From positions 3,873-67,872 of the forward strand of contig JAGLJF010000003.1 of the NCBI GenBank assembly GCA_023142595.1: a stretch of 64,000 bases of DNA, in the 5' to 3' direction. Shown here one piece after another: positions 1 through 64,000 of this stretch (positions within the stretch are counted from its first letter, which is position 1; each line of letters opens with the position of its first letter). The DNA is from Minisyncoccota bacterium. Its GTDB lineage: Bacteria; Patescibacteriota; Minisyncoccia; JAHIHE01; JAGLIN01. The notes beneath the pieces were generated by a model. The model did no database searches. It worked only from the letters and a program-made list of their open reading frames with translations, and was not told where the DNA came from. The position numbers and the translations under genes were made by a program.

Positions 1-142
1 TCAGCCATTGTTTTGTCGTCACCCAATTTCTACCAATTTTCACTCCTTTCAATTTTTCCTGACGACAAAGCAAGCTAATATAATCCTGAGAATAATTTGT
101 CAACTTTGCTGCTTCAGAAAGAGAGATATAATTTTGATCCAT
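1..142 (-). CDS. Partial CDS (N-terminus only, continues beyond window) with HTH_17/excisionase-MerR-like helix-turn-helix
   Basis: Minus-strand ATG at 142. Translation MDQNYISLSEAAKLTNYSQDYISLLCRQEKLKGVKIGRNWVTTKQW is typical of HTH_17 DNA-binding domains. Confidence 0.4.
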   Translation of the reverse strand, partial: MDQNYISLSEAAKLTNYSQDYISLLCRQEKLKGVKIGRNWVTTKQWL

Positions 143-309
143 GATAATATTAATAGTTTATATTTTTGATTTATAATAATATTAAGTTCTACTTTATGCT
201 ATCTTAAAAATTTTAACTTTATAATTTTATTATACAACGAATTTAAATCTTAAACAATCCTGATTAATTTCTTGACTATTGAATTTTAACTTTCAAAATC
301 ATAAAAAAA

Positions 310-780
310 ATGCTACACTATATCTATAACTACTTACAAAACACAACGATGATTTATCCAATAGTACTTATACCAATAATTATTGGTATAACAACTCAAC
401 TCACAAAATTTTTACTTTCTATTATAAAACATAAAAAAATAGAACTCAAATACCTTCTAATTTCAGGACATATGCCTTCTGCGCATACTGCTTTTGTTGT
501 TTCAATTACGACAATCGTCGGCATTAGAGAAACTATATTCTCAACACTTTTTGCTATTACCTTTGTTTTCTCCTATATCGTAGTTTATGATGCTCTGAAA
601 ATAAGAATAAACATTGGCAAAAATGGCAAAATAATAAACAAACTTGTCAGAGAAATTTCTGGAATAAATGAGGATGATTATCCAATTCTCAGAGAAAGAG
701 TCGGGCACAAGCCTCTCGAAGTTTTGGTCGGCGGAATTTTTGGTTTTCTTATGACGATTTTATTAATTCAATTTTTTTAA
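310..780 (+). CDS. Divergent PAP2 family (DUF212, acid phosphatase/vanadium haloperoxidase-related) membrane protein
   Basis: Motif SGHMPSAHTAF resembles the DUF212 signature GGMPSSHSA. Multiple TM helices. Confidence 0.5.
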   Translation: MLHYIYNYLQNTTMIYPIVLIPIIIGITTQLTKFLLSIIKHKKIELKYLLISGHMPSAHTAFVVSITTIVGIRETIFSTLFAITFVFSYIVVYDALKIRINIGKNGKIINKLVREISGINEDDYPILRERVGHKPLEVLVGGIFGFLMTILLIQFF

Positions 781-893
781 TTGATATTTTGATTTTACCA
801 AAATACAATCTTTGGAGTTCAGACTTTAGTCTGTAGGCTGGATTTACAGGTTAAAACCTGGACTCCAGTTATTTTTTTCATAATATTTTTATT

Positions 894-2204
894 TTATCCT
901 CCAAGCCTTCTGACTTTTTTCAAAACCTGATATATATCATAACCAAATTTATCAATTGCCAAATCATAAGCGCCGATATAGCTTTTTTCTTCTCCTCCAA
1001 AACCTTTTTTGAATTTTGTAATTCCACGCCAAGTCTCCTTTTCTCCGTCAATTGTAATTCCCCAAAAATCATATTTTTTATATCTTGCATTTTTCGCATC
1101 TTGAATTTGTTTCCATTGCAAAAGATATGGCGCCATTAGATTTCTATGCTCATTAGACGATGCTCCATGAAGATAGATCGTCAAATCCCCAAAACACAAA
1201 ACGATATTAGCTGCAATAATTTTTTCCTCATATTCAGCAAGATATAATTTGGCAATTAAATTATAATTATTAATATATGCGCTGTCATTCTGAACTTGAT
1301 TCAGAATCTTTTTTGTATCGCCACTATTTCTTTTAATATTCCCCATGCCTTGTTTTGCGAATTGAAAATTAGATAAACCATCATCACGAACAGATTCTGA
1401 AATGAATTCAGAATGACAATTTGAATCTGTTTTACCGCAAAAACTCAAGTTTTTCAACATCTCCTGATAATAATTTTTATTATGAGAAATAATTTTATTC
1501 CGCTCTGAAGTTTCTTTCGTTAATTCCCAAAAAAATTCAAATTTTTTTCGAAACTCTTCCTGATTTATATCTCCTGATTTATATCTCCTGATCTGCACTC
1601 CCCTTTTTTCAGCCAATCGAATATTATAACGAGTTTTCTGTTTCATTTCTTTCAATAAATCTTCTTCTGATTTTTCAAGATTTAATATTAAAGTATCTTT
1701 TGGCTGAATTTCAGACGGTGATTTTTTTAAATTAGTAAAATGTTCATAATTCTTATGCTGGCTCCATAGTCCCTTTAGGGCTGTGAAGCCTGTTTGCAAA
1801 AGTCTTGCATTTGGGTTCCACAGCCCTTCGGGACTATGGAACCAGCGAGAAATCGGCGGATCAATTCTCAAAAATATACTTTTTTCTTTTCTGACAATTT
1901 TTTTAATTTCAACAAACAAGAAATCATAAACGCTTGATATTTGAGAATTAACGATTGTAATATTTATCACAGGACCACGCGGACAATATAAATAACTTTT
2001 TCCAAACGGAAGATTATGCTTTATTAAAAGAGCTACAGCCACCAACTTATCTTCATCTTTAACCCCAATTCTAAATATTTTTCTTCCTATAACTTTTTGA
2101 AATTCTCCCCACTGCCAAGACTGCAAAAAACTTTCTGAACTGTTGAAAACTATAAATTTATTCCAGTCCTCTTTTTGATTTTCTCCTATTTCAATTATTT
2201 TCAT
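894..2204 (-). CDS. FemAB-family peptidoglycan interpeptide bridge peptidyltransferase (MurM/FemX-like)
   Basis: Family-like N-terminus (WQW...YCPRGPV) and C-terminal region (FKKGFGGEE). Carries an in-frame palindromic element (see repeat 1761..1843). Confidence 0.55.
   Translation of the reverse strand: MKIIEIGENQKEDWNKFIVFNSSESFLQSWQWGEFQKVIGRKIFRIGVKDEDKLVAVALLIKHNLPFGKSYLYCPRGPVINITIVNSQISSVYDFLFVEIKKIVRKEKSIFLRIDPPISRWFHSPEGLWNPNARLLQTGFTALKGLWSQHKNYEHFTNLKKSPSEIQPKDTLILNLEKSEEDLLKEMKQKTRYNIRLAEKRGVQIRRYKSGDINQEEFRKKFEFFWELTKETSERNKIISHNKNYYQEMLKNLSFCGKTDSNCHSEFISESVRDDGLSNFQFAKQGMGNIKRNSGDTKKILNQVQNDSAYINNYNLIAKLYLAEYEEKIIAANIVLCFGDLTIYLHGASSNEHRNLMAPYLLQWKQIQDAKNARYKKYDFWGITIDGEKETWRGITKFKKGFGGEEKSYIGAYDLAIDKFGYDIYQVLKKVRRLGG
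1761..1843. repeat. ~83-bp compound palindromic element (CCATAGTCCC..GGGCTGTG / CACAGCCC..GGGACTATGG) inserted in-frame in the FemAB gene
   Basis: Two half-sites are reverse complements of each other. Solo half copies occur at 42444-42478 and 42855-42888. The insertion encodes ~WFHSPEGLWNPNARLLQTGFTALKGLWSQ. Confidence 0.7.
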
Positions 2205-2233
2205 AATAAATTTTATTATTTTTTATCCGGAGT

Positions 2234-2261
2234 GTTAAACGAAGAGATAACGAAGTTTAAC
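2234..2261. repeat. REP hairpin family A (GTTAAACgaagagataacgaagTTTAAC), copy 1, part of a ~95-bp REP-like unit
   Basis: Perfect palindromic arms. Three copies flank the RAYT gene at 2478..3014. Confidence 0.75.
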
Positions 2262-2387
2262 TGAAGTATCACATCTTTCCTGCACTCGGTAGAATTCCAT
2301 TTTATTACATTCTACACTCCCGTTTTTTTCGGAATGTTAAACGCGGAATTTATTGTTTGTTGAAATGTTAAAATTATTTTCTGGAGT

Positions 2388-2415
2388 GTTAAACGAAGAG
2401 ATAACGAAGTTTAAC
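2388..2415. repeat. REP hairpin family A, copy 2
   Basis: Same 28-bp palindrome. The surrounding ~95-bp unit is conserved with copies 1 and 3. Confidence 0.75.
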
Positions 2416-2477
2416 CGCAATATCATTTTATGCCCGTGTTTAGTAAAACTACATTTTATTTCATTATACGATTCCAT

Positions 2478-3014
2478 TTAATCATCTTCTTTAATTGTAA
2501 AATCATAAATCGAATATCTTTCAAAACAATCACTCATCCATTCTTCACCTTTTTCTTTAATTATTCTGCTATAACTACAAAATTTACAATTCAAAACTTC
2601 TTCCTGCTTATTAACATATTTATGTTTTACCAAATTATGATGAATATAATTCAAATGCAATAGAAAATCTTTTTCATCTCGAAGACAATAATCCCAATAT
2701 TGATACCATACTTTTCTGCCTTTTTTGTTTGACATTTTATTCAACTCTTTCGAAGAGAGCGCGTGAAAATCTTTAATGAGATATTTTAAATCATTTCCCT
2801 TGTTCGTTTTAATTATAATATGATAATGATTATCTAAAATCACAAAAGCATAAAGCAAGTATTTATATCTTTCAAGAACATTGTTTAAAGTCTTTATAAT
2901 CACTTTCTTTTTGTCCTCAGTGTTAAAAATTTTTACACTTTTAACAGTTCTTGCTGAAATAAAATAAAATGTATTATCTTGATAAATATGTAAAGGGCTG
3001 TGCTTTTTATACAT
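2478..3014 (-). mobile_element. REP-associated tyrosine transposase (RAYT, IS200/IS605-like HuH Y1 transposase)
   Basis: HuH motif NHYHIII. C-terminal tyrosine region VWYQYWDYCLRDEKDFLLHLNYIHHNLVKH. Flanked by cognate REP hairpins. Confidence 0.7.
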
Positions 3015-3052
3015 TTATTTTATATTAATAATTTTCGCTAAACCGCTGGAGC

Positions 3053-3080
3053 GTTAAACGAAGAGATAACGAAGTTTAAC
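3053..3080. repeat. REP hairpin family A, copy 3
   Basis: Same palindrome downstream of the RAYT gene. Confidence 0.75.
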
Positions 3081-3146
3081 TGCAGTATCACATCTTTTTC
3101 ATATTCGATAGAACTACATTTCATTTCGTTCTATACTCCAAAATTA

Positions 3147-4211
3147 TTATCTCAATTTCAAATTCGCATCTGCCTTTACGCTTTTCCAATTCTTAATCCC
3201 TTTATTTTTCTCAACATATTTATAAGCCGCAATGGCAATCATCAAAGCATTGTCTGATGTTAATTTTGACGTTGGGAAAGAAAAACCGCAAAGAGGTAAA
3301 TCTGATTTTATCGCTTCGGCTAATACTTTTTGCAATTTTTTATTTGCTGAAACCCCTCCTCCTAAAACAATGTTTTTTACTTTATGTTTTTGTGCCGCTT
3401 TGATGGTTTTAGAAACAAGCACATCAAAAGCCGCCTTCTGAAAAGATGCTACAACGTCTTGTTTATATTGGTCATTATAGAGACGCATAGATGCTGCATC
3501 TCTACAGCTTTGAACCTCATATAAAACCGCAGTTTTCAACCCTGAAAAAGAAAAATTATAATCGCCACTATTCATCATCGGTCGCGGAAATTTTATTTTT
3601 TCTTCATCTCCCTGTTTTGCCATTTTTTCAATAATAGGTCCCCCAGGATAACCGAGTTCCAAAAGCTTGGCAACCTTGTCAAAAGCTTCTCCCACCGCAT
3701 CATCCAAAGTTTCTCCAAGAACTTTATAATTCAAATCCTTTTTCATAAGAATGATTTGAGTGTGTCCACCAGAAACTGTCAGACAAAGAATCGGAAATTC
3801 TGCTTCCCATAATTTATTATTTTTTGCATCAGATTTCTTAAGCCAATTTGCATAAATATGTCCTTCAATGTGATGAATTCCAATTAATGGTTTCCCCAAA
3901 CCATAAGCAAGAGCTTTGGCAGCTCCAACACCAACCATCAAAGCAGGAATCAATCCAGGACCATTCGTCACGGCAACATAATCAATTTTTTTCTTGCTTA
4001 TTTTTGCATTACGAAAAGCTCTTTCCAAAATTGAAGTAATGTTTTTTAAATGCATTCTTGAAGCCAAAGACGGAACAACTCCACCAAATTTACTATGCAT
4101 TTTGACTTGAGAAGAAACTATATTTGCCAAAACCTTAGCACCTCCATTTTTAAATTCAACAATAGCAACCGCTGTTTCATCACAAGAAGTTTCAATCGAC
4201 AAAATAATCAT
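3147..4211 (-). CDS. tsaD: tRNA N6-adenosine threonylcarbamoyltransferase TsaD (Kae1/YgjD family)
   Basis: MIILSIETSCDETAVAIV start. HxxH metal site (GIHHIEGHIY). Full-length family similarity. Confidence 0.85.
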   Translation of the reverse strand: MIILSIETSCDETAVAIVEFKNGGAKVLANIVSSQVKMHSKFGGVVPSLASRMHLKNITSILERAFRNAKISKKKIDYVAVTNGPGLIPALMVGVGAAKALAYGLGKPLIGIHHIEGHIYANWLKKSDAKNNKLWEAEFPILCLTVSGGHTQIILMKKDLNYKVLGETLDDAVGEAFDKVAKLLELGYPGGPIIEKMAKQGDEEKIKFPRPMMNSGDYNFSFSGLKTAVLYEVQSCRDAASMRLYNDQYKQDVVASFQKAAFDVLVSKTIKAAQKHKVKNIVLGGGVSANKKLQKVLAEAIKSDLPLCGFSFPTSKLTSDNALMIAIAAYKYVEKNKGIKNWKSVKADANLKLR

Positions 4212-4300
4212 AAAACTGTTTTAAACAATTTAATCTACTAATATTCTAACATATATCGCAATAATCTCATAAAATTATACAAGTCTTATTAATATTTATT

Positions 4301-4329
4301 TTGACTTTTTTGCCCTAAAAAGCTAAACT
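4301..4329 (+). promoter_or_regulatory. Candidate sigma70-type promoter for clpB (TTGACT-17-TAAACT)
   Basis: Hexamers with 17-nt spacing about 40 nt upstream of the clpB start. Divergent from tsaD. Confidence 0.3.
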
Positions 4330-4366
4330 TAAGTAAAGAAATTTTTTATTATATAACAATAAATAT

Positions 4367-7012
4367 ATGATAAATCCAAATAAATTTACCACAAAATCAC
4401 AAGAAGCGATTGCTTCTGCGCATTCAATCGCATCTGAACATAATCAACAACAAGTTGACGCACTTCATCTTCTTCTTGCTCTTTTAACTCAAGAAGGTGG
4501 AGTTGTTCTATCAATTCTCAATAAGCTTGATGTACAGATAAATTTTATACAAGCCGAAATTGAAACTGGAATTGGAAATATTGAAAAAATTCAATCACCA
4601 CCTAAAGCAACAGGACAAGTATATCTCACTCCCTATCTTGGACAAATTCTTGAAAATTCACAAAAAGAAGCAGAGAAGCTTAAGGATGATTTTATCAGTA
4701 CAGAACATATTTTACTTTCCATGACTGAAACTAATGGTAATGTAAAAAATATTCTTGAAAAATTTAGCGTCACTTATGAAAATATTTTGAAAGTTCTTGT
4801 TGATGTCAGGGGCTCTCAAAGAGTGTCGGACAGCGAGCCTGAAAGTAAGTTTCAAGTTCTTGAAAAATATGCTCAAAATCTGACGAAACTCGCTAAAGAG
4901 GAAAAGCTTGATCCTGTTATCGGCAGAGATGAAGAAATCCGAAGGGTAATGCAAGTGATTTCCAGAAGAACAAAGAATAATCCAGTTCTAATTGGTGAAG
5001 CTGGAACTGGAAAAACCGCCATCGTCGAAGGACTAGCTCAAAGAATTGTAGCAGGTGATGTTCCTGAATCGTTAAAAAACAAAGATTTAATTGCTCTTGA
5101 TTTGGGCTCTTTGATTGCAGGCACAAAATTTAGAGGTGAGTTTGAAGAAAGACTAAAAGCAGTTCTCAAAGAAGTTGAACAATCCACGGGAAAAATAATT
5201 CTTTTTATTGATGAGCTTCATACCCTAGTTGGAGCTGGCGCTTCGGAAGGTTCAATGGACGCTTCTAACATGCTCAAACCACTTCTAGCTAGAGGGAAAT
5301 TACACACTATTGGAGCAACAACCCTCAAAGAATACCAAAAATATATTGAAAAAGACGCTGCGCTTGAAAGAAGATTCCAGCCTGTTTATGTAAAAGAACC
5401 AAGTATTGAAGACACCATTTCAATACTCAGAGGAATAAAAGAAAAATACGAAGTCCATCACGGAGTAAGAATTAAAGATTCTGCGCTTGTTAGCGCTGCA
5501 ACTTTATCTTCTCGATATGTTTCTGATAGATTTCTTCCAGACAAAGCCGTTGATTTAATCGACGAAGCGGCATCCTCTCTTCGAATGGAAATTGACAGCA
5601 TGCCAGCAGAACTTGATAAGATGAAAAGAGAAACTCGCAGATTTGAAATTGAAAAGAAAGCGCTCAAAAAAGAAAAGGATAGGGAATCAAAAGAAAGACT
5701 AGAAGAACTCGAAAAAACAATTGCAGATTTGAAAGAACAAAGTAAAGATATTGAAATTCAATGGAAAAATGAAAAAGAGATAATTTCAAAAATTCGAACA
5801 TCAACAAAAGAAATTGAAAAGCTCAGACAAGAAGCTGAGATTGCTGATCGAAACGCGCAACTTCAAAAAGTGGCTGAAATCAGATATGGCAAAATTCCCA
5901 ATCTTGAAAAAAACATCAAAAAAGAAAAGTCAAGACTTCAAAAAATCCAAGGCGAAAGACCAATTTTGAAAGAGGAAGTTGATGACGAAGATATTGCTAA
6001 AGTAGTTTCTCGTTGGACTGGTATTCCAGCGAATAGAATGATGCAAGAAGAATCTCAAAAACTTTCTCATATGGAAGAGGACTTATCTCAAAGAGTTATC
6101 GGACAAAAAAAAGCCATCAAAGTTGTTTCCAATGCAGTAAGAAGAAATCGTGCTGGAATTTCTGAAGAAAACAAACCAATTGGTTCATTTATTTTTATGG
6201 GACCGACTGGAGTTGGTAAAACTGAACTTGCAAAAGCGCTCGCCGAATTTATGTTTGAAAGTGAAGATGCAATTATCAGAATTGACATGAGCGAATATAT
6301 GGAACGCCATGCAGTTGCAAAAATGATTGGCTCCCCTCCTGGATATGTCGGATTTGAAGAAGGAGGACAACTTACTGAGCAAATTCGCAGAAGACCTTAT
6401 AGTGTGATTCTCTTTGATGAAATCGAAAAAGCTCATCCAGATGTTTTTAATATATTCTTGCAAATTTTAGATAATGGAAGGTTAACTGATGCGAAAGGAA
6501 GGGTCGTGAATTTCAAAAACTCAATTATCATTATGACATCGAATATTGGGAATGAAGTCATTGAAGAATATTCATCGCTTGGCTTTGTTAATCGCGATAG
6601 CAAAAAAACTATCGAAGAAAAAGAATTTGAAAATAAAATCAAAGGAGAATTAAAAAATCATTTTAAACCAGAATTTCTGAATCGTATTGACGAAACAGTA
6701 ATTTTCCATTCTCTGTCTAAAAAAGAAATATCTCGAATTGTTGACTTGCAACTTGAAATTGTTTCAAAAAGACTTGCCAAGCAAAATATCAAAATTCAAG
6801 TGACTGACAAAGCAAAAAAATTAATATCAAAAAATGGATATGAACCATCATTCGGCGCAAGACCCCTAAAAAGAGCTATTCAAAATGAAATTCTTGATGA
6901 ATTAGCGCTCCAAATTATTGAAGGAAAAATAAAAGAAGATGACACAATCGTCATTGATGTAAAGAAAGACAAAATTGTTTTCAATAATGAAAAAATTAAT
7001 GAAAAAAAATAA
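4367..7012 (+). CDS. clpB: ATP-dependent chaperone ClpB (two AAA+ modules with middle coiled-coil)
   Basis: Clp N domain. Walker A sites GEAGTGKTA and GPTGVGKTE. Long coiled-coil insertion between NBD1 and NBD2. 881 aa. Confidence 0.9.
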
Positions 7013-7799
7013 TCTTATCATTTTGAAAATCGGTGGATCTGTGATTACTGATAAAAAAAATGATAATAAAAAAATAAACAGAAAAATTCTCAGAAGAATA
7101 TCTCGCGAAATAGCTTGGGCTCAAAAAGAAAAAAACTTTGCGCTCATTATTGTTCATGGCGTTGGACCATTTGGACACAAATTGGCAAAAAAATTTAATC
7201 TCCACAAAGGATATAAAAATAATTTACAGATCAAAGCACTTTCTGAAATCTACGAAAGTCTTCAAAAACTAAACACAGAAATAGGCATCTATCTTAAAAA
7301 AGAAAAGGTAAATACAGTTAGTTTTAAACAATCTTCGGCATGGATGCTCGAAAATAAAAGACTTATCAATGCAGATTTATCAATAATTAAAAAACATTTA
7401 GACTTTGGCATTGTTCCAATTTTACACGGAGATGTTTTAATGGATACAAAACTTGGTTTCAGCGTTCTTTCTGGAGATCAAATCGTTTCCTATTTAGCAA
7501 AAAAATTAACAGCAAAAAAGGTCGTAGTTGGAACAGATGTTGATGGTGTTTTTAACAATGACCCAAAATTAGATAAACACGCCAAGATTATTAAAATGTT
7601 TAATTCTCAGCATAAAGATAAATTATCTCTAGGAGGATCAATTTCTACAGATGTCACTGGTGGAATGAAAGGTAAAATTGATGAGCTAATTGAACTTTCA
7701 AAATTCGGGATTGAATCAGAAATCATAAATATTGCAAAACCAAATATTTTAAAAAAATCCCTCTATGGAAAAAACGGTCTCGGAACAATCATAAAATAA
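6975..7799 (+). CDS. Isopentenyl phosphate kinase (amino-acid kinase fold; archaeal-type mevalonate pathway enzyme)
   Basis: Motifs [37 protein letters not shown] match the IPK family. The annotated start overlaps the clpB end; the true start is probably the M at 6990 or 6999. Confidence 0.65.
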
Positions 7800-7805
7800 A
7801 AATAA

Positions 7806-8669
7806 ATGAAACTACTCAAGCATCTAAAAATTATCATTCCCTCATTCATATTTTTTACAATGATGGAGATTTTTTTTGAAAACTCAGCATCATTTGATTC
7901 ATTAATAGTTCTTTTGCTAATATCAGTTCTCAGCGCTTTTTGGATAACAAAATATAAATTTCTTCCAATTATTTTAACCTCACTATTTTCTTTGGGAAGT
8001 ATTTTATTTTTGTTAATATTAGGAGATATATCCGAACCCTCTTTGTTGGGTTTTGAACGACTATTTCTTCAACAAGAAAATGCATTTCAACATTTTTATA
8101 TAATTTCATCTTCAATTATATTCGCCTTTTCATTAATTGGTCTTGAAAGATTTTTCTTACAGCAAGAAAAATGGATGGAACAAAAAGAAGTCAAACTAAA
8201 TCTCTTGGATTCAGGATATAATTTAAACCAGACAATAATGCTTATTTCGATTTTTCTAATATCATCGGGATCCTATGGTATATATATTATCCTTGACTTT
8301 CCAGCTTGGATTATTATGCTAATTATATTTTTATCCATTTTCTTTTCCACTCTGTATCTCACAAAAATCAATTTTATAAAAAGCAAAGCAAGCGGAATTC
8401 ATCTTAATTCAGCAAAAAACAAAACATTTAATTTATACTCTTTTCTACTCGGATTTATCATGTTAGAATTAGTTTGGGCATTAAGTTTTTGGCCAGCTAG
8501 TCACTTAGTAATCGGCTCTATAATTCTTTCTGCTTATTACTGTTTTTGGAATATACTCAAAATTTATCTCAAAAATGAATTTTCAAGAAAAACTGTTTTT
8601 TTAAATTTATCATTTTTTATTATATTTATCGGACTGATTATTTTAATTCAGGATTGGCAAATAAAATAA
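7806..8669 (+). CDS. Polytopic membrane protein, unknown function, with an internal ERLFLQQE/ERFFLQQE repeat
   Basis: Hydrophobic profile throughout. No recognisable catalytic motifs. Confidence 0.35.
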   Translation: MKLLKHLKIIIPSFIFFTMMEIFFENSASFDSLIVLLLISVLSAFWITKYKFLPIILTSLFSLGSILFLLILGDISEPSLLGFERLFLQQENAFQHFYIISSSIIFAFSLIGLERFFLQQEKWMEQKEVKLNLLDSGYNLNQTIMLISIFLISSGSYGIYIILDFPAWIIMLIIFLSIFFSTLYLTKINFIKSKASGIHLNSAKNKTFNLYSFLLGFIMLELVWALSFWPASHLVIGSIILSAYYCFWNILKIYLKNEFSRKTVFLNLSFFIIFIGLIILIQDWQIK

Positions 8670-8729
8670 ATAAATCCAATAATTAATATATGCAATAACA
8701 AAAATTAAATTATATCTAAGTAAAAATAA

Positions 8730-9665
8730 ATGAAAAATATTACTATAAAATCTCTGAGAGATAAACAGAACGAAAACGACGAAAATTCAGCAGAAACTTT
8801 TTTCAAAAAACCAAAAAATGAAATTAAAGAATTGGAAAAAAAATTGCCCAAGCCAAAAAGAGTTAATGCAATTTCAAAAACAATCCTTTCTGTTCTTTTC
8901 GTTCTAATTGTCGGAGGGATTGGAGGAATAACAATAGACAGATTCGCGCTACCATATTTATTATTTAAATATCCAGACCTAAATCAATACGAATTTCTCA
9001 AGAAAGTAAACGAGGGAACAACCGTCTGGGAAGTAATAAAAGAAATAAAAATTTCCCCAGACGAAGCTGTAACAGAGGCTATTAAAAAAGTTTCTCCTTC
9101 TGTAGTTGAGGTTATGGAATTCTCAAGTGAAGAAAGTTATTCATTCTATAAAGGATCAGGAATAATTCTGACTAACGACGGATATATAATAACTTCCATC
9201 GATAATATAACTCCGAAAGAAATAAATTCCGAAGATGAAAAAAGAAATATCATCAAGATAAAACTGAAAAATGAAAAAGTTTATGAAACAGAGCTAATCA
9301 AGGTTAATCTTCCTACTGGACTGGCAATCATCAAAATTGAGGAAAACAATCTTCCTGTTATTGCTTTAAGTGATTCAGAAAATCTTAAATTAGGAGAAAC
9401 AATCATCGTCATAGACAGCGCAGTTGTGACAGATATTGTTTCAAAATTTATTGATGATTATTCTTTAAAGGCAACGACAGAAGAAAATAAACTAATTTTA
9501 CAGAAAAGAATAAAGACTGTAAATTCTTTGAAAAACACATTTGACGGAGCGCCAGTACTGAATACTAAAGGAGAAATTATCGGTATCAGTCAAAGTGGAG
9601 ATTTATTTATCCCAACAAACGAAGTCAAGGATTTCATAGATAGCGTGATGGATAAGAATAATTAA
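8730..9665 (+). CDS. Membrane-anchored protein with a degenerate trypsin-like (HtrA/S1C-like) domain, probably catalytically inactive
   Basis: N-terminal TM. GSGIILTNDGYIITS and LPTGLAIIKIEENNLPVIALSDSENLKLGETIIVID resemble S1C protease segments, but the catalytic His of TNNHV is replaced. Confidence 0.3.
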   Translation: MKNITIKSLRDKQNENDENSAETFFKKPKNEIKELEKKLPKPKRVNAISKTILSVLFVLIVGGIGGITIDRFALPYLLFKYPDLNQYEFLKKVNEGTTVWEVIKEIKISPDEAVTEAIKKVSPSVVEVMEFSSEESYSFYKGSGIILTNDGYIITSIDNITPKEINSEDEKRNIIKIKLKNEKVYETELIKVNLPTGLAIIKIEENNLPVIALSDSENLKLGETIIVIDSAVVTDIVSKFIDDYSLKATTEENKLILQKRIKTVNSLKNTFDGAPVLNTKGEIIGISQSGDLFIPTNEVKDFIDSVMDKNN

Positions 9666-9800
9666 ACCAAATTTCTTATTTGTAAATGAAGAACCTCGCA
9701 GCAAGCTGCCGAGGTATCAAGAGGAAGAAATCCCTTTTGACAACTCCAACCAATGCAAGCATCGGGGAATTCTATCGATTAAAAAGTCTATATAATTAAT

Positions 9801-9835
9801 GACGAGCACCTGAAAAAGTGCCCGTCATTTTTCTG
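9801..9835 (+). terminator. Rho-independent terminator candidate (GACGAGCAC-loop-GTGCCCGTC + T-run)
   Basis: GC-rich 9-bp stem with one mismatch, followed by ATTTTTCTGTTTG. Confidence 0.45.
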
Positions 9836-9891
9836 TTTGTATAAAGCTTAACGACATTATATAATGTAATAAACAAATATAATTATAATAA

Positions 9892-11163
9892 ATGAATAAT
9901 AACAAAAAAACAACCTTCCTTTCTCTTGGCGCTGAATCTATAGGAAGATTTGCTGTTTATTCTGACGACAGTGTTTTTGTTTCCGAAAATTTTGGCGATT
10001 TACTGAATGAAAATAATTTCAAAAATTATGAGAAAGCCGTTCTAAAACAAATTAAAATAAAGAAGCCTAATGTGATTTTGACAGATTTGCATCCGCTTTA
10101 TGTTTCAACGGTTTTAGGAGAAGAATTATCAAAAAAACTTCAAATTCCACACATCAAAATTCAACATCATCTTGCCCATGTTTTCTCTGCAGTTGGGGAT
10201 AAATTTTGCCATTCTAACCCTAACAATTGTAATTCTGAGATTAATATTTGTCATCCTGAGCTTGTCGAAGGATTTCAGTCCGTTGAGACTACAAGAGATT
10301 CTTCGACTCCGCTCCGCTCCGCTCAGAATGACAGTAATAATTTTAGACTTGATATAAAATACTCTTTACCAAATACTTTCTACGGCATTGCTTCTGATGG
10401 CACGGGTTTAGGTTTTGATGGGAACATCTGTGGTGGAGAGGTTTTTGAATTTAAAAATACAAAATCTATAAAACAGCCTCTGCACCAAGTTCAAAATAGC
10501 AGTATAAAAAGAATTGGCTCGCTTGAAGAACAAACTATGCTTGGCGGAGATTTAGCAGTCAAAGAACCGGCTCGTATGCTCATTAGCATTCTTTCAAAAT
10601 TTCTGCCGAAAGAAAAAACATATGAAAATGTGGAAAAACATTATTCTAAAAACGAATTTGAACTTCTTTATAATCAACTTCAACAAGATTTCAATTGCCA
10701 AACAACAACAAGCACGGGAAGAATTTTAGATGCTGTTTCAGTTTTGCTTGACTTTGCAAAAAACGAACGAAAATCAAAACATGAAGCGACAAAACTTCTT
10801 GAAGAAAAATCTGCTATTCCGTATAAACTTAATCCAAAAATTACATTCGATAAAGATTATAACAGATATATTTTACAAACAACACCTCTTTTTGAATATT
10901 TATTAAAAAACATCAATAAAGATAAAAAAAGGCTTGCCACAACTGCACAATTATATCTTGCTCAAGGGTTTTTGGAAATTATCAATAAAAATTCAAATAA
11001 TCAAAACAGTAAAATCTTTTTCGCTGGCGGAATAGCGAATAATCAAATTATGTCCTCATATCTGGAAAATAATAATGTTTATACATCAAAAAAAATCCCT
11101 CGTGGAGACGAAGGACTTGCATTCGGTCAAATTATATATTATTTGTCTAACTATATAAATTAA
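9892..11163 (+). CDS. HypF C-terminal (Kae1/YgjD-like carbamoyltransferase) domain protein; lacks the acylphosphatase, Zn-finger and YrdC domains of full HypF
   Basis: LGAE..., DLHPLY and QHHLAHVFSA align with the HypF Kae1-like domain. Convergent with hypE, 7 nt apart. Contains an in-frame MITE (10250..10333). Confidence 0.55.
   Translation: MNNNKKTTFLSLGAESIGRFAVYSDDSVFVSENFGDLLNENNFKNYEKAVLKQIKIKKPNVILTDLHPLYVSTVLGEELSKKLQIPHIKIQHHLAHVFSAVGDKFCHSNPNNCNSEINICHPELVEGFQSVETTRDSSTPLRSAQNDSNNFRLDIKYSLPNTFYGIASDGTGLGFDGNICGGEVFEFKNTKSIKQPLHQVQNSSIKRIGSLEEQTMLGGDLAVKEPARMLISILSKFLPKEKTYENVEKHYSKNEFELLYNQLQQDFNCQTTTSTGRILDAVSVLLDFAKNERKSKHEATKLLEEKSAIPYKLNPKITFDKDYNRYILQTTPLFEYLLKNINKDKKRLATTAQLYLAQGFLEIINKNSNNQNSKIFFAGGIANNQIMSSYLENNNVYTSKKIPRGDEGLAFGQIIYYLSNYIN
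10250..10333. repeat. Family-3 MITE (gtcatcctgagcttgtcgaaggat...ctcagaatgaca) inserted in-frame within the hypF-Cterm CDS
   Basis: Same termini as the tandem copies at 58877-59096. Translated as ...ICHPELVEGFQSVETTRDSSTPLRSAQND... Confidence 0.7.
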
Positions 11164-11170
11164 TAAATCC

Positions 11171-12172
11171 CTAACAAATCCTCGGGATCAATTTTCCTTG
11201 TGGCATCTCAATCAGGCGTAAACCACCGATTGAAGTTTTCAAAAATACTCCTTTTCCTTTTTCTACTTCCCCAATAATTTTTGCTTCAGAATTAAACTTC
11301 TGAAGTTTTTTGACAACTTTGTCCGCATCTCTGGAGCTCACGCTCGCAATAAATCTTCCCTCAGACGGAAAGGCAAAAAGATTAATTCCTAAAAGCTCGC
11401 TAATTGCCACTACATCTTTTTTAAACGGTAGATTTTTTTCATCAAGAACAATTTTCACTTTTGATTTTTCAGCAATTTCATTCAAATTTTCTCCCAAACC
11501 TCCTCTCGTTGGATCTTTACAAACATGCAAAAATTTAGCCACACTTTGTACTTCCTTAACAAGTGGCTGACAATCGCTTTTTAATTTTGTTTTATAATTA
11601 AACCTCTCGCTCAAAATCACAGCACCGTGCTCTCCTAAATTTCCTGAAGCAATAATTTTGTCTCCTGGCTTTGCCTCACTATTTGAAATTATTTTTTTTG
11701 CCAGACCGACTCCGGAAGTTGTAATTTCAATTTTATCAATTTTTCCTTTTTCAGTTACTTTTGTATCCCCTGTCACAACTGGAACTTTTGCTTCACGCGA
11801 AACCTTATCAATTGATTTGATGATTTTTTCCAAATCTTTTGCTGGAAATCCTTCTTCGATCACAAAAGAAAGTGAAATTCCAATCGGCACTGCGCCCATT
11901 ACAGAAACATCATTAATCGTCCCACACATCGCAATTTTTCCAATATCACCACCTTTAAAAAATAAAGGGTCAATTATAAAAGCATCGGTCGTGAAAGCTA
12001 ATCTTTGATTTCCCAAATCATAAATCGCCGCATCATCTCCTGTATTTTTCCACTTCCCTGTATATTTCATAATTTTCCGCAAATCCTTGAAAAATTCCCA
12101 AGAAGCTTTTCCACCCGAACCAAGCTCAAGAGAAATTGATGAATTTTTATTGAATGATTTTGATGTTGACAT
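11171..12172 (-). CDS. hypE: Hydrogenase maturation protein HypE (AIR-synthase-related carbamoyl dehydratase)
   Basis: ISLELGSGGKA N-terminus. MCGTINDVSVMGA motif. Diagnostic C-terminal PRIC motif. Confidence 0.8.
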   Translation of the reverse strand: MSTSKSFNKNSSISLELGSGGKASWEFFKDLRKIMKYTGKWKNTGDDAAIYDLGNQRLAFTTDAFIIDPLFFKGGDIGKIAMCGTINDVSVMGAVPIGISLSFVIEEGFPAKDLEKIIKSIDKVSREAKVPVVTGDTKVTEKGKIDKIEITTSGVGLAKKIISNSEAKPGDKIIASGNLGEHGAVILSERFNYKTKLKSDCQPLVKEVQSVAKFLHVCKDPTRGGLGENLNEIAEKSKVKIVLDEKNLPFKKDVVAISELLGINLFAFPSEGRFIASVSSRDADKVVKKLQKFNSEAKIIGEVEKGKGVFLKTSIGGLRLIEMPQGKLIPRIC

Positions 12173-12238
12173 ATTTTTGGTTTTATGATAAATTAATTAG
12201 TCATATTTATGATTTGACACAAAATATGGAGGCTTAAT

Positions 12239-12550
12239 ATGGGAAATACAGAAATAATTGCTAATTTGGGAATTGATCAATATAAGAAACGGCTTGAAGA
12301 CTGCTTCAGAGGCATTACAAAAAAAATTGAAGATAAAATAGCAGATGCCCTCGCCGTCACAGAAGATATAAATAACTTAGTTGATTTGCCAGAACAAACG
12401 AGAAATCAACTCAAGTCAATATTATTTATTGAACTGGTTGCTCTGTATGAAAAAGAAAAATCATATGACAGCACTTATGAAATAATGGGCATCACCAAAG
12501 AACAGGGTTCTGACGCTCTAATGGATGTTCTATCGGGAAATTATGATTAA
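12239..12550 (+). CDS. Hypothetical small soluble protein
   Basis: 103-aa ORF with coding-like composition. No recognisable motif. Confidence 0.3.
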   Translation: MGNTEIIANLGIDQYKKRLEDCFRGITKKIEDKIADALAVTEDINNLVDLPEQTRNQLKSILFIELVALYEKEKSYDSTYEIMGITKEQGSDALMDVLSGNYD

Positions 12551-12945
12551 ATTTTGACAGATAAATCTGTCTCTGAAGATATCAACTTATCAACATAGGT
12601 TGCTCTGTCTTCTTTTTTTATCCCAAATATTTTAAGGAATCTTGATTATCTAAAAACCTATAACGATAAAGAACAGAATTCCTATTTCCTGTCATTTTGT
12701 GGGAGTAATAACGACGAGAAATCTGTGAATAGTATTAGTCTAAAATTAATTAGTTTTCAAACCCCCTAGCCCCCTTATCAGGGGGAACGAGACTTAATTG
12801 GTTTATAGATCTCTAAATTACTTCGCGCATTTCAATAATTCACAGCAATCAACTTCAAAGCGTCGCTCTTGACAAGAATCTCAATTCGTGTTAGGATTAG
12901 GTGTAAAAGTCTTTTGTAAGGCTTTTTTAATTATTAATTTAATAT

Positions 12946-13524
12946 ATGTGTAAACGCTTTTTAAGCAGCGTAAAGTCAAAGAAACATTCATTGATTATAA
13001 CAGTTATTGCTGTAGCAATCATAATCACCGGACTATTGTCCTCTCAACGTCTTACGGGAGCAGTGGTAGAACAAAAAACAAATAAAAATCAAAATAATTC
13101 TTGTAATATTAAAGAAGTAAAAGGTTTTTCTATGCCAGAACTATCTTTTCAAAAAGAAGATTTATCAAATAATGTTCCTGATTCAGAAGAAAAGGTTTTG
13201 GCCGTAATGACAGGGGCTAAAGAATCAATCGAAAGCTCAACAAAACAAAGAAAGCTTGTTCTTGTGACAGCATATTCTTCAACAATTGACCAAACTGACT
13301 CTACTCCATTTATCACAGCAAACGGAACTCATGTTTATGATGGAACAATCGCAGCCAACTTTCTCAAGTTTGGGACAAAAGTTAAATTCCCATCATTATA
13401 TGGAGATAAAATTTTCACAGTAGAAGACAGGATGAAGAGCGATTATAAAGTTGATATCTGGTTTCCTACTAGGCAAGAAGCTCTCAATTTTGGAGCGAAA
13501 AGAGTTGAAATCGAAATTCAGTAA
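12946..13524 (+). CDS. Membrane-anchored 3D-domain protein (MltA-like cell-wall binding/lytic domain)
   Basis: C-terminal YSSTIDQTDSTPFITANGTHV...DIWFPTRQEALNFGAKRVEIEI matches the 3D domain pattern. N-terminal TM. Confidence 0.5.
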   Translation: MCKRFLSSVKSKKHSLIITVIAVAIIITGLLSSQRLTGAVVEQKTNKNQNNSCNIKEVKGFSMPELSFQKEDLSNNVPDSEEKVLAVMTGAKESIESSTKQRKLVLVTAYSSTIDQTDSTPFITANGTHVYDGTIAANFLKFGTKVKFPSLYGDKIFTVEDRMKSDYKVDIWFPTRQEALNFGAKRVEIEIQ

Positions 13525-13651
13525 AATTATATAAATTTACAAAAAACTTTAAGAAGCTAATAAATTTTTCTCTTATAATTTATTTTTTGCTTTAATTCCT
13601 GGATTCCCTTCTTCAAGGGAATGACAAAAATAAACAGCCTTAACGGGTTGT

Positions 13652-14722
13652 TTATTTTTTATTAAAAACTTTTAACAAAAATTTGTGAATTTTGAGAAGT
13701 TGTTTTGGAGTCTCAATGCTAAAATCCCTAGAGAGTGTTTTAACACTAAAATAAATCAAAGATAAAAATCCGCATAAAACAAGGACAATATTAATAAGCC
13801 TAAAAATCAAACTAAAAGCAAACCCATCACTTTTGCCAAGATTCAAAAGATTAAATATAAATGTCAAAGATGCCTCGAAGCTTCCTAATGATCCAGGAAT
13901 TGGAATAAAATTAGCTAGGGTAGAAATAAAAAATATGGCCGCTGAATGTGTTAAATCAATTGTTTTTCCCAAAGACAGAACAATTACCCAAATCGTTATT
14001 AAATATAATAATATTTCAGCAAAGGCGAGAATGAAGGCTTTAGCAAATGTTGCAGTTTTGTTATTAAAAAATTGAGCAATAATTTTTTCCATTTTTTCGA
14101 AATTTTCTTCTTTTCTCTTGATAAATTTAATTTTGTCTAATCTAGTTGTTTTGAGAATAAATATAAAAAATCCATGACCATCAGAATTATCTCTAATAAG
14201 ACGAGAATAAAAAAGATGCAAAATAAATAATGCTGAAACTATTATAAATCCAAATCCATAAAAAACGCTAACCGGAAGAGAAAAATAATGAACCAAAAAA
14301 AGAAATCCAAAAATCATAAACAAGAAAAGTGAGAAAAAATAAATCACTTGATCAATAATCACTGAGGCAAATGATTTTTCCCAGCTATATCCAGACTCTT
14401 CCTTGATCATGTAAGCTCTCACTGGTTCTCCTCCAACCAAAACAGAAGGAGTGACGTAGCTTACAGCAAATCCAGCCAATTTTGCTCGCAGTAATTTTCC
14501 AAAACTTATTTTGTGACTATTTTGAGCCTCAATTATTATTTTCCAACGAAGAGTTCCAAAAATAAAAATTGCCACAAAATTTATCAAAAAAACAGCCACA
14601 ATAGCTGGTAGTGGGAAGATTTTGATAGTTTGAATTACGCTCTCAATTCCAGCTTGTTGTATCGCTCCTATAAAAAGAAACAAACCTAGAATCAAAGATA
14701 ATAAAAAAATAATTCTTTTCAT
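13652..14722 (-). CDS. UPF0104/LPG-synthase-TM-like flippase-like polytopic membrane protein
   Basis: About 8 TM helices. A GGEPVRAYMIKE motif resembles the family GGd.vR motif. Confidence 0.4.
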   Translation of the reverse strand: MKRIIFLLSLILGLFLFIGAIQQAGIESVIQTIKIFPLPAIVAVFLINFVAIFIFGTLRWKIIIEAQNSHKISFGKLLRAKLAGFAVSYVTPSVLVGGEPVRAYMIKEESGYSWEKSFASVIIDQVIYFFSLFLFMIFGFLFLVHYFSLPVSVFYGFGFIIVSALFILHLFYSRLIRDNSDGHGFFIFILKTTRLDKIKFIKRKEENFEKMEKIIAQFFNNKTATFAKAFILAFAEILLYLITIWVIVLSLGKTIDLTHSAAIFFISTLANFIPIPGSLGSFEASLTFIFNLLNLGKSDGFAFSLIFRLINIVLVLCGFLSLIYFSVKTLSRDFSIETPKQLLKIHKFLLKVFNKK

Positions 14723-14748
14723 TTTTTAATCAAATGGTTTATGTATTG

Positions 14749-14833
14749 TGCCGAGGGAGGGACTCGAACCCTCACGAAGTATAAGTTCAACGGATTTTAA
14801 GTCCGTCGCGTCTACCAATTCCGCCACCCCGGC
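14749..14833 (-). tRNA. tRNA-Leu (anticodon TAA), long variable arm
   Basis: Cloverleaf folded by hand. Anticodon loop CTTAAAA. 3' CCA not encoded. Confidence 0.8.
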
Positions 14834-14857
14834 AAGTTTTATATTGTGTTGTCAATT

Positions 14858-14931
14858 TGGAGGCCTGGGTCGGATTTGAACCGGCGTACACGGTTTTGCA
14901 GACCGCTACCTAACCACTCGGTCACCAGGCC
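14858..14931 (-). tRNA. tRNA-Cys (anticodon GCA), CCA encoded
   Basis: Acceptor GGCCTGG/CCAGGCC. Anticodon loop CTGCAAA. Terminal TCCA. T-stem has one mismatch in my hand fold. Confidence 0.7.
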
Positions 14932-14998
14932 ATATATTCAGATGTTTTGCATCCTTTAAACATAGTTAAAGTTAGCATAAAATCAAGCAGTGGTCAAA

Positions 14999-15577
14999 TC
15001 AAACCTCTGTAATTTCATCTTTATTATCTTTTTCAATTTCCTTGATAATTTTTGGAATTTTCTGAAAATCTTTTTGCAACTCTTCAAGCAATGATCTTTT
15101 ATATAAAGTCGCTGCTGGATGATAAACAGGATAATATATCCTGCCATTATATCTTTTCGGCTTTCCGTGATCGACTGAAATCTTTTGCCCAGGAAGAAAT
15201 CTATCCATTGAATGCCTGCCCAAAAGTACAATTAGTTTCGGTTTGATGATTTCAATTTGTTGATTAAGCCAATCTTTACACATCACAACTTCCTCTGGTT
15301 TCGGATCTCGATTTTCAGGAGGTCGACATTTGACAACATTCGCGATATAAACATCGTCTCTTTTTAATTTTATTGACTCAATCATTTCATCAAGAATTTT
15401 CCCTGCGCTACCAATAAAAGGAAGCCCCGCTTCATCTTCCTTTCTGCCTGGTGCTTCACCGACAAACATAATCTCCGCCTGATCACTACCCGAACCACAA
15501 ACAACATTGATGCGAGTCTTACAAAGCTCACACTTTTTACATTGAGATATTTTTTCGTTAAGTTTTTTGAGAGACAT
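14999..15577 (-). CDS. Uracil-DNA glycosylase, family 4
   Basis: GEAPGRKEDEAGLPFIGSAGKILD motif. Fe-S cysteines CKKCELC near the N-terminus. Confidence 0.8.
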   Translation of the reverse strand: MSLKKLNEKISQCKKCELCKTRINVVCGSGSDQAEIMFVGEAPGRKEDEAGLPFIGSAGKILDEMIESIKLKRDDVYIANVVKCRPPENRDPKPEEVVMCKDWLNQQIEIIKPKLIVLLGRHSMDRFLPGQKISVDHGKPKRYNGRIYYPVYHPAATLYKRSLLEELQKDFQKIPKIIKEIEKDNKDEITEV

Positions 15578-15609
15578 TTTTAAGTGTTGTTAAAATATTA
15601 AAATAATTT

Positions 15610-17052
15610 TTACCACCTCACTCCAATATCCAATTCATCTTCTGATTTTCCAATCAAACCAGAATCACTTTGCAGAAAATAATTTCCTTCAATTGAATTG
15701 GAAAATTGAGGATCTTCGGAAAAATTGTTGTCTTGCATTTCACACTCTCCGTAACAAACAAAATTATTTTTATTATTCCAAATATTATTATGACTGATTG
15801 AAATGCCTTTACTTTTGACATCAACATTAATTCCTGCACAAAGTTCACAAATTCCATTGTCTGAAATAATATTGTTTGTAATATCTGCGGAAGAATTGAT
15901 TGCATAAATTCCATAAGTCGCCCCAAGATAGGTTTTGTAGTGATTATTATAACTTATAGTATTATGATTTATCAATGCAGAGGAATTATATAAATCAATG
16001 CCGATTTTATTGTCCGTAATGAGATTATCTAATATAATTACTCGGTCAACTTTTAAAACACTGTTGGCTCCATACTCCTGTGTGGAGCCAATTTGTTTAT
16101 TATCCTCATCGTACAGTTTTTCTTCTTTTTGAAAATTATAAACCTGAATTCCTTTGCTTGCAAATTGTAAAGCATTTTTTTGAATAACAGGAGCTGAGCT
16201 TCCTTTAATATAAATATTAAACTTATTATCAGTCAAAATGTTATCGTGTATCCACGGAGAAGAATCTTCAATCAAAATTCCGCTCAAGTTTTTTCCAGAA
16301 TTTTTAATAATAAATCCAGATAATGAAGTCTTGCTGGAAATGCCATTTTTAAATGTCACAACATTACCACTGCCATTTCCATTAATTATAACATTAAGAT
16401 TTTCTTTTTGGGATGAAAGTTCGTCAATTGAATTTTCTTGTTCATCACAATCAGCTAGTTCTAAATTTTCATCAACTTCATCTGCAAAGCATTCAAAAGT
16501 CAAAGACGCCTCAGGAATTAGATTTACTTTGCCAGTTCCAACTAAGCTAACTCCTTCTTTCATTGCTATATTCTCTTGATATTCTCCTGGAGAAACTTCG
16601 ATCACATCTCCCTCTTTGGCATTTTCAATTGCTATTTGAATTGATTTATAATCTTCAGGAACTTTAATTATCGCTGGTTGATTTTGTCCCTCTATTGCAA
16701 CTTTGAGAAAAAACAAAGTTTCACTTTTTTTGAGTCCAAAAAAAATATTACCAGCTCTGACTAATTTATCGACATATTTTTCAATCAACAATTTTCTTTC
16801 CGCCTCCCTTTTTTCTTTTCTGCTTTTGATCAAGCTTATTTCACCTTCTTCGTAGTTATCGTTTAAATTTTTTATATCGACAATTTCCAGTTCCATTATT
16901 TTAATAATATTTTCTGATTCGAATTCATCAATTTTTGCAAATTGACTCTCGTTTCTATTATTTTCAAAATTATAACTTGCGTTTTGCCATGCAAAAACAA
17001 TACCAACCAAGGATATGAAAAAAATTAATATAAAAATTATTTTTTGTTTCAT
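15610..17052 (-). CDS. Secreted right-handed parallel beta-helix repeat protein (pectate-lyase-fold surface protein)
   Basis: Signal peptide/TM. IQIAIENAKEGDVIEVSPGEYQENI is typical of beta-helix proteins. Repetitive N/G/S-rich beta-helix rungs. Confidence 0.5.
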   Translation of the reverse strand: MKQKIIFILIFFISLVGIVFAWQNASYNFENNRNESQFAKIDEFESENIIKIMELEIVDIKNLNDNYEEGEISLIKSRKEKREAERKLLIEKYVDKLVRAGNIFFGLKKSETLFFLKVAIEGQNQPAIIKVPEDYKSIQIAIENAKEGDVIEVSPGEYQENIAMKEGVSLVGTGKVNLIPEASLTFECFADEVDENLELADCDEQENSIDELSSQKENLNVIINGNGSGNVVTFKNGISSKTSLSGFIIKNSGKNLSGILIEDSSPWIHDNILTDNKFNIYIKGSSAPVIQKNALQFASKGIQVYNFQKEEKLYDEDNKQIGSTQEYGANSVLKVDRVIILDNLITDNKIGIDLYNSSALINHNTISYNNHYKTYLGATYGIYAINSSADITNNIISDNGICELCAGINVDVKSKGISISHNNIWNNKNNFVCYGECEMQDNNFSEDPQFSNSIEGNYFLQSDSGLIGKSEDELDIGVRW

Positions 17053-17088
17053 TTTTCAATTGCCTAATATAAAAATACTTACTTGTAT

Positions 17089-17946
17089 TTATATCTTTCC
17101 TTTCAACTCCTTCAAAATCTCCAGCTCTTCTCCCGCTTTATTATTCGGAGTTTCAAGAATAAAGTCCATACTCTTTAATCTTTCATCTTGCAAAATTGCT
17201 TCAAACCCTTCTATCCCTATTTTACCATTTCCGATATTATCATGTCGATCTTTGTGCGAATCAAATTTTGCCATAGAATCATTGAGATGAACTAGCCCCA
17301 GTCTTTCAATCCCAATAATTTTATCAAATTTATCAAAAGTATTTTTTACCGCTTTCTCATTCCGCAAATCGTAGCCAGATGCAAAAGCATGAGCAGTATC
17401 AAAACACACTCCTAGTTTATTTTTCTTGATTTCTTTTTCAACTTCTTTGATAAAATATGCAATTTCTTCAAAATTATCTCCCATAATTTCTCCAGCACCT
17501 GCCGTGATTTCCAGAAGAAGCTTAGCGTTAAAATTTTTTTCAATATCGTTTTGCAAAAATATTTTTTTCAAACCAGCAACTAACTTTTCTTTGGCTTCTT
17601 TTTCTCCCAAGTCTTTAGCACTACCGAGATGCGTCACAACCGCTTTGGCTCCCAACAAATCTGCTTTTTGAAGCTCTTCTTTAATGGAAGAAATCGAACC
17701 ATAATAAATCCTACTGTTCGCGGAGGCAAGATTTATATAATATGGCGTATGGATATAATAATTTTGAAGATCATATTTTTTTGCTTCTGCTTGAAAATCA
17801 CTAGCAACTTTTTCGGTAATTTCCACAGACTTTCCTCCATGTGGTGATTTTGAGAAAATTTGAAAACACTCACAACCAATCTCGTGAGCTCTTTGAGGGG
17901 CTTTTTCGATACCTCCTGCAATTGAAATATGAGCGCCAAATTTCAT
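17089..17946 (-). CDS. nfo: Endonuclease IV (AP endonuclease family 2)
   Basis: MKFGAHISIAGG start. TIM-barrel AP-endonuclease motifs. Confidence 0.85.
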   Translation of the reverse strand: MKFGAHISIAGGIEKAPQRAHEIGCECFQIFSKSPHGGKSVEITEKVASDFQAEAKKYDLQNYYIHTPYYINLASANSRIYYGSISSIKEELQKADLLGAKAVVTHLGSAKDLGEKEAKEKLVAGLKKIFLQNDIEKNFNAKLLLEITAGAGEIMGDNFEEIAYFIKEVEKEIKKNKLGVCFDTAHAFASGYDLRNEKAVKNTFDKFDKIIGIERLGLVHLNDSMAKFDSHKDRHDNIGNGKIGIEGFEAILQDERLKSMDFILETPNNKAGEELEILKELKGKI

Positions 17947-18483
17947 TTATTGTTTTAGTTTTTTATATTTTTTAATAAGCTTATGAACAAGATCTCTTAT
18001 TTTTTCTGGATCTTTTTCGTCATCTGAAATTTGGATAAGTTCTTTAAAAAAAGAGTCTGCCTTAGGATAATTTCCATTACCGCTTTCTATATATTTCAAA
18101 TGACTTGTTTTATAATTGTTTATTCTTTTCATTGGAATTTCAGAAGGTTTTTCGTTATAGTACAAACACATTTTGAACATCCAAAATTCAAAAATATGAG
18201 ATTCCAATAATCCTTCCTTGAAAAATAAAAACTCATTCGTAAACAAATTCCAATATCGAAAATACCAAGTTTTAACTTTTTTCTGATTAACACATTCCAC
18301 GGCCTCAATTATTATAAAGTCATATTCTTTTGTAAAAGAATTCAAAACATTAATTTTATTTGCCTTTTGTCCAATATTAATTGATTTTGATATTTTTCTT
18401 ATTTGCAAATAGGAAAAAATAACTCCAACGGTAATCGCAACACTAGACATTATTTCCGCATAATATTTCAGAATTTCATTCAT
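17947..18483 (-). CDS. Hypothetical N-terminally membrane-anchored protein, tandem paralog A
   Basis: About 50% identical to paralog B (shared WYFRxWNLxTNEFxFF and EFWxFxxCLxYNEKPS). The probable start is the internal Met (MNEILKYY), giving 178 aa. Confidence 0.4.
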   Translation of the reverse strand: MNEILKYYAEIMSSVAITVGVIFSYLQIRKISKSINIGQKANKINVLNSFTKEYDFIIIEAVECVNQKKVKTWYFRYWNLFTNEFLFFKEGLLESHIFEFWMFKMCLYYNEKPSEIPMKRINNYKTSHLKYIESGNGNYPKADSFFKELIQISDDEKDPEKIRDLVHKLIKKYKKLKQ

Positions 18484-18496
18484 AAAATTTGTTAAT

Positions 18497-19030
18497 TTAT
18501 TTAGACTTTCTATATTTTTGAACAAGCTTATGAACACGATTTTCTATGTTTTCTTCATTTTTTTCTTCATCTGCAATTTTTATCAACTCATGATAGAAGG
18601 CATCCGTTCTAGGATAACTTTTTTCTCTGTTCTTCATATATTTTAAATGACTTTTTTTGTAACAAGGCGTTCTTTTCAAGCAAGCGTCAGATGGTTTTTC
18701 GTTATAGAATAAACATAATCTGAAAGCCCAAAATTCAAAAATTAACGGGTCAAGAATTCCTTGATAAAAAAATACAAATTCGTTTGTATATAAATTCCAA
18801 AGTCGAAAATACCAAACGTCAACTTTTTTTTGCGAATTACAATCTCCTATCTCAATCATCAAAGAATCATATTCTTTTGTAAAACGACCGAGAACTTTTA
18901 TAAAATTTGATTTTTTATTTATATCAATTGTTTTTGATATTTTTTTAATTTGCAAATAGGAAAATAATACTCCAAATATAATCGCTAAACTTGTCATAGC
19001 ATCTAGCACATCTTTCAAAATTTCATTCAT
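18497..19030 (-). CDS. Hypothetical N-terminally membrane-anchored protein, tandem paralog B
   Basis: 177 aa. Same architecture as paralog A. Confidence 0.4.
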   Translation of the reverse strand: MNEILKDVLDAMTSLAIIFGVLFSYLQIKKISKTIDINKKSNFIKVLGRFTKEYDSLMIEIGDCNSQKKVDVWYFRLWNLYTNEFVFFYQGILDPLIFEFWAFRLCLFYNEKPSDACLKRTPCYKKSHLKYMKNREKSYPRTDAFYHELIKIADEEKNEENIENRVHKLVQKYRKSK

Positions 19031-19039
19031 TTTTTTATT

Positions 19040-20020
19040 TTATAAATTATTTTTTAAGATAGCTTTTCTGATTTCTTCAACGCTTTTTGATGAATCTGTA
19101 TTATTTATTTCAAATCCTGAAGCAAGTTTGTGTCCTCCTCCTCCAAGACTTCTGGCTATTCTAGAAACATCAATGCCTTTATATTCCTCGCTACGAAGAC
19201 TTCCTTTTATTTTATTATTCATAGACTCGGTTAAAAGCAAGGAAAACTTTGCATCACTTATTGTGTTGATAACATTTACAAGTCCCATAAGTTCTTCTTC
19301 TTTAACTCCAAGATTATCCATATCAGATTTATTTATATAAGAAACAGCCATTCCATTTTCTGGATCAGTTTGAATTCTCTCCAATGCTATTCCCCATAGT
19401 TTTATTGCCGCTAAACTTTTGGTGCTAAAAATGTTCTTTGCAATTTTATCAACACGCGAACCTTTTTTCATAAATTCTGCAGCCGCCTGAAGTGATTCTG
19501 AATCCGTGTTGTTGTGTTGAAAACCTCCAGTATCCGTAAAAATTCCAGTCAATAAACAATTTGCAATATCTTTGGAAATATTTATCTTCATTTCTTTCAA
19601 TAAATTAAAAACCAAAACGGCAGTTGACGATGTCTTGTGGTCTATGATTTCAACACAATTTTTGACATTGTCACATTCTGTTTTATTTTTAGGATGATGG
19701 TCAATAATTAACAAATTATCAAAAGAAGAAACAATGTCTTCAATACCATCAATGCCCGTTCTGGAAAAAAGCGCGCAATCCAAAAGAACAATCAAATTTT
19801 GATGTTCTGGATTAATTTTATTTTTAATTTGTGAAACTTCTGGCAGAAAATCAAAGACGCTCGGCACAATATCTTTGGAAAAACATTTCACTTTTTTGCC
19901 AATAGATTTTAGTCCCTCGGCCGATCCAAGCATAGATCCAATGGCGTCTCCGTCTGGATTTTTGTGTGACAGAATAAGAATATTTTCACTAGATTGTATC
20001 AAGTTGATTGCCTGTTGCAT
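19040..20020 (-). CDS. nrnA: DHH/DHHA1 phosphoesterase (NrnA-like oligoribonuclease/pAp phosphatase)
   Basis: ILILSHKNPDGDAIGS DHH motif. DHHA1 GGGH near the C-terminus. Confidence 0.7.
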   Translation of the reverse strand: MQQAINLIQSSENILILSHKNPDGDAIGSMLGSAEGLKSIGKKVKCFSKDIVPSVFDFLPEVSQIKNKINPEHQNLIVLLDCALFSRTGIDGIEDIVSSFDNLLIIDHHPKNKTECDNVKNCVEIIDHKTSSTAVLVFNLLKEMKINISKDIANCLLTGIFTDTGGFQHNNTDSESLQAAAEFMKKGSRVDKIAKNIFSTKSLAAIKLWGIALERIQTDPENGMAVSYINKSDMDNLGVKEEELMGLVNVINTISDAKFSLLLTESMNNKIKGSLRSEEYKGIDVSRIARSLGGGGHKLASGFEINNTDSSKSVEEIRKAILKNNL

Positions 20021-20028
20021 ATGTTTTT

Positions 20029-20373
20029 TTATTTATCGTCTTTATGTATTTTTTTAATCAGTTCATCAATTTTTTTTACCTGTTCTCCTGTTTCATCAAT
20101 CTTAAAAACAATTCTTGGTAATGGATTCATAACAAGTTTTTTGTTGATCTTTTTTTGGATGAAATAAATATTTTCCCTAAGAGCTTCTTTGACTTCATTC
20201 TTTTTCTCAAATGGCAGAACACTAATAAAAACATCCGCATAACGGAGGTCTTTGGAAACGCTTGCGCTGATGATTGTCACCAAGATATCTAGAGGAAAAT
20301 TCATTTCAGAAAGAAGAGCTTTCCCCACTTCTTGTTTGATGAGTTCGTTAACTTTTTCAATTCTTTGACTCAC
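20029..20373 (-). CDS. rbfA: Ribosome-binding factor A
   Basis: Family-typical size and sequence (RIEKVNELIKQEV). Immediately downstream of infB. Confidence 0.8.
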   Translation of the reverse strand: MSQRIEKVNELIKQEVGKALLSEMNFPLDILVTIISASVSKDLRYADVFISVLPFEKKNEVKEALRENIYFIQKKINKKLVMNPLPRIVFKIDETGEQVKKIDELIKKIHKDDK

Positions 20374-20392
20374 AATATTATTCGATAAAAAA

Positions 20393-22213
20393 TTATAGTT
20401 TTCTTTTCACAAGTTCTTTTTTATAAAAATGCAGAACATCTTCTTCTTCGATAATAATATCTCCTTCATATGTTATTCCAGCATCATTTCCTTTTTTAAC
20501 TCCTTTCACTGCCTTCTTATTTGCCTGAAGTTCCTTGACAGTGCCTCCTCCGACAATCTCTTCATCTCTCAATACTTCAATTAATGCCCCTTTTTCAACT
20601 TTTCCGCTTTCCACTTTCGCCCCCACAATCATATCAACTTTTTTGGCCGATTTTTTGGCTGATTTAAAAATTGCAATTACTTTTCCAATTCCAAGATCTG
20701 TCCTAACTTCTTCTGGCTCAAGAATCAAGGTAAGTCCTTCTTTAATTTCATCAACAAGTTCATAAATAACTTTATAAATTTTTATTTCTACCTTTTCTTT
20801 TTCTGCAAATTTTTCTAAGACAGAGTTGGCATTAACATTAAATCCAATAATTTCTGCTCCTGAAGAATGACACATTTTGATGTCAGTTTCGGTTATATTT
20901 CCAACTCCCATTTTCAAAATCTGAACTGCTACGGTTTCGGATTCGATAGTTTCAAGAATTTGGACTATAGCTTCCAACGATCCTTTAGTGTCTGCTTTCA
21001 ACACAATATTCAATTTTTTTACTTTATGAGATTTTACAAGCTCTTTTATTTTAGCCGTACTGAGAACTTTGTCAGAAGGACCGTCCGACGACTGAAGTTT
21101 ATTAAATTCTTTTACTCTTGTTTCTGCAGCAAGCCGTCCCGATTCTTCAAGAAGAAATGAACCAACTTTTGGAACATCATTTAAACCTAAAATAGTAACT
21201 GGCATAGATGGAGTAGCTTTATGAACTCTTTTTCCGCTAAAATTTTCAATTCTCTTGATTCTTCCCCACATAGATCCAGCACTAATATAATCTCCTTCTT
21301 CCAGTGTTCCATTTTGTATCAAGACAATAGAGACTGGTCCTATTTGAGCATCCATATGAGATTCAATTACAAATCCCTCTGCAATGTCTGACGGATTTGC
21401 TTTAATTTCTTCCATATCAGCCGTCAAAATAATCATATCTAACAGCTCATCAATTCCTTCCCCAGTCTTTGCAGAAACATTAATGCAAATTGTTTTTCCA
21501 CCCCAATCTTCAGGAGCAAGGTCATTTTCTGCAAGCTCTTTTTTGACTTTTTCAATGTTTTTGTCAGCTTTATCGACTTTAGTAATAACAACTATAATCG
21601 GAACTTCAGCCTCTTTTGCAAACATGATAGCTTCTTTTGTTTGAGGCTTAACACCATCATCTGAAGCAACCACAATTACTGCCAAATCTGTAATATATGC
21701 CCCTCTTTCTCTCATAGAATAAAATGCTTCATGTCCAGGAGTATCGATAAAAGTTATGGTTTCCCCTTTTTTCTTAACTTGATAGGCACTAAAATTCTGA
21801 GTAATTCCACCGGACTCTCCGCTGGCTACATTTGTCTCAAGAATTTTATCCAAAAGAGTAGTCTTTCCATGATCAACATGTCCCATAATTACAACAACTG
21901 GAGGTCTTTTTTTGGCACCAGGCCCTGTATATTTTTTCATCTGTAATTTTCTCTTTTCGGCAATAGATTCTGATTTTTCCAACGTAAAATCAAAATGATC
22001 GGCAATAATTTCAGCAGTATCAAAATCAAGATATTCATTTATATTAGCAAAGATTCTGTTTTTAATAAGTTCTGAAATTAATTCAGTTGACTTTATTTCC
22101 ATTTTCTCAGCCAAATCCTTAACCATGATTTTTTCAGGCATCTGAAGAACCTTCTTGATATTTTCAGTTTTGGCATCTTCTTTTTCAATTTCTTCTTCTT
22201 GTTGCTTGACCAT
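20393..22213 (-). CDS. infB: Translation initiation factor IF-2
   Basis: G domain GHVDHGKTTLLD, DTPGH, TKVDK. C-terminal beta-barrel domains. Confidence 0.9.
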   Translation of the reverse strand: MVKQQEEEIEKEDAKTENIKKVLQMPEKIMVKDLAEKMEIKSTELISELIKNRIFANINEYLDFDTAEIIADHFDFTLEKSESIAEKRKLQMKKYTGPGAKKRPPVVVIMGHVDHGKTTLLDKILETNVASGESGGITQNFSAYQVKKKGETITFIDTPGHEAFYSMRERGAYITDLAVIVVASDDGVKPQTKEAIMFAKEAEVPIIVVITKVDKADKNIEKVKKELAENDLAPEDWGGKTICINVSAKTGEGIDELLDMIILTADMEEIKANPSDIAEGFVIESHMDAQIGPVSIVLIQNGTLEEGDYISAGSMWGRIKRIENFSGKRVHKATPSMPVTILGLNDVPKVGSFLLEESGRLAAETRVKEFNKLQSSDGPSDKVLSTAKIKELVKSHKVKKLNIVLKADTKGSLEAIVQILETIESETVAVQILKMGVGNITETDIKMCHSSGAEIIGFNVNANSVLEKFAEKEKVEIKIYKVIYELVDEIKEGLTLILEPEEVRTDLGIGKVIAIFKSAKKSAKKVDMIVGAKVESGKVEKGALIEVLRDEEIVGGGTVKELQANKKAVKGVKKGNDAGITYEGDIIIEEEDVLHFYKKELVKRKL

Positions 22214-22237
22214 TTTTATTTAAAATTATGTAATTTA

Positions 22238-22735
22238 TCAACTATTTGAGGCAATCGCTAGAGCCTTTTCTTCTTCTTCGCTAAGCTTATATTCAGACTT
22301 TCCTTCAATAATCTGCTTTGAATAAACCTTAACTCCATCTCTTGAATATAGACTAAGTATAATAACACCGCTCAACGAATTGTCAAGAAGTGCAATTGCA
22401 AAACTTTGGTTTCCACCGACATCTCCAAATGGATTAAATCTAACAACCCCTACTTTCTGAATACATTTTTTGATATTCTCTCGAATTTCTTCATTCTCTT
22501 TGTATATTTTGTCTATATTCTCGTTAATTTTGTTAGAATTTTTTATCTGATTATAGATAACTTCTTCAAGGTCTTTACTTTGCTTCCCAGTAAAAAAGCT
22601 TCTTGTCTTTTTCTTTATGTTTTTCAAACTCAAACTTAAATAAGTATTCCATGCAAATAAAAAAATCAAAATTGCAATTCCAACGATAATTACAGCTTCT
22701 TGATTATTATTAAAGATGTTTATAATTTCTGACAT
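22238..22735 (-). CDS. DUF4446 family protein (N-terminal TM)
   Basis: VGVVRFNPFGDVGGNQSFAIALLD matches the DUF4446 signature. Confidence 0.55.
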   Translation of the reverse strand: MSEIINIFNNNQEAVIIVGIAILIFLFAWNTYLSLSLKNIKKKTRSFFTGKQSKDLEEVIYNQIKNSNKINENIDKIYKENEEIRENIKKCIQKVGVVRFNPFGDVGGNQSFAIALLDNSLSGVIILSLYSRDGVKVYSKQIIEGKSEYKLSEEEEKALAIASNS

Positions 22736-23057
22736 TTATTTTATATAGATTAAAGATAAAACTAAAAAAGCTACTATGTAACTATACACATAATAGCTTT
22801 TGTGTCGTTATAAGTCAATGAAGAAATAAACAATTTTAAATTCAAAAAATGACGACCGAAGATCCTAAATGATACAAATCTAAACCTAGCGATTGAGGAG
22901 AGAGATTTTTCGCCTTATAGTTATTATAATGAACGAAAAACGCTATTTTTAGACCTGATTAGGACAACTTCAATCGCCCTTTTTTGAAAATAATTCTTCT
23001 TAATTTATTGCTTCCGATATATTATCAGAAGTTTTTTTAAACCTACCTTTTTGATTT

Positions 23058-23166
23058 TGTCATCCTGAACTTGTTTCAGGATCTTTCGTAATATTAGTAT
23101 CATTCTAATAATCTCACAAAACTAGAAGTTGCATACGACAGATTCTAAACTAAATTCAGAATGACA
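23058..23166. mobile_element. Family-1 MITE, short variant (TIRs TGTCATCCTGAA...TTCAGAATGACA, each a hairpin)
   Basis: Terminal inverted repeats and internal hairpins shared with copies at 24594, 31881, 42692, 44157, 44984, 50067. Confidence 0.7.
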
Positions 23167-23286
23167 ATTGTAAAAGATAAACTTAAAAAAATAGAAGGGA
23201 GATTTTAGATTTTTTTATCTAGGCATACATTTTTGTATGTTCTCCTGTTTGGTGTGTAACCAAACAACCCTGTGAGCAGATTAGGT

Positions 23287-24018
23287 CTACTCTTTCTCTT
23301 CTTTATGTACCCTTGTTACAGGGTGCCAATAATTTTTCTGAGAATGACGATGATAAAGAACATCGTCTTTCACCTTTCTCTCCTCCCCGTCAAACTTAGG
23401 AAGAAGAGCCTCAATTCCTCCGATAGGATCTGAACATTTTTCCTCTTCAAAGAGAGGAGAAAATTCATTTTCAATCTTTTCGTAAGCTTCACCTTTTCCT
23501 GGTGAAACTTCCCATGCCAAAGTGTAATCACTTTGACCTTCTTCGATAAAAACTGATAATGGCTTGAATCGAGCCATCAGTTCAACAGCTTTTATTGCTG
23601 CTTCCGCTGTGTTGGGATTACTATGACCCCAACTACTAGCATGAGTCACCAGCTGAGTAAATACTGTCGTGCTCGGAAGCACTATAGCATTTATTGGTCT
23701 CTTCAACTTTACAAGACCTTTATATTTTTGCCATGACATTCCTTGAATGCCATGAATTTCAGTAGTGAATACACTAGCACTGTATGTCCTTATTGACGGA
23801 CATACATTCACAAACCCAGCAGATTCCTGAGCTTTATATCCTTTCAAAGGAATAATTACAGGCATTTCAGGCTTGAATTTTTCCTCTTTAGTAATCTCAA
23901 TAAGATCACCAACTTCTCCTCCAAATCGGAGAACAAATGCCCCAGACTGTGTCTGGGTAACATCTACAACAGATACTGACAAGTTTCTATTGCCAGTATT
24001 AATATATAATGCATTCAT
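23287..24018 (-). CDS. Hypothetical protein with compositionally atypical (higher-GC) sequence; likely horizontally acquired
   Basis: 243-aa ORF with strong SD (GGAGAGGTGA). Its start overlaps (ATGA) the stop of an upstream 57-aa TM ORF. Embedded between MITEs. Confidence 0.45.
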   Translation of the reverse strand: MNALYINTGNRNLSVSVVDVTQTQSGAFVLRFGGEVGDLIEITKEEKFKPEMPVIIPLKGYKAQESAGFVNVCPSIRTYSASVFTTEIHGIQGMSWQKYKGLVKLKRPINAIVLPSTTVFTQLVTHASSWGHSNPNTAEAAIKAVELMARFKPLSVFIEEGQSDYTLAWEVSPGKGEAYEKIENEFSPLFEEEKCSDPIGGIEALLPKFDGEERKVKDDVLYHRHSQKNYWHPVTRVHKEEKE

Positions 24019-24188
24019 AATATCACCTCTCCCACTTCCTTTTCAGATAATTCCAAGAAGCGAGATTTTATATTTAGACTATAACAGTCAAAGCATTCAC
24101 CAAATCCGTTAGTAAATATTTTGACTATTATAATCAAGATGACAAACACAAAAAATTTTATGTTTTTTCTTCTTTTTTCAAAGAACAT
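24015..24188 (-). CDS. Small TM protein (57 aa; MFFEKRRKNIKFFVFVILIIIVKIF...), translationally coupled to the downstream 243-aa gene
   Basis: Perfect SD GGAGGTG 3 nt before ATG. Stop TGA overlaps the next ATG. Not in the supplied ORF track (<60 aa). Confidence 0.35.
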   Translation of the reverse strand: MFFEKRRKNIKFFVFVILIIIVKIFTNGFGECFDCYSLNIKSRFLELSEKEVGEVIL

Positions 24189-24593
24189 TTTCACCTCCGA
24201 TAATTTATCAGAAGCTTTTTCAAACCTACCTTTTTAATTTTGTCATCCTGAACTTGTTTCAGAATGACAATTGTAAAAGATAAACTTAAAAAAAGAAAAG
24301 AAGAAATATGTTAATTATTCTTTGGAGACATTATGTCATCTCCATTTGGATAATCACCTGCTGTCATTATGTTTCACCTCCGTGCAAATTATTTCTTCTT
24401 TTTTTGAGAATATTATTTTTTAATATCCTCCTTGTTAAATGTTTTTTCAACCCCTCTTTGCAAAACATAGAGGTTGATGTAAATGAGTCTGGGTATTGTT
24501 GGTTTAACGGGTCTATATGATTTTAGCCGTAACCTCAACTCTCTCCTCTTTTACATCAATCTATATGCTTTGTTTATTGCAGTGTGACTCAAG

Positions 24594-24703
24594 TGTCATC
24601 CTGAACTTGTTTCAGGATCTTTTGTTTTATGGGCAATGTTTCTAATAATTTCACAAAACTAGAAATTGCAATCGACAGATTCTGAAATAAATTCAGAATG
24701 ACA
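24594..24703. mobile_element. Family-1 MITE, short variant
   Basis: TGTCATCCTGAACTTGTTTCAGGATC ... GATTCTGAAATAAATTCAGAATGACA. Confidence 0.7.
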
Positions 24704-24991
24704 GCAAACAAACAAAAAACGGATAGGAATATTTCTTTGAAAAAGAGTGTCCTAACCGTTTTTTTATATAGAAAAGGTCAGTTGGTAAATTAAATCTATA
24801 TTTATAGATAAATATATGATTCAATAATTCTCTCCTCAAAAAATTAATAATCGCTATATTCAATTTTTAAATTACTGCACTTTCTTACCATAACAGAGTA
24901 TTTTAACATACTTTGCAAATCTTGTCAAGGGGTTAATATAAATCCATTTTAGAATATTTATAGACTTTAATTTATATGCTATAATGTCTTT

Positions 24992-27028
24992 ATGAATAAA
25001 ATCTTAGAAAACTTAAACGACAAACAAAAAGAGGCCGTGACTACAATTGAGGGGCCTGTTTTGGTTATTGCTGGTCCTGGTTCTGGAAAAACAAGAGTGC
25101 TCACGCATCGCGTGGTTTATGCTATTGCTCAAAAAAATATTCCCAAAGAGAGTATTCTAGCAGTCACTTTCACAAACAAGGCTGCCAAAGAAATGAAAAA
25201 CAGAATCGTGTCTTTGCTGGGAAGTATGAATGCGTTAGGTTCTGACAAAAAAGCATTTCACAAAGCAATCAATTCATATTCAACTTCTTTTGCAACAGAC
25301 TTTCCGACAATCTCAACTTTTCACAGTCTCTGCGTGAAAATTTTGCGAGACGAAGCTGAACACATCGGTTACAAAAGAGATTTTGTCATTTTTGATAGCG
25401 ATGACCAAAAATCCTTGATCAAAAAAATAATGAAAGAATTACAAATTGATACAGAAAGCTTTAATCCACGAACGATTTTGGCAGAAATTTCCAATGCCAA
25501 GAATGAACTTCGAAATCCAAAAACATATGAGGAGATGATTGACGGATATAAAGAGGAAACCGTAAGTAAAATTTATAATATATACCAAAAGAGACTCAAA
25601 GAAAATAACTCGATGGATTTTGATGATTTGATTATGCAAACTAGCATTTTGTTTTTCACAAATCCTAAAATTCTGGAAAAATATCAAGACAAGTTCAGAT
25701 ATATTATGGTTGATGAATATCAAGACACAAACCATGCTCAATATAAGCTGGTTAATCTTTTGAGTAAAAAACACAAAAATATTTTTGTAGTTGGTGATGA
25801 TTGGCAGAGTATTTATAAATGGCGTGGTGCTGATATCAAAAATATTTTGGAGTTTGAAAAAAGTTATGCTGGCGCAAAAACAATTCTTTTAGAACAAAAT
25901 TATCGCTCTACGCAAAAAATTCTTGATGCTTCGTATAGCATTATCGCCAAAAATGTAAATCGAAAAGAAAAAAGTCTTTGGAGCAAAAAAGAGTCTGGTT
26001 TTCCAATTACAGTTTATGAAGCAGCTAATGAAAAAGGAGAAGCAGAGTTTATTATTTCAGAAATTGCTAAAGCTAATACAAAAGACAACTTAAGGCTTAA
26101 TGAAATCGCGATTTTGTACAGAACGAACGCTCAATCTCGTTCGATCGAAGAAGCCTTTTTGCAATATAATGTTCCATATCGAATTATAGGTGGAATCAAA
26201 TTTTATATGAGAAAGGAAATCAAAGACATTATAGCCTACTTCAGGCTCATTCAAAATCCAACAGATTTAATGAGTTTTGAAAGAGTGGTCAATACTCCAA
26301 AAAGAGGACTTGGCAAATCAACATATGAAAAAATCATCTCGGAAAGTCGCAATCAAGGAAAAGGTATTGTAGAAATTATTTCGAATTACAACAAGGGAGA
26401 TATTTCTGCGAAAAGATTAGAAAGTTTGGTTGGCTTTGCAAAGATAATTGAGAATTGCAAAGAAAAAACAAAAACAATGAAAATCAAAGAGGTTTTGGAA
26501 TATCTTTTGACAAATATAAACTATGAATTATATATCAAAGACGGAACAGATGAAGGAGAATCGAGATGGGAAAATGTAAAAGAACTTTTCACGGCTGTTG
26601 AAAAATATGACGATTTTACAGCCGAAAAATCATTGAATCTTTTTTTGGAAGAAGTTGCCTTGGCGACCGATTTGGATAAAGTAGACGAAAAACAAGACGC
26701 GGTCACTTTAATGACATTGCATTCTGCAAAAGGGTTGGAATATGATACGGTTTTTATTATTGGATTGGAAGAGGGACTACTTCCTCATGCGATGAGTTTG
26801 AGCGATGAGTTTGAAATGGAAGAAGAAAGAAGATTGTGCTATGTTGGATTGACTCGAGCAAAAAACCGAGCTCATCTTGTTTTTGCCCGTGTACGAAGAA
26901 TTTTTGGCTCCACTCAATCAAACTATCCTTCTCGATTTATATCTGATATTCCCGATCATCTTGTTGATATGCAAAATCAGGGTTATAGTTATTTAGATAG
27001 TGATGAAAGTGAAGCAAATTACTTGTAA
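24992..27028 (+). CDS. pcrA: ATP-dependent DNA helicase PcrA/UvrD/Rep family
   Basis: Walker A AGPGSGKTRVL. UvrD helicase motifs throughout. 678 aa. Confidence 0.85.
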   Translation: MNKILENLNDKQKEAVTTIEGPVLVIAGPGSGKTRVLTHRVVYAIAQKNIPKESILAVTFTNKAAKEMKNRIVSLLGSMNALGSDKKAFHKAINSYSTSFATDFPTISTFHSLCVKILRDEAEHIGYKRDFVIFDSDDQKSLIKKIMKELQIDTESFNPRTILAEISNAKNELRNPKTYEEMIDGYKEETVSKIYNIYQKRLKENNSMDFDDLIMQTSILFFTNPKILEKYQDKFRYIMVDEYQDTNHAQYKLVNLLSKKHKNIFVVGDDWQSIYKWRGADIKNILEFEKSYAGAKTILLEQNYRSTQKILDASYSIIAKNVNRKEKSLWSKKESGFPITVYEAANEKGEAEFIISEIAKANTKDNLRLNEIAILYRTNAQSRSIEEAFLQYNVPYRIIGGIKFYMRKEIKDIIAYFRLIQNPTDLMSFERVVNTPKRGLGKSTYEKIISESRNQGKGIVEIISNYNKGDISAKRLESLVGFAKIIENCKEKTKTMKIKEVLEYLLTNINYELYIKDGTDEGESRWENVKELFTAVEKYDDFTAEKSLNLFLEEVALATDLDKVDEKQDAVTLMTLHSAKGLEYDTVFIIGLEEGLLPHAMSLSDEFEMEEERRLCYVGLTRAKNRAHLVFARVRRIFGSTQSNYPSRFISDIPDHLVDMQNQGYSYLDSDESEANYL

Positions 27029-27093
27029 TATAAAAAATAGAGATCAAGGACCCTTATATAGGTCTTCAATCTCTGCCCAGTAAAATGAAGCTT

Positions 27094-27495
27094 TTATTTT
27101 CTAATCAATCGGACTTTTCTTCCAGTCGATCTGAAATTTTCTTTTAGCAGGTCAATCGGATCTTCGGCATGAGTTAGTAAGCAGAAGTTTTCAATCAGAG
27201 CTTCTTCTGAGAAAACCTTAGTTTCTTCTTCGGTCGTTTTCAGCCAAGTTAAATGAAATTCACACAAAGAATCGCTATTTTGATGAACTCGTTTTTTTGT
27301 TATTTTTATTCCAAAACTATTTTCGGAGAAAATTTGCCACTCTGCATCGAACTTGATTGTGTCGATAACTTCCCGGATAAACTTTTTCAAATCCTGGATT
27401 TTCTTTCTTTCTTCTTCTTTTTCCACAATTTTTTTTCTCTCTTCCTCATCGAATCTCTCTTCTTCTGTCAATAACTCTGCTTTTATTGATTTCAT
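27094..27495 (-). CDS. Hypothetical acidic/coiled-coil protein
   Basis: Probable start at the internal Met (MKSIKAELL), preceded by AAGGTG. The annotated ORF extends to 27558. Confidence 0.3.
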   Translation of the reverse strand: MKSIKAELLTEEERFDEEERKKIVEKEEERKKIQDLKKFIREVIDTIKFDAEWQIFSENSFGIKITKKRVHQNSDSLCEFHLTWLKTTEEETKVFSEEALIENFCLLTHAEDPIDLLKENFRSTGRKVRLIRK

Positions 27496-27699
27496 TTTAT
27501 AGCACCTTAATTTTTTTGTATATTTATAATAAATGAATTTTTTGTTTCGTTTAGTCAAGATATTTCTTGCACATTCCTACATTTACAGGTAATATGTCTC
27601 AAGCAATCCTAGCGAGAGGATGAGAAACTAACTCGGAATACTATCATAGTATAATATATTTGTCAATAACCGCATAATAATATTTAATAAGCTAAAATT

Positions 27700-28536
27700 A
27701 TGCTTTCAAAAGAAGAAATTCAAAAAATATTCAAAACTCCAAACATGGCAATTCTCAAAAGCTTGGGACAGAATTTTTTGATTGACGAAACTGTTTTGAA
27801 AAATATAATTACTTGTTCAGATTTAAATAAAGATGGCGTTGTAATTGAGATTGGTCCAGGACTTGGAACTTTGACTGAAGAGCTTTCAAAAAAATGTAAA
27901 AAAGTTATTGCCATCGAAAAGGACAATGAGTTTGCGCAAATGCTTGAAGGAAAATTTGAAAATGTGGAAGTGATTAATGGTGATATTCTGCAAATGAATA
28001 TTAATGAGCTGGTTCATAAATATTCTCAAAACGGAAAATTCAAACTTGTTTCCAACATCCCCTATTATATTACCTCTCCAATTATAAAATTATTTCTAGA
28101 AAATGCCATCCAACCAGAAGTCATTGTTTTGTTGATGCAAAAAGAAGTGGCTCAAAGAATTTGTGAAAAACCAGGAAAACTGAGTATGATTGCGCTAGGC
28201 GTTCAAGTTTATGGAGAACCTGAAATTGTCGGTTTCGTTAAAAATACTTCTTTCTATCCAGCGCCAAAAGTTGATTCGGCAATTTTGAAAATAAAAAATA
28301 TAAAACGAGAATTTTCTGACGAATATTATCAAAAGTTATTTCGAATTATGAAAATTGGTTTTTCATCCAAAAGAAAAAAATTATTGAACAATCTTTCAGC
28401 AGGTTTGCAAATCGAAAAAAAGGAAGCAGAAAAATTTCTTAATCAGACAGAGATCGATTTGAAAGTCCGCGCGCAAGAATTGAGCATTGAACAATGGGAA
28501 AAATTAATGGAAGTTTACACGACCGTAGAGACGTAG
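27700..28536 (+). CDS. rsmA: 16S rRNA (adenine1518/1519-N6)-dimethyltransferase RsmA/KsgA
   Basis: LGQNFLID motif, SAM-binding VIEIGPGLGTLT, NIPYYI motif. The stop codon lies inside a REP-B hairpin. Confidence 0.85.
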   Translation: MLSKEEIQKIFKTPNMAILKSLGQNFLIDETVLKNIITCSDLNKDGVVIEIGPGLGTLTEELSKKCKKVIAIEKDNEFAQMLEGKFENVEVINGDILQMNINELVHKYSQNGKFKLVSNIPYYITSPIIKLFLENAIQPEVIVLLMQKEVAQRICEKPGKLSMIALGVQVYGEPEIVGFVKNTSFYPAPKVDSAILKIKNIKREFSDEYYQKLFRIMKIGFSSKRKKLLNNLSAGLQIEKKEAEKFLNQTEIDLKVRAQELSIEQWEKLMEVYTTVET

Positions 28537-28553
28537 CAATGCTGCGTCTCTAC
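28525..28553. repeat. REP hairpin family B (GTAGAGACGyAGCAATGCTGCGTCTCTAC), copy 1
   Basis: Near-perfect 29-bp palindrome. Three copies around/in the second RAYT. Confidence 0.75.
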
Positions 28554-28585
28554 AACAATAGATAATATAAATTAAAAATTTTGAT

Positions 28586-29203
28586 ATGTCTCGGCTATAT
28601 AAGAATAAATTCAAAACTGAATCAACGAGATTGAAAAAATGGGACTATTCACAGAATGGTTTTTATTTTGTGACGATTTGCACGAATAATCATCAGTTGT
28701 TTTTTGGTGATGTAAAAAAATCAGAATCAGAACATTGTCCAATTTTTGAAATGAAAAAATCGCCCATTGGCAAAATCGCCGAAAAATATTGGTTAGAAAT
28801 TCCAAAACATTTTTCAAATGTAAAATTAGATGTATTTGTAATTATGCCAAACCATTTACACGGGGTAATTGAAATTTGTGATGATATTGTGATTGATAAA
28901 AATAAACCGTGCAAACATGTAGAGACGCAGCAATGCTGCGTCTCTACAACAACAAATAATGAATCAAAAACATTTTATAGATTAATTCCAAAATCACTGC
29001 CTGTTATTATTCGCTCATTTAAATCAATTTGTACAAAAACAATAAATCAGAAATTTGATGATAGAAATTTTTCCTGGCAATCGAAATACTATGATCATAT
29101 TATTAGAGATGAAAAATCATTAGACGAAATCAGAAAATATATTATTGATAATCCCGCAAAATGGGATTTGGATAAGAATGTTGTTGAGAATTTTTATAAA
29201 TAG
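28586..29203 (+). mobile_element. Second REP-associated tyrosine transposase (RAYT, IS200-like) carrying its own REP hairpin in-frame
   Basis: HuH motif MPNHLHGVIEI. Catalytic tyrosine region WQSKYYDHIIRDEKSLDEIRKYIIDNP. REP-B copies at 28525, 28919 (inside ORF) and 29241. Confidence 0.65.
28919..28947. repeat. REP hairpin family B, copy 2, located in-frame inside the RAYT ORF (encodes HVETQQCCVSTT)
   Basis: Same palindrome. The ORF remains open through it. Confidence 0.7.
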
Positions 29204-29240
29204 CAAAATCCATCAGATTCAATTTGTGAAAATTTATATG

Positions 29241-29269
29241 GTAGAGACGTAGCAATGCTGCGCCTCTAC
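29241..29269. repeat. REP hairpin family B, copy 3
   Basis: GTAGAGACGTAGCAATGCTGCGCCTCTAC. Confidence 0.7.
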
Positions 29270-29288
29270 AAAGAATTTCTACTTGGGG

Positions 29289-29338
29289 TTGACATGTTTT
29301 TAATAGGGCTTGACAAGTTCTGTTTTTTTATGTACAAT
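29289..29338 (+). promoter_or_regulatory. Strong sigma70-like promoter (tandem TTGACA boxes; TTGACA-17-TACAAT) upstream of a ~265-nt leader
   Basis: CTTGACAagttctgtttttttatgTACAAT, with a second TTGACA 21 bp upstream. The first downstream long ORF starts at 29610 with SD AAGGAG. Confidence 0.45.
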
Positions 29339-29609
29339 GTAGAGTTCTAATGATGGGAAGTAGTACCTAAAATCTATTGAAGAACAAAGGGGAAATTGCA
29401 GATTATCGCTTAATTTACAAAACTTTATTTACCACTATTAGAACCTGTCGGTTTTGCAAAAACAAAACAGACAGATTTGTCGATAATTTCGGCAAAGGAT
29501 TGATCATTAATAAATAGCCAAAAAAGATTCGCAATGCGTAAAAGCGTAAAAGGAATTTTTGATGACTTAGAGAATAAAATATACAAAAAAAACTAAGGAG
29601 CGATGAAGA

Positions 29610-31064
29610 ATGGTATCAAATGAATATATCCCAGTAATTGTTTTTGTTGTTTTTGTTGTAATCTCTATAGCTTTTCTGTCTCGTTTGTACAAATGCTATG
29701 GAACAACTCAAAAATTAAAAGCAGAAAGAGAAAAAACGCAAGAAGAAAGAAGAGATATCGAAACCAACATTAGAAGGTCTCTGTCAGAAGGGATCGATAT
29801 TCGTCAGGAAAATGAAGATAACCGAAAGAGGCTTGCCGATCAAATAGATAAATTAAGAATAAAAGAAGTAGCTGAATGGAAAAAAATTATATTAGTAGGA
29901 ATAATAACCGCTTCATTTTTTGTTCTGTCGGTTGTGTTGTTAATTGAATTAATTTTATTTAGCAGCATAGGACAATACAGGCCTTTTATGTTTACATTAA
30001 CAGAAACGACGGTAATTCTGATAATTGTATGGATTATCTACAGAATTATTCTTAGTTCGACAAAAATCACATTAAAAAATAATGGGGTTGTTCTTTACTT
30101 TGATATACCAGACAAACAAGTGGGCGAAGGACCTATTTTTGCATGGTTTAAAGATGTGAGAATACCAGGAACAGATATCATAATTTCTAGAATAATAGAA
30201 ATTGAAAGAAAGGAAATTGTGTTCGATGTTCACAAAGATAAAACAATGTTGGCGGTCTCAGCTGATTCTACACAGCCCTTTTGGCTTGATGGTTATGTTA
30301 CATATAGAATAAAAGATATTGTCCAAACTATAATTACAACAGGAGAACATAGTCTTGATGGAATAAAGGACTATTTTGAAGGAAAAGAACAGGAGGCGTC
30401 TGTTGAAAATGAAGCCGGAGAAAAAGAAAAGATGAATATTAGAATGGGAGGTATTATAGATTTAACTTTCAGATCTTTTGTGAGAAATTTTTTCCGAGAA
30501 GCAGATAATTTTGGTATAAAAGATGGAGACACCGACGAAGTAGTAATCAATAAGGCGATTGGTGTGCAAGAACAACTTAGTAAGTCATTACACAGTCAGT
30601 TCGCATATCTTAAATATTTTGGAATAGAGCTTATGGCAACAGAAGCAACGGACATTAAGCCGTCTCAAGAAGTTGAAAATAGGCTCGTAAAAGCAAGAAC
30701 TAGCGCACAAGATATTGGCATAGCTACAAAAGAAAAAGATGCAGCTGTTGAAACAGGAAAAGTTGGACCTGAATTAATGAACATCTTTGAGAAAGATGCA
30801 AATTTTGTAATAACTCCAGAAATAAAAAGCGTTATAGCTCTCCTGACTATAAATGCTGATGCACTTAAAGGGGTTTTAGAGGGTTCGAACTTAAATATTG
30901 CATTGGTGCCAGCCATTAACAAACTTGCTGATGCAATTGGTGGCGGAAGTCCCACTTCTGCTGATACAAAAGACTTGGTGAATAAAGTTTTAAGCGAGAT
31001 TAAAAATGACCCACAAGGAATAAAAGCTGTTGTAGATCAAATAAAAAAAGCGAAAATGTTATAA
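29610..31064 (+). CDS. Membrane protein with SPFH/band-7-like domain (stomatin/prohibitin/flotillin superfamily), N-terminal coiled-coil and 3-4 TM helices
   Basis: FGIELMATEATDIKPSQEVENRLVKARTSAQDIGIATKEKDAAVETGK resembles the SPFH C-terminal helix region. An upstream beta-rich segment is SPFH-like. Confidence 0.45.
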   Translation: MVSNEYIPVIVFVVFVVISIAFLSRLYKCYGTTQKLKAEREKTQEERRDIETNIRRSLSEGIDIRQENEDNRKRLADQIDKLRIKEVAEWKKIILVGIITASFFVLSVVLLIELILFSSIGQYRPFMFTLTETTVILIIVWIIYRIILSSTKITLKNNGVVLYFDIPDKQVGEGPIFAWFKDVRIPGTDIIISRIIEIERKEIVFDVHKDKTMLAVSADSTQPFWLDGYVTYRIKDIVQTIITTGEHSLDGIKDYFEGKEQEASVENEAGEKEKMNIRMGGIIDLTFRSFVRNFFREADNFGIKDGDTDEVVINKAIGVQEQLSKSLHSQFAYLKYFGIELMATEATDIKPSQEVENRLVKARTSAQDIGIATKEKDAAVETGKVGPELMNIFEKDANFVITPEIKSVIALLTINADALKGVLEGSNLNIALVPAINKLADAIGGGSPTSADTKDLVNKVLSEIKNDPQGIKAVVDQIKKAKML

Positions 31065-31084
31065 ACTTTTGGGAGGCGTAAAAT

Positions 31085-31744
31085 ATGATAGCATTGGCTT
31101 TTGTGCTTGCTTTAATTGTTATAGTAAGTATAATAATATTTAAAAAATTGAAAACCAGAGCTTCATCAATGGCTTTGACTTCAATAACATCTCCAAAAGT
31201 CCCAAAAATAAAAATCACCGCGAGTAATTTATTCAAATTATTTGTTTACGGAACGGTGATTTTTATGTTAATAGCAATGATTTTATTTTCTTCATTGCTA
31301 GTTTATAGTACTTTTTGGGAAGGAGAGTCAGAGGCGGAAATTGAATATCTGCATCCGACGGAAACCAATCAATATATATTTTCTCCAGCAGGAACCGGCA
31401 ATCATAAAATCGGTCCCGCAACAGAGGATGTAGAGATTCATCTCGCATCTTATAATCTGGAAAATTTTGATTGGAAAAATATTTCTTTCGTCGTTACAGG
31501 AGGAGAGAAATATAAAACAAAAATCATCTTTGTCAAACATTACGACAAAGATGACAATGACAATGTTGTCGTTCCCGACAGATTTATTGAAGATATTGGC
31601 CCTTCGTCGGAAACAACGCAAAAAAAGTATCATCAGTCAGTATACTGCCCTGATGATGCAGAAGGATCTTTTATTCTTGTAGTTTATCTTAAAAAAGGTG
31701 GCTACATAGAGATTGAAGATCTACACATAGAAACTTGGGAATAA
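31085..31744 (+). CDS. Hypothetical membrane-anchored protein (2 TM + beta-rich ectodomain); possible NfeD-like partner of the preceding SPFH protein
   Basis: SD GGGAGG 8 nt upstream. Architecture only. Confidence 0.3.
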   Translation: MIALAFVLALIVIVSIIIFKKLKTRASSMALTSITSPKVPKIKITASNLFKLFVYGTVIFMLIAMILFSSLLVYSTFWEGESEAEIEYLHPTETNQYIFSPAGTGNHKIGPATEDVEIHLASYNLENFDWKNISFVVTGGEKYKTKIIFVKHYDKDDNDNVVVPDRFIEDIGPSSETTQKKYHQSVYCPDDAEGSFILVVYLKKGGYIEIEDLHIETWE

Positions 31745-31880
31745 CCAGGTTTCACGGGGAAGAATTATACCTTCCCTATTTTTTTGTTTATTTTTTTTAA
31801 AATATATTTCTGTAGCAATTCAATTATATAAATTACATCAGAGATACTACCTAATTCACAGGCAAAATTTACTTAACTCC

Positions 31881-32055
31881 TGTCATTCTGAACTTGATTC
31901 AGGATCTTCGTTAGGTTAGATTTTGACTTATACTATCTACACGATACTATTGTATAAAAAAATACAACTATGTTTTTTGTAATAATCTGGTTAGCGATTT
32001 ATAGGCTTGCTTTAATATATAAGAATAAAGATTCTGAACTAAATTCAGAATGACA
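31881..32055. mobile_element. Family-1 MITE, full-length (~175 bp)
   Basis: TIRs TGTCATTCTGAA / TTCAGAATGACA. Internal sequence about 80% identical to copies at 44157 and 44984. Confidence 0.75.
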
Positions 32056-32191
32056 ATTTTTTTATTAATGAATCATCTAACATACTTAAAAAAATTGTGC
32101 TTTGTTTGCGTTTTATGATATAATGAACTAAATTATTTTTATTTTATACTCAATAAATAAATTTAATTGTTATCATTATTTTTAAAAAAAT

Positions 32192-34492
32192 ATGAACAAA
32201 AAAACAAAAACTTTTCAAAAATTTGCTCTTTTATTTCTCGTTGTTTTAGTTGGAATTAGTTTTCCGCAAAATTATGCTAATGCTGGTGTTGCTGAATTAT
32301 GGGATATAGCGACTGACCCCCTTGGTGTTGGCAAGGCATTGTTAAATATTCTTCAATTGTTAATTTATGGAATAGGACTTCTTCTTCTTGGAATTGTGGC
32401 TATCTTTGTCGAAATTTCTGCTTGGCTTATTGATGTTTTTCTTGACCCCAAAATCTATGTTGGACAACCTGCTACTGCATTTGCTCCTGCTATCCCAGGT
32501 GTTCTAACTTCAAATTCAATTTTAATTGGTTGGACAGTTGTCAGAGATATTTGTAATATGTTTTTTATGTTCTTTCTTCTAATCGTTGCTTTTGGAACAA
32601 TGCTCAGAAGTAAGTCAATAAACATCAAGGCAATTTTGCCAAAAATCATCATTTCTCTATTTTTGATTAATTTCAGTATGGTTTTTGCTTATCTGATCAT
32701 TGACATTAGCCAATTTTTTATGATTGAAATCAGCTCTTGGATGACAGGAGGATTTGCTCTGGCAGCTCAATCTCTTAGTACTATTCCAAACGGATTTAAA
32801 TCAGGTTTTGCTATTTTTGAAAACATTGGTGCCGTGGATACCTTTATGATTGTGAATATCATATTTGCTATTATATTTTCTGTTTGTCTAGTCTTTGTCT
32901 ATCTTTTGCTCGTAGGTTTCTTGCTTATTCGTTTGGTATATTTTGCGGTTCTGATTGTTTTTTCTCCTGTTGCCTTTTTGGGAATTGCTTTTCCAGGTTT
33001 GTCAAAATATTCCTCTCAATGGTGGTCAGAAATTACAAAATGGGCAATTTTTGGTCCAATTTTTATTTTCTTTGTCTATCTTTCAACCACGATGGCAAAC
33101 GAATTAGTTGGAACTGTGTTTGCGGATGTTTCTCCTGCATTTGGCTTTTTTGACAAAATAGCTCTGCTTGTTATCCCAGCTGTAGTCCCGCTTGTAATTT
33201 TGCTAATGGCTCCAAAATATGCATCTGATTCTGGAGTAGCAGGAGCCCAACAACTCGTCGGTGGCAGAGGCGGTCTTGGAAATATTTCAATGGGGTCTTA
33301 TGGTGTGGCGAAATGGGGAGCTGGAAAAACGAAGCAGGCTGGTGCATGGGGTGGCAGAAGAATTGGATATGATTCAAGAAGGATTGGTGATTCAGTTCGT
33401 GGAGGAACAAAAGCATTAGCAGGTAAAATACCTATCAAGCGTGTTAGAGAAAGAATTCAAGGTAAGATAGCGATACAAGAAGTGAATAGAAAGGGCAAAG
33501 ACAGAAAAAATATCGAAGAAAAGAAGTCTGATTTTAAAGAGTTTAATGGCAAAGATGCTATTATTGCAGCAAAGGGAATTGAAGCAAAGAAATTACGAAA
33601 AGGAGAATCGTTAAGCAAGGAAGATGAATCGAAATTTATTGCTCTTATAGAACATGCGGCAGCAAAAGGAGAAAATCTTAGTACTAATTTCTCAGAAGCG
33701 CAACTTGAAATGGCAACCAAACGGGGTGCAGATGTTGATGAAATTGCAAAACATGATCCTGTTGCAGCTGGAACAATGAAACATTCAAAAGATGCTACTA
33801 AATCAGCAGAAGATCATACTGCTGAATATATGCAAGAACACGCTGAATCAGGAGACTGGAAAAAATATAGTGAACACACTAGACGAAATAACTTTGTAGA
33901 TATGGTAGAACATATTGATTCGAAAGATTTGCAAAATCATATCAAAGGTTCAGGTCCAAAAGCAAAGAAGGATTATGAAATTGGTGCTGATCAGATGATG
34001 CAAAAGTTAAAAGAAGAAATTACTGCTAATTTAACTAAAGGAACTCCAGCTGATATTGCGAAGGCTGCAGACTTAGGGAAAGAGCTTCAAAAAGCTCGAA
34101 AGAAAATCAGAAAAGTGACTGGTAATCTTGAAATTTCTGACGCAGAAAGAAATAGTGATGGATATAGAATGAGCGAAGATGCAAGCGGTACAACAACGCC
34201 ATTGGGCCATGGAGAGAAAGCGCCTACTGGTAGTAGTATTCAGTTAAATGCACCACTAATGCAAGAAGCAGTAAAAGTAACTGGAGGAGCTGACTTTAAA
34301 AAACTGACAAGCGAAAGTAAAGTTGCTTATGCGAAACATGCGAACGCAGATAATATTAATAGCTTACGATTGAAAGAGGAGGGTTCAGATGACTTGCAAG
34401 CAGTAGCAGATGAAATAAAGAAACGTCCAACTACCGATCCTGTACATATAGCAGCAGCTTCTCATGAAATATTAGGAAAATATATGACTTAA
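32192..34492 (+). CDS. VirB6/TrbL-like polytopic membrane protein of a type IV secretion-like system, with long K/E-rich hydrophilic C-terminal extension
   Basis: Signal peptide plus about 8 TM helices in the first ~350 aa. Located 1 kb upstream of PrgI-like and VirB4 genes. Confidence 0.4.
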   Translation: MNKKTKTFQKFALLFLVVLVGISFPQNYANAGVAELWDIATDPLGVGKALLNILQLLIYGIGLLLLGIVAIFVEISAWLIDVFLDPKIYVGQPATAFAPAIPGVLTSNSILIGWTVVRDICNMFFMFFLLIVAFGTMLRSKSINIKAILPKIIISLFLINFSMVFAYLIIDISQFFMIEISSWMTGGFALAAQSLSTIPNGFKSGFAIFENIGAVDTFMIVNIIFAIIFSVCLVFVYLLLVGFLLIRLVYFAVLIVFSPVAFLGIAFPGLSKYSSQWWSEITKWAIFGPIFIFFVYLSTTMANELVGTVFADVSPAFGFFDKIALLVIPAVVPLVILLMAPKYASDSGVAGAQQLVGGRGGLGNISMGSYGVAKWGAGKTKQAGAWGGRRIGYDSRRIGDSVRGGTKALAGKIPIKRVRERIQGKIAIQEVNRKGKDRKNIEEKKSDFKEFNGKDAIIAAKGIEAKKLRKGESLSKEDESKFIALIEHAAAKGENLSTNFSEAQLEMATKRGADVDEIAKHDPVAAGTMKHSKDATKSAEDHTAEYMQEHAESGDWKKYSEHTRRNNFVDMVEHIDSKDLQNHIKGSGPKAKKDYEIGADQMMQKLKEEITANLTKGTPADIAKAADLGKELQKARKKIRKVTGNLEISDAERNSDGYRMSEDASGTTTPLGHGEKAPTGSSIQLNAPLMQEAVKVTGGADFKKLTSESKVAYAKHANADNINSLRLKEEGSDDLQAVADEIKKRPTTDPVHIAAASHEILGKYMT

Positions 34493-34504
34493 AAAATTTA
34501 TTTT

Positions 34505-35329
34505 ATGTATAATATTAAGATAATGAGTGAAGAAAAAAACGAAAAAGATAAAAAAAATGATGAGATGATGCGAAAAGTCAGGCTTTTGCCAGATTTTGTT
34601 TATGATGCATTACTGATAAATGAGGGAATTTCAGCAAATTCAGAAATTATTGAAAAGTATGAATTAAATGATGAACAAAAAGACAAAATGTTAGATTTGA
34701 ATTTGAATATTATTTTCAAAGAACTTGCAATTGAAAATTTGTCTGATTCTATTGAACAAAATTTGAAAGTGAACAAAGAAACAGCTTCACAAATTACGCT
34801 TGATCTCTTTTTGAAGAAATTTTATCTAGCAGCCAGTTATTTTCCTGGAATTGAGGATGAGATTTTGAGACTTGGTGGGGAAATACCGAAGGAGAAGCCG
34901 AAAAAATTAGGGGAGCAACTTTTGAAAAGAGAAGAAGAGATGGATAGGATAAAAGAAGAAGAAAAACGAGCAGAAGCCGAAAGAATGGCGGATACGATTA
35001 TTTCAAAATCTGTTGATGAGTTATTGAAAGAATTTCCAATTGTTGGAAATCAACAAATTGGTTCTCAAGAATCAATCACCCTTAAAACAAAACCTGAACC
35101 AATGAAGCCGTTGATAAAATACTGGCTAGAAGATTACAAAGAAAAAATGGGTTATTACAATCATTCAAATATCGAAAGAGTTCAATATGTCTATCACGAC
35201 AAAAACACAAAAAATATGAATGAAGAAGAAAGAAGGCAGTTAAATTTGATTTTAAAATCAGCCGACGAAAAAATCCCCCTCCCATATTCCACAAAAAGCA
35301 AGAAAATTGATTTTTCAAGAATTGAATAA
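34505..35329 (+). CDS. Hypothetical soluble acidic/coiled-coil protein within T4SS-like locus
   Basis: No recognisable motifs. Co-directional, 12-nt gap from the VirB6-like gene. Confidence 0.3.
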   Translation: MYNIKIMSEEKNEKDKKNDEMMRKVRLLPDFVYDALLINEGISANSEIIEKYELNDEQKDKMLDLNLNIIFKELAIENLSDSIEQNLKVNKETASQITLDLFLKKFYLAASYFPGIEDEILRLGGEIPKEKPKKLGEQLLKREEEMDRIKEEEKRAEAERMADTIISKSVDELLKEFPIVGNQQIGSQESITLKTKPEPMKPLIKYWLEDYKEKMGYYNHSNIERVQYVYHDKNTKNMNEEERRQLNLILKSADEKIPLPYSTKSKKIDFSRIE

Positions 35330-35451
35330 ATTTTTAACCTGTCGTAAAGTAAATCATTCGTCTCTAAGAGCCTCTTAAAGGCTCTTAGAGACTGAAGCTA
35401 TCTTACAGCGGGGACAAATAAAACTCAATGATAATCACCTAACAACAACCC

Positions 35452-35895
35452 ATGCAATATAGTGTTCCTCAATTTTTAAACATTGAAGATAAAATTGTTG
35501 GTCCGTTCACGGGCAAACAAGTTCTTTTTCTGATTATGGGATTCGGAGTTCTACTGATTTCTTTTACTTTTTTTAATATGGCATTTTTTGCAATCATTGC
35601 TATTCTGGTTATTCCAATCACCTTAGCTTTTGCTTTTTGGAAACCAAAAGGAATGACAGTTTCACGCCTAATAACAAATATGATCAATTTTCATACCACC
35701 TCTCATCTTTATGTTTGGAGAAGAGAACCAAATCTGAGGATGTATAAAATGACTCAAAGAAAAGTAGCTAAAGATAGCATTGGAGAGAAAAAAGTTTCCA
35801 AAAGAAGAATCAGAGAATTAGCATGGCTGCTTGATACAAGTACTTCTATAGACACTCCTTTCGAAGCAAAAACAAGACCCGATGAGAATATTTAA
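35452..35895 (+). CDS. PrgI-family (VirB3-like) T4SS membrane protein
   Basis: N-terminus MQYSVPQFLNIEDKIVGPFTGKQVLFLIMG followed by two TM helices matches the PrgI/VirB3 pattern. Confidence 0.55.
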   Translation: MQYSVPQFLNIEDKIVGPFTGKQVLFLIMGFGVLLISFTFFNMAFFAIIAILVIPITLAFAFWKPKGMTVSRLITNMINFHTTSHLYVWRREPNLRMYKMTQRKVAKDSIGEKKVSKRRIRELAWLLDTSTSIDTPFEAKTRPDENI

Positions 35896-35985
35896 GCAAA
35901 TTGTTGAATTAAATGTATAAAAAATCTTCTTTATCTTTTTATAAAAATTACGAATAAAAAACTAACAATTTAACAATCTAATTAT

Positions 35986-36657
35986 ATGTCTACACCAGAT
36001 AAACAAAAGAAAAAAGGCTTAAGCACGCAAAAATATCTTGAAATTGCTGAAATAAAAGATGGCGTTGTTATTATGAAAAATGGAAGCATGAGAGCTGTCC
36101 TTATGGTTTCATCAATTAATTTTGCTTTAAAATCAATTGATGAACAAGACGCAACGATTTATCATTTTCAAAGTTTTTTAAATTCTCTTGATTTTTCAAT
36201 CCAAATTGTCGTAAATTCTCGAACCTTGAATCTTGATAATTATTTGCAAATTCTCAAAGATAACGAGAAAAGACAAATGAATGAACTTCTTCGCATGCAA
36301 ACGGCAAGCTACATTGAATATATTCAAGGGCTGGTGAAAATGGCAAATATTGTCAATAAAACATTTTATATAGTTGTTCCATTTTCAGTCTCAGAGTCAA
36401 AAGGAGGCACCATGAAAGCTTTAAAGGGGTCAATAAGTGCTCAAAAACTGATTTCTAACAGAGCTACATTCGAAAAATACAAAGATCAACTTTTTCAAAG
36501 AGTTGATCATGTTGTAGGAAATTTAGGTGGTTCAGGGCTAAAGATGACAATGTTGAATACACAAGAATTAATCGAGCTTTATTATAATTTATATAATCCA
36601 GAAAGTTCTGAAAAGAAAGCCTTGGCAGACATTGAAGACCTTGATTTGGCAATGTAA
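35986..36657 (+). CDS. VirB4/TrbE-family ATPase, N-terminal segment (split gene or pseudogene part 1)
   Basis: YLEIAEIKDGVVIMKNGSMRAVLMVSSINFALKSIDEQDATIYHFQSFLNSLDFSIQIVV matches the conserved VirB4/TrbE N-terminus (dgvv.tkdGsl.a.f.v.G..fe...). Stop, then 37 nt, then the next ORF. Confidence 0.55.
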   Translation: MSTPDKQKKKGLSTQKYLEIAEIKDGVVIMKNGSMRAVLMVSSINFALKSIDEQDATIYHFQSFLNSLDFSIQIVVNSRTLNLDNYLQILKDNEKRQMNELLRMQTASYIEYIQGLVKMANIVNKTFYIVVPFSVSESKGGTMKALKGSISAQKLISNRATFEKYKDQLFQRVDHVVGNLGGSGLKMTMLNTQELIELYYNLYNPESSEKKALADIEDLDLAM

Positions 36658-36696
36658 AAAATTTCTCTATACAAAGTAATTAATAATAAATTATAT

Positions 36697-38517
36697 ATGT
36701 TGAAAAATAAAATTACTAAAAAACAGAAAGTCCAAGCTCCAACTGACAAGTCTGCTCTTTTAGATTCTGAAAAAATGTACCAAAAGGGAATGGCGACTGT
36801 AAAAGATATTATTGCTCCATCAGCTTTCAAAATTGAAAGTGACCATGTGATGATTAATAAAAAACTAGCTACTACCTTTTTTGTTTATGCCTATCCTCGA
36901 TTTCTGCAAACAAATTGGTTTTCTCCAATTATTAATCTTGATACAACATTCGATATTGCAATGTTTATTCATCCACAAAAATCCGCTGATGTTTTGAAAA
37001 GTTTGCTGAAACTAGTTACTCAACTTCAATCTCAAATGTCTATCGAAGAAGAGAAAGGTATGGTTCGAAATCCAATGCTTGAGACTGCATATCAAGACGC
37101 TGAAGGTTTGAGAGACGATCTTCAACAAGGCGTTGAACATTTTTTTCAGTTTGGACTTTATGTGACAATTTATGGAGATACGAAAGAGGAATTGGAAAAA
37201 ATTGAAACAAGCATCGAATCTGTTCTGGAAGCAAAATTAATTTATATGAAATCAGCCATTATGCAAATGGAAGAAGGTTTCAACTCCACTCTTCCTCTTG
37301 GAAACGACAAGTTGATGATTGGAAATAATATGAATACTTCCCCACTCTCAACTGCATTTCCTTTTGTTTCCAGCGATCTGACATCCAATCAAGGAATTTT
37401 ATATGGAATTAATCGACATAATAATAGTTTGATTCTATTTGACAGATTTTCTATGGAAAATGCAAACATGGTCATTTTCGCCAAATCAGGTGCGGGAAAA
37501 AGTTATGCAGTCAAGCTTGAAATTTTGAGAAGTTTGATGATGGAATCTGATGTAATTGTAATTGATCCAGAAGATGAATATAAACATCTTTGTGACACAG
37601 TCGGAGGAACATTTATGAAAATTTCCCTGTCTTCCAGAAATCATATTAACCCTTTTGACTTACCAACTGCTATTGGAGACGAAACTCCAGCAGATGTTCT
37701 TCGAAAAGCCATTTCTGATGTTGCAGGACTTATTCGAGTTATGCTTGGTACAATTACTGCTGAAGAAGATTCAATTTTAGATCGAGCCATCGCAGAAACT
37801 TATGCAATCAAAGATATTACAGCAGAAGCTGATTTTTCAACCCTTGAACCTCCAACAATGTCAGATTTGCAAATGGTTTTGGAAAATATGAGTGGAGCAG
37901 AAAGTCTTTCAACAAGAATTAAAAAATATACCGAAGGAACTTTTGCAGGTTTTTTGAATCACAAAACAAATATTGATGTTGAGTCTGGAATGGTGGTCTT
38001 CAATATCAGGGATATGGAAGAAGAACTCAGGCCAGTTGCAATGTATTTGGTTTTACACTATATTTGGACACTGATTAGATCAAAAACAAAAAAGAGGGTG
38101 ATGGTTGTTGATGAAGCTTGGATTATGATGAAACATGAAGACGCAGCATCATTCCTTTTTGGAATCGCCAAAAGATGCAGAAAATATTATCTCGGGCTGA
38201 CAACAATTACTCAAGATGTGACAGATTTTATGAGTTCAAGATACGGAAAACCGATTGTGACAAACTCATCAATGCAACTTCTTTTGAAACAATCACCAGC
38301 TGCAATCAAGACTATTGTGGATACATTCTATCTTACCGACGAAGAAAAGTTTTTGCTTTTGGAAAGTAACATTGGAGAAGGAATTTTCTTTGCTGGTTCA
38401 AAAAGAGCGGCCATCAAAATTGTGGCTTCATATTCCGAGGATCAAATCATCACTTCCGACCCAGAGCAACTTCTGGAAATTGAAAAAGCAAAAAAAGAAC
38501 TTTCAGAAATGGCATAA
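36697..38517 (+). CDS. VirB4/TrbE/CagE-family T4SS ATPase, main body (Walker A/B)
   Basis: DIIAPSAFKIESDHVMINKKLATTFFVYAYP N-domain. Walker A FAKSGAGKSY. Walker B RVMVVDEAWIMM. Conserved TQ motif. Confidence 0.8.
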   Translation: MLKNKITKKQKVQAPTDKSALLDSEKMYQKGMATVKDIIAPSAFKIESDHVMINKKLATTFFVYAYPRFLQTNWFSPIINLDTTFDIAMFIHPQKSADVLKSLLKLVTQLQSQMSIEEEKGMVRNPMLETAYQDAEGLRDDLQQGVEHFFQFGLYVTIYGDTKEELEKIETSIESVLEAKLIYMKSAIMQMEEGFNSTLPLGNDKLMIGNNMNTSPLSTAFPFVSSDLTSNQGILYGINRHNNSLILFDRFSMENANMVIFAKSGAGKSYAVKLEILRSLMMESDVIVIDPEDEYKHLCDTVGGTFMKISLSSRNHINPFDLPTAIGDETPADVLRKAISDVAGLIRVMLGTITAEEDSILDRAIAETYAIKDITAEADFSTLEPPTMSDLQMVLENMSGAESLSTRIKKYTEGTFAGFLNHKTNIDVESGMVVFNIRDMEEELRPVAMYLVLHYIWTLIRSKTKKRVMVVDEAWIMMKHEDAASFLFGIAKRCRKYYLGLTTITQDVTDFMSSRYGKPIVTNSSMQLLLKQSPAAIKTIVDTFYLTDEEKFLLLESNIGEGIFFAGSKRAAIKIVASYSEDQIITSDPEQLLEIEKAKKELSEMA

Positions 38518-39272
38518 ACCTGAACTCTTATTATTTGTCATTCTGAATTCATTTCAGAATCTTAGTTAAATTAGATTTGAATCTATACTTTTTTACATAA
38601 TACTTTTATTTATAAAAAACATATATATTCTATAAATATCATACAGGTGCTAGTATATTCATCTGTCATCTCAGAATTTATTCCGAAACGATAGTGCAGG
38701 AATAAATGTCTGAGATCCAGTTTGTTTCGTTTATTAGAATCATTGTATAAACCGTTTTTGCATCATTAATTATTTTCTTTTCTTATAAAACCTTACAAAA
38801 TATATTATTTATTGAGACTTACTGGATTCCAGATAAATTTTTCTTTTGACTCTTAATTGTTAGATTGTCCAGCGTTGTATATACTTTTATAATTACCATT
38901 AGTATCAATTGTCATCCTCAGCTTGACTGAGGATCCAGAATAGACTGAGATAAATTTTAATTTAGGCTTGATACAGCCAAAAGATAATAATCCTAGATTC
39001 CCGCAGGAGTTTATGCTGAATTAATTTCAGTGCGGGAATGACAAATAAGTTTAATGTAATGTATATAACTATTTTTAAAAAGTATAGGAAGCGCTGAAAA
39101 ATCTTACATATTAATAGTAAAATTTTCTGAAATGACAATATTTTGCCACTAAATTAATAAACATTTATACTATAAATGGTTTATTAATTCACTGACGTAA
39201 TTTTATCAACAAATTAAGTACCATTTATAAAAATAGCAACCCAAAGATATTATATAAAAGCAAAAGAGCAAT

Positions 39273-40256
39273 ATGAGTGTTTCATCTAAAAACAATCAAG
39301 AAAACAAAAAGAGGAATAACAATTCTTCTTCTTTTGATAATGATATCTCAAACTCAAAAACGAAATCTGATTCGACTCAATCTAAAGATTCAAACAATAT
39401 ATTGAAGCAAAAATTAATCGAAAAAATAAAAAAAGGCGCAAAAGAAAAGATGGAAAAAATTGAAGATTCTGAAAAGGAAGATGATTATCAAGCTTTAAAT
39501 AAATCAGAATCTAAGAAATCTGGAGCTTCACGACTGGATTCTCCATCAAAATCAAATTTATTGCCTCAGAATCGGAGAGTTGACAATAATAAAGATAATG
39601 AACTAAACAGAATCAAAAATGAATCACAAAGCGATGTGCAAATAGAAAAAATAAGAAAAGAGGCGCAAGAAAAGTCTGAAAAAGAAGCTGAAGAGGCATT
39701 AAAAAATATTCAAGATAGAAAAGCAAGATTTATAATTAAACTAGCAGGAAAACATGCAGAACAAGCTGCTTATACTATTGCAGCAAAAATGGCAAAAATG
39801 GCAGATGATGGCGGTATGATGGCATTTTTTGTGATGGCATTGAGCCTATTTCTCGCTATTATAAAAGACATAATTGACATTGGCGAAGTAGGACTTTTAG
39901 CATTTCTTGCTACTATTGTGGCAATTCCCGTAGTGATAGCAATTGAGAGCGTTTTTTGGTTTATAAATTTTGGCATAACGCTAATAAATATATATTTTTG
40001 GACCATTCTTTTGGGAGGTAGTCATAAAAAATGGTTTTGGAAAAGAATCTATAAAACAATTCTATTGTCTGGACTTGATTTTCTGCCAGGCATTGATGCA
40101 ATTCCATTTATGACATTAATGGTTCTTTGGAATATTTCTGATTATTATAAAGCAAGAAAAGAAGCAAAAGCGGATTTGAAAAAATTTATGATTGATTATA
40201 AGAGTACGGGAAAAGTCAATAAAGCAACTGCTGAAAAATATGTTGGATCTATATAA
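39273..40256 (+). CDS. Hypothetical protein: S/N/K-rich low-complexity N-terminus, C-terminal multi-TM region
   Basis: ORF with TM cluster FFVMALSLFLAIIKDII...WFINFGITLINIYFWTILLGG. Within the T4SS-like neighbourhood. Confidence 0.3.
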   Translation: MSVSSKNNQENKKRNNNSSSFDNDISNSKTKSDSTQSKDSNNILKQKLIEKIKKGAKEKMEKIEDSEKEDDYQALNKSESKKSGASRLDSPSKSNLLPQNRRVDNNKDNELNRIKNESQSDVQIEKIRKEAQEKSEKEAEEALKNIQDRKARFIIKLAGKHAEQAAYTIAAKMAKMADDGGMMAFFVMALSLFLAIIKDIIDIGEVGLLAFLATIVAIPVVIAIESVFWFINFGITLINIYFWTILLGGSHKKWFWKRIYKTILLSGLDFLPGIDAIPFMTLMVLWNISDYYKARKEAKADLKKFMIDYKSTGKVNKATAEKYVGSI

Positions 40257-40470
40257 TAATTTGAAAATTATAATTTTATTTTCTACATAATTTATTTTGG
40301 TTTATTATTACTGTAGATTAGTATATAATAAAAATAAGTATGTTTAAAATAAAAGAGATTCTTATGACCAATTGTCATTCTGAGAGAACGCGATTGTCAT
40401 TCTGAGTGAAACGAAGAATCTCAAAATAAAGTTTATCAATAAATTTCAATAAACCATAATTTTTAAAAAT

Positions 40471-41565
40471 ATGAAAATAAAAAATTATTTAATTGGTGCA
40501 TTCCTCTTGGTGAGTTCTTTCGCTTTTGTCGGCATTGTTAGTGCTGCTACAACTTGGGATCCGCTAGTGAAAATTCCAGGAATTCCATCGACGGGAATTA
40601 ATCTCTCAACATATTTGGTTGGACTTTATAATTTTATGCTAAGCGTTGTCGGAATTGTAGCAGTGATGATGTTAATCGTAGCTGGTATGAGATATATCAC
40701 CGCAGCTGGAAATGCGACTTCGGTCACTGACGCCAAAAGCATCGCAGGAAATGCAGTTGTTGGATTGCTTCTGGCTTTGCTTTCTTTTGTTATCCTCAAA
40801 ACAATCAACCCAGATGTCTTATATCTCAAAAAACCAGGCAGTGGTTTCGCTGGTACTACTGGCACCCCAGTAGATTTGGGTAGTTGCGGTTCTTATGATA
40901 GCGCTGGTGTTTGTACCTGTGCTAACAATGAAATAATAACACCTGCTGTTGCTAATGCAGCTGCTTGCAACACTGCATGCGAAGCCTCTCCAGAGCTTTG
41001 TCGTGCCGCTCCAAAAAATGTTTGTTTACTAAAAGCATCAGAGCCTGGAGATACTAACTGCTATTGTATTAACAAAAACACAATTCCAATAGGAACAGCA
41101 ACTAATTGCCAAGATGCTTGTGCTGTAAGTGATTGTGTAGTGGCGGATTTAAGAGTAGGACCATCGCCTAATCCAAAAGATAAATCAGCTTCTGTTAAAA
41201 TAGATGAAAATGTCTATTTAGACGCAAGATCTTATTCAGTAGATTATTCCTATAATAATTTAAATAGATTTGTTGATTACGACGATCCTTCTTTTGACAA
41301 TGGAATTGATAGATATGAAATGTGTTTTGACGAAGAAAACCCTGCTGCTTGTATCACTTTAAATCACGGCTGCTCTGATGGTGCATCTTGTAGTTGGGTT
41401 ACAGGTGCTCTCGGTTGGATTGGTTCTACATTTCTTGCTTGGGCACCATGTGGAACAGATGTAACATCATATGGCGGTGGTGGTACAAAAAAAATAAAAC
41501 TTTATGTGAGATCAACAAATGGTTGTATTATAGCAACAGATGAAGTTATTGTGAATGTTAACTAA
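40471..41565 (+). CDS. TrbC/VirB2-like pilin domain fused to a ~250-aa cysteine-rich C-terminal extension
   Basis: Signal peptide, then two hydrophobic helices separated by TAAGNATSVTDAKS (classic VirB2/TrbC topology), then a domain with >20 Cys (CGSYDSAGVCTCANNE...CNTACEASPELCRAAPKNVC...). Confidence 0.5.
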   Translation: MKIKNYLIGAFLLVSSFAFVGIVSAATTWDPLVKIPGIPSTGINLSTYLVGLYNFMLSVVGIVAVMMLIVAGMRYITAAGNATSVTDAKSIAGNAVVGLLLALLSFVILKTINPDVLYLKKPGSGFAGTTGTPVDLGSCGSYDSAGVCTCANNEIITPAVANAAACNTACEASPELCRAAPKNVCLLKASEPGDTNCYCINKNTIPIGTATNCQDACAVSDCVVADLRVGPSPNPKDKSASVKIDENVYLDARSYSVDYSYNNLNRFVDYDDPSFDNGIDRYEMCFDEENPAACITLNHGCSDGASCSWVTGALGWIGSTFLAWAPCGTDVTSYGGGGTKKIKLYVRSTNGCIIATDEVIVNVN

Positions 41566-41592
41566 CAAAAAAATAAGAAGGTTTAATCCTTC

Positions 41593-42243
41593 TCATGTTA
41601 ATTTTACAACTAAAAAATTTATTTCTTTGGGATGTAAATTTGTTCGACTTGTTTGTGGATTATCTTTTCCAAAAACAAAATAAGTTCTTTCTGCTGGATT
41701 AACATTTAATCCGCCACTAGAAATACCTAATTTTGCTAATGTTCCTTCGTCTTTTAAGCCTTCTATACTTATTCCAATGTGAATAAGTCTTGATCCATGA
41801 TTTTCAGCATAACCTCTTATCCCAGTATCTTTATATTCCGTAATCGTAACATAGCATTCTTTATATAAAGGATGTTCAATTGTTTTCGGAAGTTCATTTA
41901 TCGCAACAAGACCATTTAACCCACCAAAACTGTCAACGATTTGCTTAAATCGGATACCTTGATTATAAAAATCAAGCTCTGACTGTGTTGTTATAGATAT
42001 AGTCGGATTTACAGAATCTGCATCTTCTGTTTTAGCCTCTTCTTTGTTAGCATTCAATTCTGGATTTAATCCCAATTTTTCGGTTTGCTGAACTTCTGAT
42101 TGTTCATCTCTTGTATCACTAGCAATTCCTATTAGCGTCATTGCTACAATTAAGATTATTGCAAGCATTAATCCAATTATAACAAATTTTGAACCTCCCC
42201 TTAAAGGATTATTTACATTTGCATTGTCTGGCATATCTATCAC
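41593..42243 (-). CDS. Hypothetical N-terminally membrane-anchored extracytoplasmic protein
   Basis: SD AAGGAGTGA. TM at residues ~20-42. Confidence 0.35.
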   Translation of the reverse strand: MIDMPDNANVNNPLRGGSKFVIIGLMLAIILIVAMTLIGIASDTRDEQSEVQQTEKLGLNPELNANKEEAKTEDADSVNPTISITTQSELDFYNQGIRFKQIVDSFGGLNGLVAINELPKTIEHPLYKECYVTITEYKDTGIRGYAENHGSRLIHIGISIEGLKDEGTLAKLGISSGGLNVNPAERTYFVFGKDNPQTSRTNLHPKEINFLVVKLT

Positions 42244-42691
42244 TCCTTAAAAATATTTTTTGTTTATCATCGTTTCTTGATTCACCTCCATCTGTTTGGG
42301 TGAACTTTTTTAACTATCTTTTTTTCATTGTTAGTCTCGAAATAACAAATATATTATATTGCGATTCAACACAAAATTAATCTGCTTACGGGATTCTTCA
42401 TTTCTCTCAAAATGACGCATAAGTATATTGCTAAAATTTTGCAATCTGGGATCCACAGCCCTACGGGACTATGGAACCCTCGAAATAATATTATAAAAGA
42501 TAATTACAAAAATTCACCCAAAAGAATAATCAAATTGCTGGAAAACAAAAGATAAACTTATGGCTATTTTGTTTTTTTAAAAGAACATTTTCAAAATCAA
42601 CATAAGTTGACCCTCTCTCCTTCTCTACTCCAAAACTAGCACAAATATTTGTTTTTGTCAAGGTGGCTGGATGTGGACAGATTTTAGAGAT

Positions 42692-42803
42692 TGTCATTCT
42701 GAACTTGTTTCAGAATCTGTCAGCGGTAAGGATTCATTTTGTTAATTTCGCAAGACAGGAAGTTATAGACAAAAGATTCTAAACTAAATTTAGAATGATG
42801 ACA
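42692..42803. mobile_element. Family-1 MITE, short variant, flanked by ~75-bp direct repeats that each contain a solo half of the FemAB-type palindrome
   Basis: TGTCATTCTGAACTTGTTTCAGAATC...TTTAGAATGATGACA. Flanking repeats at ~42410-42490 and ~42820-42900. Confidence 0.65.
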
Positions 42804-42970
42804 TATTTGTCATACTAAGAAGGAACGACAAAGTATACTGATAAAGTTTTGCAATCCGGGCTCCACAGCCCTACAGGACTATGGAGCCCTCAAACTAAAT
42901 TCAGAATAACAAAAATAAGACAACAAAAAACTGCCTCGCTTTTGCAAGACAGTTTTTCAAAAATTAATTT

Positions 42971-44038
42971 CTATTGAATCCCTTTGAACATCGGCATTCC
43001 ATTGTCAGGACTAGTCGGTACATAAATTGTTCCTTCTCTGTCTTTGAGTTCTCTGATATATAAGTAGTTCAAATATTCAGCAGTCAAACTTTCATTAATT
43101 GTCTTTTGAGCATCTCTTTGTCCTTCTGCCTCAATTCTTTTTCGATCTGCTTCTTTCTTTTCTTTTTCTAAAACAAAATCATACCTTTGACTTTCTTGCT
43201 GTGCTTGAAGTTTTTCTTGAATGCTGGCATCAAGCTTTTCTGGAAGAATTACATTTCGAAGAAGAACTTGCTCAATGGCAATTCCTCTTGGCTCAATGTT
43301 GTCTGCCATTTTTTGCCTAATGGTATTGATTATTTCATCTCTTTTGTCTGAGTAGATTGATTTTGAATCATATCCTGCTACAACTTCTCGAATTGCGCTT
43401 CTGATTTCAGGTCTAATGATTTTTTCCTGATAATTTATTCCCAATTCTTTATATACATCAGAAGCACTGTCTTCTACAAGATGATAAAAAACAGTAATAT
43501 CAAGTTTGACGGTTAGCCCTTCGCTTGTCAGAGCATCAATGGAATCGTCTCCAATTTTTTCGCCCTCTCCTTGTACAACACTCATAGTGTATTGTTCGGT
43601 TCTAATGCTTAGTTTTGTTATCTGAGCGAGAGGATTGATTATATGAAGTCCAGATTTTACTTCAGCATCTTTTACTTTCCCAAACAAATGATAAACCCCT
43701 GTTTCTCCTGCAGGAATAATGACAATGGAATTTGCAAGAACGATTAGAGATAAGATAATCACTATAACTGTACTTGTTGTTTTTTTATCCATAAATTTTG
43801 AATTTAGTTTATTAAAAAATTGATTTGAATTATTTGAAGAAAAAAATTGTTTGCCATCTTTCATTCCAGAAAAATTGAGATCAATCCCCTTTTTTCTCGA
43901 TTCTTCTTTAATGGCAAGAAATACAGGAAGAAGAAAAACTGCTCCAAAAATTAACCAGAAGATTAGTGATGGTTTGAATATTAATAAAAATATAAATATC
44001 CAAATTATTGTTTTTGTTAATTGTTCTTTGTTTTGCAT
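42971..44038 (-). CDS. SPFH/band-7 family protein (prohibitin/HflC-like), N-terminal TM
   Basis: Full-length SPFH similarity: IPAGETGVYHLFGKV..., EQVLLRNVILPEKLDASIQEKLQAQQESQR, coiled-coil tail. Confidence 0.8.
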   Translation of the reverse strand: MQNKEQLTKTIIWIFIFLLIFKPSLIFWLIFGAVFLLPVFLAIKEESRKKGIDLNFSGMKDGKQFFSSNNSNQFFNKLNSKFMDKKTTSTVIVIILSLIVLANSIVIIPAGETGVYHLFGKVKDAEVKSGLHIINPLAQITKLSIRTEQYTMSVVQGEGEKIGDDSIDALTSEGLTVKLDITVFYHLVEDSASDVYKELGINYQEKIIRPEIRSAIREVVAGYDSKSIYSDKRDEIINTIRQKMADNIEPRGIAIEQVLLRNVILPEKLDASIQEKLQAQQESQRYDFVLEKEKKEADRKRIEAEGQRDAQKTINESLTAEYLNYLYIRELKDREGTIYVPTSPDNGMPMFKGIQ

Positions 44039-44156
44039 TTGTTTATATTGGTAAATAAAGATATCGTCCTAAACAATGTTATATTTCATTTTCGAAAAAA
44101 TTATTTGTCATCCTTGTAGATGTTACCTAATTCGTTGACAGAATATGCTCAAGCTC

Positions 44157-44335
44157 TGTCATCCTGAACTTGTTTCAGGATCTTTGTTAAATTAGGTTTT
44201 GATTTGTATCATATACACAATACTATTGTATATATAGAATAAACACAATATATTTTCTTAATGATACAGTTAGTGATTTATAGACTAGCTTTAATATAGG
44301 AAAACGACAGATTCTGAACTAAATTCAGAATGACA
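44157..44335. mobile_element. Family-1 MITE, full-length (~179 bp)
   Basis: TIRs and internal sequence shared with 31881 and 44984. Confidence 0.75.
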
Positions 44336-44526
44336 AAAATATTGGTTTCATTTTCGAAAAGATTATTTGTCATTCTTGTAGATATTACCTAATTCGTTGA
44401 TAGAATATGTTCAAGCTCTGTCATCCTGAACTTGTTTCAAGATCTATCGTACTTTGCAATAAATGCTTCTATAAATCGTAAAATATTTTAGTCGGATTAT
44501 TTATTTCATCTAATATTTTTCAAGAA

Positions 44527-44811
44527 TTAATCTATATTCAAGTCAGCAAATCCAGGATTTTTACTTTTTATTAAGTTTATTTTCCACGCTCTGTGCCAAT
44601 TTTTAAGTTGTTTTTCTCTTTTAATTGCAGAAACAACATCACTTGTCTGTTCAAAATAAACTAATTTTTTTAAATTATATTTTTCAGAAAAACCTTTTAC
44701 TAGTTTATTTTTATGTTCATAAACTCTTCTTTTTAAATCATTTGTCACACCAATATACAGGGCTGTATCAGTAAAATTCATCATAATATACACATAATAC
44801 GATTTTGACAT
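44527..44811 (-). CDS. GIY-YIG nuclease-domain small protein
   Basis: YYVYIMMNFTDTALYIGVTNDLKRRVYEHK is a GIY-YIG motif. 94 aa. Sits in a nest of MITE copies. Confidence 0.7.
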   Translation of the reverse strand: MSKSYYVYIMMNFTDTALYIGVTNDLKRRVYEHKNKLVKGFSEKYNLKKLVYFEQTSDVVSAIKREKQLKNWHRAWKINLIKSKNPGFADLNID

Positions 44812-44983
44812 TTATTTGTTTTAAAAACATTAAAATCATAACCAACGACAGATTCTGAACTAAATTCAGAATGACAAAAAGTTTGTTTCATTTTCGAAAA
44901 GATTATTTGTCATTCTTAGGTTCTAAACTCAACCACACCTGTCATCCTGAACTAACCCAATGTCATCCTGAGCCAAACCCCTG

Positions 44984-45145
44984 TGTCATCCTGAACTTGT
45001 TTCAGGATCTTTAGTCAAATTAGGTTTTAATCTATATTTATATACACAACACTATCATATACAAAATGAACAAATACGGTTAGTGATTTATGGACTGGCT
45101 TCAATAGAACAGAACGACAGATTCTGAACTAAATTCAGAATGACA
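44984..45145. mobile_element. Family-1 MITE, full-length, preceded by two solo left-end TIR fragments (44940-44983)
   Basis: TGTCATCCTGAACTTGTTTCAGGATC...GATTCTGAACTAAATTCAGAATGACA. Confidence 0.75.
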
Positions 45146-45337
45146 ACTATTGTCGTTTTGTCTTTTGAAAATTTACATTAAATATTATGTAACTCAAGTA
45201 TACATTAATTTTCAATATAAGTGAAATTTTTGTTTATTGATTGACTGTTTCATCTAATATGATATTATTCTAATAGAAAATGAGTAACAATTCAGTAACC
45301 TAACCTTCAGACTTTTTGTTTGGAGTATGGTTTAAAT

Positions 45338-45442
45338 CCACTCGCGTAGAAACGGTCTTCTGATCGGTACTACGCGAGTGGTCTTTACCTGAAAGGGTAT
45401 TGGGCAATCCGAAAGGGTCGCCGCCGACGGAAGACCTTTTTT
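45338..45442 (+). ncRNA. Candidate structured RNA / cis-regulatory leader upstream of the secreted nuclease gene
   Basis: Perfect 12-bp stem (CCACTCGCGTAG...CTACGCGAGTGG). Its loop (GGTCTTC) is complementary to a 3' GAAGACC followed by a T-run, giving pseudoknot/terminator potential. Locally GC-rich in an AT-rich genome. Confidence 0.3.
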
Positions 45443-45477
45443 GTAAAATTTTATTTATTATTAACTAATCTAAAAAT

Positions 45478-46542
45478 ATGAAAATGAAAAAAATATTAAG
45501 TATTGTATTTTTGCTTTCACTGGTTGTAAGTTTTATTTCTATAACACCAAACATAAACGCAATGCAAATTCCAGAAGGAGCGATTATAAAAACTGATAAT
45601 AATCCTGATGTATATATTGTGAAATATAAAAACGGAAAACAATTTAAAAGGTTGGTTTTGAATCCTCAAGTTTTTGAAAGCTATAGTCATTTGAGATGGA
45701 GAGATATTTTGACCGTTAGTCAAATCGAAATGGATTCTTTTATTGTTTCTGATTTAGTGAAAGTAGATGCACAAACTGATATTTATCAGCTTGTGCCAAA
45801 TGGCGATATCGGAACTAAAGTTTTAATAGAATCAACTGTTGGCTATGATTTAGATTCAGCTTATACTATAAATTTAGTAGATTTTGGAAATTATGTAACG
45901 GGAGAAGTTAGGGGAATAATTGATACTGATAGTTATCCAAACGAGACCCAAAATAATATCTATACCGTGAATAGAGTTGTTGATGGTGATACTATAGAAG
46001 TTAATGTTAATAGTGTATTAGAAAAAGTCAGGTTGTTGGGTATAAATACACGAGAAACAGTTGATCCAAGAAAATCAGTTGAATGTTTTGGTATAGAGGC
46101 GTCCAATAAAGCAAAGATGGTTTTAATGGGTCAAAATATTGAACTTGTGGCGGATAACACTCAGGGCGATCGTGACAAATATAACCGTCTTCTCCGATAT
46201 GTTTTTCTGGAAGATGGAACTAATTTTAATAAAATGATGATTAGTGAAGGATATGCTTATGAATATACATACAATACATCATATAAATATCAAGTCGAAT
46301 TTAAACAGGCAGAAAAAGTAGCTATGGAAGCAAAAAGAGGTCTTTGGGCAACTAGTGTATGTGATTCACAATCCGCTCCTGTATCTGATCAATATAATTG
46401 CTCTAGTAATGTTTATAACTGTACGGATTTTTCTACTCACGCTGAAGCTCAATCTGCTTTTGAATCCTGCGGTGGGACAGCTAATGATATCCATAGACTT
46501 GATGGCGATAATAATGGTATTGCGTGTGAATCATTACAATAA
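45478..46542 (+). CDS. Secreted thermonuclease (SNase-like) with N-terminal unknown domain and C-terminal Excalibur Ca-binding domain
   Basis: Signal peptide. SNase motifs (VVDGDTIEV...RLLGINTRE...YNRLLRYV...RGLW). Excalibur tail CTDFSTHAEAQSAFESCGGTANDIHRLDGDNNGIACE. Confidence 0.7.
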   Translation: MKMKKILSIVFLLSLVVSFISITPNINAMQIPEGAIIKTDNNPDVYIVKYKNGKQFKRLVLNPQVFESYSHLRWRDILTVSQIEMDSFIVSDLVKVDAQTDIYQLVPNGDIGTKVLIESTVGYDLDSAYTINLVDFGNYVTGEVRGIIDTDSYPNETQNNIYTVNRVVDGDTIEVNVNSVLEKVRLLGINTRETVDPRKSVECFGIEASNKAKMVLMGQNIELVADNTQGDRDKYNRLLRYVFLEDGTNFNKMMISEGYAYEYTYNTSYKYQVEFKQAEKVAMEAKRGLWATSVCDSQSAPVSDQYNCSSNVYNCTDFSTHAEAQSAFESCGGTANDIHRLDGDNNGIACESLQ

Positions 46543-46570
46543 TATTAAATTAATTTTTTAACATAAATAT

Positions 46571-47092
46571 ATGAGCAAAGGAAAAACAATTCTTAAAATA
46601 ATTTGTGGATTAGTGATTTTAACGCTGGTATTCTTTTTTGGATTGATAGCATTAACGCTAATTGATCCAAATCTTGATGACAACTCAGCATTAAATCAAG
46701 AAAAAATTTATGAAGAATCCGAAAACCAAATAATTAATTCTGTAATAAATTTTGATAAATTAAGAGAGTGGAACCCAGATGATGATATTCATGCTATCGG
46801 TTTAGAAATTTTAGTATCCAAAGATGATGTAACAGAAGAAAATATTGTTAAATTAGCAGAATCCATTGCTTCCAATACACAAAAAGCTGTGGTTAAAATT
46901 TATCAAAATAGACAAGCTTGGGAAGAAGAACAATCTAGAAATTATACAGATGTTTATAATCAAGATTATTTGGCTTTTTATGTTAAAAATCTTACAAATA
47001 GTAACGCATATAGAGGTTTCAATGAAATCAGATGGATGCAAGAAAAAGGAGATTTGCAAGATTTGTTTGGTACTAAAACTAAGCTGAAATAA
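46571..47092 (+). CDS. Hypothetical N-terminally membrane-anchored protein (possible nuclease-associated/immunity-like cassette gene)
   Basis: 173-aa ORF. Preceded by the same ~40-bp junction sequence that also precedes the gene at 47281. Confidence 0.35.
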   Translation: MSKGKTILKIICGLVILTLVFFFGLIALTLIDPNLDDNSALNQEKIYEESENQIINSVINFDKLREWNPDDDIHAIGLEILVSKDDVTEENIVKLAESIASNTQKAVVKIYQNRQAWEEEQSRNYTDVYNQDYLAFYVKNLTNSNAYRGFNEIRWMQEKGDLQDLFGTKTKLK

Positions 47093-47258
47093 AAAAGTAC
47101 CAAAATTTTCTGATGTTTCCCAAGCAAACTCTGATTTTGGAAATCAAGCAGATGCTCAAAGAATTTTTAATGTTTGTGGTGGAATCAATAATGATATTCA
47201 TAAACTTGATAGCAATAATAATGATGTTCCGTGTGAATCGTCATCGTGGTCATATTAA
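47088..47258 (+). pseudogene. Orphan Excalibur-domain C-terminal remnant (no start codon), duplicate of the thermonuclease tail plus downstream junction
   Basis: Translates to SDFGNQADAQRIFNVCGGINNDIHKLDSNNNDVPCESSSWSY, aligning with the nuclease C-terminus. Followed by TATTAAATTAATTTTTTAACATAAACATATG, identical to the junction after 46542. Confidence 0.55.
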
Positions 47259-47280
47259 ATTAATTTTTTAACATAAACAT

Positions 47281-48099
47281 ATGCGAAAAGAACAAGAACA
47301 AGCTAAATATAAAAAGTGGTATAAAAAATGGTGGGGAATTTTAATCATACTTATATTTTTACCCTTTGTAGCTATTTGGTATATTTGGAAAAAAACAAAC
47401 TGGGATAAATCTGTTAAGATTATATTAACGATTTTAATTTTCTTTTTTGTGATAATTTTATTAAAATCAAATGATGAAACAATTAAACAAATAGAACAAT
47501 TAGAATCTCAAAAAATTACACAAATACAGAAACAGGAAAATGACGAAAAAAATATAGAAATTTTAAAGTCCATTAATTATGAATTAGTAGAGTCTAAAGA
47601 TATTTCTTTTAATGATCCTAATAGCGGAATTGTAAAAAGATTTAATACGCGGGTTTTAATTGAAAATAATCCAGTAACTAAAAAACAAATAGAGATTTTA
47701 AGTGAAAAAATAATAAAAGACTATCAGCAACAAAAAGCAGATGCTATCTCAATTTTTTATTATTTTAATAGAAGCCAAGTCAATGGAGCATACACGCTTG
47801 CTCAAGCTGAATGGGCTCCAAATGGAAAATGGGAAGAAGCTAATTTAAAACAAAATCAAAAAACAACTTATAAGTTTACAGAATTTATTGATAAAAAAAG
47901 AACAGACGGACCAACTGAATTAGAAAGAGAAATAAATACCGCCATGAGAGATTTATGGTATGAAATGATGGAAACACAAGATATGGTCACAGATGAAGAA
48001 ACTGCAAAAATCTTAGCTCCCAAATATGGAAAAACAGTTGAAGAAATGCTTGAAATTAGACGCAAAGTAATCGATTATGATTTAGGTTTAACACAATAA
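47281..48099 (+). CDS. Hypothetical N-terminally membrane-anchored protein (second cassette gene)
   Basis: 272-aa ORF after the Excalibur remnant. A further tiny remnant (PDVSQA, CTGATGTTTCCCAAGCA) follows at ~48187. Confidence 0.35.
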   Translation: MRKEQEQAKYKKWYKKWWGILIILIFLPFVAIWYIWKKTNWDKSVKIILTILIFFFVIILLKSNDETIKQIEQLESQKITQIQKQENDEKNIEILKSINYELVESKDISFNDPNSGIVKRFNTRVLIENNPVTKKQIEILSEKIIKDYQQQKADAISIFYYFNRSQVNGAYTLAQAEWAPNGKWEEANLKQNQKTTYKFTEFIDKKRTDGPTELEREINTAMRDLWYEMMETQDMVTDEETAKILAPKYGKTVEEMLEIRRKVIDYDLGLTQ

Positions 48100-48401
48100 A
48101 CAAATCTTAAAAATTTCTACGCAACCATAACCTGCCATAACCAAAGCAGGTTTTAAATTGGGAAATTCTCGCGGGAACTGATTTGTAATCAGTTCCTGAT
48201 GTTTCCCAAGCATTAAAAACATAAAACGATAAAATAAAAATTATTGAGACTTCAAAATAAAAGAAACTGTTTACAAAACAGTTCCTGCGATAAAACAATT
48301 TTTTCTGAAATCGCAAAAGACTCCATACGGAGTATGGAGCCAACGGGGAAATAATACAAAATCGTCATCAACACACCACTGACCCCTCTCAAGAGGGGAA
48401 T

Positions 48402-48507
48402 TGTCATCTCGAAATAAGAGGAACGATTGAGAGATCTGAGAACTAAATAAATTTCACTATATAATATCATTCACAGATTTCTCACCCTATCGGGATTCGA
48501 AATGACA
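48402..48507. mobile_element. Family-2 MITE (TIRs TGTCATCTCGAAAT...ATTTCGAATC-like/GAAATGACA)
   Basis: Shares termini and internal blocks with the copy at 52691-52795. A partial copy lies at ~12700-12750. Confidence 0.65.
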
Positions 48508-48514
48508 AATATAT

Positions 48515-49858
48515 TTATTCCCAAACAACACAAACCTGAAGATCACAAACATTTGTTCCTGTGCCGTTTCCCATGGAGATTAATCCGTTTGTTTTTTTCA
48601 AGAAATCGTAGCTTCTGTGATTTTCTAGATATTTATCAATATCTATTTTTTTATTTTTAATAATATCAAAAGTTTTGTAATCAACAATTCCTCCGGCAAC
48701 GCCATCTATAAAATCTGTGCCATCACTTGCGCAAGAAATAAATGCCCATTTTTTATCAAATCTTGTCATTTCTTTTAAAAACGCTAAAGCAAATTCTTGA
48801 TTTCTTCCGCCTTTAGCATCTTTGTTTTTTATAGTAACTGTAGTTTCACCACTGAAAATGAAAGTTTTGTATTCTTTATTTTTTAATTTCTTTTTTGAGA
48901 TTAACCTTATAATCTTTTTAGCATATTTTTCTGCTTGAATTTTTGTTTCGCCTGTTACTTTTCTGTTTAAAATAACGGAGGTGTAGTTTAAGTCTTCACA
49001 TTTTTTTTCTGCAGAATCTACAAGATTATTTGTATCTGTAATAATTATATTTTTTACTTTTGGAAAAGCTTTTTTTGTAGAAAAATCTTGTTGCAATTTT
49101 TCTTTTACTATTTTCGATATCTTATTTTCCAGTTTATATTTTTTTATTATTAAGTAGGCGGATCTAACATGCTTTATGTTTACAGTTGGTCCAGAAGCAA
49201 TTGTTTTCAGGTCATTGCCAATGACATCCGAAATAATCAAAGAATAAATTTTTGCTGGAAAAAAATGTCTTGCCAGTCCTCCGCCCTTTACTTGAGATAA
49301 TTTTTGTCTTACTGCATTTATTTCATTTATATTTGCTCCGGAATAAAGAAGCGCTTTGGTGGTTTTTTGCATATCCCGTAAAGTGATTCCGCTAATTGGA
49401 TATTCCATTAATGCTGAGCCTCCTCCAGAAATCAAGCAAAAAATTATATCACCACTTCCTATTTCAAATTCTTCCTTAAGTTTCAAAATTTCTCTCGTTC
49501 CTTCGATGCTTGATTTATTTGGCAGAGGATGTCCTGCCAATACAGTTTTGATTTTTTTAGTTTTTGGTTTATATCCTTTGTAATTTATTCTGCCAGCGGT
49601 AATATTTTTTACTCCGATAATCTTTTCAAAATTTTCTGCCATTATACCTGTTGCTTTTCCTGCGCCAATCACAAAAATTCTATTCTTTTTCAAATCAGCC
49701 GCTTTTTGATCGTTGATAAATATTTCATCTTTAATTCTTTTTAAAGAATTTTTCAAGACAAATTGTGGAGTTGAATGAGAAATCGAATAGTCAACGATTT
49801 TCAATAAATCTCTTTTTTGTTTAGTGTTGGCAATTGATTTAAAATTTTTTACAAGCAT
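48515..49858 (-). CDS. Glycerate 2-kinase (MOFRL/GckA-TtuD family)
   Basis: DUF4147+MOFRL pattern: FVIGAGKATG, LISGGGSALME, KGGGLARHF, ISDVIGNDL. Confidence 0.7.
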   Translation of the reverse strand: MLVKNFKSIANTKQKRDLLKIVDYSISHSTPQFVLKNSLKRIKDEIFINDQKAADLKKNRIFVIGAGKATGIMAENFEKIIGVKNITAGRINYKGYKPKTKKIKTVLAGHPLPNKSSIEGTREILKLKEEFEIGSGDIIFCLISGGGSALMEYPISGITLRDMQKTTKALLYSGANINEINAVRQKLSQVKGGGLARHFFPAKIYSLIISDVIGNDLKTIASGPTVNIKHVRSAYLIIKKYKLENKISKIVKEKLQQDFSTKKAFPKVKNIIITDTNNLVDSAEKKCEDLNYTSVILNRKVTGETKIQAEKYAKKIIRLISKKKLKNKEYKTFIFSGETTVTIKNKDAKGGRNQEFALAFLKEMTRFDKKWAFISCASDGTDFIDGVAGGIVDYKTFDIIKNKKIDIDKYLENHRSYDFLKKTNGLISMGNGTGTNVCDLQVCVVWE

Positions 49859-50066
49859 GGAGAATGATTTTAATATCTAAATATCTTAATAAATAGGTCT
49901 GCTGATTTACTTCTGGTTCCCCCTGATAAGGGGGTTGGGGGGTTTGAAAAATGGCTAAGAAAAACTGAATTATTTTTTTAAGATTGTGAAATTTTATCTC
50001 TTTTTATAAAAATTAGATGAAAATCAGCAGCCACTAGATATAACAAAATTAATATATTATCAGATA

Positions 50067-50248
50067 TGTCATCCTGAATAATGTCATGCTGAATTTATTT
50101 CAGTATTATTTCAGGATCTTCTGTTTTTTTAAATCTAAATTTTACTACAAAACACAATTCTTTTGTATATGACAAACCAATATTAGATGATTTATAGTTT
50201 ATGTTTATTGTAATATTCAACAGATTCTGAAATAAATTCAGAATGACA
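50067..50248. mobile_element. Family-1 MITE, full-length (~182 bp)
   Basis: TGTCATCCTGAATAATGTCATGCTGAA... ...GATTCTGAAATAAATTCAGAATGACA. Confidence 0.7.
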
Positions 50249-50286
50249 AGATGTGTTTTTTAAAAAATAAATAATATTAACAGAGC

Positions 50287-51480
50287 TTATTTATATTTAT
50301 CAAGAAAATAATTTCTATCATTCCAAAATATTTTTGCTTGATTCGTAATTTTCTTTTCACATGATTCAGATGAACATTCTAGTGTTTTTCTAAAAAAACT
50401 GATAAAACGTCCAAAATATAACGACCTCAACGCCTCTATTAAACTAGAATTAATATCTGTTTTATCATAAGCATAAATAGCATCATAAACTATTTTGTGC
50501 CAGAGAGTGTCATTTATCGCAATATTGTCGTTATCATACATATTTTTGATTTCGACAAAAACATCTTTACTTAAGAATTCTTTTAGTACGCTTTCGTTAC
50601 TTTGAAAATCAAAGATCGAAGTTGTTTTCATCCCCTTATAGTCAATACTTAGTGTTTGTGGTTGGTCAAACTCTTTTTTACCAAAAAAAGGTATCTTGGT
50701 TTTTGTATCGACATCCATCCATTTCTCCTTGTTTTCACAAATATCTTTAAATAGAGTGCCTACTACTTGAGAAAACATAGGGCCCAATTTTGGCGCGCTT
50801 GGTTTATGAATTTTTGCGCCCAATCCAACTTGTGCTATTTTAAATCCTCCTAGAATAGCGTTCATTGTCATGAAAATATCAATACCATATTGTCTGGTTG
50901 TTTTGTGCCATTTACATTTTAGCCAATGTTCGGCTAGTCGTGGTGAAAAGGAAAAATCGCCTCCAATTGGTTGTCTAATATCATATCCCAATAATCCATA
51001 GATTAAGGGATAACAGATGTGATTAGTTATAGATCCATCATATTCTGATCTTGAATATAAAGGAGTGGCATAATCATATCCAGCTAAAATAGGCTCAAAA
51101 AGCCATTTAACCCAATCCCCTGTGATACTTTTTATGTCTGCATCAATTACGGCAATGGCGGTTGAGTCTAGTTTTAAAACTTGATTAAATAAATTACAAA
51201 AATTATTTCCTTTTCCAACAACTCCTGGCAATGTTGAAATATAGATTTTTGGTGTTTTCGTTTTAACATTTAAAAATGCTTCTCTTGTTCCATCAGCTGA
51301 ATTATTATCGACATTAATAATGACAGCTGAATGTTTGCTGAAATTTTTAACCAAGCCTTTATCTATTTGTTTGACAACATTAGCAATATTGTCAGCTTCG
51401 TTATAAGATGGAATGCCGACAACTAAATCCGCCTGAATTATTTTATTCGGATTAATTATTTTGTTTTTAATGCTTTGCAT
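50287..51480 (-). CDS. GT2-family glycosyltransferase, glucosyl/mannosyl-3-phosphoglycerate synthase-like
   Basis: VVGIPSYNEADNI, VIDADI (DxD), and QPIGGDFSFSPRLAEHWL resembling the GpgS family acceptor loop. About 100-aa C-terminal extension. Confidence 0.5.
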   Translation of the reverse strand: MQSIKNKIINPNKIIQADLVVGIPSYNEADNIANVVKQIDKGLVKNFSKHSAVIINVDNNSADGTREAFLNVKTKTPKIYISTLPGVVGKGNNFCNLFNQVLKLDSTAIAVIDADIKSITGDWVKWLFEPILAGYDYATPLYSRSEYDGSITNHICYPLIYGLLGYDIRQPIGGDFSFSPRLAEHWLKCKWHKTTRQYGIDIFMTMNAILGGFKIAQVGLGAKIHKPSAPKLGPMFSQVVGTLFKDICENKEKWMDVDTKTKIPFFGKKEFDQPQTLSIDYKGMKTTSIFDFQSNESVLKEFLSKDVFVEIKNMYDNDNIAINDTLWHKIVYDAIYAYDKTDINSSLIEALRSLYFGRFISFFRKTLECSSESCEKKITNQAKIFWNDRNYFLDKYK

Positions 51481-51637
51481 AGTTTTCAGTTATTGACTCA
51501 ACCTATATTACTCTCTTAAAATAAATTCGTGTGTTTATAATAAATTGATTTAAAATGTATTCCCCTCTTGAGAGGGGAATTTGTTTGGTGTTATTATTCA
51601 TCAACTGCGAATAATTTGAATTTAAAAATTATCTGTA

Positions 51638-52588
51638 TTATTTACAATCCGCTGCTCTTTTTTGAATTCTCGCAAACTCGTTGTCGTAGTGTTCTTGAAT
51701 TTCTTGCACAAGTCCTGCATTTTCAGGCTTGAGAAGATGTTTGAATCTTTTTTGTGACTTAAACCACTCGAGAATTGATGTCTTTTTTTTCGGTGTATAG
51801 TTTAAAGTGAACTTGCCATGATCAACTTCATAAAGTGGCCAATAGTTTGATTGAACTGCCAACTCACAAATTCGTACTGTTTCAGATGGATCAAACCCCC
51901 AACTTCTTTGACAAGGACTAATCAAGTTTATAAACGATGGTCCCTCAACTTCAAGCGCTCGTTTTGCTTTTTTTATTAAGTCTGCAAAATTTGAAATTGA
52001 AGCTTGAGCGACATAATTAATGTGATGTCCTTCAATGATAGCAGTCAAATCTTTTCGAAATTCGTTTTTTCCTTGCTGAACTTTTCCCGCTGGCGAAGTT
52101 GTCGTGTGCGACCCGCGTGGAGTTGCTCCTGATCTTTGATTTCCAGTGTTCATATAAGCACCGTTGTCATAGCAAACATAAAGAAATTGATGTCCTCGTT
52201 CGAGAGCTCCAGAAAGACTTTGAAGTCCGATGTCATATGTTCCACCATCACCACCAATAACCAAAAATTTCACATTATCAGGAAGATCTTTGGCCCATTT
52301 TGGTCTGTCTTTCGGCTTCTTTTTCAAAATTACTTTATATGACTCAATTATTCCGCTAGCAGTTGCAGAAGCATTTTCAAAAGCATTATGTATCCAAGGA
52401 GTTTTCCAAGCCGTGTAAGGATAAATTGTGGTGGCAACTTCAAGACAGCTTGTGGCATTAATAATCACAACTGGCTCATCAATAGCCGCTAAAATTAACT
52501 TAATATTAATCGGTTCTGCACACCCTGCACAAAGACGATGCCCTGAAGTCAATCGCTCTTCTTTTTGAGATAGCTCTACAAGATTCAT
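51638..52588 (-). CDS. 2-oxoacid:ferredoxin oxidoreductase beta subunit (TPP-binding; PorB/KorB-like), apparently orphan
   Basis: CAGCAEP N-terminus. TPP motif GGDGGTYDIG. No alpha/gamma/delta partner on either side within the window. Confidence 0.7.
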   Translation of the reverse strand: MNLVELSQKEERLTSGHRLCAGCAEPINIKLILAAIDEPVVIINATSCLEVATTIYPYTAWKTPWIHNAFENASATASGIIESYKVILKKKPKDRPKWAKDLPDNVKFLVIGGDGGTYDIGLQSLSGALERGHQFLYVCYDNGAYMNTGNQRSGATPRGSHTTTSPAGKVQQGKNEFRKDLTAIIEGHHINYVAQASISNFADLIKKAKRALEVEGPSFINLISPCQRSWGFDPSETVRICELAVQSNYWPLYEVDHGKFTLNYTPKKKTSILEWFKSQKRFKHLLKPENAGLVQEIQEHYDNEFARIQKRAADCK

Positions 52589-52690
52589 ATTTTTTAATTT
52601 ATATTTTTATTTATTGTTTTTATTATAGCAGAGTTTAAGGGAAAATAAAAACTTATAGATTGTTTTTTAAATTACAAAACAATATTAAAA

Positions 52691-52795
52691 TGTCATCTCG
52701 AAATGAGTAGAACGATTGAGAAATCTAAAAATAGCAACAAATGAACTAAATTATATTTATAGATATCTCGTCGTTATTACTCCCACGAAATGACA
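52691..52795. mobile_element. Family-2 MITE
   Basis: TGTCATCTCGAAATGAGTAGAACGATTGAGAAATCT...CCCACGAAATGACA. Confidence 0.65.
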
Positions 52796-52871
52796 AATTA
52801 TTTTTTGTGATTCAAAATATATAATGTCGCTTACTAAAATACTTAATCGCACTATACAAAAAAACAATTTC

Positions 52872-53618
52872 TTATTCTGATATTAGACTAGAAAGTGATA
52901 CAATGACAATTACTCCTAATAATAACATCAGAGATTGAACAATGATTATTCTTTTATTTTTTTCTTTATGAATTTCGGGAATTAGATCAGCAGTAGCAAT
53001 ATATATAAATCCACCTCCAGCAATTGCCAAAATAATTGGCACAAGTCCTTCAACTTTTTTTGCAAAGAAAAAGATTGCAAAAACTCCCAAAAAAGAAGTT
53101 AAAGAAGAAAGAAAATTAAAAATAAGCGCCTTTTTACGAGAAAATCCTCCATGAACCAAGACAGCAAAGTCTCCAACTTCTTGTGGAATTTCATGCATCA
53201 CAATTGCAAAGGAAGTCATAACTCCTGTTGGAATATTAATTAGAAAAGCGGCGGCAATTAAGGCTCCATCAATAAAATTATGAAAAGCATCTCCAACCAA
53301 ATTCAAATATGTAAATGGACGATGATATGTTTCGCAACTTTCATCGTGGCAATGATGCCAATTAATATATGTTTCCAAAACAAAAAATAGCATCATACCA
53401 ACAAGCACATAAATCATCACATTTCCTCCCGCCTTCTCAATCGCTTCAGGCAAAATATTAAAAAAAGCTGCTCCCAAAAACGAACCAGTCGCAAAAGCAA
53501 CTAGCGCTGGTATAATTTTATTAAGTAACTCTTTTTTGATGGAAATTGTAAAAATCCCAATCAGTGAAATTACACTAATCGTAAAAACGGCAATCAGTGC
53601 GTAGATAAATTCATTCAT
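52872..53618 (-). CDS. ZIP-family metal (Zn/Fe) transporter, ZupT-like
   Basis: HEIPQEVGDFAVL motif. 8 TM helices. Confidence 0.8.
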   Translation of the reverse strand: MNEFIYALIAVFTISVISLIGIFTISIKKELLNKIIPALVAFATGSFLGAAFFNILPEAIEKAGGNVMIYVLVGMMLFFVLETYINWHHCHDESCETYHRPFTYLNLVGDAFHNFIDGALIAAAFLINIPTGVMTSFAIVMHEIPQEVGDFAVLVHGGFSRKKALIFNFLSSLTSFLGVFAIFFFAKKVEGLVPIILAIAGGGFIYIATADLIPEIHKEKNKRIIIVQSLMLLLGVIVIVSLSSLISE

Positions 53619-53645
53619 TTTGTTTTTTTAATATTAATAAATTAT

Positions 53646-54884
53646 TTATGCTTCAGAAATTATGTCGAATACCCCAGCCTTTGCACTTCCTGTAATTGTG
53701 AGAGCATATACCCTTTGCGCTATATTTTGGGAAACAATCTTTTTTGCTGTCTCATTAAGTGTCGATCCTGAACCAGTTACATCATCTATAAGTAGAATAT
53801 TTTTATATTGTTTCTTACTAGATACAACAATTGTCTTTTTAGCATTTAATATTCTATCTTCTACTTTTTTTAAACTTTTTTGTTGAATAGGAACGAGAGT
53901 TTTTTCTTTTGAAAAAGCAATTTTATCGCAAGAAGTTCTTAATTGTTGAGCAATAAATGTCATAAGCTGTGTTTTTCTCGCAACCGTTGGAGGAATAAAT
54001 GCCACACAATCGATTTTATATTGTTGAACAATTTTATCAATACTTTTTTGTATTTTATCAACAATCACTTTCATCAATACTTTATTTGTATGACCTGACT
54101 TTGCAGTCCTAACTATCTGGCTCAAGGCAGTTTTACCAAAAACTGGCAAAGCATCAAAGTCTTGATGAAATAATTTTTCTATATATACATTATCGCCAAA
54201 AATATGGTGCAACTTCTCCGTAGCATCAATCATCAGCACTCCAATCTGATTGTTGTAATATTTTTTTCGTATGCTTATATATTCTTCTGCGAGTTTTTTA
54301 ATGTCCGATCTGCCAGATCGATTTTTTGCCCAATATTCAAAGCCCTTAATACCTTTCAACAAGCGTCCTTCTGGCGTTGTATAGACATAATATTTTTCAA
54401 TAGCCTCTTTTTGCTCAGGCGAAAAAATATTTTTATCTTTTTGAAAATTATATGAATAGATAATCTTTTTCGGTGGCGAGCCAAACTTACCGAGAGTGCC
54501 ATCATCTACAAACCTTTTTACATATTTTTTTGCTGAACCTACACTAACATTCCAAACGCATGCAAAATCGTCTATAGTCATTTGTTCGACATATTCAAAG
54601 AGAAATTCAAGTGCTTTATTATTCACGACGAGTTTGTATTTTACATTCGCACCTTTATTGACAGTTTTTCTCAAAATTTCATCTTCAACAAGCTTCCGAA
54701 GTATTTTTCCAATACCTTCACGAGAGAGTGTACTACCTTTCTTAATATCAGAAACAGCAAATACACCAGTGTCTACTAGATTATTAATAATTATTTTATG
54801 TTGTTTGTTTTTATCTTCCATATCACTCATTGTACTATAGAAAGAATGCTTTGTCAATGTTAATTTAATAGCTAATTTAAGCAA
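53646..54884 (-). CDS. Winged-HTH + phosphoribosyltransferase-domain protein (ComF/GntX-like PRTase C-terminus)
   Basis: C-terminal ILLIDDVTGSGSTLNETAKKI PRPP-binding motif. N-terminal wHTH-like segments (ILRKLVEDEILRK). The real start is probably an internal Met (MSDMEDKNK). Confidence 0.45.
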   Translation of the reverse strand: MLKLAIKLTLTKHSFYSTMSDMEDKNKQHKIIINNLVDTGVFAVSDIKKGSTLSREGIGKILRKLVEDEILRKTVNKGANVKYKLVVNNKALEFLFEYVEQMTIDDFACVWNVSVGSAKKYVKRFVDDGTLGKFGSPPKKIIYSYNFQKDKNIFSPEQKEAIEKYYVYTTPEGRLLKGIKGFEYWAKNRSGRSDIKKLAEEYISIRKKYYNNQIGVLMIDATEKLHHIFGDNVYIEKLFHQDFDALPVFGKTALSQIVRTAKSGHTNKVLMKVIVDKIQKSIDKIVQQYKIDCVAFIPPTVARKTQLMTFIAQQLRTSCDKIAFSKEKTLVPIQQKSLKKVEDRILNAKKTIVVSSKKQYKNILLIDDVTGSGSTLNETAKKIVSQNIAQRVYALTITGSAKAGVFDIISEA

Positions 54885-55043
54885 TATTATATAGTACGCA
54901 TTATACTATAGAAATAATAAGTTAAAAATACTTGTTTTTTGGCTAATTTAAGTAATAATCCATAGTACTTATTATACTGTGGATAAATGATATAAAGAAA
55001 GAAAATGATTAACAAATAGTTATAATCCTCTTTTAAGAATTTA

Positions 55044-55361
55044 TTATTCCAAATTTACTAAAACAAGCCCAATTGTGATTGCTCCGATGCCGATAAATTG
55101 AATAGGTGTTATATTTTCTTTGAAAACAAAATAACCAATTATTGTCATGGCAATAATTGAAAGTGAAATCCAGAGGATGTTTGTAATTGCCATTCCTTCA
55201 TATGCTAGTGATTTGGCAAAAAGAAAACCAGCTCCGCCAAAAAATAAAAAAGTAGCAAAAAGAAATAGTGAATTTTTATTAACACTATAAAGCTTAGCAC
55301 ATAATGTGCCAGATATATCTAATACTATAATTGCTGTGATGTATAGCGCAAATATGCTCAT
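55044..55361 (-). CDS. SMR-family small multidrug resistance efflux protein (EmrE/QacE-like)
   Basis: 105 aa, 4 TM. Conserved Glu in TM1 region (...LCAKLYS...). Family-typical size. Confidence 0.7.
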   Translation of the reverse strand: MSIFALYITAIIVLDISGTLCAKLYSVNKNSLFLFATFLFFGGAGFLFAKSLAYEGMAITNILWISLSIIAMTIIGYFVFKENITPIQFIGIGAITIGLVLVNLE

Positions 55362-55566
55362 ACTAATTTGTTTATATTGTCTAAATGTCTATTTTATTAT
55401 ATTGTATATATAATACGGCTGATTGGCAAATGAGTTTGTGGCGATTGATAAAAAATATAAGAATTTAAATATAACCAAGTAAATGCAACACTCACGAATG
55501 TCACCTTCAATCTCGTAATAACATTTCATTCTTAATAAGCTGTGGACAAGTGAATATAAAAACTTT

Positions 55567-56517
55567 ATGAATCTAACGAAAATAACCAAAATTACAACAG
55601 AATCAAGCCAAAAAGGGCAAAGAATTGATAAATTTTTGTCTGATTTTGATTCTACGATTTCTCGGTCAAAATGGCAAAAAATCATCAAAGAGGGACAAAT
55701 TTTGACTAATAATAAAGAAGTTAAAGCAGATTATGTTTTAAAGGAAAATGATGTAATTCAAATTTTACCAGCAAAAAAAGAGATAAAGAAAAAAAAGAAG
55801 ATTCCTGATGTCAAAATCATTTATGAGGATGATGCTGTTATCGTACTAGACAAGCCTGCAGGCGTTCTTTCTCAAGATGCACCTTCAAGTCCGAGTCCTA
55901 GTCTTACAGACTTTCTTTTGAATTATTATCCACCGATTAAAAATGTTGGAGAGAGTGAAGATCGTTGTGGAATTGTACATCGATTAGACAAAGACACTTC
56001 AGGAATTATTATTGTCGCTAAAAATGAAAAAAGTTTTTTGTTTTTGAAAAATCAATTTCAAAATAGAGAAGTACAAAAAACATATATGGCTCTCGTCTAT
56101 GGCAATATAAAAGAAAAAGAAGGTAAGATTGAATTGAAAATCGGCAGGTCAAAATCAAAACCAAATATGCAAACCGTAATAGATAGTAAAAGAAAAAAGG
56201 AAATTAAATCAAGAGAAGCATTAACATTTTATAAAGTTCAAAAAACTTTTCCAAATTATACTTTGCTTGCAGTATTTCCAAAAACAGGAAGAATGCATCA
56301 AATTCGAGTTCATTTAAAGTCTATTGGACATCCAATAGTTGGAGATCAAAAATATTTTTTCAAAAAAAACGTAGAAATCAAGCCAAAATTAAACCGACAA
56401 TTTTTGCATGCAAGTGAATTAGAAATCAAATTACCAAACGGAAAAACAAAGATTTTTGAATCAAGCCCTGCCAATGATTTAAATGATTTTCTTCTTAAAA
56501 TAAGTAGTCTTGACTAA
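55567..56517 (+). CDS. rluD: 23S rRNA pseudouridine synthase, RluD/RluA family with S4 domain
   Basis: S4 domain RIDKFLSD. Catalytic HRLDKDTSG motif. Confidence 0.8.
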   Translation: MNLTKITKITTESSQKGQRIDKFLSDFDSTISRSKWQKIIKEGQILTNNKEVKADYVLKENDVIQILPAKKEIKKKKKIPDVKIIYEDDAVIVLDKPAGVLSQDAPSSPSPSLTDFLLNYYPPIKNVGESEDRCGIVHRLDKDTSGIIIVAKNEKSFLFLKNQFQNREVQKTYMALVYGNIKEKEGKIELKIGRSKSKPNMQTVIDSKRKKEIKSREALTFYKVQKTFPNYTLLAVFPKTGRMHQIRVHLKSIGHPIVGDQKYFFKKNVEIKPKLNRQFLHASELEIKLPNGKTKIFESSPANDLNDFLLKISSLD

Positions 56518-56618
56518 TTCTAGTTTATACAGTAGTATGAAGTAGTCTAAATAATAGATTTGTCTTTTTTATTGCAGAGAGCCTAAGACCTAATTTAATT
56601 TAAAAAGTAATTAAAAAT

Positions 56619-57188
56619 ATGACAGTAACACTACAAGAATTTAATCATAGTCGTACCCGCGCGGACATGCCGAACATTAAACCTGGACATGTTGTGAAAG
56701 TTTATCAAAAAATTGTTGAAACAAAGGGGGTCGGAAAAAAAGCTGAAACAAAAGAAAGAGTTCAGATTTTTGAAGGTCTTGTTTTGGGCAGAAAGGGAGG
56801 AGATGGAATTAACGCAACTATTACTGTTCGAAAAATTTCTGGTGGAATTGGAGTTGAAAGAATTTTCCCAATAAATGCTCCAACTATTGAAAAAATTGAG
56901 CTAGTTAAGATTACAAAAGCAAGAAGAGCAAAATTGAATTTTATGAGGGATAGAATTGGAAAAGCAACAAAGCCAAAAGGAGAACTTATTGATCCAAAAG
57001 AAAATATAGTTGGCATAAAAGAAGAAATTTCCGAAGAAGATAAAAATGCAGAAACAAAGACCGATGATACAGAAATTAAAGGAAAAGAAGAAATGAAAGA
57101 ATCATCAAAGGAAAAAGAAGAAGATGTTGCAGTTGAAAAAGAAGAAAAGGTTGCGAAAGATAAAAAAGAGGTTACAGAAGAAAAATAG
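56619..57188 (+). CDS. rplS: 50S ribosomal protein L19 with ~70-aa K/E-rich C-terminal extension
   Basis: Aligns with L19 (PNIKPGHVVKVYQKIVE...RVQIFEGLVLGRKG...ITVRKIS). Acidic/basic tail. Confidence 0.85.
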   Translation: MTVTLQEFNHSRTRADMPNIKPGHVVKVYQKIVETKGVGKKAETKERVQIFEGLVLGRKGGDGINATITVRKISGGIGVERIFPINAPTIEKIELVKITKARRAKLNFMRDRIGKATKPKGELIDPKENIVGIKEEISEEDKNAETKTDDTEIKGKEEMKESSKEKEEDVAVEKEEKVAKDKKEVTEEK

Positions 57189-57213
57189 ATATACAGTTTG
57201 TTAATTTTATTCA

Positions 57214-57296
57214 GCCGAGGTGGCGGAATTGGTATACGCAGCAGGTTGAGGGCCTGTGTCCAATCGGGCGTGAGGGTTCAAGTCCCTCTCTCGGCA
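57214..57296 (+). tRNA. tRNA-Leu (anticodon GAG)
   Basis: Hand-folded cloverleaf. Anticodon loop TTGAGGG. Long variable arm. Confidence 0.8.
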
Positions 57297-57323
57297 CAGA
57301 CTAAAATTAATATAATTGATTAA

Positions 57324-57397
57324 GGGCGATTAGCTCAGTTGGCTAGAGCACCTCGTTTACACCGAGGGGGTCGGGGGTTCGAATCCCTCATCGCCCA
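57324..57397 (+). tRNA. tRNA-Val (anticodon TAC)
   Basis: GGGCGATTAGCTCAGTTGG... Anticodon loop TTTACAC. T-loop GGTTCGAATCC. Confidence 0.8.
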
Positions 57398-57479
57398 CCC
57401 CTTGTCATTCTGAATTTTATTCAGAATATTCTTAATAAAACTTATATTTGTTGTTTATATATAATTTTAGCCGAGGTAG

Positions 57480-57552
57480 CTCAGTTGGTAGAGCAAAGGA
57501 CTGAAAATCCTTGTGTCGGCAGTTCAAGTCTGCCTCTCGGCACAAATAAAAA
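57480..57552 (+). tRNA. tRNA-Phe (anticodon GAA)
   Basis: GCCGAGGTAGCTCAGTTGG... Anticodon loop CTGAAAA. Confidence 0.8.
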
Positions 57553-57556
57553 AATA

Positions 57557-57588
57557 CTAGCTAGACTAGTATTTTTTGTTTGGAGCGG
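57557..57588. terminator. Bidirectional terminator hairpin between convergent tRNA-Phe and tRNA-Gly
   Basis: AAAAATACTAG-ctaga-CTAGTATTTTT: stem flanked by A-run and T-run. Confidence 0.4.
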
Positions 57589-57590
57589 AT

Positions 57591-57666
57591 GACCGGAGTC
57601 GAACCGGCGACCTTCTCCTTGGCAAGGAGACGTTCTAGCCACTGAACTACATCCGCAATCTACCTA
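57591..57666 (-). tRNA. tRNA-Gly (anticodon GCC), CCA encoded
   Basis: rc GCGGATGTAGTTCAGTGG... Anticodon loop TTGCCAA. Ends ...CCGCTCCA. Confidence 0.8.
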
Positions 57667-57764
57667 CACAGAATACCATAAATTTATAATTTTGCAATAC
57701 TTACACTGTAAATTTTAGATTACTTTAAATAACATTTCACAATTTAAAAAAATAAACCTTAACT

Positions 57765-58829
57765 TTATAAATATTTAGCTTCAATACCACAAGCTCCTTC
57801 AGAAGAAACCATGCAGGCACCAATTGGATTCTCAGAAGTGCATTTTTTGTTAAACAGCTTGCAATCTTTTGGCTGCTTGAGCCCACGAAGAATGGCCCCA
57901 CAAATACATCCAGTGCTCTCAAGAGATTCTTCGACAAGTTCAGAATGACAAGATAAAATATTTTTATATTTTACCTTCGCATCATACTTTGAATATTTTT
58001 CTCTAATTTTTAAACCTGAATTAGGAATATTTCCAAGTCCTCGCCAAAATGCATCTCCATTTTCAAAAACTTCATCAACTAATTTTCTGGCGACAGGATT
58101 TCCTTCTGGACGAACACATCTGGTATATTCATTTTCAACTTCTTCTCTTCTCTCTGCAATCTGTTTCAAAAGCATATAAATTCCAAGCAAAACATCTTCT
58201 CCGCTAAAACCAGTAATAACCTGAGAAAGTTTGAATTTTTGATATAGTTCTGTTCCAATGATAGCTGAAACATGTCCAGGATTCAAGAAGCCGTCAATTT
58301 TCAAAGTTGGAGTATCAACCAATACTTGCATCGCTGGAATAAAAAGTTTGTGAGATGAATAAACAGTCAAGCCTTTTTTAATTGCATCTGCCGTCATTGG
58401 AGTTGTTGTTTCAAATCCCAGTCCAAAAAAAACTAAATCCTTTTTTTCTTTTTGTAATTTTAAAGCATCTTCAGTTGAATAAACTTCATTAACATCAGCA
58501 CCAAGTTCGCGCGCTTTATTGAGAGATAATTTTTGTTTTTGTTTATCAGCTTTTAAAACTAAATTTCCTGGCACTCTGAGAACATCTCCATAACAAGCAA
58601 TTGGAACATCATTTAAAGCTAATTTAATTATTGCATCAACATCTTTTTGGTCTGTCACACAAACTGGACACCCAGGTCCCGAAAGAAGCTTCACATTTTT
58701 CGGCAAAATCTTCTTGATACCGTTTTTTGCAACAGCTTCAGTATGCGTCCCACAAAGCTCCATAATCACAACATCGCGATTAATTTCTTTTGCAAGAATT
58801 TCAATTTTTTTTATTATATTTAATGTCAT
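57765..58829 (-). CDS. hypD: Hydrogenase maturation factor HypD
   Basis: Diagnostic motifs CGTHTE (CGxH), GPGCPVCV, C-terminal CxxC...CxxC. Contains a 28-bp MITE right-end fragment in-frame (57923..57950). Confidence 0.8.
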   Translation of the reverse strand: MTLNIIKKIEILAKEINRDVVIMELCGTHTEAVAKNGIKKILPKNVKLLSGPGCPVCVTDQKDVDAIIKLALNDVPIACYGDVLRVPGNLVLKADKQKQKLSLNKARELGADVNEVYSTEDALKLQKEKKDLVFFGLGFETTTPMTADAIKKGLTVYSSHKLFIPAMQVLVDTPTLKIDGFLNPGHVSAIIGTELYQKFKLSQVITGFSGEDVLLGIYMLLKQIAERREEVENEYTRCVRPEGNPVARKLVDEVFENGDAFWRGLGNIPNSGLKIREKYSKYDAKVKYKNILSCHSELVEESLESTGCICGAILRGLKQPKDCKLFNKKCTSENPIGACMVSSEGACGIEAKYL

Positions 58830-58876
58830 TTTTTAATAACCTAATTCGATTTAAACCGCTAACAAACACAAATGAT

Positions 58877-59096
58877 TGTCATCCTGAGTGAAACGAAGGA
58901 TCCCGTTATTAGTTTCATGAGGTGTTTTATAACGACTTGATGTACATAATCTCGGGATTCTTTACTACTATTCAGAATAACTGGATACACTATCATTCTG
59001 GGCTTGTCGAAGGATTCCACTGTTAGTTTTGTATAATATTTTATGACGATTTGATGTGCATAGTCGCGAGATTCTTCACTACCGTTCAGAATGACA
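58877..59096. mobile_element. Two tandem family-3 MITEs (~105 bp each; GTCATyCTGAGyG...GAAGGATyCC ... GGGATTCTT...TTCAGAATGACA) between hypD and hypC
   Basis: Copy 1 58877-58982, copy 2 58992-59096. Same family as the in-frame copy in hypF-Cterm and the partial copies at ~40370-40430. Confidence 0.7.
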
Positions 59097-59099
59097 ATA

Positions 59100-59309
59100 T
59101 TATTTCCCCTCCAACAAATCAGAAATTTCCTTTGCATCTTTGCTTGTTAATTTTTGAATTGCGAAACCAGCATGCACAATCGCATAATCCCCTTTTTTCA
59201 CATCAACTAAAGAAACATTCACCTCTCGTTCAATCCCGTCAAAATCAACCAACGCAACGTTGGTTTTTTTATCAACCGATTTTATTCTCCCCGGAATTGC
59301 TAAACACAT
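59100..59309 (-). CDS. hypC: Hydrogenase maturation factor HypC (HupF/HybG family)
   Basis: Starts MCLAIPGRI (canonical MC(L/I)(A/G)(I/V)P). 69 aa. Confidence 0.75.
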   Translation of the reverse strand: MCLAIPGRIKSVDKKTNVALVDFDGIEREVNVSLVDVKKGDYAIVHAGFAIQKLTSKDAKEISDLLEGK

Positions 59310-59336
59310 TATTATAAGTTTAAAATTTAATAATCA

Positions 59337-60371
59337 TTATTTATTTTTAATATATTTCCCTTTTGTCTCAGGAAATAAAATATTAATAATTTCCTTGGCC
59401 ACATTTCTTGATTTTCCAATTGCGGGAAAATGATGCATACGCAAACCAGGCGACGGGTTTAATTCAATTATTACGTAACTATTTTTTGTCGGTTTTTCTG
59501 AAATATCTTTATTAATCATTATATCAATTCCTCCATAAGCAAGTCCTGGTATTGCTTGAATTGTCTTCACGGCAATCATTTTTAGTTCAGGATGAACTTG
59601 ATCTGTAACGTCAATACTATCTCCACCTGTCGAAAGATTTGAATTTTTTCTAAGATAAATTTTTTTGTCAAAGGGTAGAATACTTTCCATTTCCTTTTTT
59701 TGCTCCTTGAGATATTGTTTTATTCTGTTATCTATTTTAATTTTTGTTAAAGGACACATATGCCCTTCACCTCTTCTTGGGTCTTGATTTTTGATTTTTA
59801 TCAATTCTCTAATCGAATGTATCCCATTTCCAACAACATTAGCAGGATCTCTTTGTGCTACTGCGAATACTTTGTTTCGCCCAGCAATAAATCTAAACTC
59901 TTTTCCACTAAATTCCTTTTCCACTAAAACATAATTATTTTTTTTCAAAATACAATTAATCGCCTTTTCGCAATTGTTTTTGTTGTTTATTCCAATAAAA
60001 ACTAAATCCCCATGAACACCATCAAAAGGTTTTATTACTATTGGATATTTAATTTTATCTATAAATTTATATACGTCTTCAATGTTTTTTTTGTTAAAAA
60101 GTTTTCCTTTGACGACACTTATTTTTACTCGTGTTAATAATTTTTTTGTCAGAGATTTGTTTTCCACTGCATAAGTCGCGCAAACTGTTGATTTCGAAAT
60201 ATTTGACCCCAAAATATATTCATAATGATTTTTATAAATTAATTCCAGAAAAGCCATCTCCTTTTGATAATTGTTAATATGATTTATTTTTATACCCCTG
60301 CTTATCGCTTCTTCAGCAAGAATCTTACTACTAATCATATTTATGGTTTTTGGTATTTTGGTATTTTTCAT
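59337..60371 (-). CDS. ATP-grasp ligase, cyanophycin-synthetase N-terminal-domain-like (standalone), paralog 1
   Basis: C-terminal IIELNPSPGLRMHHFPAIGKSRNVAKEIINILF resembles the CphA ATP-grasp tail (PGLRMH...G.PR.VA). No Mur-ligase domain. Confidence 0.55.
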   Translation of the reverse strand: MKNTKIPKTINMISSKILAEEAISRGIKINHINNYQKEMAFLELIYKNHYEYILGSNISKSTVCATYAVENKSLTKKLLTRVKISVVKGKLFNKKNIEDVYKFIDKIKYPIVIKPFDGVHGDLVFIGINNKNNCEKAINCILKKNNYVLVEKEFSGKEFRFIAGRNKVFAVAQRDPANVVGNGIHSIRELIKIKNQDPRRGEGHMCPLTKIKIDNRIKQYLKEQKKEMESILPFDKKIYLRKNSNLSTGGDSIDVTDQVHPELKMIAVKTIQAIPGLAYGGIDIMINKDISEKPTKNSYVIIELNPSPGLRMHHFPAIGKSRNVAKEIINILFPETKGKYIKNK

Positions 60372-60391
60372 AAAATTAAAATTACTTTATA

Positions 60392-61411
60392 TTATTTTGT
60401 TTCAGGAAATAATAAGTCAAATATTCCCTTTGCCACATCCCTAGGTTTTCCTTTGTATGGAAAATGTTGCATATCAAACCCAGGAGAACAATTCAATTCA
60501 ATAATTATATAACTCTTTTTTGTCGGTTTTTTTGAGATATCTTGACTAGAAAGCAGATCCACTCCTGCATATCCAAGTCCTGGAATGGCTCGTACTGACT
60601 TAATCACAATCTTTTTTAATTCTGGATGAACTTCGTCGGTGACATCAACGCTGTCACCACCAGTTGAAATGTTTGATTCTTTTTTAAGATAGATCTTTTC
60701 TTCTTTGGAAGGAGTATAATTTAAATCTATTTTTTGCTCATCTAAATTCTGCTTTACAAATTTATCTATTTTTATTTTTTGGTGAGGCTTTTCATAGTTT
60801 TCTCCTCTGTTTGAGTCGCAGTTCTTTATTTTTATCAATTCTCTAATCGTATGAATCCCATCTCCAACAACATTGGCAGGATCTCTATTTGCCACAGCAA
60901 AAATTTTATTACGACTTGCTAAAAACCTATGTTCTTTTCCATTAAACTCCTTTTCTATTAAAGCATACTTATGTTTCTTGAACACGATTCCAATCGCCTC
61001 CTTACATTTTTTTTCAGAATCAAGACCCATAAAAACCGACTCTCCATGACACCCATCAAATGGTTTTATCACAACGGGGTAACCTATTTTTTTTGCAAAT
61101 TCTAATGATTTTTCTAAATCTCCTTTACAAAATATAGAACCTTTTGCAACGCTTATGTTAGACCTTAGAAGAAGACTTCTTGTTATAGCCTTATTCTCCG
61201 TTGCATAAAATGCAGGGAATGATGTTTTTGAACTATTTTGTCCTTTAATATATTCAAAATGATTTTTGTATGAAAGCTCAAGAAAAGACATTTCTCTTTG
61301 ATTATTATTAATATGACTAACTTTTATCCCTCTTCTGATTGCTTCTTCAACAAGAAGAATCGTACTAAATGATTGAATGTTCTTTGTTATTTTTGTACTA
61401 TAATTTTTCAT
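60392..61411 (-). CDS. ATP-grasp ligase, cyanophycin-synthetase N-terminal-domain-like, paralog 2
   Basis: About 45% identical to paralog 1 (IIELNCSPGFDMQHFPYKGKPRDVAKGIFDLLF). 20-nt gap to the next gene. Confidence 0.55.
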   Translation of the reverse strand: MKNYSTKITKNIQSFSTILLVEEAIRRGIKVSHINNNQREMSFLELSYKNHFEYIKGQNSSKTSFPAFYATENKAITRSLLLRSNISVAKGSIFCKGDLEKSLEFAKKIGYPVVIKPFDGCHGESVFMGLDSEKKCKEAIGIVFKKHKYALIEKEFNGKEHRFLASRNKIFAVANRDPANVVGDGIHTIRELIKIKNCDSNRGENYEKPHQKIKIDKFVKQNLDEQKIDLNYTPSKEEKIYLKKESNISTGGDSVDVTDEVHPELKKIVIKSVRAIPGLGYAGVDLLSSQDISKKPTKKSYIIIELNCSPGFDMQHFPYKGKPRDVAKGIFDLLFPETK

Positions 61412-61414
61412 AAT

Positions 61415-62338
61415 TTAGTCAATATCTTTTAAAAACTTTATAATTTCTTTGTAATATATTTTTAAATATTTTTTATTTTCCAAATGAAGGCTTGGTGGCG
61501 AATTAATCTCTAAAACATAAGGATTCTGCTTTTTATCAAAAATAAAATCTATGCTATAGAATGTATTATTAAATATTTTTAATTTTTTCAAAATAGATTC
61601 TAATTTTATTTGCAATTTTGTTGGCATTAAATTAAGATCAACCATTGTTCTTTTTCCTCCTAAGGATACATTTGCCACCAAAAATCCCTTAATAGGCTCT
61701 CTCACATAAGATATTATCGGTTTATGATTTATAAATATTATTCTTAAATCATGAGTGCTTTTTGCTATTTTACCAAGACCTGAACTACTATCTATAAAAT
61801 CCTGAATAATAACAGGGTAATTGCCTACTTCCTTTACAATATTTTTTATTTCTTTTTTATCTAATATTCTTATATTCTTTCCGCCGAACCCTCTATCTGG
61901 CTTTAAAACTATTTTTGACTTAAATAATTTTGTCTTATTTATTAAATCTCTTTTATTATACGCAATGAAAGTTTTCGACATATAATCATTCAATATAGAA
62001 TAAGTCAAATACTTGCTTCCAAATATAAAATCAAAGTATGAATCATTTACTATTCTAATGTTTTTTGCTATTTCCTCTTTTTTTATTTTTATATATTTAT
62101 TTCTGCTATCACAAAAATCAAAAACTATATCTGGATATATTTCTTTTTCTTCTATCCATTTTTCATTTTTATAAGTAAAAGCCTTTTTAAAAAGTTTTCC
62201 ATAATTATATTTAATATGTGCTCGATAAAACTTTATACCTTTCTGAGCTCCCATTTCATATAATAATTCATAATTTTTTCTCTTATTTTCATCTTTTATT
62301 ATATCGCTATCACTGTATAAAATTAATACTTTTTTCAT
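61415..62338 (-). CDS. ATP-grasp ligase, RimK/GshB/LysX-like
   Basis: KPDRGFGGKNIRIL (P-loop-like ATP-grasp motif). YVLEINSPPSL. 3-nt gap to the downstream gene. Confidence 0.5.
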   Translation of the reverse strand: MKKVLILYSDSDIIKDENKRKNYELLYEMGAQKGIKFYRAHIKYNYGKLFKKAFTYKNEKWIEEKEIYPDIVFDFCDSRNKYIKIKKEEIAKNIRIVNDSYFDFIFGSKYLTYSILNDYMSKTFIAYNKRDLINKTKLFKSKIVLKPDRGFGGKNIRILDKKEIKNIVKEVGNYPVIIQDFIDSSSGLGKIAKSTHDLRIIFINHKPIISYVREPIKGFLVANVSLGGKRTMVDLNLMPTKLQIKLESILKKLKIFNNTFYSIDFIFDKKQNPYVLEINSPPSLHLENKKYLKIYYKEIIKFLKDID

Positions 62339-62366
62339 AATTATGTAATTAATAAAAAAATTTCTT

Positions 62367-63800
62367 TTAGGCTTTAATATATTTATTTTTTTGTTCCTTC
62401 CAAATTTGTATCGCTACATTTTTTATCTCATTTATTTCTTTCTTATATGCATTACAATTATTATATATTCCCAATCTAAGCAAATTAGGCATTAATTCTG
62501 GATCAACCTTTGACATATAAATATATCTATCAACACCAGCTTCTTTCATTTTTTTTGCCTCAATTTCACCCTTAAAATAACTTAGGTCTTTTGAAAAATA
62601 TATTCCTATTTCCCCATTATTATTTGGATCAAAACCTCTAAATATTCTTCTACAAGTTGACTCCGTTCTAAAAATAGCCCTTTTTTTACTAGTTTTAACA
62701 CTATTGCCTAGTGCTCTTTCTTCTTTATGTTTTAAATCAAAAATATAATCGTAAATTTCAGAAAAATTATAACCTTTTTTTGCCTTATTCATTGCCAGAA
62801 CAAAATATGGTAATGCCTTTATTTTAAAGTCTGTTACACCTAATATTTTTCCTCTGAGTTCTGTTTCATTTAGCAAGGCGATGCCTTCATGAACTGATTC
62901 CCAATTTTTACCAATAGACAGTCCCTTCAAACCTAATTTATCATTATAATAGTTTGACATTGCGTGAGCTCCAATTTCATGAGCTATAAGCTCAAGCATT
63001 TTAAGCAAGGATACTTTTCTTCCTTTTGGAACAAGAATGACGGGATATTTATATCTAGAGTCATTATATCGTACGTCTATAGCTCTAACCTCTTTAGTAA
63101 GAATAACCTTAAAATTACTACTTTTAAATCTAGCTTTTTCTAGAGCAATCTCAAAATATTCCTTTATTTCTTTATCATTGAGATAGGTTTTTTCTAAAAA
63201 TTCAATCCCTTCGTTCTTCTTTTTTAAATTTTTTTGATAATTCTTAAAAAATTCTATTTTTTCTGCATAACATTTTTCAGCGATTTTTACCAATTCTTCA
63301 TCAATATCTCCATAAGCGATTTTCATATAATCAAACGCTTTTTCTAAATTATTGTTTTTTAATTCTACAAGAATATTTATTTTTGCTATATAATTCTCGA
63401 TAACTTTGCAAACAACAATTTTAATATCTTTATTTTTTTCCTTGATAACTATTTTTTTTATATCTTCTAATTTTTTTATATCTTCTTCTAGCCTTTTTTT
63501 ACTTATTTTTTTCAATTTTGGATATGTAAAAGTAGGACAATATTTATTTTTTATATTTTTATTTTCATTTTTTCGTTTTTCAAGAAATAAATCAAATTCT
63601 TCTTTAAATGTTCTACCATCAGCTCCACTAGGTTCAAAATAATCATAAACCATTTCATAATTACCCCCAATTCTATCAATTTCAGTTAAGTGCTTAATTA
63701 ATTTCTTTTTTTGATACAAATTGATTTTTTTTGATTTTGATTTTTCTTCCGCCTTCTTAATCTCTAAAATAATCTTTTTAATTTTTTTATCGGTTTTCAT
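62367..63800 (-). CDS. Zincin-like metallopeptidase (HExxH) with QEGLA-like motif, DUF1704-like
   Basis: HEIGAH (HExxH) followed ~25 aa later by VHEGIALLNE (QEGLA-motif variant). 477 aa. First gene of the ATP-grasp operon. Confidence 0.45.
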   Translation of the reverse strand: MKTDKKIKKIILEIKKAEEKSKSKKINLYQKKKLIKHLTEIDRIGGNYEMVYDYFEPSGADGRTFKEEFDLFLEKRKNENKNIKNKYCPTFTYPKLKKISKKRLEEDIKKLEDIKKIVIKEKNKDIKIVVCKVIENYIAKINILVELKNNNLEKAFDYMKIAYGDIDEELVKIAEKCYAEKIEFFKNYQKNLKKKNEGIEFLEKTYLNDKEIKEYFEIALEKARFKSSNFKVILTKEVRAIDVRYNDSRYKYPVILVPKGRKVSLLKMLELIAHEIGAHAMSNYYNDKLGLKGLSIGKNWESVHEGIALLNETELRGKILGVTDFKIKALPYFVLAMNKAKKGYNFSEIYDYIFDLKHKEERALGNSVKTSKKRAIFRTESTCRRIFRGFDPNNNGEIGIYFSKDLSYFKGEIEAKKMKEAGVDRYIYMSKVDPELMPNLLRLGIYNNCNAYKKEINEIKNVAIQIWKEQKNKYIKA

Positions 63801-63851
63801 GGTCCTGAATTAATTTGAAACTGCTCTTTTTATTTTTTAAATAATAACTTA

Positions 63852-64000
63852 TGCTCCAAAAACCGTCTTCGCCTTCTTGCTTGGATCAACTAAAAATTTT
63901 CCCAAACTTCTTCTACCAATAATCACTGGGAATTCAAGATTGCTTCTGTCCGTAATAGACATTTTTGAAACAACTTCCACTCCAGACAAGACAATATTCA
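63852..64000 (-). CDS. Partial CDS (C-terminus only), unknown; upstream neighbour of the peptidase/ATP-grasp operon
   Basis: Open frame ...NIVLSGVEVVSKMSITDRSNLEFPVIIGRRSLGKFLVDPSKKAKTVFGA*. Runs off the window end. Confidence 0.3.

Follow-up and report, generated by a model that had tools for sequence, protein, structure and literature searches.

At one end of the window, by which we mean the whole 64-kb stretch of DNA analysed here, lies a gene for a FemAB-family peptidyl/aminoacyl transferase that hosts two palindromic insertions: an inverted doublet of hairpin units that we call family A and a doublet of another kind, family C. Close to it is a gene for a REP-associated tyrosine transposase (RAYT), flanked by copies of a third repeat, family B. 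These features and the remaining family-A units of the window are:

894..2204, minus strand: FemAB-family transferase, host gene, 436 aa (ORF listing and Pfam PF02388)
1283..1418, no strand assigned: family-C doublet, second in-frame palindromic insertion in FemAB; hairpins TGTCATTCTGAAC..TTCAGAAT at 1283-1307 (plus) and 1394-1418 (minus)
1755..1850, minus strand: element-encoded loop, codons S119-H150 (SRWFHSPEGLWNPNARLLQTGFTALKGLWSQH), hypervariable site 1 (alignment, AlphaFold2, survey of 120 homologs)
1757..1846, no strand assigned: probable family-A REPIN, an inverted REP doublet (GCTGG...CCAGC), 90 nt = 30 codons in-frame (inverted-repeat arms, fold, absence in the ortholog locus L001)
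1757..1790, minus strand: left REP unit, plus strand GCTGGCTCCATAGTCCCTTTAGGGCTGTGAAGCC (nhmmer match 1807-1752, E 6.6e-15)
1791..1813, no strand assigned: spacer with the 'heads' of both units (TTTGCAA / TTGCA), a small inner palindrome (sequence, fold, unit alignment)
1814..1846, plus strand: right REP unit GGTTCCACAGCCCTTCGGGACTATGGAACCAGC (exact pattern match 1818-1839; nhmmer E 5.1e-17)
2220-2325 and 2374-2479, plus strand: family-B repeat (~106 nt), two direct copies flanking the RAYT gene, not family A
2478..3014, minus strand: RAYT, 178 aa, HUH motif NHYHIII (NCBIfam NF047646, 95.7 bits, cut-off 80; Pfam Y1_Tnp, 31.8 bits)
3039..3144, plus strand: third direct family-B copy, on the other side of the RAYT gene
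42432..42487 (core 42453-42474), plus strand: solo family-A REP unit, intergenic, in a 727-bp spacer between two minus-strand genes
42842..42896 (core 42863-42884, one mismatch), plus strand: solo family-A REP unit, intergenic, ~90 nt downstream of the stop of ORF 42971..44038

Two palindromic insertions in a FemAB gene

The FemAB assignment is supported by a match to PF02388 (200.7 bits) that spans profile positions 3-406 of 406, and by matches to the solved Fem structures FmhB (6snr, E 1.9e-22) and FemA (1lrz, E 3.6e-20). A sequence-only reading of the window had placed a compound palindrome of ~83 nt in this gene, adding ~28 residues without breaking the frame. The palindrome is where that reading had put it and the frame is indeed unbroken throughout 894..2204; its real extent, however, is 1757-1846, that is 90 nt or 30 codons. 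The RAYT gene, the second palindromic insertion at 1283-1418 and the hotspot nature of the insertion site had been overlooked.

The 90-nt segment consists of two inverted hairpin units of ~33 nt and a spacer. Its outer inverted-repeat arms, GCTGGCTCCATAGTCCC (1757-1773) and GGGACTATGGAACCAGC (1830-1846), are 94% complementary, in agreement with the earlier description of two mutually complementary halves, and its inner arms lie at 1777-1799 and 1805-1827. The whole segment folds as a single long hairpin on both strands (-63.2 / -62.8 kcal/mol, z = -10.4 / -9.5), with 0/200 shuffles as stable. The left unit differs from the family consensus by one C>T, which turns GSTAL into GFTAL; the consensus S at residue 140 is retained in 4/5 sister-strain variants. 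The FemAB reading frame survives the insertion because the copy amounts to 30 codons and the frame in which it is read is the sole stop-free one on that strand. The encoded peptide is as had been proposed (...SRWFHSPEGLWNPNARLLQTGFTALKGLWSQH...). At the protein level a 41-aa query yielded no candidate from a word index, and an HMMER scan of 1.84 billion representatives with the peptide gave only 5 matches at E<=0.001, since 32 residues provide too little power; the census was made on DNA for that reason. The full-length protein with its insert offers a candidate tryptic peptide, WFHSPEGLWNPNAR.

The family-C insert encodes ...CHSEFISES...ILNQVQNDS..., adds a net 165 nt relative to L001 and is predicted at pLDDT <50. 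By structure match its position (site 2) corresponds to the coiled-coil arm of staphylococcal FemA/FmhB. Family-C hairpins also bracket a GIY-YIG nuclease gene at 44.5 kb.

Family A as a dispersed hairpin repeat

The window contains exactly 4 family-A units (nhmmer, E 1e-15 to 1e-18). The solo halves that had been reported near 42.4 and 42.9 kb are thus real: the core CCACAGCCCNNNGGGACTATGG matches at 1818, 42453 and 42863, where shuffles lead one to expect 0.00. Beyond the window, public genomes contain exact copies in at least 116 stretches, nearly all of them Patescibacteria; among the matches listed, the others are one 'Nitrospinia' MAG and one Bryobacterales contig, and none is from Rickettsia. 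Across the retrieved loci and the window nhmmer finds 215 units in 158 clusters from 118 sources, with at least 53 units in the 12 retrieved loci of a single MAG (JAYEKL01). In the retrieved loci 35/158 clusters lie in-frame within genes, in-frame being defined as a stop-free frame of >=150 aa with >=50 codons on each side; as the loci were ascertained with the exact pattern, this ~22% intragenic figure is biased and the apparent conservation of the unit inflated. Pfam domains, often spanning the insert, were found in 9/10 hosts scanned, and the verified hosts include BacA/UppP, MurB, Mur ligases, ValRS, PheT, KsgA (RrnaAD), a GT1 glycosyltransferase and an MFS transporter. A census, as the sequence-only reading had called for, reveals a dispersed repeat of many Patescibacteria genomes that sits in-frame in many unrelated, Pfam-verified genes.

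The unit is a hairpin of ~31 nt with a lower stem GG[C/T]TCCACAG / CTATGGA[G/A]CC in which a single mismatch, C.A (on the complementary strand a T.G wobble), is invariant. An A is always bulged out, and a 3-bp upper stem whose pairs covary carries a loop of 3-5 nt. Across the family 96% of the cells are paired and both sides have changed in 7/12 pairs; 0/500 shuffles reach the observed values, and slid controls fall to 16-51% paired. Units are found as singlets or as doublets whose ends read Y-G[T/C]TGG...CCA[A/G]C-R. All adjacent inverted pairs (41/41) have the '-+' orientation with the hairpins facing outward and spacers of 10-70 nt, and no pure '+-' doublet was seen among the family-A clusters. 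Of 189 tails following the stem, 57 read AACA, 46 AACG, 19 AGCG and 12 AGCA (inward, YGYT). The GTAG tail typical of RAYT-associated REPs is absent from family-A units, as is the CGTC tag of RPE-4 and RPE-6, the outer tails being CGTT, TGTT, CGCT or TGCT. No flanking direct repeat accompanies 29/31 doublets, the same as in shuffled controls, and no conserved insertion target is seen past the element ends, where the Y at -1 and the R at +1 merely extend the inverted repeat.

Such a conserved fold could instead have been kept for a role of the RNA or DNA itself, such as stabilising the mRNA or directing its processing, making translation pause between the two GNAT-like domains, or excision from the transcript. 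On the mRNA strand it is extremely stable (-63 kcal/mol), covariation maintains its structure, G.U/T.G wobbles stand on one strand of each unit where C.A mismatches stand on the other, and classical REPs do act as mRNA elements (PMC3733652). The covariation, however, characterises the dispersed family as a whole and is accounted for by recognition by the transposase, while copies at the same FemAB site are visibly decayed, with the second half pairing poorly in L003 and the first half in L068, and the window copy itself has gained a stem mutation relative to sister strains. The host genes are functionally unrelated and no Rfam family matches: a search of window positions 1-5000 at a permissive E-value returned only sub-threshold chance matches (MIR3932 model, 24 bits versus a gathering score of 150). 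We regard a retained nucleic-acid function as very improbable.

A link between family A and a transposase comes from other genomes. Outward-facing inverted family-A units bracket RAYT genes at three loci (L022, L040 and L081); on NCBIfam NF047646 REP_Tyr_transpos (cut-off 80) the products of the L040 and L081 genes reach 102.6 and 99.9 bits, and the L022 gene is a pseudogene with stops. Because its hairpins are dispersed and covarying, its doublets fixed in outward orientation, its copies free of target-site duplications and its units found bracketing RAYT genes in three genomes, we interpret the FemAB element as a REPIN.

It is tempting to hold the neighbouring RAYT of the window responsible and to assume that its cassette arrived together with the REPIN and the family-C element, or that these hopped locally from it. 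This enzyme passes the curated RAYT cut-off and its gene lies 632 bp from the REPIN; the 928-nt cassette that carries it (2218-3145) has no counterpart in syntenic L001, and the three large indels relative to this 91-95% identical locus all fall within ~2 kb around FemAB, the next 6.5 kb having none. With ~3 family-A clusters per 64 kb, however, the chance of finding a copy within 1 kb of a given point is roughly 10%, so that proximity is not compelling. Moreover, the flanks of the window RAYT are three direct family-B repeats rather than family A, it shares only 25% identity with the family-A-flanked RAYTs, which form a different subgroup, and the same FemAB site is filled without an adjacent RAYT in L003, L004 and L068. 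Family B was also considered as a structured REP and rejected, its unit folding no better than shuffles (z -0.3 to -0.8); elsewhere it yields only weak B-like matches and no demonstrable link to family A. The sole RAYT in the 64-kb window has family-B flanks, and none there is flanked by family A; we consider a causal role of this neighbour unlikely. The REPIN reading itself draws on the family-A-flanked RAYTs.

The REPIN concept is a published one (PMC3116915), and family A can be compared with the REPINs of Pseudomonas fluorescens SBW25 (GI-GIII) and the REP/BIME elements of E. coli with TnpA-REP (Bertels & Rainey 2011, PMC3116915; Nunvar 2010, PMC2817692). Family A shares with them short imperfect palindromes, fixed inverted doublets with a less conserved spacer that form one long hairpin, singlets beside doublets, units flanking RAYT genes and the lack of target-site duplication. 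It differs in lacking the GTAG tail and in its Patescibacteria host, and the RAYT beside the FemAB copy is, unlike in classical REPIN-RAYT systems, flanked by a different, directly repeated sequence. Classical REPINs are also essentially extragenic, whereas the FemAB copy lies in-frame in a gene, as do roughly one in five of the clusters sampled (the 35/158 above); published exceptions to the extragenic rule exist (PMC3733652). Among these are intragenic GTAG/CGTC REPs of Opitutus terrae, Thauera, Thioalkalivibrio and others, in which REP singletons and head-to-head dimers code for 20-30 residues of known genes, sometimes twice per gene, the hosts including tRNA synthetases and the insertions being read by the authors as tolerated (Di Nocera et al. 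2013, PMC3733652). Family A bears neither of these two tails and comes from a new lineage (CPR), and its hosts are mostly cell-envelope enzymes and translation genes as opposed to the DNA repair genes hosting those REPs.

Insertion sequences of the IS200/IS605 type (IS608, ISDra2) carry imperfect hairpins close to their ends, which have an extrahelical base and are recognised in single-stranded form, and they make no target duplication. Family A resembles them in its imperfect hairpin with an extrahelical base and in the lack of target duplication, but lacks coding capacity, and its two ends, unlike those of IS200/IS605, are in inverted orientation. Bacterial MITEs (Correia, BOX/RUP, Nezha) are, like family A, small, non-autonomous and bounded by terminal inverted repeats. 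DDE-type MITEs make target-site duplications; these are absent from family A, and a DDE-type MITE was rejected on this ground despite the terminal inverted repeats.

Rickettsia palindromic elements (RPE-1 to RPE-8) are palindromic repeats that have entered, with the frame preserved, a wide range of unrelated genes that seem to be functional, in a bacterium with a small genome. Different species keep them at orthologous positions, and the places that they occupy are regarded as permissive regions of the protein surface; RPE-1, at ~100-150 nt, is longer than the family-A REPIN. These elements were reportedly described by Ogata et al. in 2000/2002. Family A is like them in placing palindromes in-frame in unrelated genes of a small-genome bacterium and in their retention at orthologous positions, and the label 'RPE-like' attached to the FemAB element is apt for its behaviour. 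As to identity, the lineage is another and the sequence differs as far as compared: RPE-4 and RPE-6 are CGTC-tagged and lack a dedicated transposase (PMC3733652), whereas family A has YGYT tails and flanks RAYT genes. The element is thus probably a REPIN of a RAYT-flanking REP family and not a member of a Rickettsia RPE family.

The insertion site and the state of the host gene

The nearest ortholog (protein P0002, locus L001) is syntenic, with 88% aa and 91% nt identity in aligned positions, and lacks the REPIN segment, having an ordinary 25-residue loop in its place. The entry point is the start of this naturally variable loop, directly after the strand FLRIDPP. In a survey of 120 homologs the site-1 loop has a baseline of 18-25 aa and many homologs carry varied repeat-derived inserts; on these alignments, site 1 is a hypervariable insertion hotspot. 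At least 10 homologs from diverged lineages keep an in-frame family-A doublet here, in two element variants (A1-A1 versus A2-A1), and in a neighbour-joining tree the carriers occupy at least 6 positions beside empty relatives. Deep nodes of this tree are poorly resolved, and it does not separate independent gains from repeated losses. A single ancient gain was rejected given the scattering of the carriers over these positions and the two element variants, with the weakness of the deep nodes to be kept in mind.

That this stretch belongs natively to FemAB or arose in assembly, its repeat likeness being coincidental, is suggested at most by the natural length variation of site 1. Against this, zero chance matches are expected, identical units lie in intergenic DNA, at over 100 further loci and next to RAYT genes, and the nearest ortholog is free of the segment. 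A metagenome from a different sample, assembled independently (L121), agrees with the window at 100% identity across 3,427 nt, element included, so the REPIN is found in at least two independent assemblies. Orthologs with the same residues in the absence of a repeat signature were not encountered, as P0005, P0006, P0013, P0014 and others carry the repeat in their DNA. The census, the element-free ortholog and the identical independent assembly refute this reading, and we accord it practically no weight.

Both inserts are present in all 5 full-length members of a protein cluster of 98-100% identity. For the sixth, P0128, the contig is broken within the element, and the resulting protein fragment retains only the downstream part. 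Filled/empty polymorphism, which would have pointed to recent mobility, was not seen among these 6 strain-level variants (5 full-length, 1 truncated fragment).

In an AlphaFold2 model the FemAB core is predicted at pLDDT ~90, whereas residues 123-157 fall below 50 and have no secondary structure, between the confident strands E111-114 and E159-161; this low pLDDT may partly reflect the thin alignment there. In the model the insert is thus a disordered loop that leaves the well-predicted core with low confidence and no structure of its own, which is compatible with a surface loop, the placement that the sequence-only reading had proposed to model.

One might take such a protein for a decaying or dispensable pseudogene that is still open, inactivated by two palindromic insertions that add ~80 residues modelled as disordered, the more so as an in-frame element of 90 nt leaves no frameshift signature and an open frame is hence weak evidence of function. 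The FemAB ORF is nevertheless intact and keeps the core residues that are conserved across the family in our alignment, dN/dS against the element-free ortholog is 0.34, and the ORF is open with few substitutions in the five full-length strain variants. In addition, at least 10 diverged homologs have the in-frame family-A doublet at the same site, essential single-copy genes (ValRS, PheT) likewise carry units, and site 2 coincides with a natural large coiled-coil insertion of staphylococcal Fem proteins. Inactivation is improbable on these grounds, and the substitution pattern shows that FemAB remains under purifying selection.

A proposed tolerated passenger and its significance

We favour, with a probability of roughly 0.8, the view that the FemAB element is a REPIN, that is a non-autonomous mobile element of two inverted family-A REP hairpins, moved by a RAYT and tolerated as a passenger loop. 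Weighing against it are the absence of a family-A-flanked RAYT from the window, the small number of family-A units there (four), the missing GTAG tail and the lack of filled/empty polymorphism among close strains. In the mechanism we envisage, a RAYT, an HUH/Y1 transposase of the IS200/IS605 type, would recognise the family-A hairpin as single-stranded DNA and would cut and rejoin it, such that the doublet is moved or copied. The 90-nt copy that entered FemAB in this lineage at the start of the variable loop would be translated into a disordered surface loop that, to judge from the model, the enzyme tolerates. The insertion may then be a neutral or slightly deleterious passenger that survived by virtue of a permissive site, and not an adaptation.

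Both the mechanism and the phenomenon have been described previously and current understanding is not overturned. In the literature searched we found no report of REP/RAYT systems or of in-frame REP dimers in Patescibacteria/CPR: the REP/REPIN-RAYT world now extends to the Candidate Phyla Radiation, in which a small-genome lineage tolerates such elements inside essential genes as Rickettsia does. In practical terms, repeat-derived segments disrupt CPR alignments, HMM coverage and structure predictions and should be masked or recognised, and contigs break at family-A repeats, P0128 beginning inside the element being one example. Filled and empty sites provide markers of strain and lineage history, and the insertions constitute a natural experiment on which protein sites tolerate 30 additional residues.

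More tentatively, Patescibacteria REPIN/RAYT systems, possibly with family-C palindromes as well, may be a recurrent source of loop insertions in essential envelope and translation proteins, with the same permissive sites being hit repeatedly; we put this forward as a speculative and rather unlikely proposal. A corollary, weaker still, would be local action of the RAYT, accounting for the three element indels within 2 kb of the one in the window. If the broader proposal were true, a sizeable share of the unusual length variation of CPR proteins would be transposon-derived, and some of these segments might have been co-opted.

The FemAB insert and its element-free ortholog

The palindromic element in the FemAB gene is an in-frame REPIN: an inverted doublet of REP hairpin units, here of the family termed family A. 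The features in and around it are:

894..2204, minus strand: FemAB host ORF, 436 aa, full-length (PF02388, 200.7 bits)
1757-1846: family-A compound palindrome, 90 nt or 30 codons, GCTGG...CCAGC
1777-1799 and 1805-1827: inner arms of the palindrome
1283-1418: second in-frame insertion in FemAB, a doublet of the palindromic family C with inverted terminal hairpins TGTCATTCTGAAC..TTCAGAAT

The sequence-only reading had described a compound palindrome preserving the FemAB frame, with two solo halves in intergenic DNA, and these points hold: the element lies within an uninterrupted ORF, and the only stop-free sense-strand frame in it is the one FemAB uses. Its size, put at ~83 bp and ~28 residues, is corrected to the 90 nt and 30 codons measured. 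The outer arms, GCTGGCTCCATAGTCCC and GGGACTATGGAACCAGC, are 17 nt long and 94% complementary, and a single long hairpin is predicted on either strand (-63.2 and -62.8 kcal/mol; z = -10.4 and -9.5), with 0/200 shuffles as stable. The core motif CCACAGCCCNNNGGGACTATGG is found at 1818, 42453 and 42863 (chance expectation 0.00 matches), and a profile search recovers exactly four units in the window: two of opposite orientation in FemAB and the two intergenic solos. An assembly artefact is ruled out as the source of the element, since an assembly made independently from a different sample (L121) matches the window at 100% identity over 3,427 nt, the element included. The ORF itself matches the solved S. 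aureus structures of FmhB (6snr) and FemA (1lrz).

Alignment to orthologs bears out the proposed insertion. The closest homolog, P0002 (357 aa; 88% identity in aligned positions, 91% at the DNA level), comes from a locus (L001) with the same gene order, DUF212-FemAB-TsaD-ClpB, and has at the corresponding position (site 1) an ordinary 25-residue loop, PIEKNNESGTVNQKYIKKFQKSFSE, without the family-A element; loops of this type are seen again in distant branches of the FemAB family. The dN/dS against the element-free ortholog is 0.34, and at the level of sequence comparison FemAB shows purifying selection. The insert is present in all five full-length strain-level variants (98-100% identical, on several contigs). 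The sixth member of this cluster (P0128, 301 aa) is a fragment beginning MQTGSTAL..., its contig starting inside the REPIN, and illustrates how metagenome assemblies fragment at such repeats. Since 4 of 5 other variants have the family consensus GSTAL where the window copy has GFTAL, the latter is, judged from these sequences, a copy that gained one stem mutation after insertion.

Family A as a dispersed REP repeat associated with RAYTs

Scanning one genome per species for the exact pattern yielded at least 116 family-A stretches, with nearly all hosts among the matches listed being Patescibacteria (Parcubacteria, Paceibacterota, Magasanikbacteria, Moraniibacteriota, Falkowbacteria). A profile search of the retrieved DNA found at least 215 units in at least 158 clusters, confirming the dispersed repeat expected of a palindrome census; the clusters among the matches listed comprise 114 solos, 34 simple doublets and a few larger arrays. 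Adjacent inverted pairs have the hairpins outward and the heads (TTTGCA...) facing each other in 41/41 cases among the matches listed, and no pure doublet cluster among these (at least 158 clusters) has the opposite arrangement. The doublet ends conform to Y-G[T/C]TGG[C/T]TCCATAG...CTATGGA[G/A]CCA[A/G]C-R, with a spacer of ~10 to 70 nt, and a 90-nt form resembling the window copy recurs in three retrieved loci (L004, L043, L081).

The lower stem of the hairpin spans 9 bp and includes one C.A mismatch, read as T.G on the complementary strand; this mismatch and a bulged A are both invariant. Covariation is seen in the 3-bp upper stem (CCC/GGG, CTC/GAG, GGC/GCC, CCT/AGG, TCC/GGA) and also in the outer pairs (GGCTCC/GGAGCC, GGTTCC/GGAACC, GGTGCC/GGCACC). 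Across 78 distinct sequences, which are related and come from loci ascertained by exact match to the commonest variant, pairing holds in 96% of cells and 7 of 12 pairs are altered on both sides; 0/500 shuffles reach these values, and slid partners pair at 16-51%. No target-site duplication is seen at 29 of 31 doublets, the same as in shuffled controls. Units also occur on several contigs of the JAJDAS01 MAG labelled 'Nitrospinia bacterium OFTM173' (L008, L011, L030, L045, L055) and on one Bryobacterales contig (L082); these could be mis-binned Patescibacteria contigs or reflect horizontal spread.

In two loci, L040 and L081, inverted family-A units bracket an intact 181-aa gene with an HUH motif, scoring 102.6 and 99.9 bits, respectively, against the NCBIfam model for REP-associated tyrosine transposases (RAYTs; cut-off 80). 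A RAYT pseudogene with six stops in the expected frame (L022 2214-2760) is likewise bracketed. The bracketing units face outward, an orientation shared with the doublets, which look like the unit-bracketed RAYT minus its gene. Family A is thereby a REP/RAYT system as defined in the literature, and its inverted doublet a REPIN (PMC3116915). The FemAB REPIN was most likely mobilised by a RAYT: by analogy with IS200/IS605 and the E. coli TnpA-REP, the enzyme would recognise the bulged, mismatched hairpin as single-stranded DNA and would then move the doublet.

The neighbouring RAYT and the other palindromes of the window

A further RAYT adjoins FemAB in the window:

2478-3014, minus strand: window RAYT, 178 aa, 95.7 bits (cut-off 80)
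2218-3145: RAYT cassette, 928 nt, absent from the syntenic relative L001
2220-2325, 2374-2479 and 3039-3144: three direct copies of the ~106-nt family-B repeat flanking this RAYT

A minor alternative is that this neighbour, or local activity, supplied the family-A copy. By DNA comparison, window 892-9674 differs from L001 (91-95% identical) by three large indels, all in a stretch of ~2 kb surrounding FemAB. Of the extra sequence in the window, +928 nt belong to the RAYT cassette, in place of which L001 has a TsaD-FemAB gap of 3 bp, +165 nt to the family-C element and a net +72 nt to the family-A REPIN. No such indel occurs over the next 6.5 kb, where TsaD, ClpB and an amino-acid kinase lie at 95% identity. 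However, the window RAYT shares only 25% identity with the RAYTs that family A flanks and is itself flanked by a different repeat, and hence would at most be a candidate mover of family A in this genome. Each family-B copy holds two small hairpins (GTTAAAC..GTTTAAC and GTAGAAT..ATTCTAC), with no significant fold for the repeat and weak relatives only elsewhere; this RAYT with its direct repeats is closer to IS200/IS605 ends than to a classical REPtron.

The family-C insert in FemAB encodes ...CHSEFISES...ILNQVQNDS... and is common to the homologs P0003, P0008, P0009 and P0010, whereas P0002 and P0004 lack it. REP-like repeats are unusually abundant in the window, and further features outside FemAB are:

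44527..44811, minus strand: GIY-YIG nuclease ORF, 94 aa (PF01541, 58.6 bits), bracketed by a family-C pair
28525-28553, 28919-28947 and 29241-29269: small palindrome GTAGAGACGTAGCAATGCTGCGTCTCTAC, three copies within 800 nt
10251-10277 and 58993-59019: TCATCCTGAGCTTGTCGAAGGAT-type hairpins

Family-C hairpins (~19 strict copies in the window) mostly form MITE-like '+ ... -' pairs 85-155 nt apart; the pair around the GIY-YIG gene is ~430 nt apart (44419-44876). Of four further GIY-YIG homologs, all from other loci, one (L007 5251-5526) lies 16 nt from a C-like hairpin, the background being 0.044 per kb. It is a tentative proposal that the GIY-YIG gene serves as autonomous partner to family C.

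In-frame copies and their probable tolerance in host proteins

Among the matches listed, 35 of 158 family-A clusters (22%) are in-frame, i.e. flanked by no fewer than 50 codons on either side within a stop-free frame of 150 aa or longer. Pfam-confirmed hosts include BacA/UppP, MurB, Mur ligases, ValRS, PheT, KsgA, a GT1 glycosyltransferase and an MFS transporter, with the domain envelope often spanning the insert; one of ten hosts scanned (L103) has no Pfam match. Several reading frames and both orientations occur (WFHSPEGLW..., ...GSTALxGLWSQH, ...HSPxGTMEPT, ...GSIVPLGLW...), and orthologous pairs often carry the insert at a common site.

In FemAB, the baseline site-1 loop is 18-25 residues. 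A doublet is found there in ~10 of 120 homologs, either A1-A1, as in the window, or A2-A1 (GGC/GCC upper stem), and a solo unit in one. Other recurring site-1 peptides (...TPALSRGEREHASPFKKGAGGIFKKS..., LSRGERE...PPFKKGAGGIF and GIMNQE/RIKNQE heptads; P0015, P0019, P0023, P0038, P0050, P0052, P0064, P0065, P0072, P0077, P0082, P0097, P0106) look, from the peptides alone, derived from other repeat families. Given this variety, the loop is, on comparative grounds, a general insertion hotspot. In a core-column NJ tree, family-A carriers fall in at least six places, each next to empty relatives; with its weak deep nodes, the tree is compatible with repeated gain as well as with repeated loss, and both histories would suit a mobile element that occupies a permissive site.

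The AlphaFold2 model of FemAB has a core pLDDT of ~90. The proposed loop location agrees with it as far as a prediction goes: residues 123-157, holding the family-A insert, form an excursion of pLDDT <50 without secondary structure, with the confident strands E111-114 and E159-161 on either side. Confidence is also low for the second insert (~residues 256-311), whose position, site 2, aligns with the coiled-coil arm region of staphylococcal FemA and FmhB; hence, both sites are plausibly permissive. On the model, the REPIN would accordingly be viewed as a disordered loop that FemAB tolerates at a position that is hypervariable.

In-frame REPs as such are already known: intragenic GTAG and CGTC REPs of several bacteria are mostly dimers encoding 20-30 residues, sometimes two per gene (Di Nocera et al., 2013; PMC3733652). 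The same authors equate the Rickettsia palindromic elements RPE-4 and RPE-6 with CGTC REPs, and the RPE analogy of the sequence-only reading is therefore apt for behavior. The tail of family A is YGYT, neither GTAG nor CGTC. Family A further flanks RAYTs, unlike CGTC REPs, and differs from the described intragenic REPs in its host lineage, which is new, and in the high intragenic share of its copies. Full-text searches found no relevant report of REPs, REPINs, RAYTs or tyrosine transposases in CPR, Patescibacteria or Parcubacteria in the literature searched. The FemAB REPIN, while unsurprising to specialists in REPs or RPEs, is useful for CPR genomics and annotation.

Follow-up and report, generated by a model that had tools for sequence, protein, structure and literature searches.

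The repeat RPE-1 of Rickettsia was reportedly first described by Ogata et al. in 2000. RPEs are palindromic repeats of a reduced genome that lie in frame within conserved protein-coding genes, where they are tolerated and inherited among orthologs, and in these respects they resemble the repeats described here; RPE-1 is longer (about 100-150 nt) and unrelated in sequence, and the RPE host is an intracellular alphaproteobacterium and not a member of the Patescibacteria. RPE-1 and its relatives have been summarized elsewhere (PMC3733652, PMC1779305). RPE-4 and RPE-6 belong, with the Neisseria repeat dRS3, to the superfamily of CGTC-tagged REPs (Di Nocera, De Gregorio and Rocco, 2013; PMC3733652), which is defined by an 8-9-bp stem starting with AT, a 4-5-nt loop and a short 3' tail, and in which the tag is changed to TGTC in many repeats. 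A second related system centers on SsnA (NMB0047 in Neisseria meningitidis), a single-domain GIY-YIG nuclease of 94 aa that acts specifically on single-stranded DNA (ssDNA). Ssn-related motifs (SRM) flank ssnA and are cut by SsnA, the cleavage being site-specific, next to the motif and on one strand only (Chenal et al., 2025; PMC11893778). In the REPIN/RAYT systems the multiplying unit is, as here, an inverted pair of short tagged hairpins (PMC3116915, PMC2817692). In-frame bacterial MITEs are likewise small non-autonomous inverted repeats, able to extend or fuse ORFs (PMC10969869, PMC3184786). Literature searches on MITEs or palindromic repeats of the candidate phyla radiation gave nothing specific.

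We analyzed a window of 64,000 nt from a Minisyncoccota bacterium (Patescibacteria; contig JAGLJF010000003.1), in which hairpin repeats are present in frame in hypF and hypD (Table 1). Our main reading, with a probability of about 0.78, is that the hypF and hypD segments belong to a resident family of small hairpin repeats, TGTC-tagged and with the architecture of CGTC REPs and Ssn motifs, and are translated as loop extensions of functional proteins. The in-frame repeats in the hyp genes are real and are an essentially known phenomenon, akin to the palindromic elements in Rickettsia genes, and they are no mark of gene decay. From sequence we infer that the inserts in hypF and hypD are translated. 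Junction-spanning peptides predicted for the translated inserts are ...INICHPELVEGFQ... and ...NILSCHSELVEESLES....

Table 1. Repeat elements, hyp genes and the GIY-YIG unit in the 64,000-nt window (positions are those of the window).
Feature	Position	Strand	Remarks
Third in-frame inverted pair (family A), in FemAB-like ORF 894-2204	1283..1418	-	translated CHSEFISES...VQND; missing from sister genome
hypF, stand-alone Kae1-like HypF (HypF_C + HypF_C_2)	9892..11163	+	423 aa, intact; Pfam and NCBIfam matches; invariant residues all kept
Two truncated 21-nt left-end copies (TGCCATTCTAAC..., TGTAATTCTGAG...)	10207..10248	+	translated CHSNPNN CNSEINI; starts 10207 and 10228, 21-nt spacing
hypF element, left module	10249..10276	+	TGTC tag, ATCCT/AGGAT stem, 11-nt loop, TTC tail
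hypF element, spacer	10277..10294	+	18 nt
hypF element, right module, inverted	10295..10333	-	TGTC tag, ATTCT/AGAAT stem, loop with (GGAGC)3
hypE	11171..12172	-	333 aa
Gene-less family-A inverted pair adjoining the ssn unit	44157..44335	+	
Candidate enzyme-bearing unit, family-A end modules around 94-aa GIY-YIG (Ssn-like) gene 44527-44811	44419..44876	-	
Gene-less family-A inverted pair	44984..45145	+	after two truncated left ends (44940, 44961)
hypD	57765..58829	-	354 aa, intact; Pfam E 8e-124, TIGR00075
Single complete end module inside hypD	57923..57950	-	28 nt; ~14 residues before first Fe-S cysteine
Intergenic inverted pair, copy 1, hypC-hypD spacer	58877..58982	+	
Intergenic inverted pair, copy 2, hypC-hypD spacer	58991..59096	+	
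hypC	59100..59309	-	69 aa

The hypF element is an 85-nt inverted repeat (10249-10333; TGTCATCCTGAGC...GCTCAGAATGACA) inside ORF 9892-11163(+). It is read through, as the first-pass annotation had stated, with the translation CHPELVEGFQSVETTRDSSTPLRSAQND. It folds into a long hairpin (-15 kcal/mol, z -2.5, DNA parameters). Of the truncated left-end units 5' of the element, the sister genome has one fewer. A protein with 100% identity to the window HypF has been deposited under a Candidatus Pacebacteria MAG. Pfam leaves a gap of 62 residues (residues 103-164) between HypF_C and HypF_C_2, exactly at the element, and the ortholog alignment places the insertion in a short loop between the HHxAH and DGTG motifs: orthologs have ~13 residues from HHxAHxFSAxGD to FYGIAxDGTG, and the window protein has 46 more. 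The same element is present in 8 of the 121 aligned sequences and other subfamilies occupy that site in a further 7. The insertion is common to a clade of orthologs that are 61-84% identical and is missing from other orthologs, for example P0131 (GDC-ILNTKYSILNTF) and P0124. DNA of two relatives (L003 and L001) carries the same element with decayed ends, and the reading frame is still kept in decayed copies that have lost the hairpin ends (P0123, P0125, P0127, P0128). The hypF insertion is, to judge by these orthologs, old, vertically inherited and slowly decaying; an NJ tree bearing on gain and loss at the HypF loop is indicative only. AlphaFold2 models most of the HypF fold with pLDDT above 88, but residues 110-148, which correspond to the insert, have values below 50. 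The insert is therefore predicted to be disordered and to form a surface loop off the folded core, the structure models serving for per-residue confidence only.

The segment in hypD reads TGTCATTCTGAACTTGTCGAAGAATCTC on the minus strand and is translated as SCHSELVEESLES (CHSELVEES), in the same relative frame as in hypF. It shares an exact 16-mer and an 11-mer with the right module of the hypF element, and the 26-nt family pattern matches both genes with 0 mismatches, which bears out the proposal of a single repeat family read in one relative frame. The piece had been taken for a right-end fragment; it is instead one complete end module. The earlier suggestion that the repeat had been inserted in both genes holds for HypF, but in ortholog alignments the hypD segment adds no length: its 13 residues equal the loop length of close relatives and exceed that of distant ones by 2 residues. 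HypD orthologs without the module exist (P0005 onward, P0071 onward), the more distant ones having unrelated loops (SLNTKYQILNTNS, KVDFSKSRKP), and complete inverted pairs occupy the same site in 11 orthologs. In two of the relatives (L166 and L167) the hypD junctions are identical (GGC/TGTCAT...ATGACA/TAAA, junctions marked by slashes). As the alignments indicate, one module has taken the place of a hypervariable loop ahead of the Fe-S cysteines of HypD. On a surface-loop position the model of HypD is less clear than that of HypF, with pLDDT falling from 85 to 59. A metagenome scan with HypD returned distant homologs only, the seed motifs being universal, and was uninformative on the loop.

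Between hypC and hypD, two inverted pairs fill a spacer of 270 nt, so that two copies part the genes as had been noted. The sister genome has one copy of a different subfamily in this spacer, and 0, 1, 2 or 3 units are found there across relatives. The termini of the hypF element, which had been described as identical to those of the spacer copies (58877-59096), are only about 25/29 alike, and the hypF copy is without ~40 nt of the central sequence. As an observation, the first-pass annotation thus stood with regard to the in-frame copies and the spacer pairs and failed on terminus identity. Its interpretation was right about one family that is not ancestral and is tolerated in frame in the RPE style, which was the correct one of the two alternatives that it offered, and was not borne out on decay, the other alternative, or on an insertion in hypD.

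Each module of the family consists of an unpaired TGTC tag, a stem starting with AT, a loop, the return stem and a C, and two inverted modules make up a hairpin element of 85-180 nt. Every module begins with TGTC, with CGTC variants at 42407 and in hypD of the sister genome. The window contains 21 matches to the 13-mer terminus (0.7 expected), and matches with 0 mismatches to the 26-nt pattern are located at hypF, hypD, the spacer and 40395 (0 expected in shuffles). A structure-aware scan of the window identified 31 TGTC-AT-stem modules compared to 3.9 in shuffles, typically with stems of 8-9 bp and loops of 3-5 nt. Family A has stems ATTCTGAA/TTCAGAAT, loops of 3-5 nt and the tail CTK; in the subfamily to which the hypF, hypD and spacer copies belong, stems are 5 bp long (ATCCT/AGGAT) and loops 11-22 nt. 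Inverted pairs are found at 1283-1418, 10249-10333, 23058-23166, 24594-24703, 31881-32055, 44157-44335 and other positions, and their hairpin folds have z values of -2.5 to -3.5. The stutter of left ends seen in hypF recurs at 44940/44961/44984 and at 40373/40395.

This organization compares well with that of the CGTC REPs, which share the unpaired 4-nt tag, the AT-start stem and the arrangement mostly in inverted pairs (PMC3733652), and family A fits them with its 8-9-bp stems, 3-5-nt loops and short tail. In both cases copies in conserved genes encode 20-30 or more residues, and different repeats occupy about the same site of orthologous genes, in recB of Xanthomonas (PMC3733652) and in HypD and HypF here. 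Differences are that Patescibacteria are outside the five phyla listed in PMC3733652, that the 5-bp stems and 11-22-nt loops of the hypF/hypD subfamily are beyond the stated ranges, and that the spacers between modules are longer in the window (18-130 nt). No dedicated enzyme was found for CGTC REPs (PMC3733652), whereas here a GIY-YIG gene lies between modules. Because this superfamily contains RPE-4 and RPE-6, the likeness to RPEs may be one of kinship instead of analogy. Subfamily turnover at one site and a candidate nuclease distinguish the window family from RPEs.

The peptide common to hypF and hypD is explained by the tag. Of the three reading frames of TGTCATYCTGA, one is closed by a TGA. 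The other two are both observed, one giving CH[PS]E in the window and the other VIA[RS] in orthologs that carry the TGTCATTGCGA subfamily. To judge by these frames, the shared CH[PS]E peptide is a by-product of the TGTCAT tag being read in one of two stop-free frames. Tag-to-tag lengths of 85, 103, 106 and 136 nt are none of them a multiple of three. That the frame regularity (tag-to-tag length of 1 mod 3) might point to a 2-bp duplication was considered and rejected, as lengths of 0 mod 3 also occur in orthologs (ends ...GMT or ...RMT); the frame regularity is due to the positions of the stop codons.

A third in-frame copy is found in a FemAB-like gene. The FemAB-like protein has 436 aa in the window and that of the sister genome 357 aa; two in-frame repeat insertions (+165 and +72 nt) account for the difference. 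The insertion is not clean tag to tag, since ~57 nt of the flanks also differ from the sister. Turnover of the repeats is recent, as this copy is missing from the sister genome. An in-frame insertion in the RPE style, with the host ORF intact and with orthologs that are without it, is thus present in HypF and the FemAB-like protein; in HypD a loop was replaced.

ORF 44527-44811 encodes a 94-aa GIY-YIG protein (PF01541, E 7.8e-16) with no further domain and is flanked by modules at 44419-44443 and 44852-44876. A GIY-YIG gene lies between modules on both sides in three further loci (L165, 7422-7824; L168; L178), and at L183 the left module is clear and the right one degenerate. This 94-aa nuclease gene is the only gene found between matching ends (five loci). 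Tyr6, Tyr19 and Glu66 of the window protein correspond to the residues mutated in SsnA (Y6, Y17 and E64), so that length, single domain and the Tyr/Tyr/Glu positions agree with SsnA (PMC11893778). As in the NTS/SRM system, the gene is flanked on both sides by [C/T]GTCAT-stem-loop-stem-ATC (NTS CGTCATTCCCGCG..GCGGGAATC; window TGTCATTCTGAACTTGTTTCAGAATC), and hundreds of gene-less copies and repeats flanking variable gene islands are further points of likeness (PMC11893778). Searches with the GIY-YIG protein gave no match in the PDB and sub-threshold matches only in NCBIfam. The published SRM pattern HGTCWYN(0-2)YYVSBRHN(0-5)WNVSBRGN(0-2)RNCYNB has 0 matches in the window, whose AT-rich stems do not suit the G+C-rich positions that it requires there; the tag, the AT stem start and the C after the palindrome are kept in the window modules. 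The Ssn assignment therefore rests on architecture, by which the window protein is a candidate Ssn-like nuclease with TGTCATTCTGAACTTGTTTCAGAATCT-type ssDNA as its putative target. Translated in-frame copies, present here, are outside the scope of the NTS/SRM paper (PMC11893778).

We propose that copies would be spread, swapped and deleted either by the Ssn-like nuclease of the window (44527-44811) or through the action of host recombination and repair on the hairpins. Many of these would end up within genes because the genome is very gene-dense, and selection would, as the pattern suggests, keep only stop-free, frame-keeping copies in permissive surface loops. Such copies would be translated as unstructured loop extensions, the host proteins staying functional. 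No transposition mechanism for Ssn or Ssn motifs is known in the literature. A bolder and doubtful extension is that the module-ssn-module units (0.40-0.46 kb) might be autonomous mobile elements, the smallest known, moved via ssDNA by their GIY-YIG nuclease; that gene-less pairs might explain the spread of CGTC-type REPs including those of the Rickettsia RPE-4/-6 type; and that the elements might now be active in Patescibacteria, re-entering or overwriting the same protein loops and marking recombination breakpoints in genes.

Translated hairpin repeats are, on the main reading, not limited to Rickettsia and are a common feature of ultra-small, gene-dense Patescibacteria. HypD homologs are 339-486 aa long and HypF-C homologs 360-511 aa, a spread that is largely due to such inserts. 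The inserts inflate protein lengths, give rise to spurious 'hypothetical' ORFs and can lead annotation and structure prediction astray. For hydrogenase biology, two loops beside metal-binding motifs tolerate 13-50 extra residues. Sister genomes that differ by in-frame insertions, and an Ssn-type gene where relatives have gene-less copies, form a natural experiment through which mobilization of CGTC-type REPs could become testable.

Among the other explanations, co-option of the inserts, as Cys/His ligands near the Fe-S cluster of HypD or the metal site of HypF or as regulatory mRNA hairpins, is unlikely. Both inserts do adjoin motifs that bind metal, the HypF insert at HHxAH and the HypD insert at the first Fe-S cysteine. 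In orthologs these loops are occupied repeatedly, and the window and the sister genome are 100% identical over the right half of the hypF element, compared to only 68-88% over the 5' part of the gene. The element core differs from the sister at 5 of 84 nt, 4 of them non-synonymous, a sample too small to argue for neutrality or constraint. However, Arg takes the place of the CHSE Cys in the sister genome, and Gly does so in P0003; a role of the insert Cys/His as metal ligands was rejected, the Cys not being conserved even in the sister genome. The peptides at one site differ completely among lineages, the HypF insert is predicted to be disordered, the hypD module folds no better than shuffled sequence (z +1.5), and the same repeats also occur in the FemAB-like gene and several other loops.

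The first-pass annotation had called the elements MITEs, a label that is imprecise. Classical MITEs arise by deletion from an insertion sequence of the DDE type, whose transposase moves them in trans, and make target-site duplications. The terminal inverted repeats that start with TG and end with CA, the length of 85-180 nt, the many copies and a 62-aa rve_3 fragment at the edge of a relative's contig (L164) would agree with such an origin. Yet no target-site duplication was visible by inspection (no formal test) at the element borders read, neither the scanned window ORFs nor the annotations of the sister genome include a DDE transposase, the sole gene between matching ends is that of the GIY-YIG nuclease, and single modules and tandem truncated ends represent REP-like behavior. 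We consider a MITE origin quite improbable.

That the hyp genes are decaying pseudogenes and the insertions part of this decay, as had been suggested, is very improbable. The hyp cluster is split, with hypE/F at 10-12 kb and hypC/D at 58-59 kb (contiguous in the relatives' contigs L164 and L165), hypC and hypD are uncoupled by 270 nt, and HypF is without N-terminal domains. Against this, all four hyp ORFs are intact, and dN/dS against the sister genome is 0.10 for hypD, 0.035 for hypE, 0.09 for hypC and 0.30 for hypF, at dS of 0.2-0.65. In HypD, the invariant CGTH, GPGCPVC, GFETT and PGHVS motifs and Cys308/323/330/347 are all kept, the cysteines having been singled out earlier for checking. 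A C-terminal-only HypF is the conserved architecture across hundreds of homologs of Patescibacteria and DPANN, and the hypF insertion persists in orthologs down to ~61% identity. By these ratios, all four hyp genes are under purifying selection; this and the retention of every invariant residue argue that the hyp genes are not decaying.

Excision of the inserts from mRNA or protein in an intron- or intein-like manner, leaving mature proteins without them, has very little to recommend it apart from the long hairpin formed by the hypF element. None of the tag-to-tag lengths given above can be divided by three, the frame is kept even in decayed copies that have lost hairpin potential, and stop-free frames are the rule, which would be needless if the inserts were removed. 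An Rfam scan at gathering thresholds gave no match at the elements and identified only tRNAs and a LOOT RNA. Finally, that the CH[PS]ELVE segments are ancestral protein sequence resembling the repeat by chance is scarcely credible: the closest orthologs (P0001-P0004, P0016) have the hypD segment too, and no length is gained by it, but the family pattern matches without mismatch, hypD shares long exact words with the hypF right module, loops are unrelated in more distant HypD orthologs, and the 11 orthologs with complete elements at the site, together with orthologs of HypF and HypD that lack the segments, refute it.

The repeats of our main reading have a parallel in REPIN/RAYT in that one small enzyme gene lies between its own repeats and in that there is no target-site duplication; they differ in that the hyp elements are tagged TGTC and not GTAG and in that the enzyme is GIY-YIG and not HUH-Y1. 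A RAYT remnant (28586-29203) was rejected as the mobilizing enzyme, its flanking repeats being GTAG-type and unrelated. These repeats form a separate GTAG-REP family in the window, which surrounds the RAYT remnant.

The bases that the first-pass annotation had given for the repeat segments in hypF and hypD were borne out when the sequence was re-read. The hypF element, an inverted pair of modules (hairpin ends carrying a TGTC tag), folds as a single long hairpin (-15 kcal/mol, z -2.5) and translates as CHPELVEGFQSVETTRDSSTPLRSAQND. Upstream of it, at 10207 and 10228, its left end is repeated twice in truncated form (21 nt each), and the same stutter recurs at 44940/44961/44984 and 40373/40395. 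A 26-nt pattern of the family is present with 0 mismatches in hypF, in hypD, in the hypC-hypD spacer and at 40395, where shuffled sequences predict none. A 16-mer is found without mismatch in both the hypD segment and the right module of hypF, and the 13-mer terminus has a count of 21, where 0.7 would be expected. Contrary to the earlier claim of identity, the ends of the hypF element match those of the two pairs in the spacer (at 58877-58982 and at 58991-59096) at about 25 of 29 positions, and about 40 nt of central sequence is missing from the hypF copy relative to the spacer copies. The HypF-like protein of the window is 100% identical to one deposited under a Candidatus Pacebacteria MAG, and its C-terminal-only form is the usual architecture among hundreds of Patescibacteria and DPANN homologs.

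Coordinates of the hyp genes, their repeat copies and the GIY-YIG gene
Feature	Position	Strand	Remarks
HypF, Kae1-like C-terminal part only	9892-11163	+	Pfam HypF_C residues 5-102, HypF_C_2 residues 165-413
hypF element, inverted pair, 85 nt	10249-10333	+	left module, 18-nt spacer, inverted right module
hypF left module	10249-10276	+	TGTC-ATCCT-GAGCTTGTCGA-AGGAT-TTC
hypF inverted right module	10295-10333		loop with (GGAGC)3
hypE	11171-12172	-	ORF
GIY-YIG ORF, 94 aa	44527-44811		PF01541, E 7.8e-16
hypD	57765-58829	-	ORF
hypD segment, one complete module	57923-57950	-	TGTCATTCTGAACTTGTCGAAGAATCTC; same frame as hypF, peptide CHSELVEES
hypC	59100-59309	-	ORF

By architecture, the repeats belong to a known family. 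In each module a TGTC tag is followed by an AT-initial stem that closes around a loop, and then by a C; the subfamily called family A reads TGTC-ATTCTGAA-CTTG-TTCAGAAT-CT. A structure-aware scan of the window identified 31 modules compared to 3.9 in shuffles, mostly with stems of 8-9 bp and loops of 3-5 nt. In tag, AT stem, sizes and inverted pairs they fit the CGTC-tagged REP superfamily as it has been defined, in which the tag has often turned into TGTC, AT-initial stems of 8-9 bp enclose loops of 4-5 nt, a 3-nt tail follows and inverted dimers predominate (Di Nocera et al., PMC3733652). The hypF/hypD subfamily differs, its stems being shorter and its loops longer than the published ranges. 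Intragenic copies have been reported for the superfamily, Rickettsia RPE-4 and RPE-6 and Neisseria dRS3 have been placed in it, and a dedicated transposase is not known (PMC3733652). Two modules of this Patescibacteria genome, at 13603-13626 (-) and 38997-39043 (-), have ATTCCC...GGGAAT stems (TGTCATTCCCTTGAAGAAGGGAATCC) and satisfy the dRS3 consensus ATTCCC-N8-GGGAAT.

Relative to orthologs, the copies in HypF and HypD represent an insertion and a replacement, respectively. The HypF-C loop from HHxAHxFSAxGD to FYGIAxDGTG normally comprises about 13 residues (120 homologs) and is 46 residues longer in the window. The element occupies the same place in the sister genome (P0122, 84% identical), in homologs P0123 and P0125-P0128 and in a relative's locus, L003, and at the DNA level its ends are progressively decayed in these carriers. 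It is absent from P0124, P0129, P0131 and others, the empty site of P0131 reading GDC-ILNTKYSILNTF. Non-carriers fall among carriers in a rough NJ tree of HypF-C, suggesting repeated losses, repeated gains, or both. In a second HypF clade (P0138, P0144, P0150, P0154, P0168, P0190) the site is filled in all members by differing subfamilies, with inserts reading CHSERS...ARNDK, ...AQDDK and CHPEFISGS...RFRNKFGMT, the last being family A of the window.

The HypD site precedes the Fe-S motif CX14CX6CX16C, about 14 residues ahead of its first ligand, Cys308. A module-derived segment of 13 residues is found there in the window, the sister genome, P0003, P0004 and P0016, while the loop consists of 13 unrelated residues (SLNTKYQILNTNS) in close relatives and of KVDFSKSRKP in distant ones. 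As the close relatives' loop is equally long, the loop was replaced and nothing was added. Complete pairs occupy this site in 11 other orthologs; those in loci L166 and L167 (106 and 103 nt) have identical junctions. The first-pass annotation had named one rival, that the CH[PS]ELVE segments are ancestral sequence resembling the repeat by chance. This reading fails in the HypF and HypD ortholog alignments, being ruled out by the HypF orthologs without the element and by the unrelated HypD loops.

The host genes are intact and constrained, which refutes the earlier suggestion that the hyp genes may be decaying: dN/dS compared to the sister genome (L081/L083; dS 0.2-0.65) is 0.10 for hypD, 0.035 for hypE, 0.09 for hypC and 0.30 for hypF. 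The HypD cysteines, proposed for checking in the first-pass annotation, are all present (Cys308/323/330/347) together with CGTH, GPGCPVC, GFETT and PGHVS, and are invariant across the alignment, as are H92/H93/H96, D169-G172 and D406 of HypF. The AlphaFold2 models of HypF-C and HypD are both confident (mean pLDDT 82.7 and 86.1). Insert residues 110-148 of HypF score below 50, as expected for the protruding disordered loop that the insert is predicted to form, and the module-derived residues of HypD fall in a linker of moderate confidence. Decayed copies that are unable to form the hairpin still keep the reading frame, which favours translation of the inserts over their removal from the RNA. 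The first-pass finding was real and mostly read correctly.

The shared peptide follows from the tag sequence: TGTCATYCTGA is interrupted by a TGA in one frame, leaving just two open to read-through. One readable frame gives CH[PS]E and the other VIA[RS], which derives from the TGTCATTGCGA subfamily and is found at other insertion sites in HypD and HypF-C orthologs. The tag-to-tag lengths of four measured in-frame pairs (85, 136, 106 and 103 nt) all equal 1 mod 3, and all four end in ...QND. Ortholog inserts ending in ...GMT or ...RMT survive with lengths of 0 mod 3 too, indicating that the length regularity results from the position of stop codons and not from the insertion mechanism.

Copies differ in presence and absence between the sister genomes, evidence that turnover has been recent. 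A FemAB-like ORF, 894-2204(-), encodes 436 aa in the window versus 357 aa in the sister, with flanks of ~94% nucleotide identity. The difference consists of two in-frame insertions: one of +165 nt, holding a family-A pair (1283-1418) read as CHSEFISES...VQND, and one of +72 nt that belongs to an unrelated repeat family (…GGTTCCACAGCCCTTCGGGACTATGGAACC…; window 1725-1850) and is lacking in the sister. That family also occurs at 42421-42488 and 42831-42898. The window has one more 21-nt unit at the left end of the hypF element than the sister. The hypC-hypD spacer holds two pairs in the window, one in the sister, three in L164, one in L166 and none in L167, where the genes are only 8 nt apart. 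Upstream of the element, hypF is 68-88% identical to the sister (L081); from the right module onward identity is 92-97%, and dS is 0.95 versus 0.18 (window 9890-10450). This single observation may point to a recombination junction at the element, of the kind suggested for dRS3/NTS in Neisseria.

Family-A modules (44419-44443 and 44852-44876) bracket the GIY-YIG ORF inside a cluster of gene-less pairs. SsnA, a single-domain GIY-YIG nuclease of 94 aa, has genes flanked by the dRS3-containing NTS motif CGTCATTCCCGCGMAVGCGGGAATCYRG and related 'SRM' hairpins; it binds its motif as single-stranded DNA only, its cut falling a few bases upstream (Chenal et al. 2025, PMC11893778). The window arrangement is exactly that of an SsnA gene with its flanking motifs, and judged by sequence the protein appears Ssn-like, Tyr6, Tyr19 and Glu66 matching the catalytic Y6, Y17 and E64 of SsnA. 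The published degenerate SRM pattern has 0 matches in the window, the stems here being AT-rich. The gene is bracketed likewise in four other Patescibacteria loci (L165, L168, L178 and, clearly on one side only, L183); in L165 the unit has hypF-type modules and sits in the hypC-hypD spacer, with one gene-less pair on either side.

We propose that an Ssn-like nuclease, perhaps in concert with replication and repair at hairpins, would multiply, replace and delete copies, and that selection would spare just the stop-free, frame-preserving ones in permissive loops. Reuse of the same loops could be explained by this filter together with recombination between copies, in which the one already at a site is overwritten. 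No target-site duplication was seen and the FemAB-like event was not clean tag-to-tag, which fits copying by repair or recombination better than cut-and-paste transposition. In-frame REP and RPE copies and the association of Ssn with its motif are already published. Our search of the accessible literature found neither Patescibacteria as host phylum of such repeats, nor recurrent filling of two set HypD/HypF-C loops by different subfamilies, nor sister-genome polymorphism of such repeats within coding sequence, nor an ssn unit at a site with gene-less copies in relatives.

Module clusters (44084-45175 and 48402-48507) bound the segment 44038-48509 (4.4 kb), in which the ssn cluster is accompanied by a LOOT RNA (45297-45422), two unknown ORFs and an ORF for an SNase/Excalibur nuclease. 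The sister has 185 nt without modules in its place (L083 18106-18291), which makes the segment a variable island flanked by repeats. At 28586-29203 (+) lies the C-terminal half of a REP-associated tyrosine transposase (NF047646, E 3.6e-16, profile positions 71-140 of 146), with GTAG-type REPs GTAGAGACGYAGCAATGCTGCGTCTCTAC on its flanks and within it (28525-28553, 28919-28947, 29241-29269; also 3476-3505); this second system, unrelated to the TGTC family, is probably a remnant. A TGTC-tagged hairpin with a 9-bp stem and 1 mismatch (25384-25412) lies inside a UvrD-like ORF (24992-27028). UvrD/REP helicase genes are a class reported to host intragenic REPs; with ~4 modules expected by chance in the window, this one could be fortuitous.

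The hyp cluster of the window genome is split by ~46 kb into hypF/hypE and hypD/hypC; L164 and L165 have contiguous hypC-hypD-hypE-hypF with repeat-filled spacers. A family-A module standing alone at 57403-57427, its 9-bp stem free of mismatches, lies 6 nt downstream of a tRNA gene (57324-57397), within a four-tRNA-gene cluster adjoining hypD. An insert of 13-15 residues (NLKIEALRQSFDYAQ, ...LRQNQND) follows window residue 196 in sister hypF (L081 10540-10637), P0123 and P0125; it is missing from the window and may be another decayed module. The window HypF model has low confidence at residues 192-201. HypD and HypF-C loops without a TGTC element often read LNTKYxILNT, IQNSKFKIQNS, ENCKLKIEN or TTNYKLQT (for example P0005-P0070; P0131, P0135, P0148 and others; L003 10450-10490), which are translated tandem heptamers such as (AATACTW)n, so the same low-complexity DNA recurs at both insertion hot spots, in two unrelated proteins. 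In-frame inserts of other families occur at fixed sites, after window residues 98 and 200 in HypD orthologs and 238 and 318 in HypF-C, and read CHCEE...ATKQSQ, VIARS...ARNDK, SPLPLGEGQG and SPPDKGGWGV, the last matching a window repeat (12754-12797 and 49907-49950). The range of HypD homolog lengths, from 339 to 486 aa, is largely due to such repeat-derived in-frame inserts.

What the first reader, a model, noticed from the sequence alone, without database searches (positions are those of the whole stretch)
9892..12172. Incomplete, scattered [NiFe]-hydrogenase maturation set with a truncated HypF
hypE (C-terminal PRIC) and a convergent ORF equal to only the Kae1-like C-terminal domain of HypF are at 9.9-12.2 kb. 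hypD (GPGCPVC) and hypC (MCLAIP) are 46 kb away at 57.8-59.3 kb. No hypA/hypB or hydrogenase structural genes occur in the window, and HypF lacks its acylphosphatase/Zn-finger/YrdC carbamoyl-adenylate-forming half. Either the N-terminal half is encoded elsewhere (split HypF), or the system is degenerate, or HypCDE plus the Kae1-like domain are used for a different cyanation/carbamoyl-transfer chemistry.
Basis: partly seen in the sequence, partly recalled or inferred. Interest (0 to 1): 0.55.

Follow-up and report, generated by a model that had tools for sequence, protein, structure and literature searches.

The report
Single-domain HypF with HypCDE, Patescibacteria
These are four intact hydrogenase-maturation genes of a tiny-genome (CPR/Patescibacteria) bacterium, and the "truncated" HypF is the normal single-domain form used by a large branch of that lineage, so the finding is real but largely ordinary.

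Summary
A 423-aa ORF holds only the Kae1-like domain of HypF. It lies tail-to-tail with hypE. hypD and hypC lie 46 kb away. No hypA, hypB, hydrogenase subunit or HypF N-terminal half occurs in the window, or in the 82 kb of its scaffold that I could see.

The interpretation needs correcting. The short HypF is not a broken gene. It belongs to a large Patescibacteria clade of 360-511 aa single-domain HypFs. In relatives this gene sits inside complete group-3b-type [NiFe]-hydrogenase loci, in the same slot that a full-length five-domain HypF occupies in other Patescibacteria.

All four genes are under strong purifying selection (dN/dS 0.035-0.30), so degeneration is rejected. A profile of the missing N-terminal half found nothing near the gene in 80+ species, so a nearby split gene is unsupported.

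The scattering is a lineage-specific rearrangement. Close relatives keep hypF/E/D/C together. Cupriavidus necator HypF1 is an independent, published precedent for this architecture.

Two questions stay open: whether this genome carries a hydrogenase elsewhere, and what supplies carbamoyl-adenylate.

The parts
9892..11163 (+). hypF-C: stand-alone Kae1-like carbamoyltransferase domain of HypF (423 aa)
   Evidence: It matches PF17788 and PF22521 only. It aligns to residues 401-755 of T. kodakarensis HypF 4G9I, with the HHxAH, DGTGxGxDG and PRGDxG motifs conserved. The AF2 model has pTM 0.80, and the best folds are HypF 3VTI, 3VTH, 3TSQ and 4G9I at TMq 0.71-0.73, against 0.45 for Kae1/TsaD. dN/dS is 0.14-0.30.
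10249..10335 (.). 87-nt MITE-like palindromic element inserted in frame between the two HypF-C subdomains. It is the core of the aa 106-161 insertion.
   Evidence: It has terminal inverted repeats TGTCATCCTGAGC...GCTCAGAATGACA and belongs to a family with at least 8 copies in the window. The insertion is absent from shorter homologues, is unaligned to PDB HypFs, and has pLDDT below 50 over residues 108-156.
11171..12172 (-). hypE (carbamoyl dehydratase; C-terminal PRIC)
   Evidence: TIGR02124 scores 353.5 bits, above the 251.6 cut-off. It is 90-96% identical to clade relatives, with dN/dS 0.035-0.05. The tail-to-tail pairing with hypF-C is conserved in 69 of 70 loci.
57765..58829 (-). hypD
   Evidence: TIGR00075 scores 395 bits, above the 193 cut-off. 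All signature motifs are present. dN/dS is 0.08.
58877..59098 (.). two tandem copies of the same MITE-like element filling the hypC-hypD spacer
59100..59309 (-). hypC (N-terminal MCLAIP)
   Evidence: TIGR00074 scores 69.6 bits, above the 48 cut-off. dN/dS is 0.06-0.09.

Best explanation
The four genes are a working, minimal Patescibacteria-type machinery for making the Fe(CN)2CO part of a [NiFe]-hydrogenase active site.

Proposed pathway:
1. [quoted passage not shown]
2. HypE dehydrates it to a thiocyanate, using ATP.
3. The cyanide is passed to iron held by HypC-HypD.
4. The cofactor is inserted into the large subunit of a cytosolic group-3b-type hydrogenase, which in this organism must be encoded outside the visible 82 kb.

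The short HypF is an orthologous derivative of a full-length HypF. It lost its acylphosphatase, zinc-finger and YrdC-like domains in the ancestor of a large Patescibacteria clade. The 46-kb separation of hypCD from hypEF is a later rearrangement in this species' lineage, in a genome rich in small mobile elements.

Shown here: gene identity, intactness, purifying selection, family-wide single-domain architecture, synteny with hydrogenase loci in relatives, and the absence of a nearby N-terminal half.

Inferred: that a hydrogenase is present elsewhere in this genome, and that carbamoyl-adenylate is supplied in trans. The universal YrdC-family t6A enzyme TsaC/Sua5 is the obvious candidate supplier. 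The alternative is that the Kae1-like domain alone makes it.
For: Family: 618 homologues were found. The best 120 are all 360-511 aa (median 388), and all carry PF17788+PF22521 with no N-terminal HypF domain (two also have a PF02543 hit). Every informative organism name among the named hits is a Patescibacteria lineage.

Genome context: 80 GTDB species-representative loci all have the short form. Within about 10 kb, 69 have hypE, 56 hypD, 51 hypC, 44 the small subunit, 39 the large subunit and 31 hypA. The large subunit is present in 24 of the 38 loci that have at least 7 kb upstream. Examples of complete loci are L004 and L006.

Client enzyme: the relatives' large subunit is closest to Pyrococcus sulfhydrogenase I alpha (group 3b, E 2e-62). 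It has RICGICP and ends in DPCISCAVH.

Ancestry: full-length five-domain HypFs of other Patescibacteria are 45-47% identical over the Kae1 domain. They occupy the same slot in a canonical 3b locus: HypA<-LSU<-SSU | ->HypF ... <-HypE<-HypD<-HypC<-gamma<-beta.

Selection: dN/dS is 0.035-0.05 for hypE, 0.08 for hypD, 0.06-0.09 for hypC and 0.14-0.30 for hypF-C.

Rearrangement: close relatives (L009, L012, L020-L023) keep hypF-C/hypE/hypD/hypC contiguous next to the same ClpB-DUF5656-Trypsin_2 genes.

Precedent: C. necator HypF1 (394 aa) has the identical architecture. It is described as comprising one of three domains and 'likely requires carbamoyl adenylate' (PMC9100943).
Against: No hydrogenase, hypA or diaphorase gene is present in 82 kb of this scaffold, nor within 10 kb of the hyp genes in any of the roughly 8 species of the window's own clade. 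So the existence of a client enzyme in this clade is inferred, not seen.

C. necator HypF1 was inactive when tested in E. coli (PMC5350229; PMC9100943). Sufficiency of a Kae1-only HypF is therefore not established biochemically.

No YrdC-type gene is linked to the hyp genes in any locus.
Confidence: 0.7

Rival explanations
1. Orphan Hyp set. The window's clade has lost its [NiFe]-hydrogenase, and HypCDE plus the Kae1-like HypF are retained for another client or for another carbamoyl-, thiocyanate- or cyanide-transfer chemistry.
For: In about 8 species of this clade, both flanks that carry hydrogenase genes in other Patescibacteria are replaced by unrelated genes: ClpB/Trypsin_2 on one side and SOD/TrmB on the other. 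Yet the hyp genes stay under strong purifying selection. Nothing hydrogenase-related lies in 82 kb of this scaffold.
Against: No non-hydrogenase client of HypCDEF is known (established knowledge). At least six other Patescibacteria loci also lack the large and small subunits within 10 kb while carrying the diaphorase genes beside hypCDE, so unlinked arrangements are common. 82 kb is a small part of the genome. The hypC adjacency to ATP-grasp genes is specific to this species.
Confidence: 0.12
2. Split HypF. The acylphosphatase/Zn-finger/YrdC half is encoded as a separate dedicated gene elsewhere in the genome and works in trans with HypF-C.
For: The Kae1-like domain needs carbamoyl-adenylate, which the YrdC-like domain makes in canonical HypF (PMC6022934). 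A partly split hypF is annotated on a Sulfurovum plasmid, as acylphosphatase plus a 595-aa HypF.
Against: The N-terminal-half HMM detects both controls, but its best hit among 9341 ORFs of the window and 98 related loci is E 0.32. That set includes loci holding every other hyp and hydrogenase gene. A dedicated partner would be expected to be linked in at least some of 80 species.
Confidence: 0.1
3. Degenerating remnant. The hyp genes are decaying leftovers of a lost hydrogenase system, and the short HypF is a truncation pseudogene.
For: The genes are scattered, mobile elements are inserted within and between them, and partners are missing from the window.
Against: There are no internal stops. 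dN/dS is 0.035-0.30 at dS around 1 or more. Catalytic motifs are intact. The short form is conserved in hundreds of species and sits in complete hydrogenase loci. The element insertion is in frame and lies in a predicted disordered surface loop.
Confidence: 0.03

Closest known systems
Cupriavidus necator (Ralstonia eutropha) H16 HypF1, 394 aa, megaplasmid pHG1
   Same: The domain architecture is identical, PF17788+PF22521 only. It sits in a hyp operon next to hypC, hypD and hypE. The literature describes it as a truncated HypF with one of three domains that probably needs ready-made carbamoyl-adenylate (PMC9100943, PMC5350229).
   Different: It is only 23-25% identical to the window protein. 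It groups with its own full-length paralogue HypF2 (54% identity), so its truncation is independent. A full-length HypF2 coexists in C. necator, whereas no full-length HypF is seen in any short-form Patescibacteria locus.
Canonical four-domain HypF (E. coli 3TSQ, T. kodakarensis 4G9I, C. subterraneus 3VTH/3VTI)
   Same: The Kae1-like domain has the same fold (TMq 0.71-0.73) and the same HHxAH / Asp motifs. It has the same partner, HypE.
   Different: The window protein lacks the acylphosphatase, Zn-finger and YrdC-like domains. That removes two of the three active sites and the internal channel described for HypF (PMC6022934). It also fails the TIGR00143 cut-off.
Full-length HypF of other Patescibacteria and DPANN archaea in group-3b hydrogenase loci (e.g. 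L110, GCA_042571345.1)
   Same: These are the closest full-length relatives, 45-47% identical over the Kae1 domain. They hold the same syntenic slot: divergent from SSU-LSU-HypA and convergent with hypE-hypD-hypC.
   Different: They have five Pfam domains and are 718-732 aa. Their loci carry the classical 3b beta/gamma subunits, whereas many short-form loci carry NuoE/F/G-like (HoxEFU-like) genes instead.
TsaD/Kae1 (t6A threonylcarbamoyl transferase)
   Same: It is an ASKHA-fold, metal-dependent transferase that takes an acyl-adenylate made by a separate YrdC-family enzyme (TsaC/Sua5). This is the two-protein logic proposed here.
   Different: The structural match is much weaker (TMq about 0.45). 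The genome's own TsaD is a different gene at 3147-4211. Its substrate is tRNA A37, not the HypE cysteine.
TobZ/NodU-type O-carbamoyltransferases
   Same: They use the same Kae1-like plus YrdC-like chemistry via carbamoyl-AMP (PMC6022934, PMC9633730).
   Different: Both domains are fused, in the opposite order, and the acceptors are small-molecule hydroxyl groups. PF02543 hits appear only as a minor extra hit in two family members.

Membership tests
HypF carbamoyltransferase (NCBIfam TIGR00143 equivalog) | N-terminal acylphosphatase domain (PF00708) | tested here: not met
   There is no Pfam hit. The ORF begins at the position equivalent to residue 412-423 of full-length HypFs.
HypF carbamoyltransferase (NCBIfam TIGR00143 equivalog) | Zn-finger (PF07503) and YrdC-like (PF01300) carbamoyl-adenylate-forming domains | tested here: not met
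   Both are absent from the ORF, from the window and from all related loci.
HypF carbamoyltransferase (NCBIfam TIGR00143 equivalog) | Whole-protein score above the curated cut-off | tested here: not met
   The score is 198.3 bits against a cut-off of 466.1.
HypF carbamoyltransferase (NCBIfam TIGR00143 equivalog) | HypF-type Kae1-like domain with an HHxAH motif and conserved Asp ligands | tested here: met
   PF17788 and PF22521 match. IQHHLAHV, DGTGLGFDG and PRGDEG align to the PDB HypFs. H92, H93, H96, D169 and D406 are invariant across 20 family members. The fold match to HypF is better than to Kae1. Assigning these residues as metal ligands rests on my knowledge of the HypF structures.
HypF carbamoyltransferase (NCBIfam TIGR00143 equivalog) | S-carbamoylation of the HypE C-terminal Cys | not testable with these tools
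   This needs biochemistry. The only indirect support is the conserved pairing with hypE in 69 of 70 loci.
Single-domain (Kae1-only) HypF, C. necator HypF1 type | Architecture of PF17788+PF22521 only, about 360-440 aa, encoded with hypC/D/E | tested here: met
   The origin is independent of HypF1.
HypE (TIGR02124) | Score above cut-off, AIRS/AIRS_C domains, C-terminal PR[IV]C | tested here: met
   The score is 353.5 bits against 251.6, both PF00586 and PF02769 match, and the protein ends PRIC.
HypD (TIGR00075) | Score above cut-off; GPGCPVC, GFETT and PGHVS motifs; C-terminal Cys cluster | tested here: met
   The score is 395.4 bits against 192.8. The motifs are visible in the sequence and alignment.
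HypC/HupF (TIGR00074) | Score above cut-off; N-terminal MCxxxP with Cys2 | tested here: met
   The score is 69.6 bits against 48, and the protein starts MCLAIP.
Complete [NiFe]-hydrogenase maturation system in this genome | Presence of a client large and small subunit and of HypA | tested here: inconclusive
   These are absent from the 82 kb of scaffold I could see. The rest of the genome could not be reached. A large-subunit search returned only close Moranbacteria-like hits.

The most novel reading that the evidence does not exclude
In a large branch of Patescibacteria, cyanide-ligand synthesis runs without HypF's acylphosphatase, Zn-finger and YrdC active sites. Either the Kae1-only HypF borrows its adenylate from the t6A enzyme TsaC/Sua5, or it uses another carbamoyl donor. 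In addition, in the window's own clade the Hyp set has been kept under strong selection after physical separation from the hydrogenase, and possibly after its loss. That second point would imply a second client.
Probability: 0.15. Interest if true: 0.65.

Novelty: new member of a known kind. Interest (0 to 1): 0.36.

Why it matters
The textbook HypF mechanism has three steps inside one protein: carbamoyl-phosphate hydrolysis, then adenylation, then transfer through an internal channel. If a Kae1-only HypF is the sole HypF in hundreds of Patescibacteria species that carry apparently functional group-3b-type hydrogenases, that mechanism is not obligatory.

The minimal set seen in these loci (HypA, C, D, E and a 370-aa HypF, with no HypB and no endopeptidase) would also be a compact toolkit for heterologous hydrogenase production.

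It sharpens an open question raised for C. necator HypF1, namely where the carbamoyl-adenylate comes from.

For this particular window, the practical message is about annotation. The gene is a genuine, lineage-typical HypF, not a pseudogene.

Tried and rejected
1. Finding the hydrogenase of this genome. A large-subunit homologue search returned 7642 hits, and the top 120 were all at least 74% identical Moranbacteria-like sequences with no link to this MAG. One candidate with matching source labels came from an unrelated MAG. Walking the 99.8-kb scaffold added 17.9 kb with nothing relevant.

2. Split HypF or a linked TsaC/Sua5. HMM and phmmer searches were negative despite positive controls.

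3. A functional link between hypCD and the upstream ATP-grasp/MATCAP/7TM-transglutaminase cluster. I rejected this because relatives have SOD/TrmB upstream of hypC instead.

4. The conserved AA_kinase neighbour (6975-7799) as a carbamate kinase feeding HypF. By its motifs it looks like an isopentenyl-phosphate-kinase-type protein. That judgement rests on my own reading and was not tested beyond Pfam AA_kinase. The neighbour is conserved only in the window's clade.

5. TsaD at 3147-4211 as a partner. Its adjacency is not conserved in L008 and L009.

6. Promoter and terminator scans around both loci gave counts near or only modestly above shuffled expectation and showed no informative site.

7. 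Literature. No paper in the library combines HypF with Patescibacteria or CPR terms. Jaffe et al. 2020 describe CPR group-3b hydrogenases without mentioning maturation. Shomura & Higuchi 2012 was not held.
Full report
OBSERVATION. The window is 31.6% G+C. Its HypF-like protein is identical to one that NCBI names as from a 'Candidatus Pacebacteria bacterium' MAG. The window is the reverse complement of part of a 99,783-bp ENA scaffold.

The ORF at 9892-11163 (+) is 423 aa. It matches only the two Pfam models of the Kae1-like C-terminal domain of HypF: PF17788 over aa 5-102 and PF22521 over aa 165-413. Against the NCBIfam hypF equivalog it scores 198 bits, below the 466-bit cut-off.

Tail-to-tail with it, 7 bp away, lies hypE at 11171-12172 (-), which scores above cut-off and ends in PRIC. 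hypD (57765-58829, -) and hypC (59100-59309, -) score above their equivalog or subfamily cut-offs and carry their signature motifs.

A Pfam scan of all other ORFs of at least 70 aa found no hydrogenase subunit, HypA, HypB or N-terminal HypF domain. phmmer searches of all six-frame ORFs of at least 30 aa in the window and 17.9 kb of flanking scaffold also found none.

THE SHORT HypF IS A FAMILY, NOT AN ACCIDENT. A homologue search returned 618 proteins. The best 120 are all 360-511 aa (median 388). All have only the two Kae1-like-domain Pfam hits, apart from a minor extra PF02543 hit in two of them. Wherever a source gives an informative organism name, it is a Patescibacteria lineage.

A scan of one genome per GTDB species found 142 relatives. 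The best 80 loci are again Patescibacteria MAGs by neighbourhood, although a few records carry other taxon labels. All of them have the short form.

The protein aligns to residues 401-755 of T. kodakarensis HypF and 399-743 of C. subterraneus HypF. The HHxAH, DG(T/V)GxGxDG and PRGDxG motifs are conserved and invariant within the family. An AlphaFold model (pTM 0.80) matches the HypF crystal structures at TMq 0.71-0.73, against about 0.45 for Kae1/TsaD.

WHAT THE FAMILY IS ASSOCIATED WITH. On long contigs of a Moraniibacteriota MAG and of an unnamed JGI metagenome contig, the gene sits inside a complete hydrogenase locus. The order is NuoE/F/G-like diaphorase genes, hypC, hypD and hypE, then convergent hypF-C, then upstream on the opposite strand the small subunit, large subunit and hypA.

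Across the 80 species loci, many of them on short contigs, neighbours within about 10 kb are:
- hypE in 69
- hypD in 56
- hypC in 51
- the small subunit in 44
- the large subunit in 39
- hypA in 31

The large subunit is present in 24 of the 38 loci that have at least 7 kb upstream. That large subunit is closest to Pyrococcus sulfhydrogenase I alpha (group 3b). It has both CxxC motifs and ends exactly at DPCISCAVH, with no C-terminal extension. No locus has hypB or a maturation endopeptidase. The absence of hypB from the window is therefore normal for this lineage. This fits the published picture of patchily distributed group-3b-related hydrogenases in CPR bacteria (PMC7304191).

ORIGIN OF THE SHORT FORM. 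A search of 1.84 billion cluster representatives found full-length HypFs of about 730 aa that are 39-49% identical to the window protein. Searching with the best of them returned five-domain HypFs named as Patescibacteria, followed by DPANN archaea.

In two such Patescibacteria contigs the full-length gene is divergent from small subunit-large subunit-hypA. In the longer of them it is also convergent with hypE-hypD-hypC and the classical 3b beta/gamma genes. This is the same syntenic slot that hypF-C occupies.

In a neighbour-joining tree of the Kae1 domain, the short Patescibacteria clade is sister to this full-length Patescibacteria+DPANN clade. The simplest reading is loss of the N-terminal three domains in the ancestor of a large Patescibacteria clade.

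C. necator HypF1 (394 aa) has the same architecture but groups with its own HypF2 at 54% identity. It is therefore an independent truncation. A few other short representatives scatter among full-length clades, which hints that this loss recurs. I could not verify that those are complete genes.

NOT DEGENERATE. Against relatives at dS of about 0.3 to more than 2, dN/dS is 0.035-0.05 for hypE, 0.08 for hypD, 0.06-0.09 for hypC and 0.14-0.30 for hypF-C. There are no internal stops.

NOT A LOCALLY SPLIT GENE. I built an HMM of the acylphosphatase+Zn-finger+YrdC half from seven full-length HypFs. It finds C. necator HypF2 (E 1.9e-149) and even E. coli TsaC (E 9e-10). Its best hit among 9341 six-frame ORFs of the window and 98 related loci (1.34 Mb) is E 0.32.

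WHY THE SET IS SCATTERED HERE. In the window's own clade, HypF-C is 58-85% identical between species, and the gene lies beside ClpB, DUF5656 and Trypsin_2 genes. In relatives L009, L012 and L020-L023 it is followed by hypE, hypD and hypC, with small selfish genes (DUF559, GIY-YIG) between them, and then by SOD.

In the window and its 85%-identical sister, hypCD is no longer adjacent to hypE. In the window hypCD now lies 27 bp downstream of an ATP-grasp gene cluster and next to four tRNA genes. The genome carries a MITE-like palindromic element with ends TGTCATYCTGA...TCAGAATGACA. Copies lie inside hypF-C, in frame in a predicted disordered loop, and twice in the hypC-hypD spacer. A half-site lies in the 3' end of hypD, and further copies occur elsewhere. 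So the scatter is a lineage-specific rearrangement.

WHAT REMAINS OPEN. In none of the roughly 8 species of this clade is a hydrogenase gene within 10 kb of the hyp genes, and I could not search the rest of any of those genomes. Long-term purifying selection argues for a client. The default is a hydrogenase encoded elsewhere, because several other Patescibacteria loci also lack linked structural genes.

The source of carbamoyl-adenylate is also unknown. The literature on C. necator HypF1 proposes dependence on pre-formed carbamoyl-adenylate and reports inactivity in E. coli (PMC9100943, PMC5350229). By analogy with the two-protein t6A pathway, TsaC/Sua5 is the obvious candidate. That is inference only.

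VERDICT. This is a real, correctly located observation. Its most interesting interpretation (degenerate, or a novel chemistry) is not supported. It is a lineage-typical single-domain HypF with a published architectural precedent, in a rearranged but selected hyp gene set. Interest is moderate to low. The residual interest lies in the apparently undiscussed, clade-wide loss of HypF's adenylate-forming half.

Noticed in passing
window 1283-1418, 10249-10335, 38911-38934, 40396-40419, 44868-44916, 50082-50248, 57926-57949, 58877-59098: A MITE/REP-like palindromic element family, 87-170 nt, with ends TGTCATYCTGA...TCAGAATGACA. It is inserted in frame in at least two protein-coding genes (femAB-like 894-2204 and hypF-C), where it gives 'CHPELVEG...LRSAQNDS'-type peptide segments. 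Two IS200/Y1-transposase-like (RAYT-like) ORFs at 2478-3014 (-) and 28586-29203 (+) are candidate mobilisers.
   Followed up: partly
window 11163/11171; loci L019-L098: hypF-C and hypE are convergent in 69 of 70 loci. The stop-to-stop distance is at most 30 bp in 35 of them. In 20 species the two 3' ends overlap by exactly 21 nt, which implies overlapping convergent transcripts.
   Followed up: partly
L006:5813-6766 and 12 other loci (for example L035, L042-L044, L057, L064): A Peptidase_M10 (matrixin)-like gene sits between the hydrogenase small and large subunit genes in 13 Patescibacteria loci. These loci lack HypB and any HycI/HoxW-type endopeptidase, and the large subunit has no C-terminal extension to cleave.
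   Followed up: partly
L004:11117-12536: A reverse transcriptase (RVT_1) plus a bAvd-like gene, the hallmark of a diversity-generating retroelement, is inserted between hypF-C and hypE in one Patescibacteria genome.
   Followed up: no
window 45297-45422 (+): Rfam match to LOOT RNA (RF03000), 67.3 bits against a gathering score of 46.4.
   Followed up: no
window 57214-57656 and 14749-14931: A cluster of four tRNA genes lies immediately downstream of hypD, and two more lie near 14.8 kb. These are possible rearrangement landmarks for the hypCD relocation.
   Followed up: no
window 59337-63800 and L013:7816-9952: A gene cluster of 7TM-transglutaminase, ATPgrasp_ST, a MATCAP-like peptidase and three RimK-like ATP-grasp ligases lies directly upstream of hypC. 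It looks like a peptide-modification system, and its adjacency to hypC is specific to this species.
   Followed up: partly
window 32192-41565: A type IV secretion/conjugation-like block: a PrgI-family protein, a VirB4/TraG-type ATPase at 36697-38517, and large membrane proteins without Pfam hits.
   Followed up: no
L004, L006 versus L110: Short-HypF loci pair the 3b-like catalytic subunits with NuoE/F/G-like (HoxEFU-like) diaphorase genes. The full-length-HypF Patescibacteria locus has the classical 3b beta/gamma subunits. HypF truncation and the diaphorase swap may therefore mark the same clade.
   Followed up: no
L100:1282-3523 (Sulfurovum mangrovi plasmid NZ_CP087125.1): hypF is annotated as two adjacent genes, an acylphosphatase (141 aa) and a 595-aa HypF lacking that domain. 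This is either a natural split or a frameshift.
   Followed up: no
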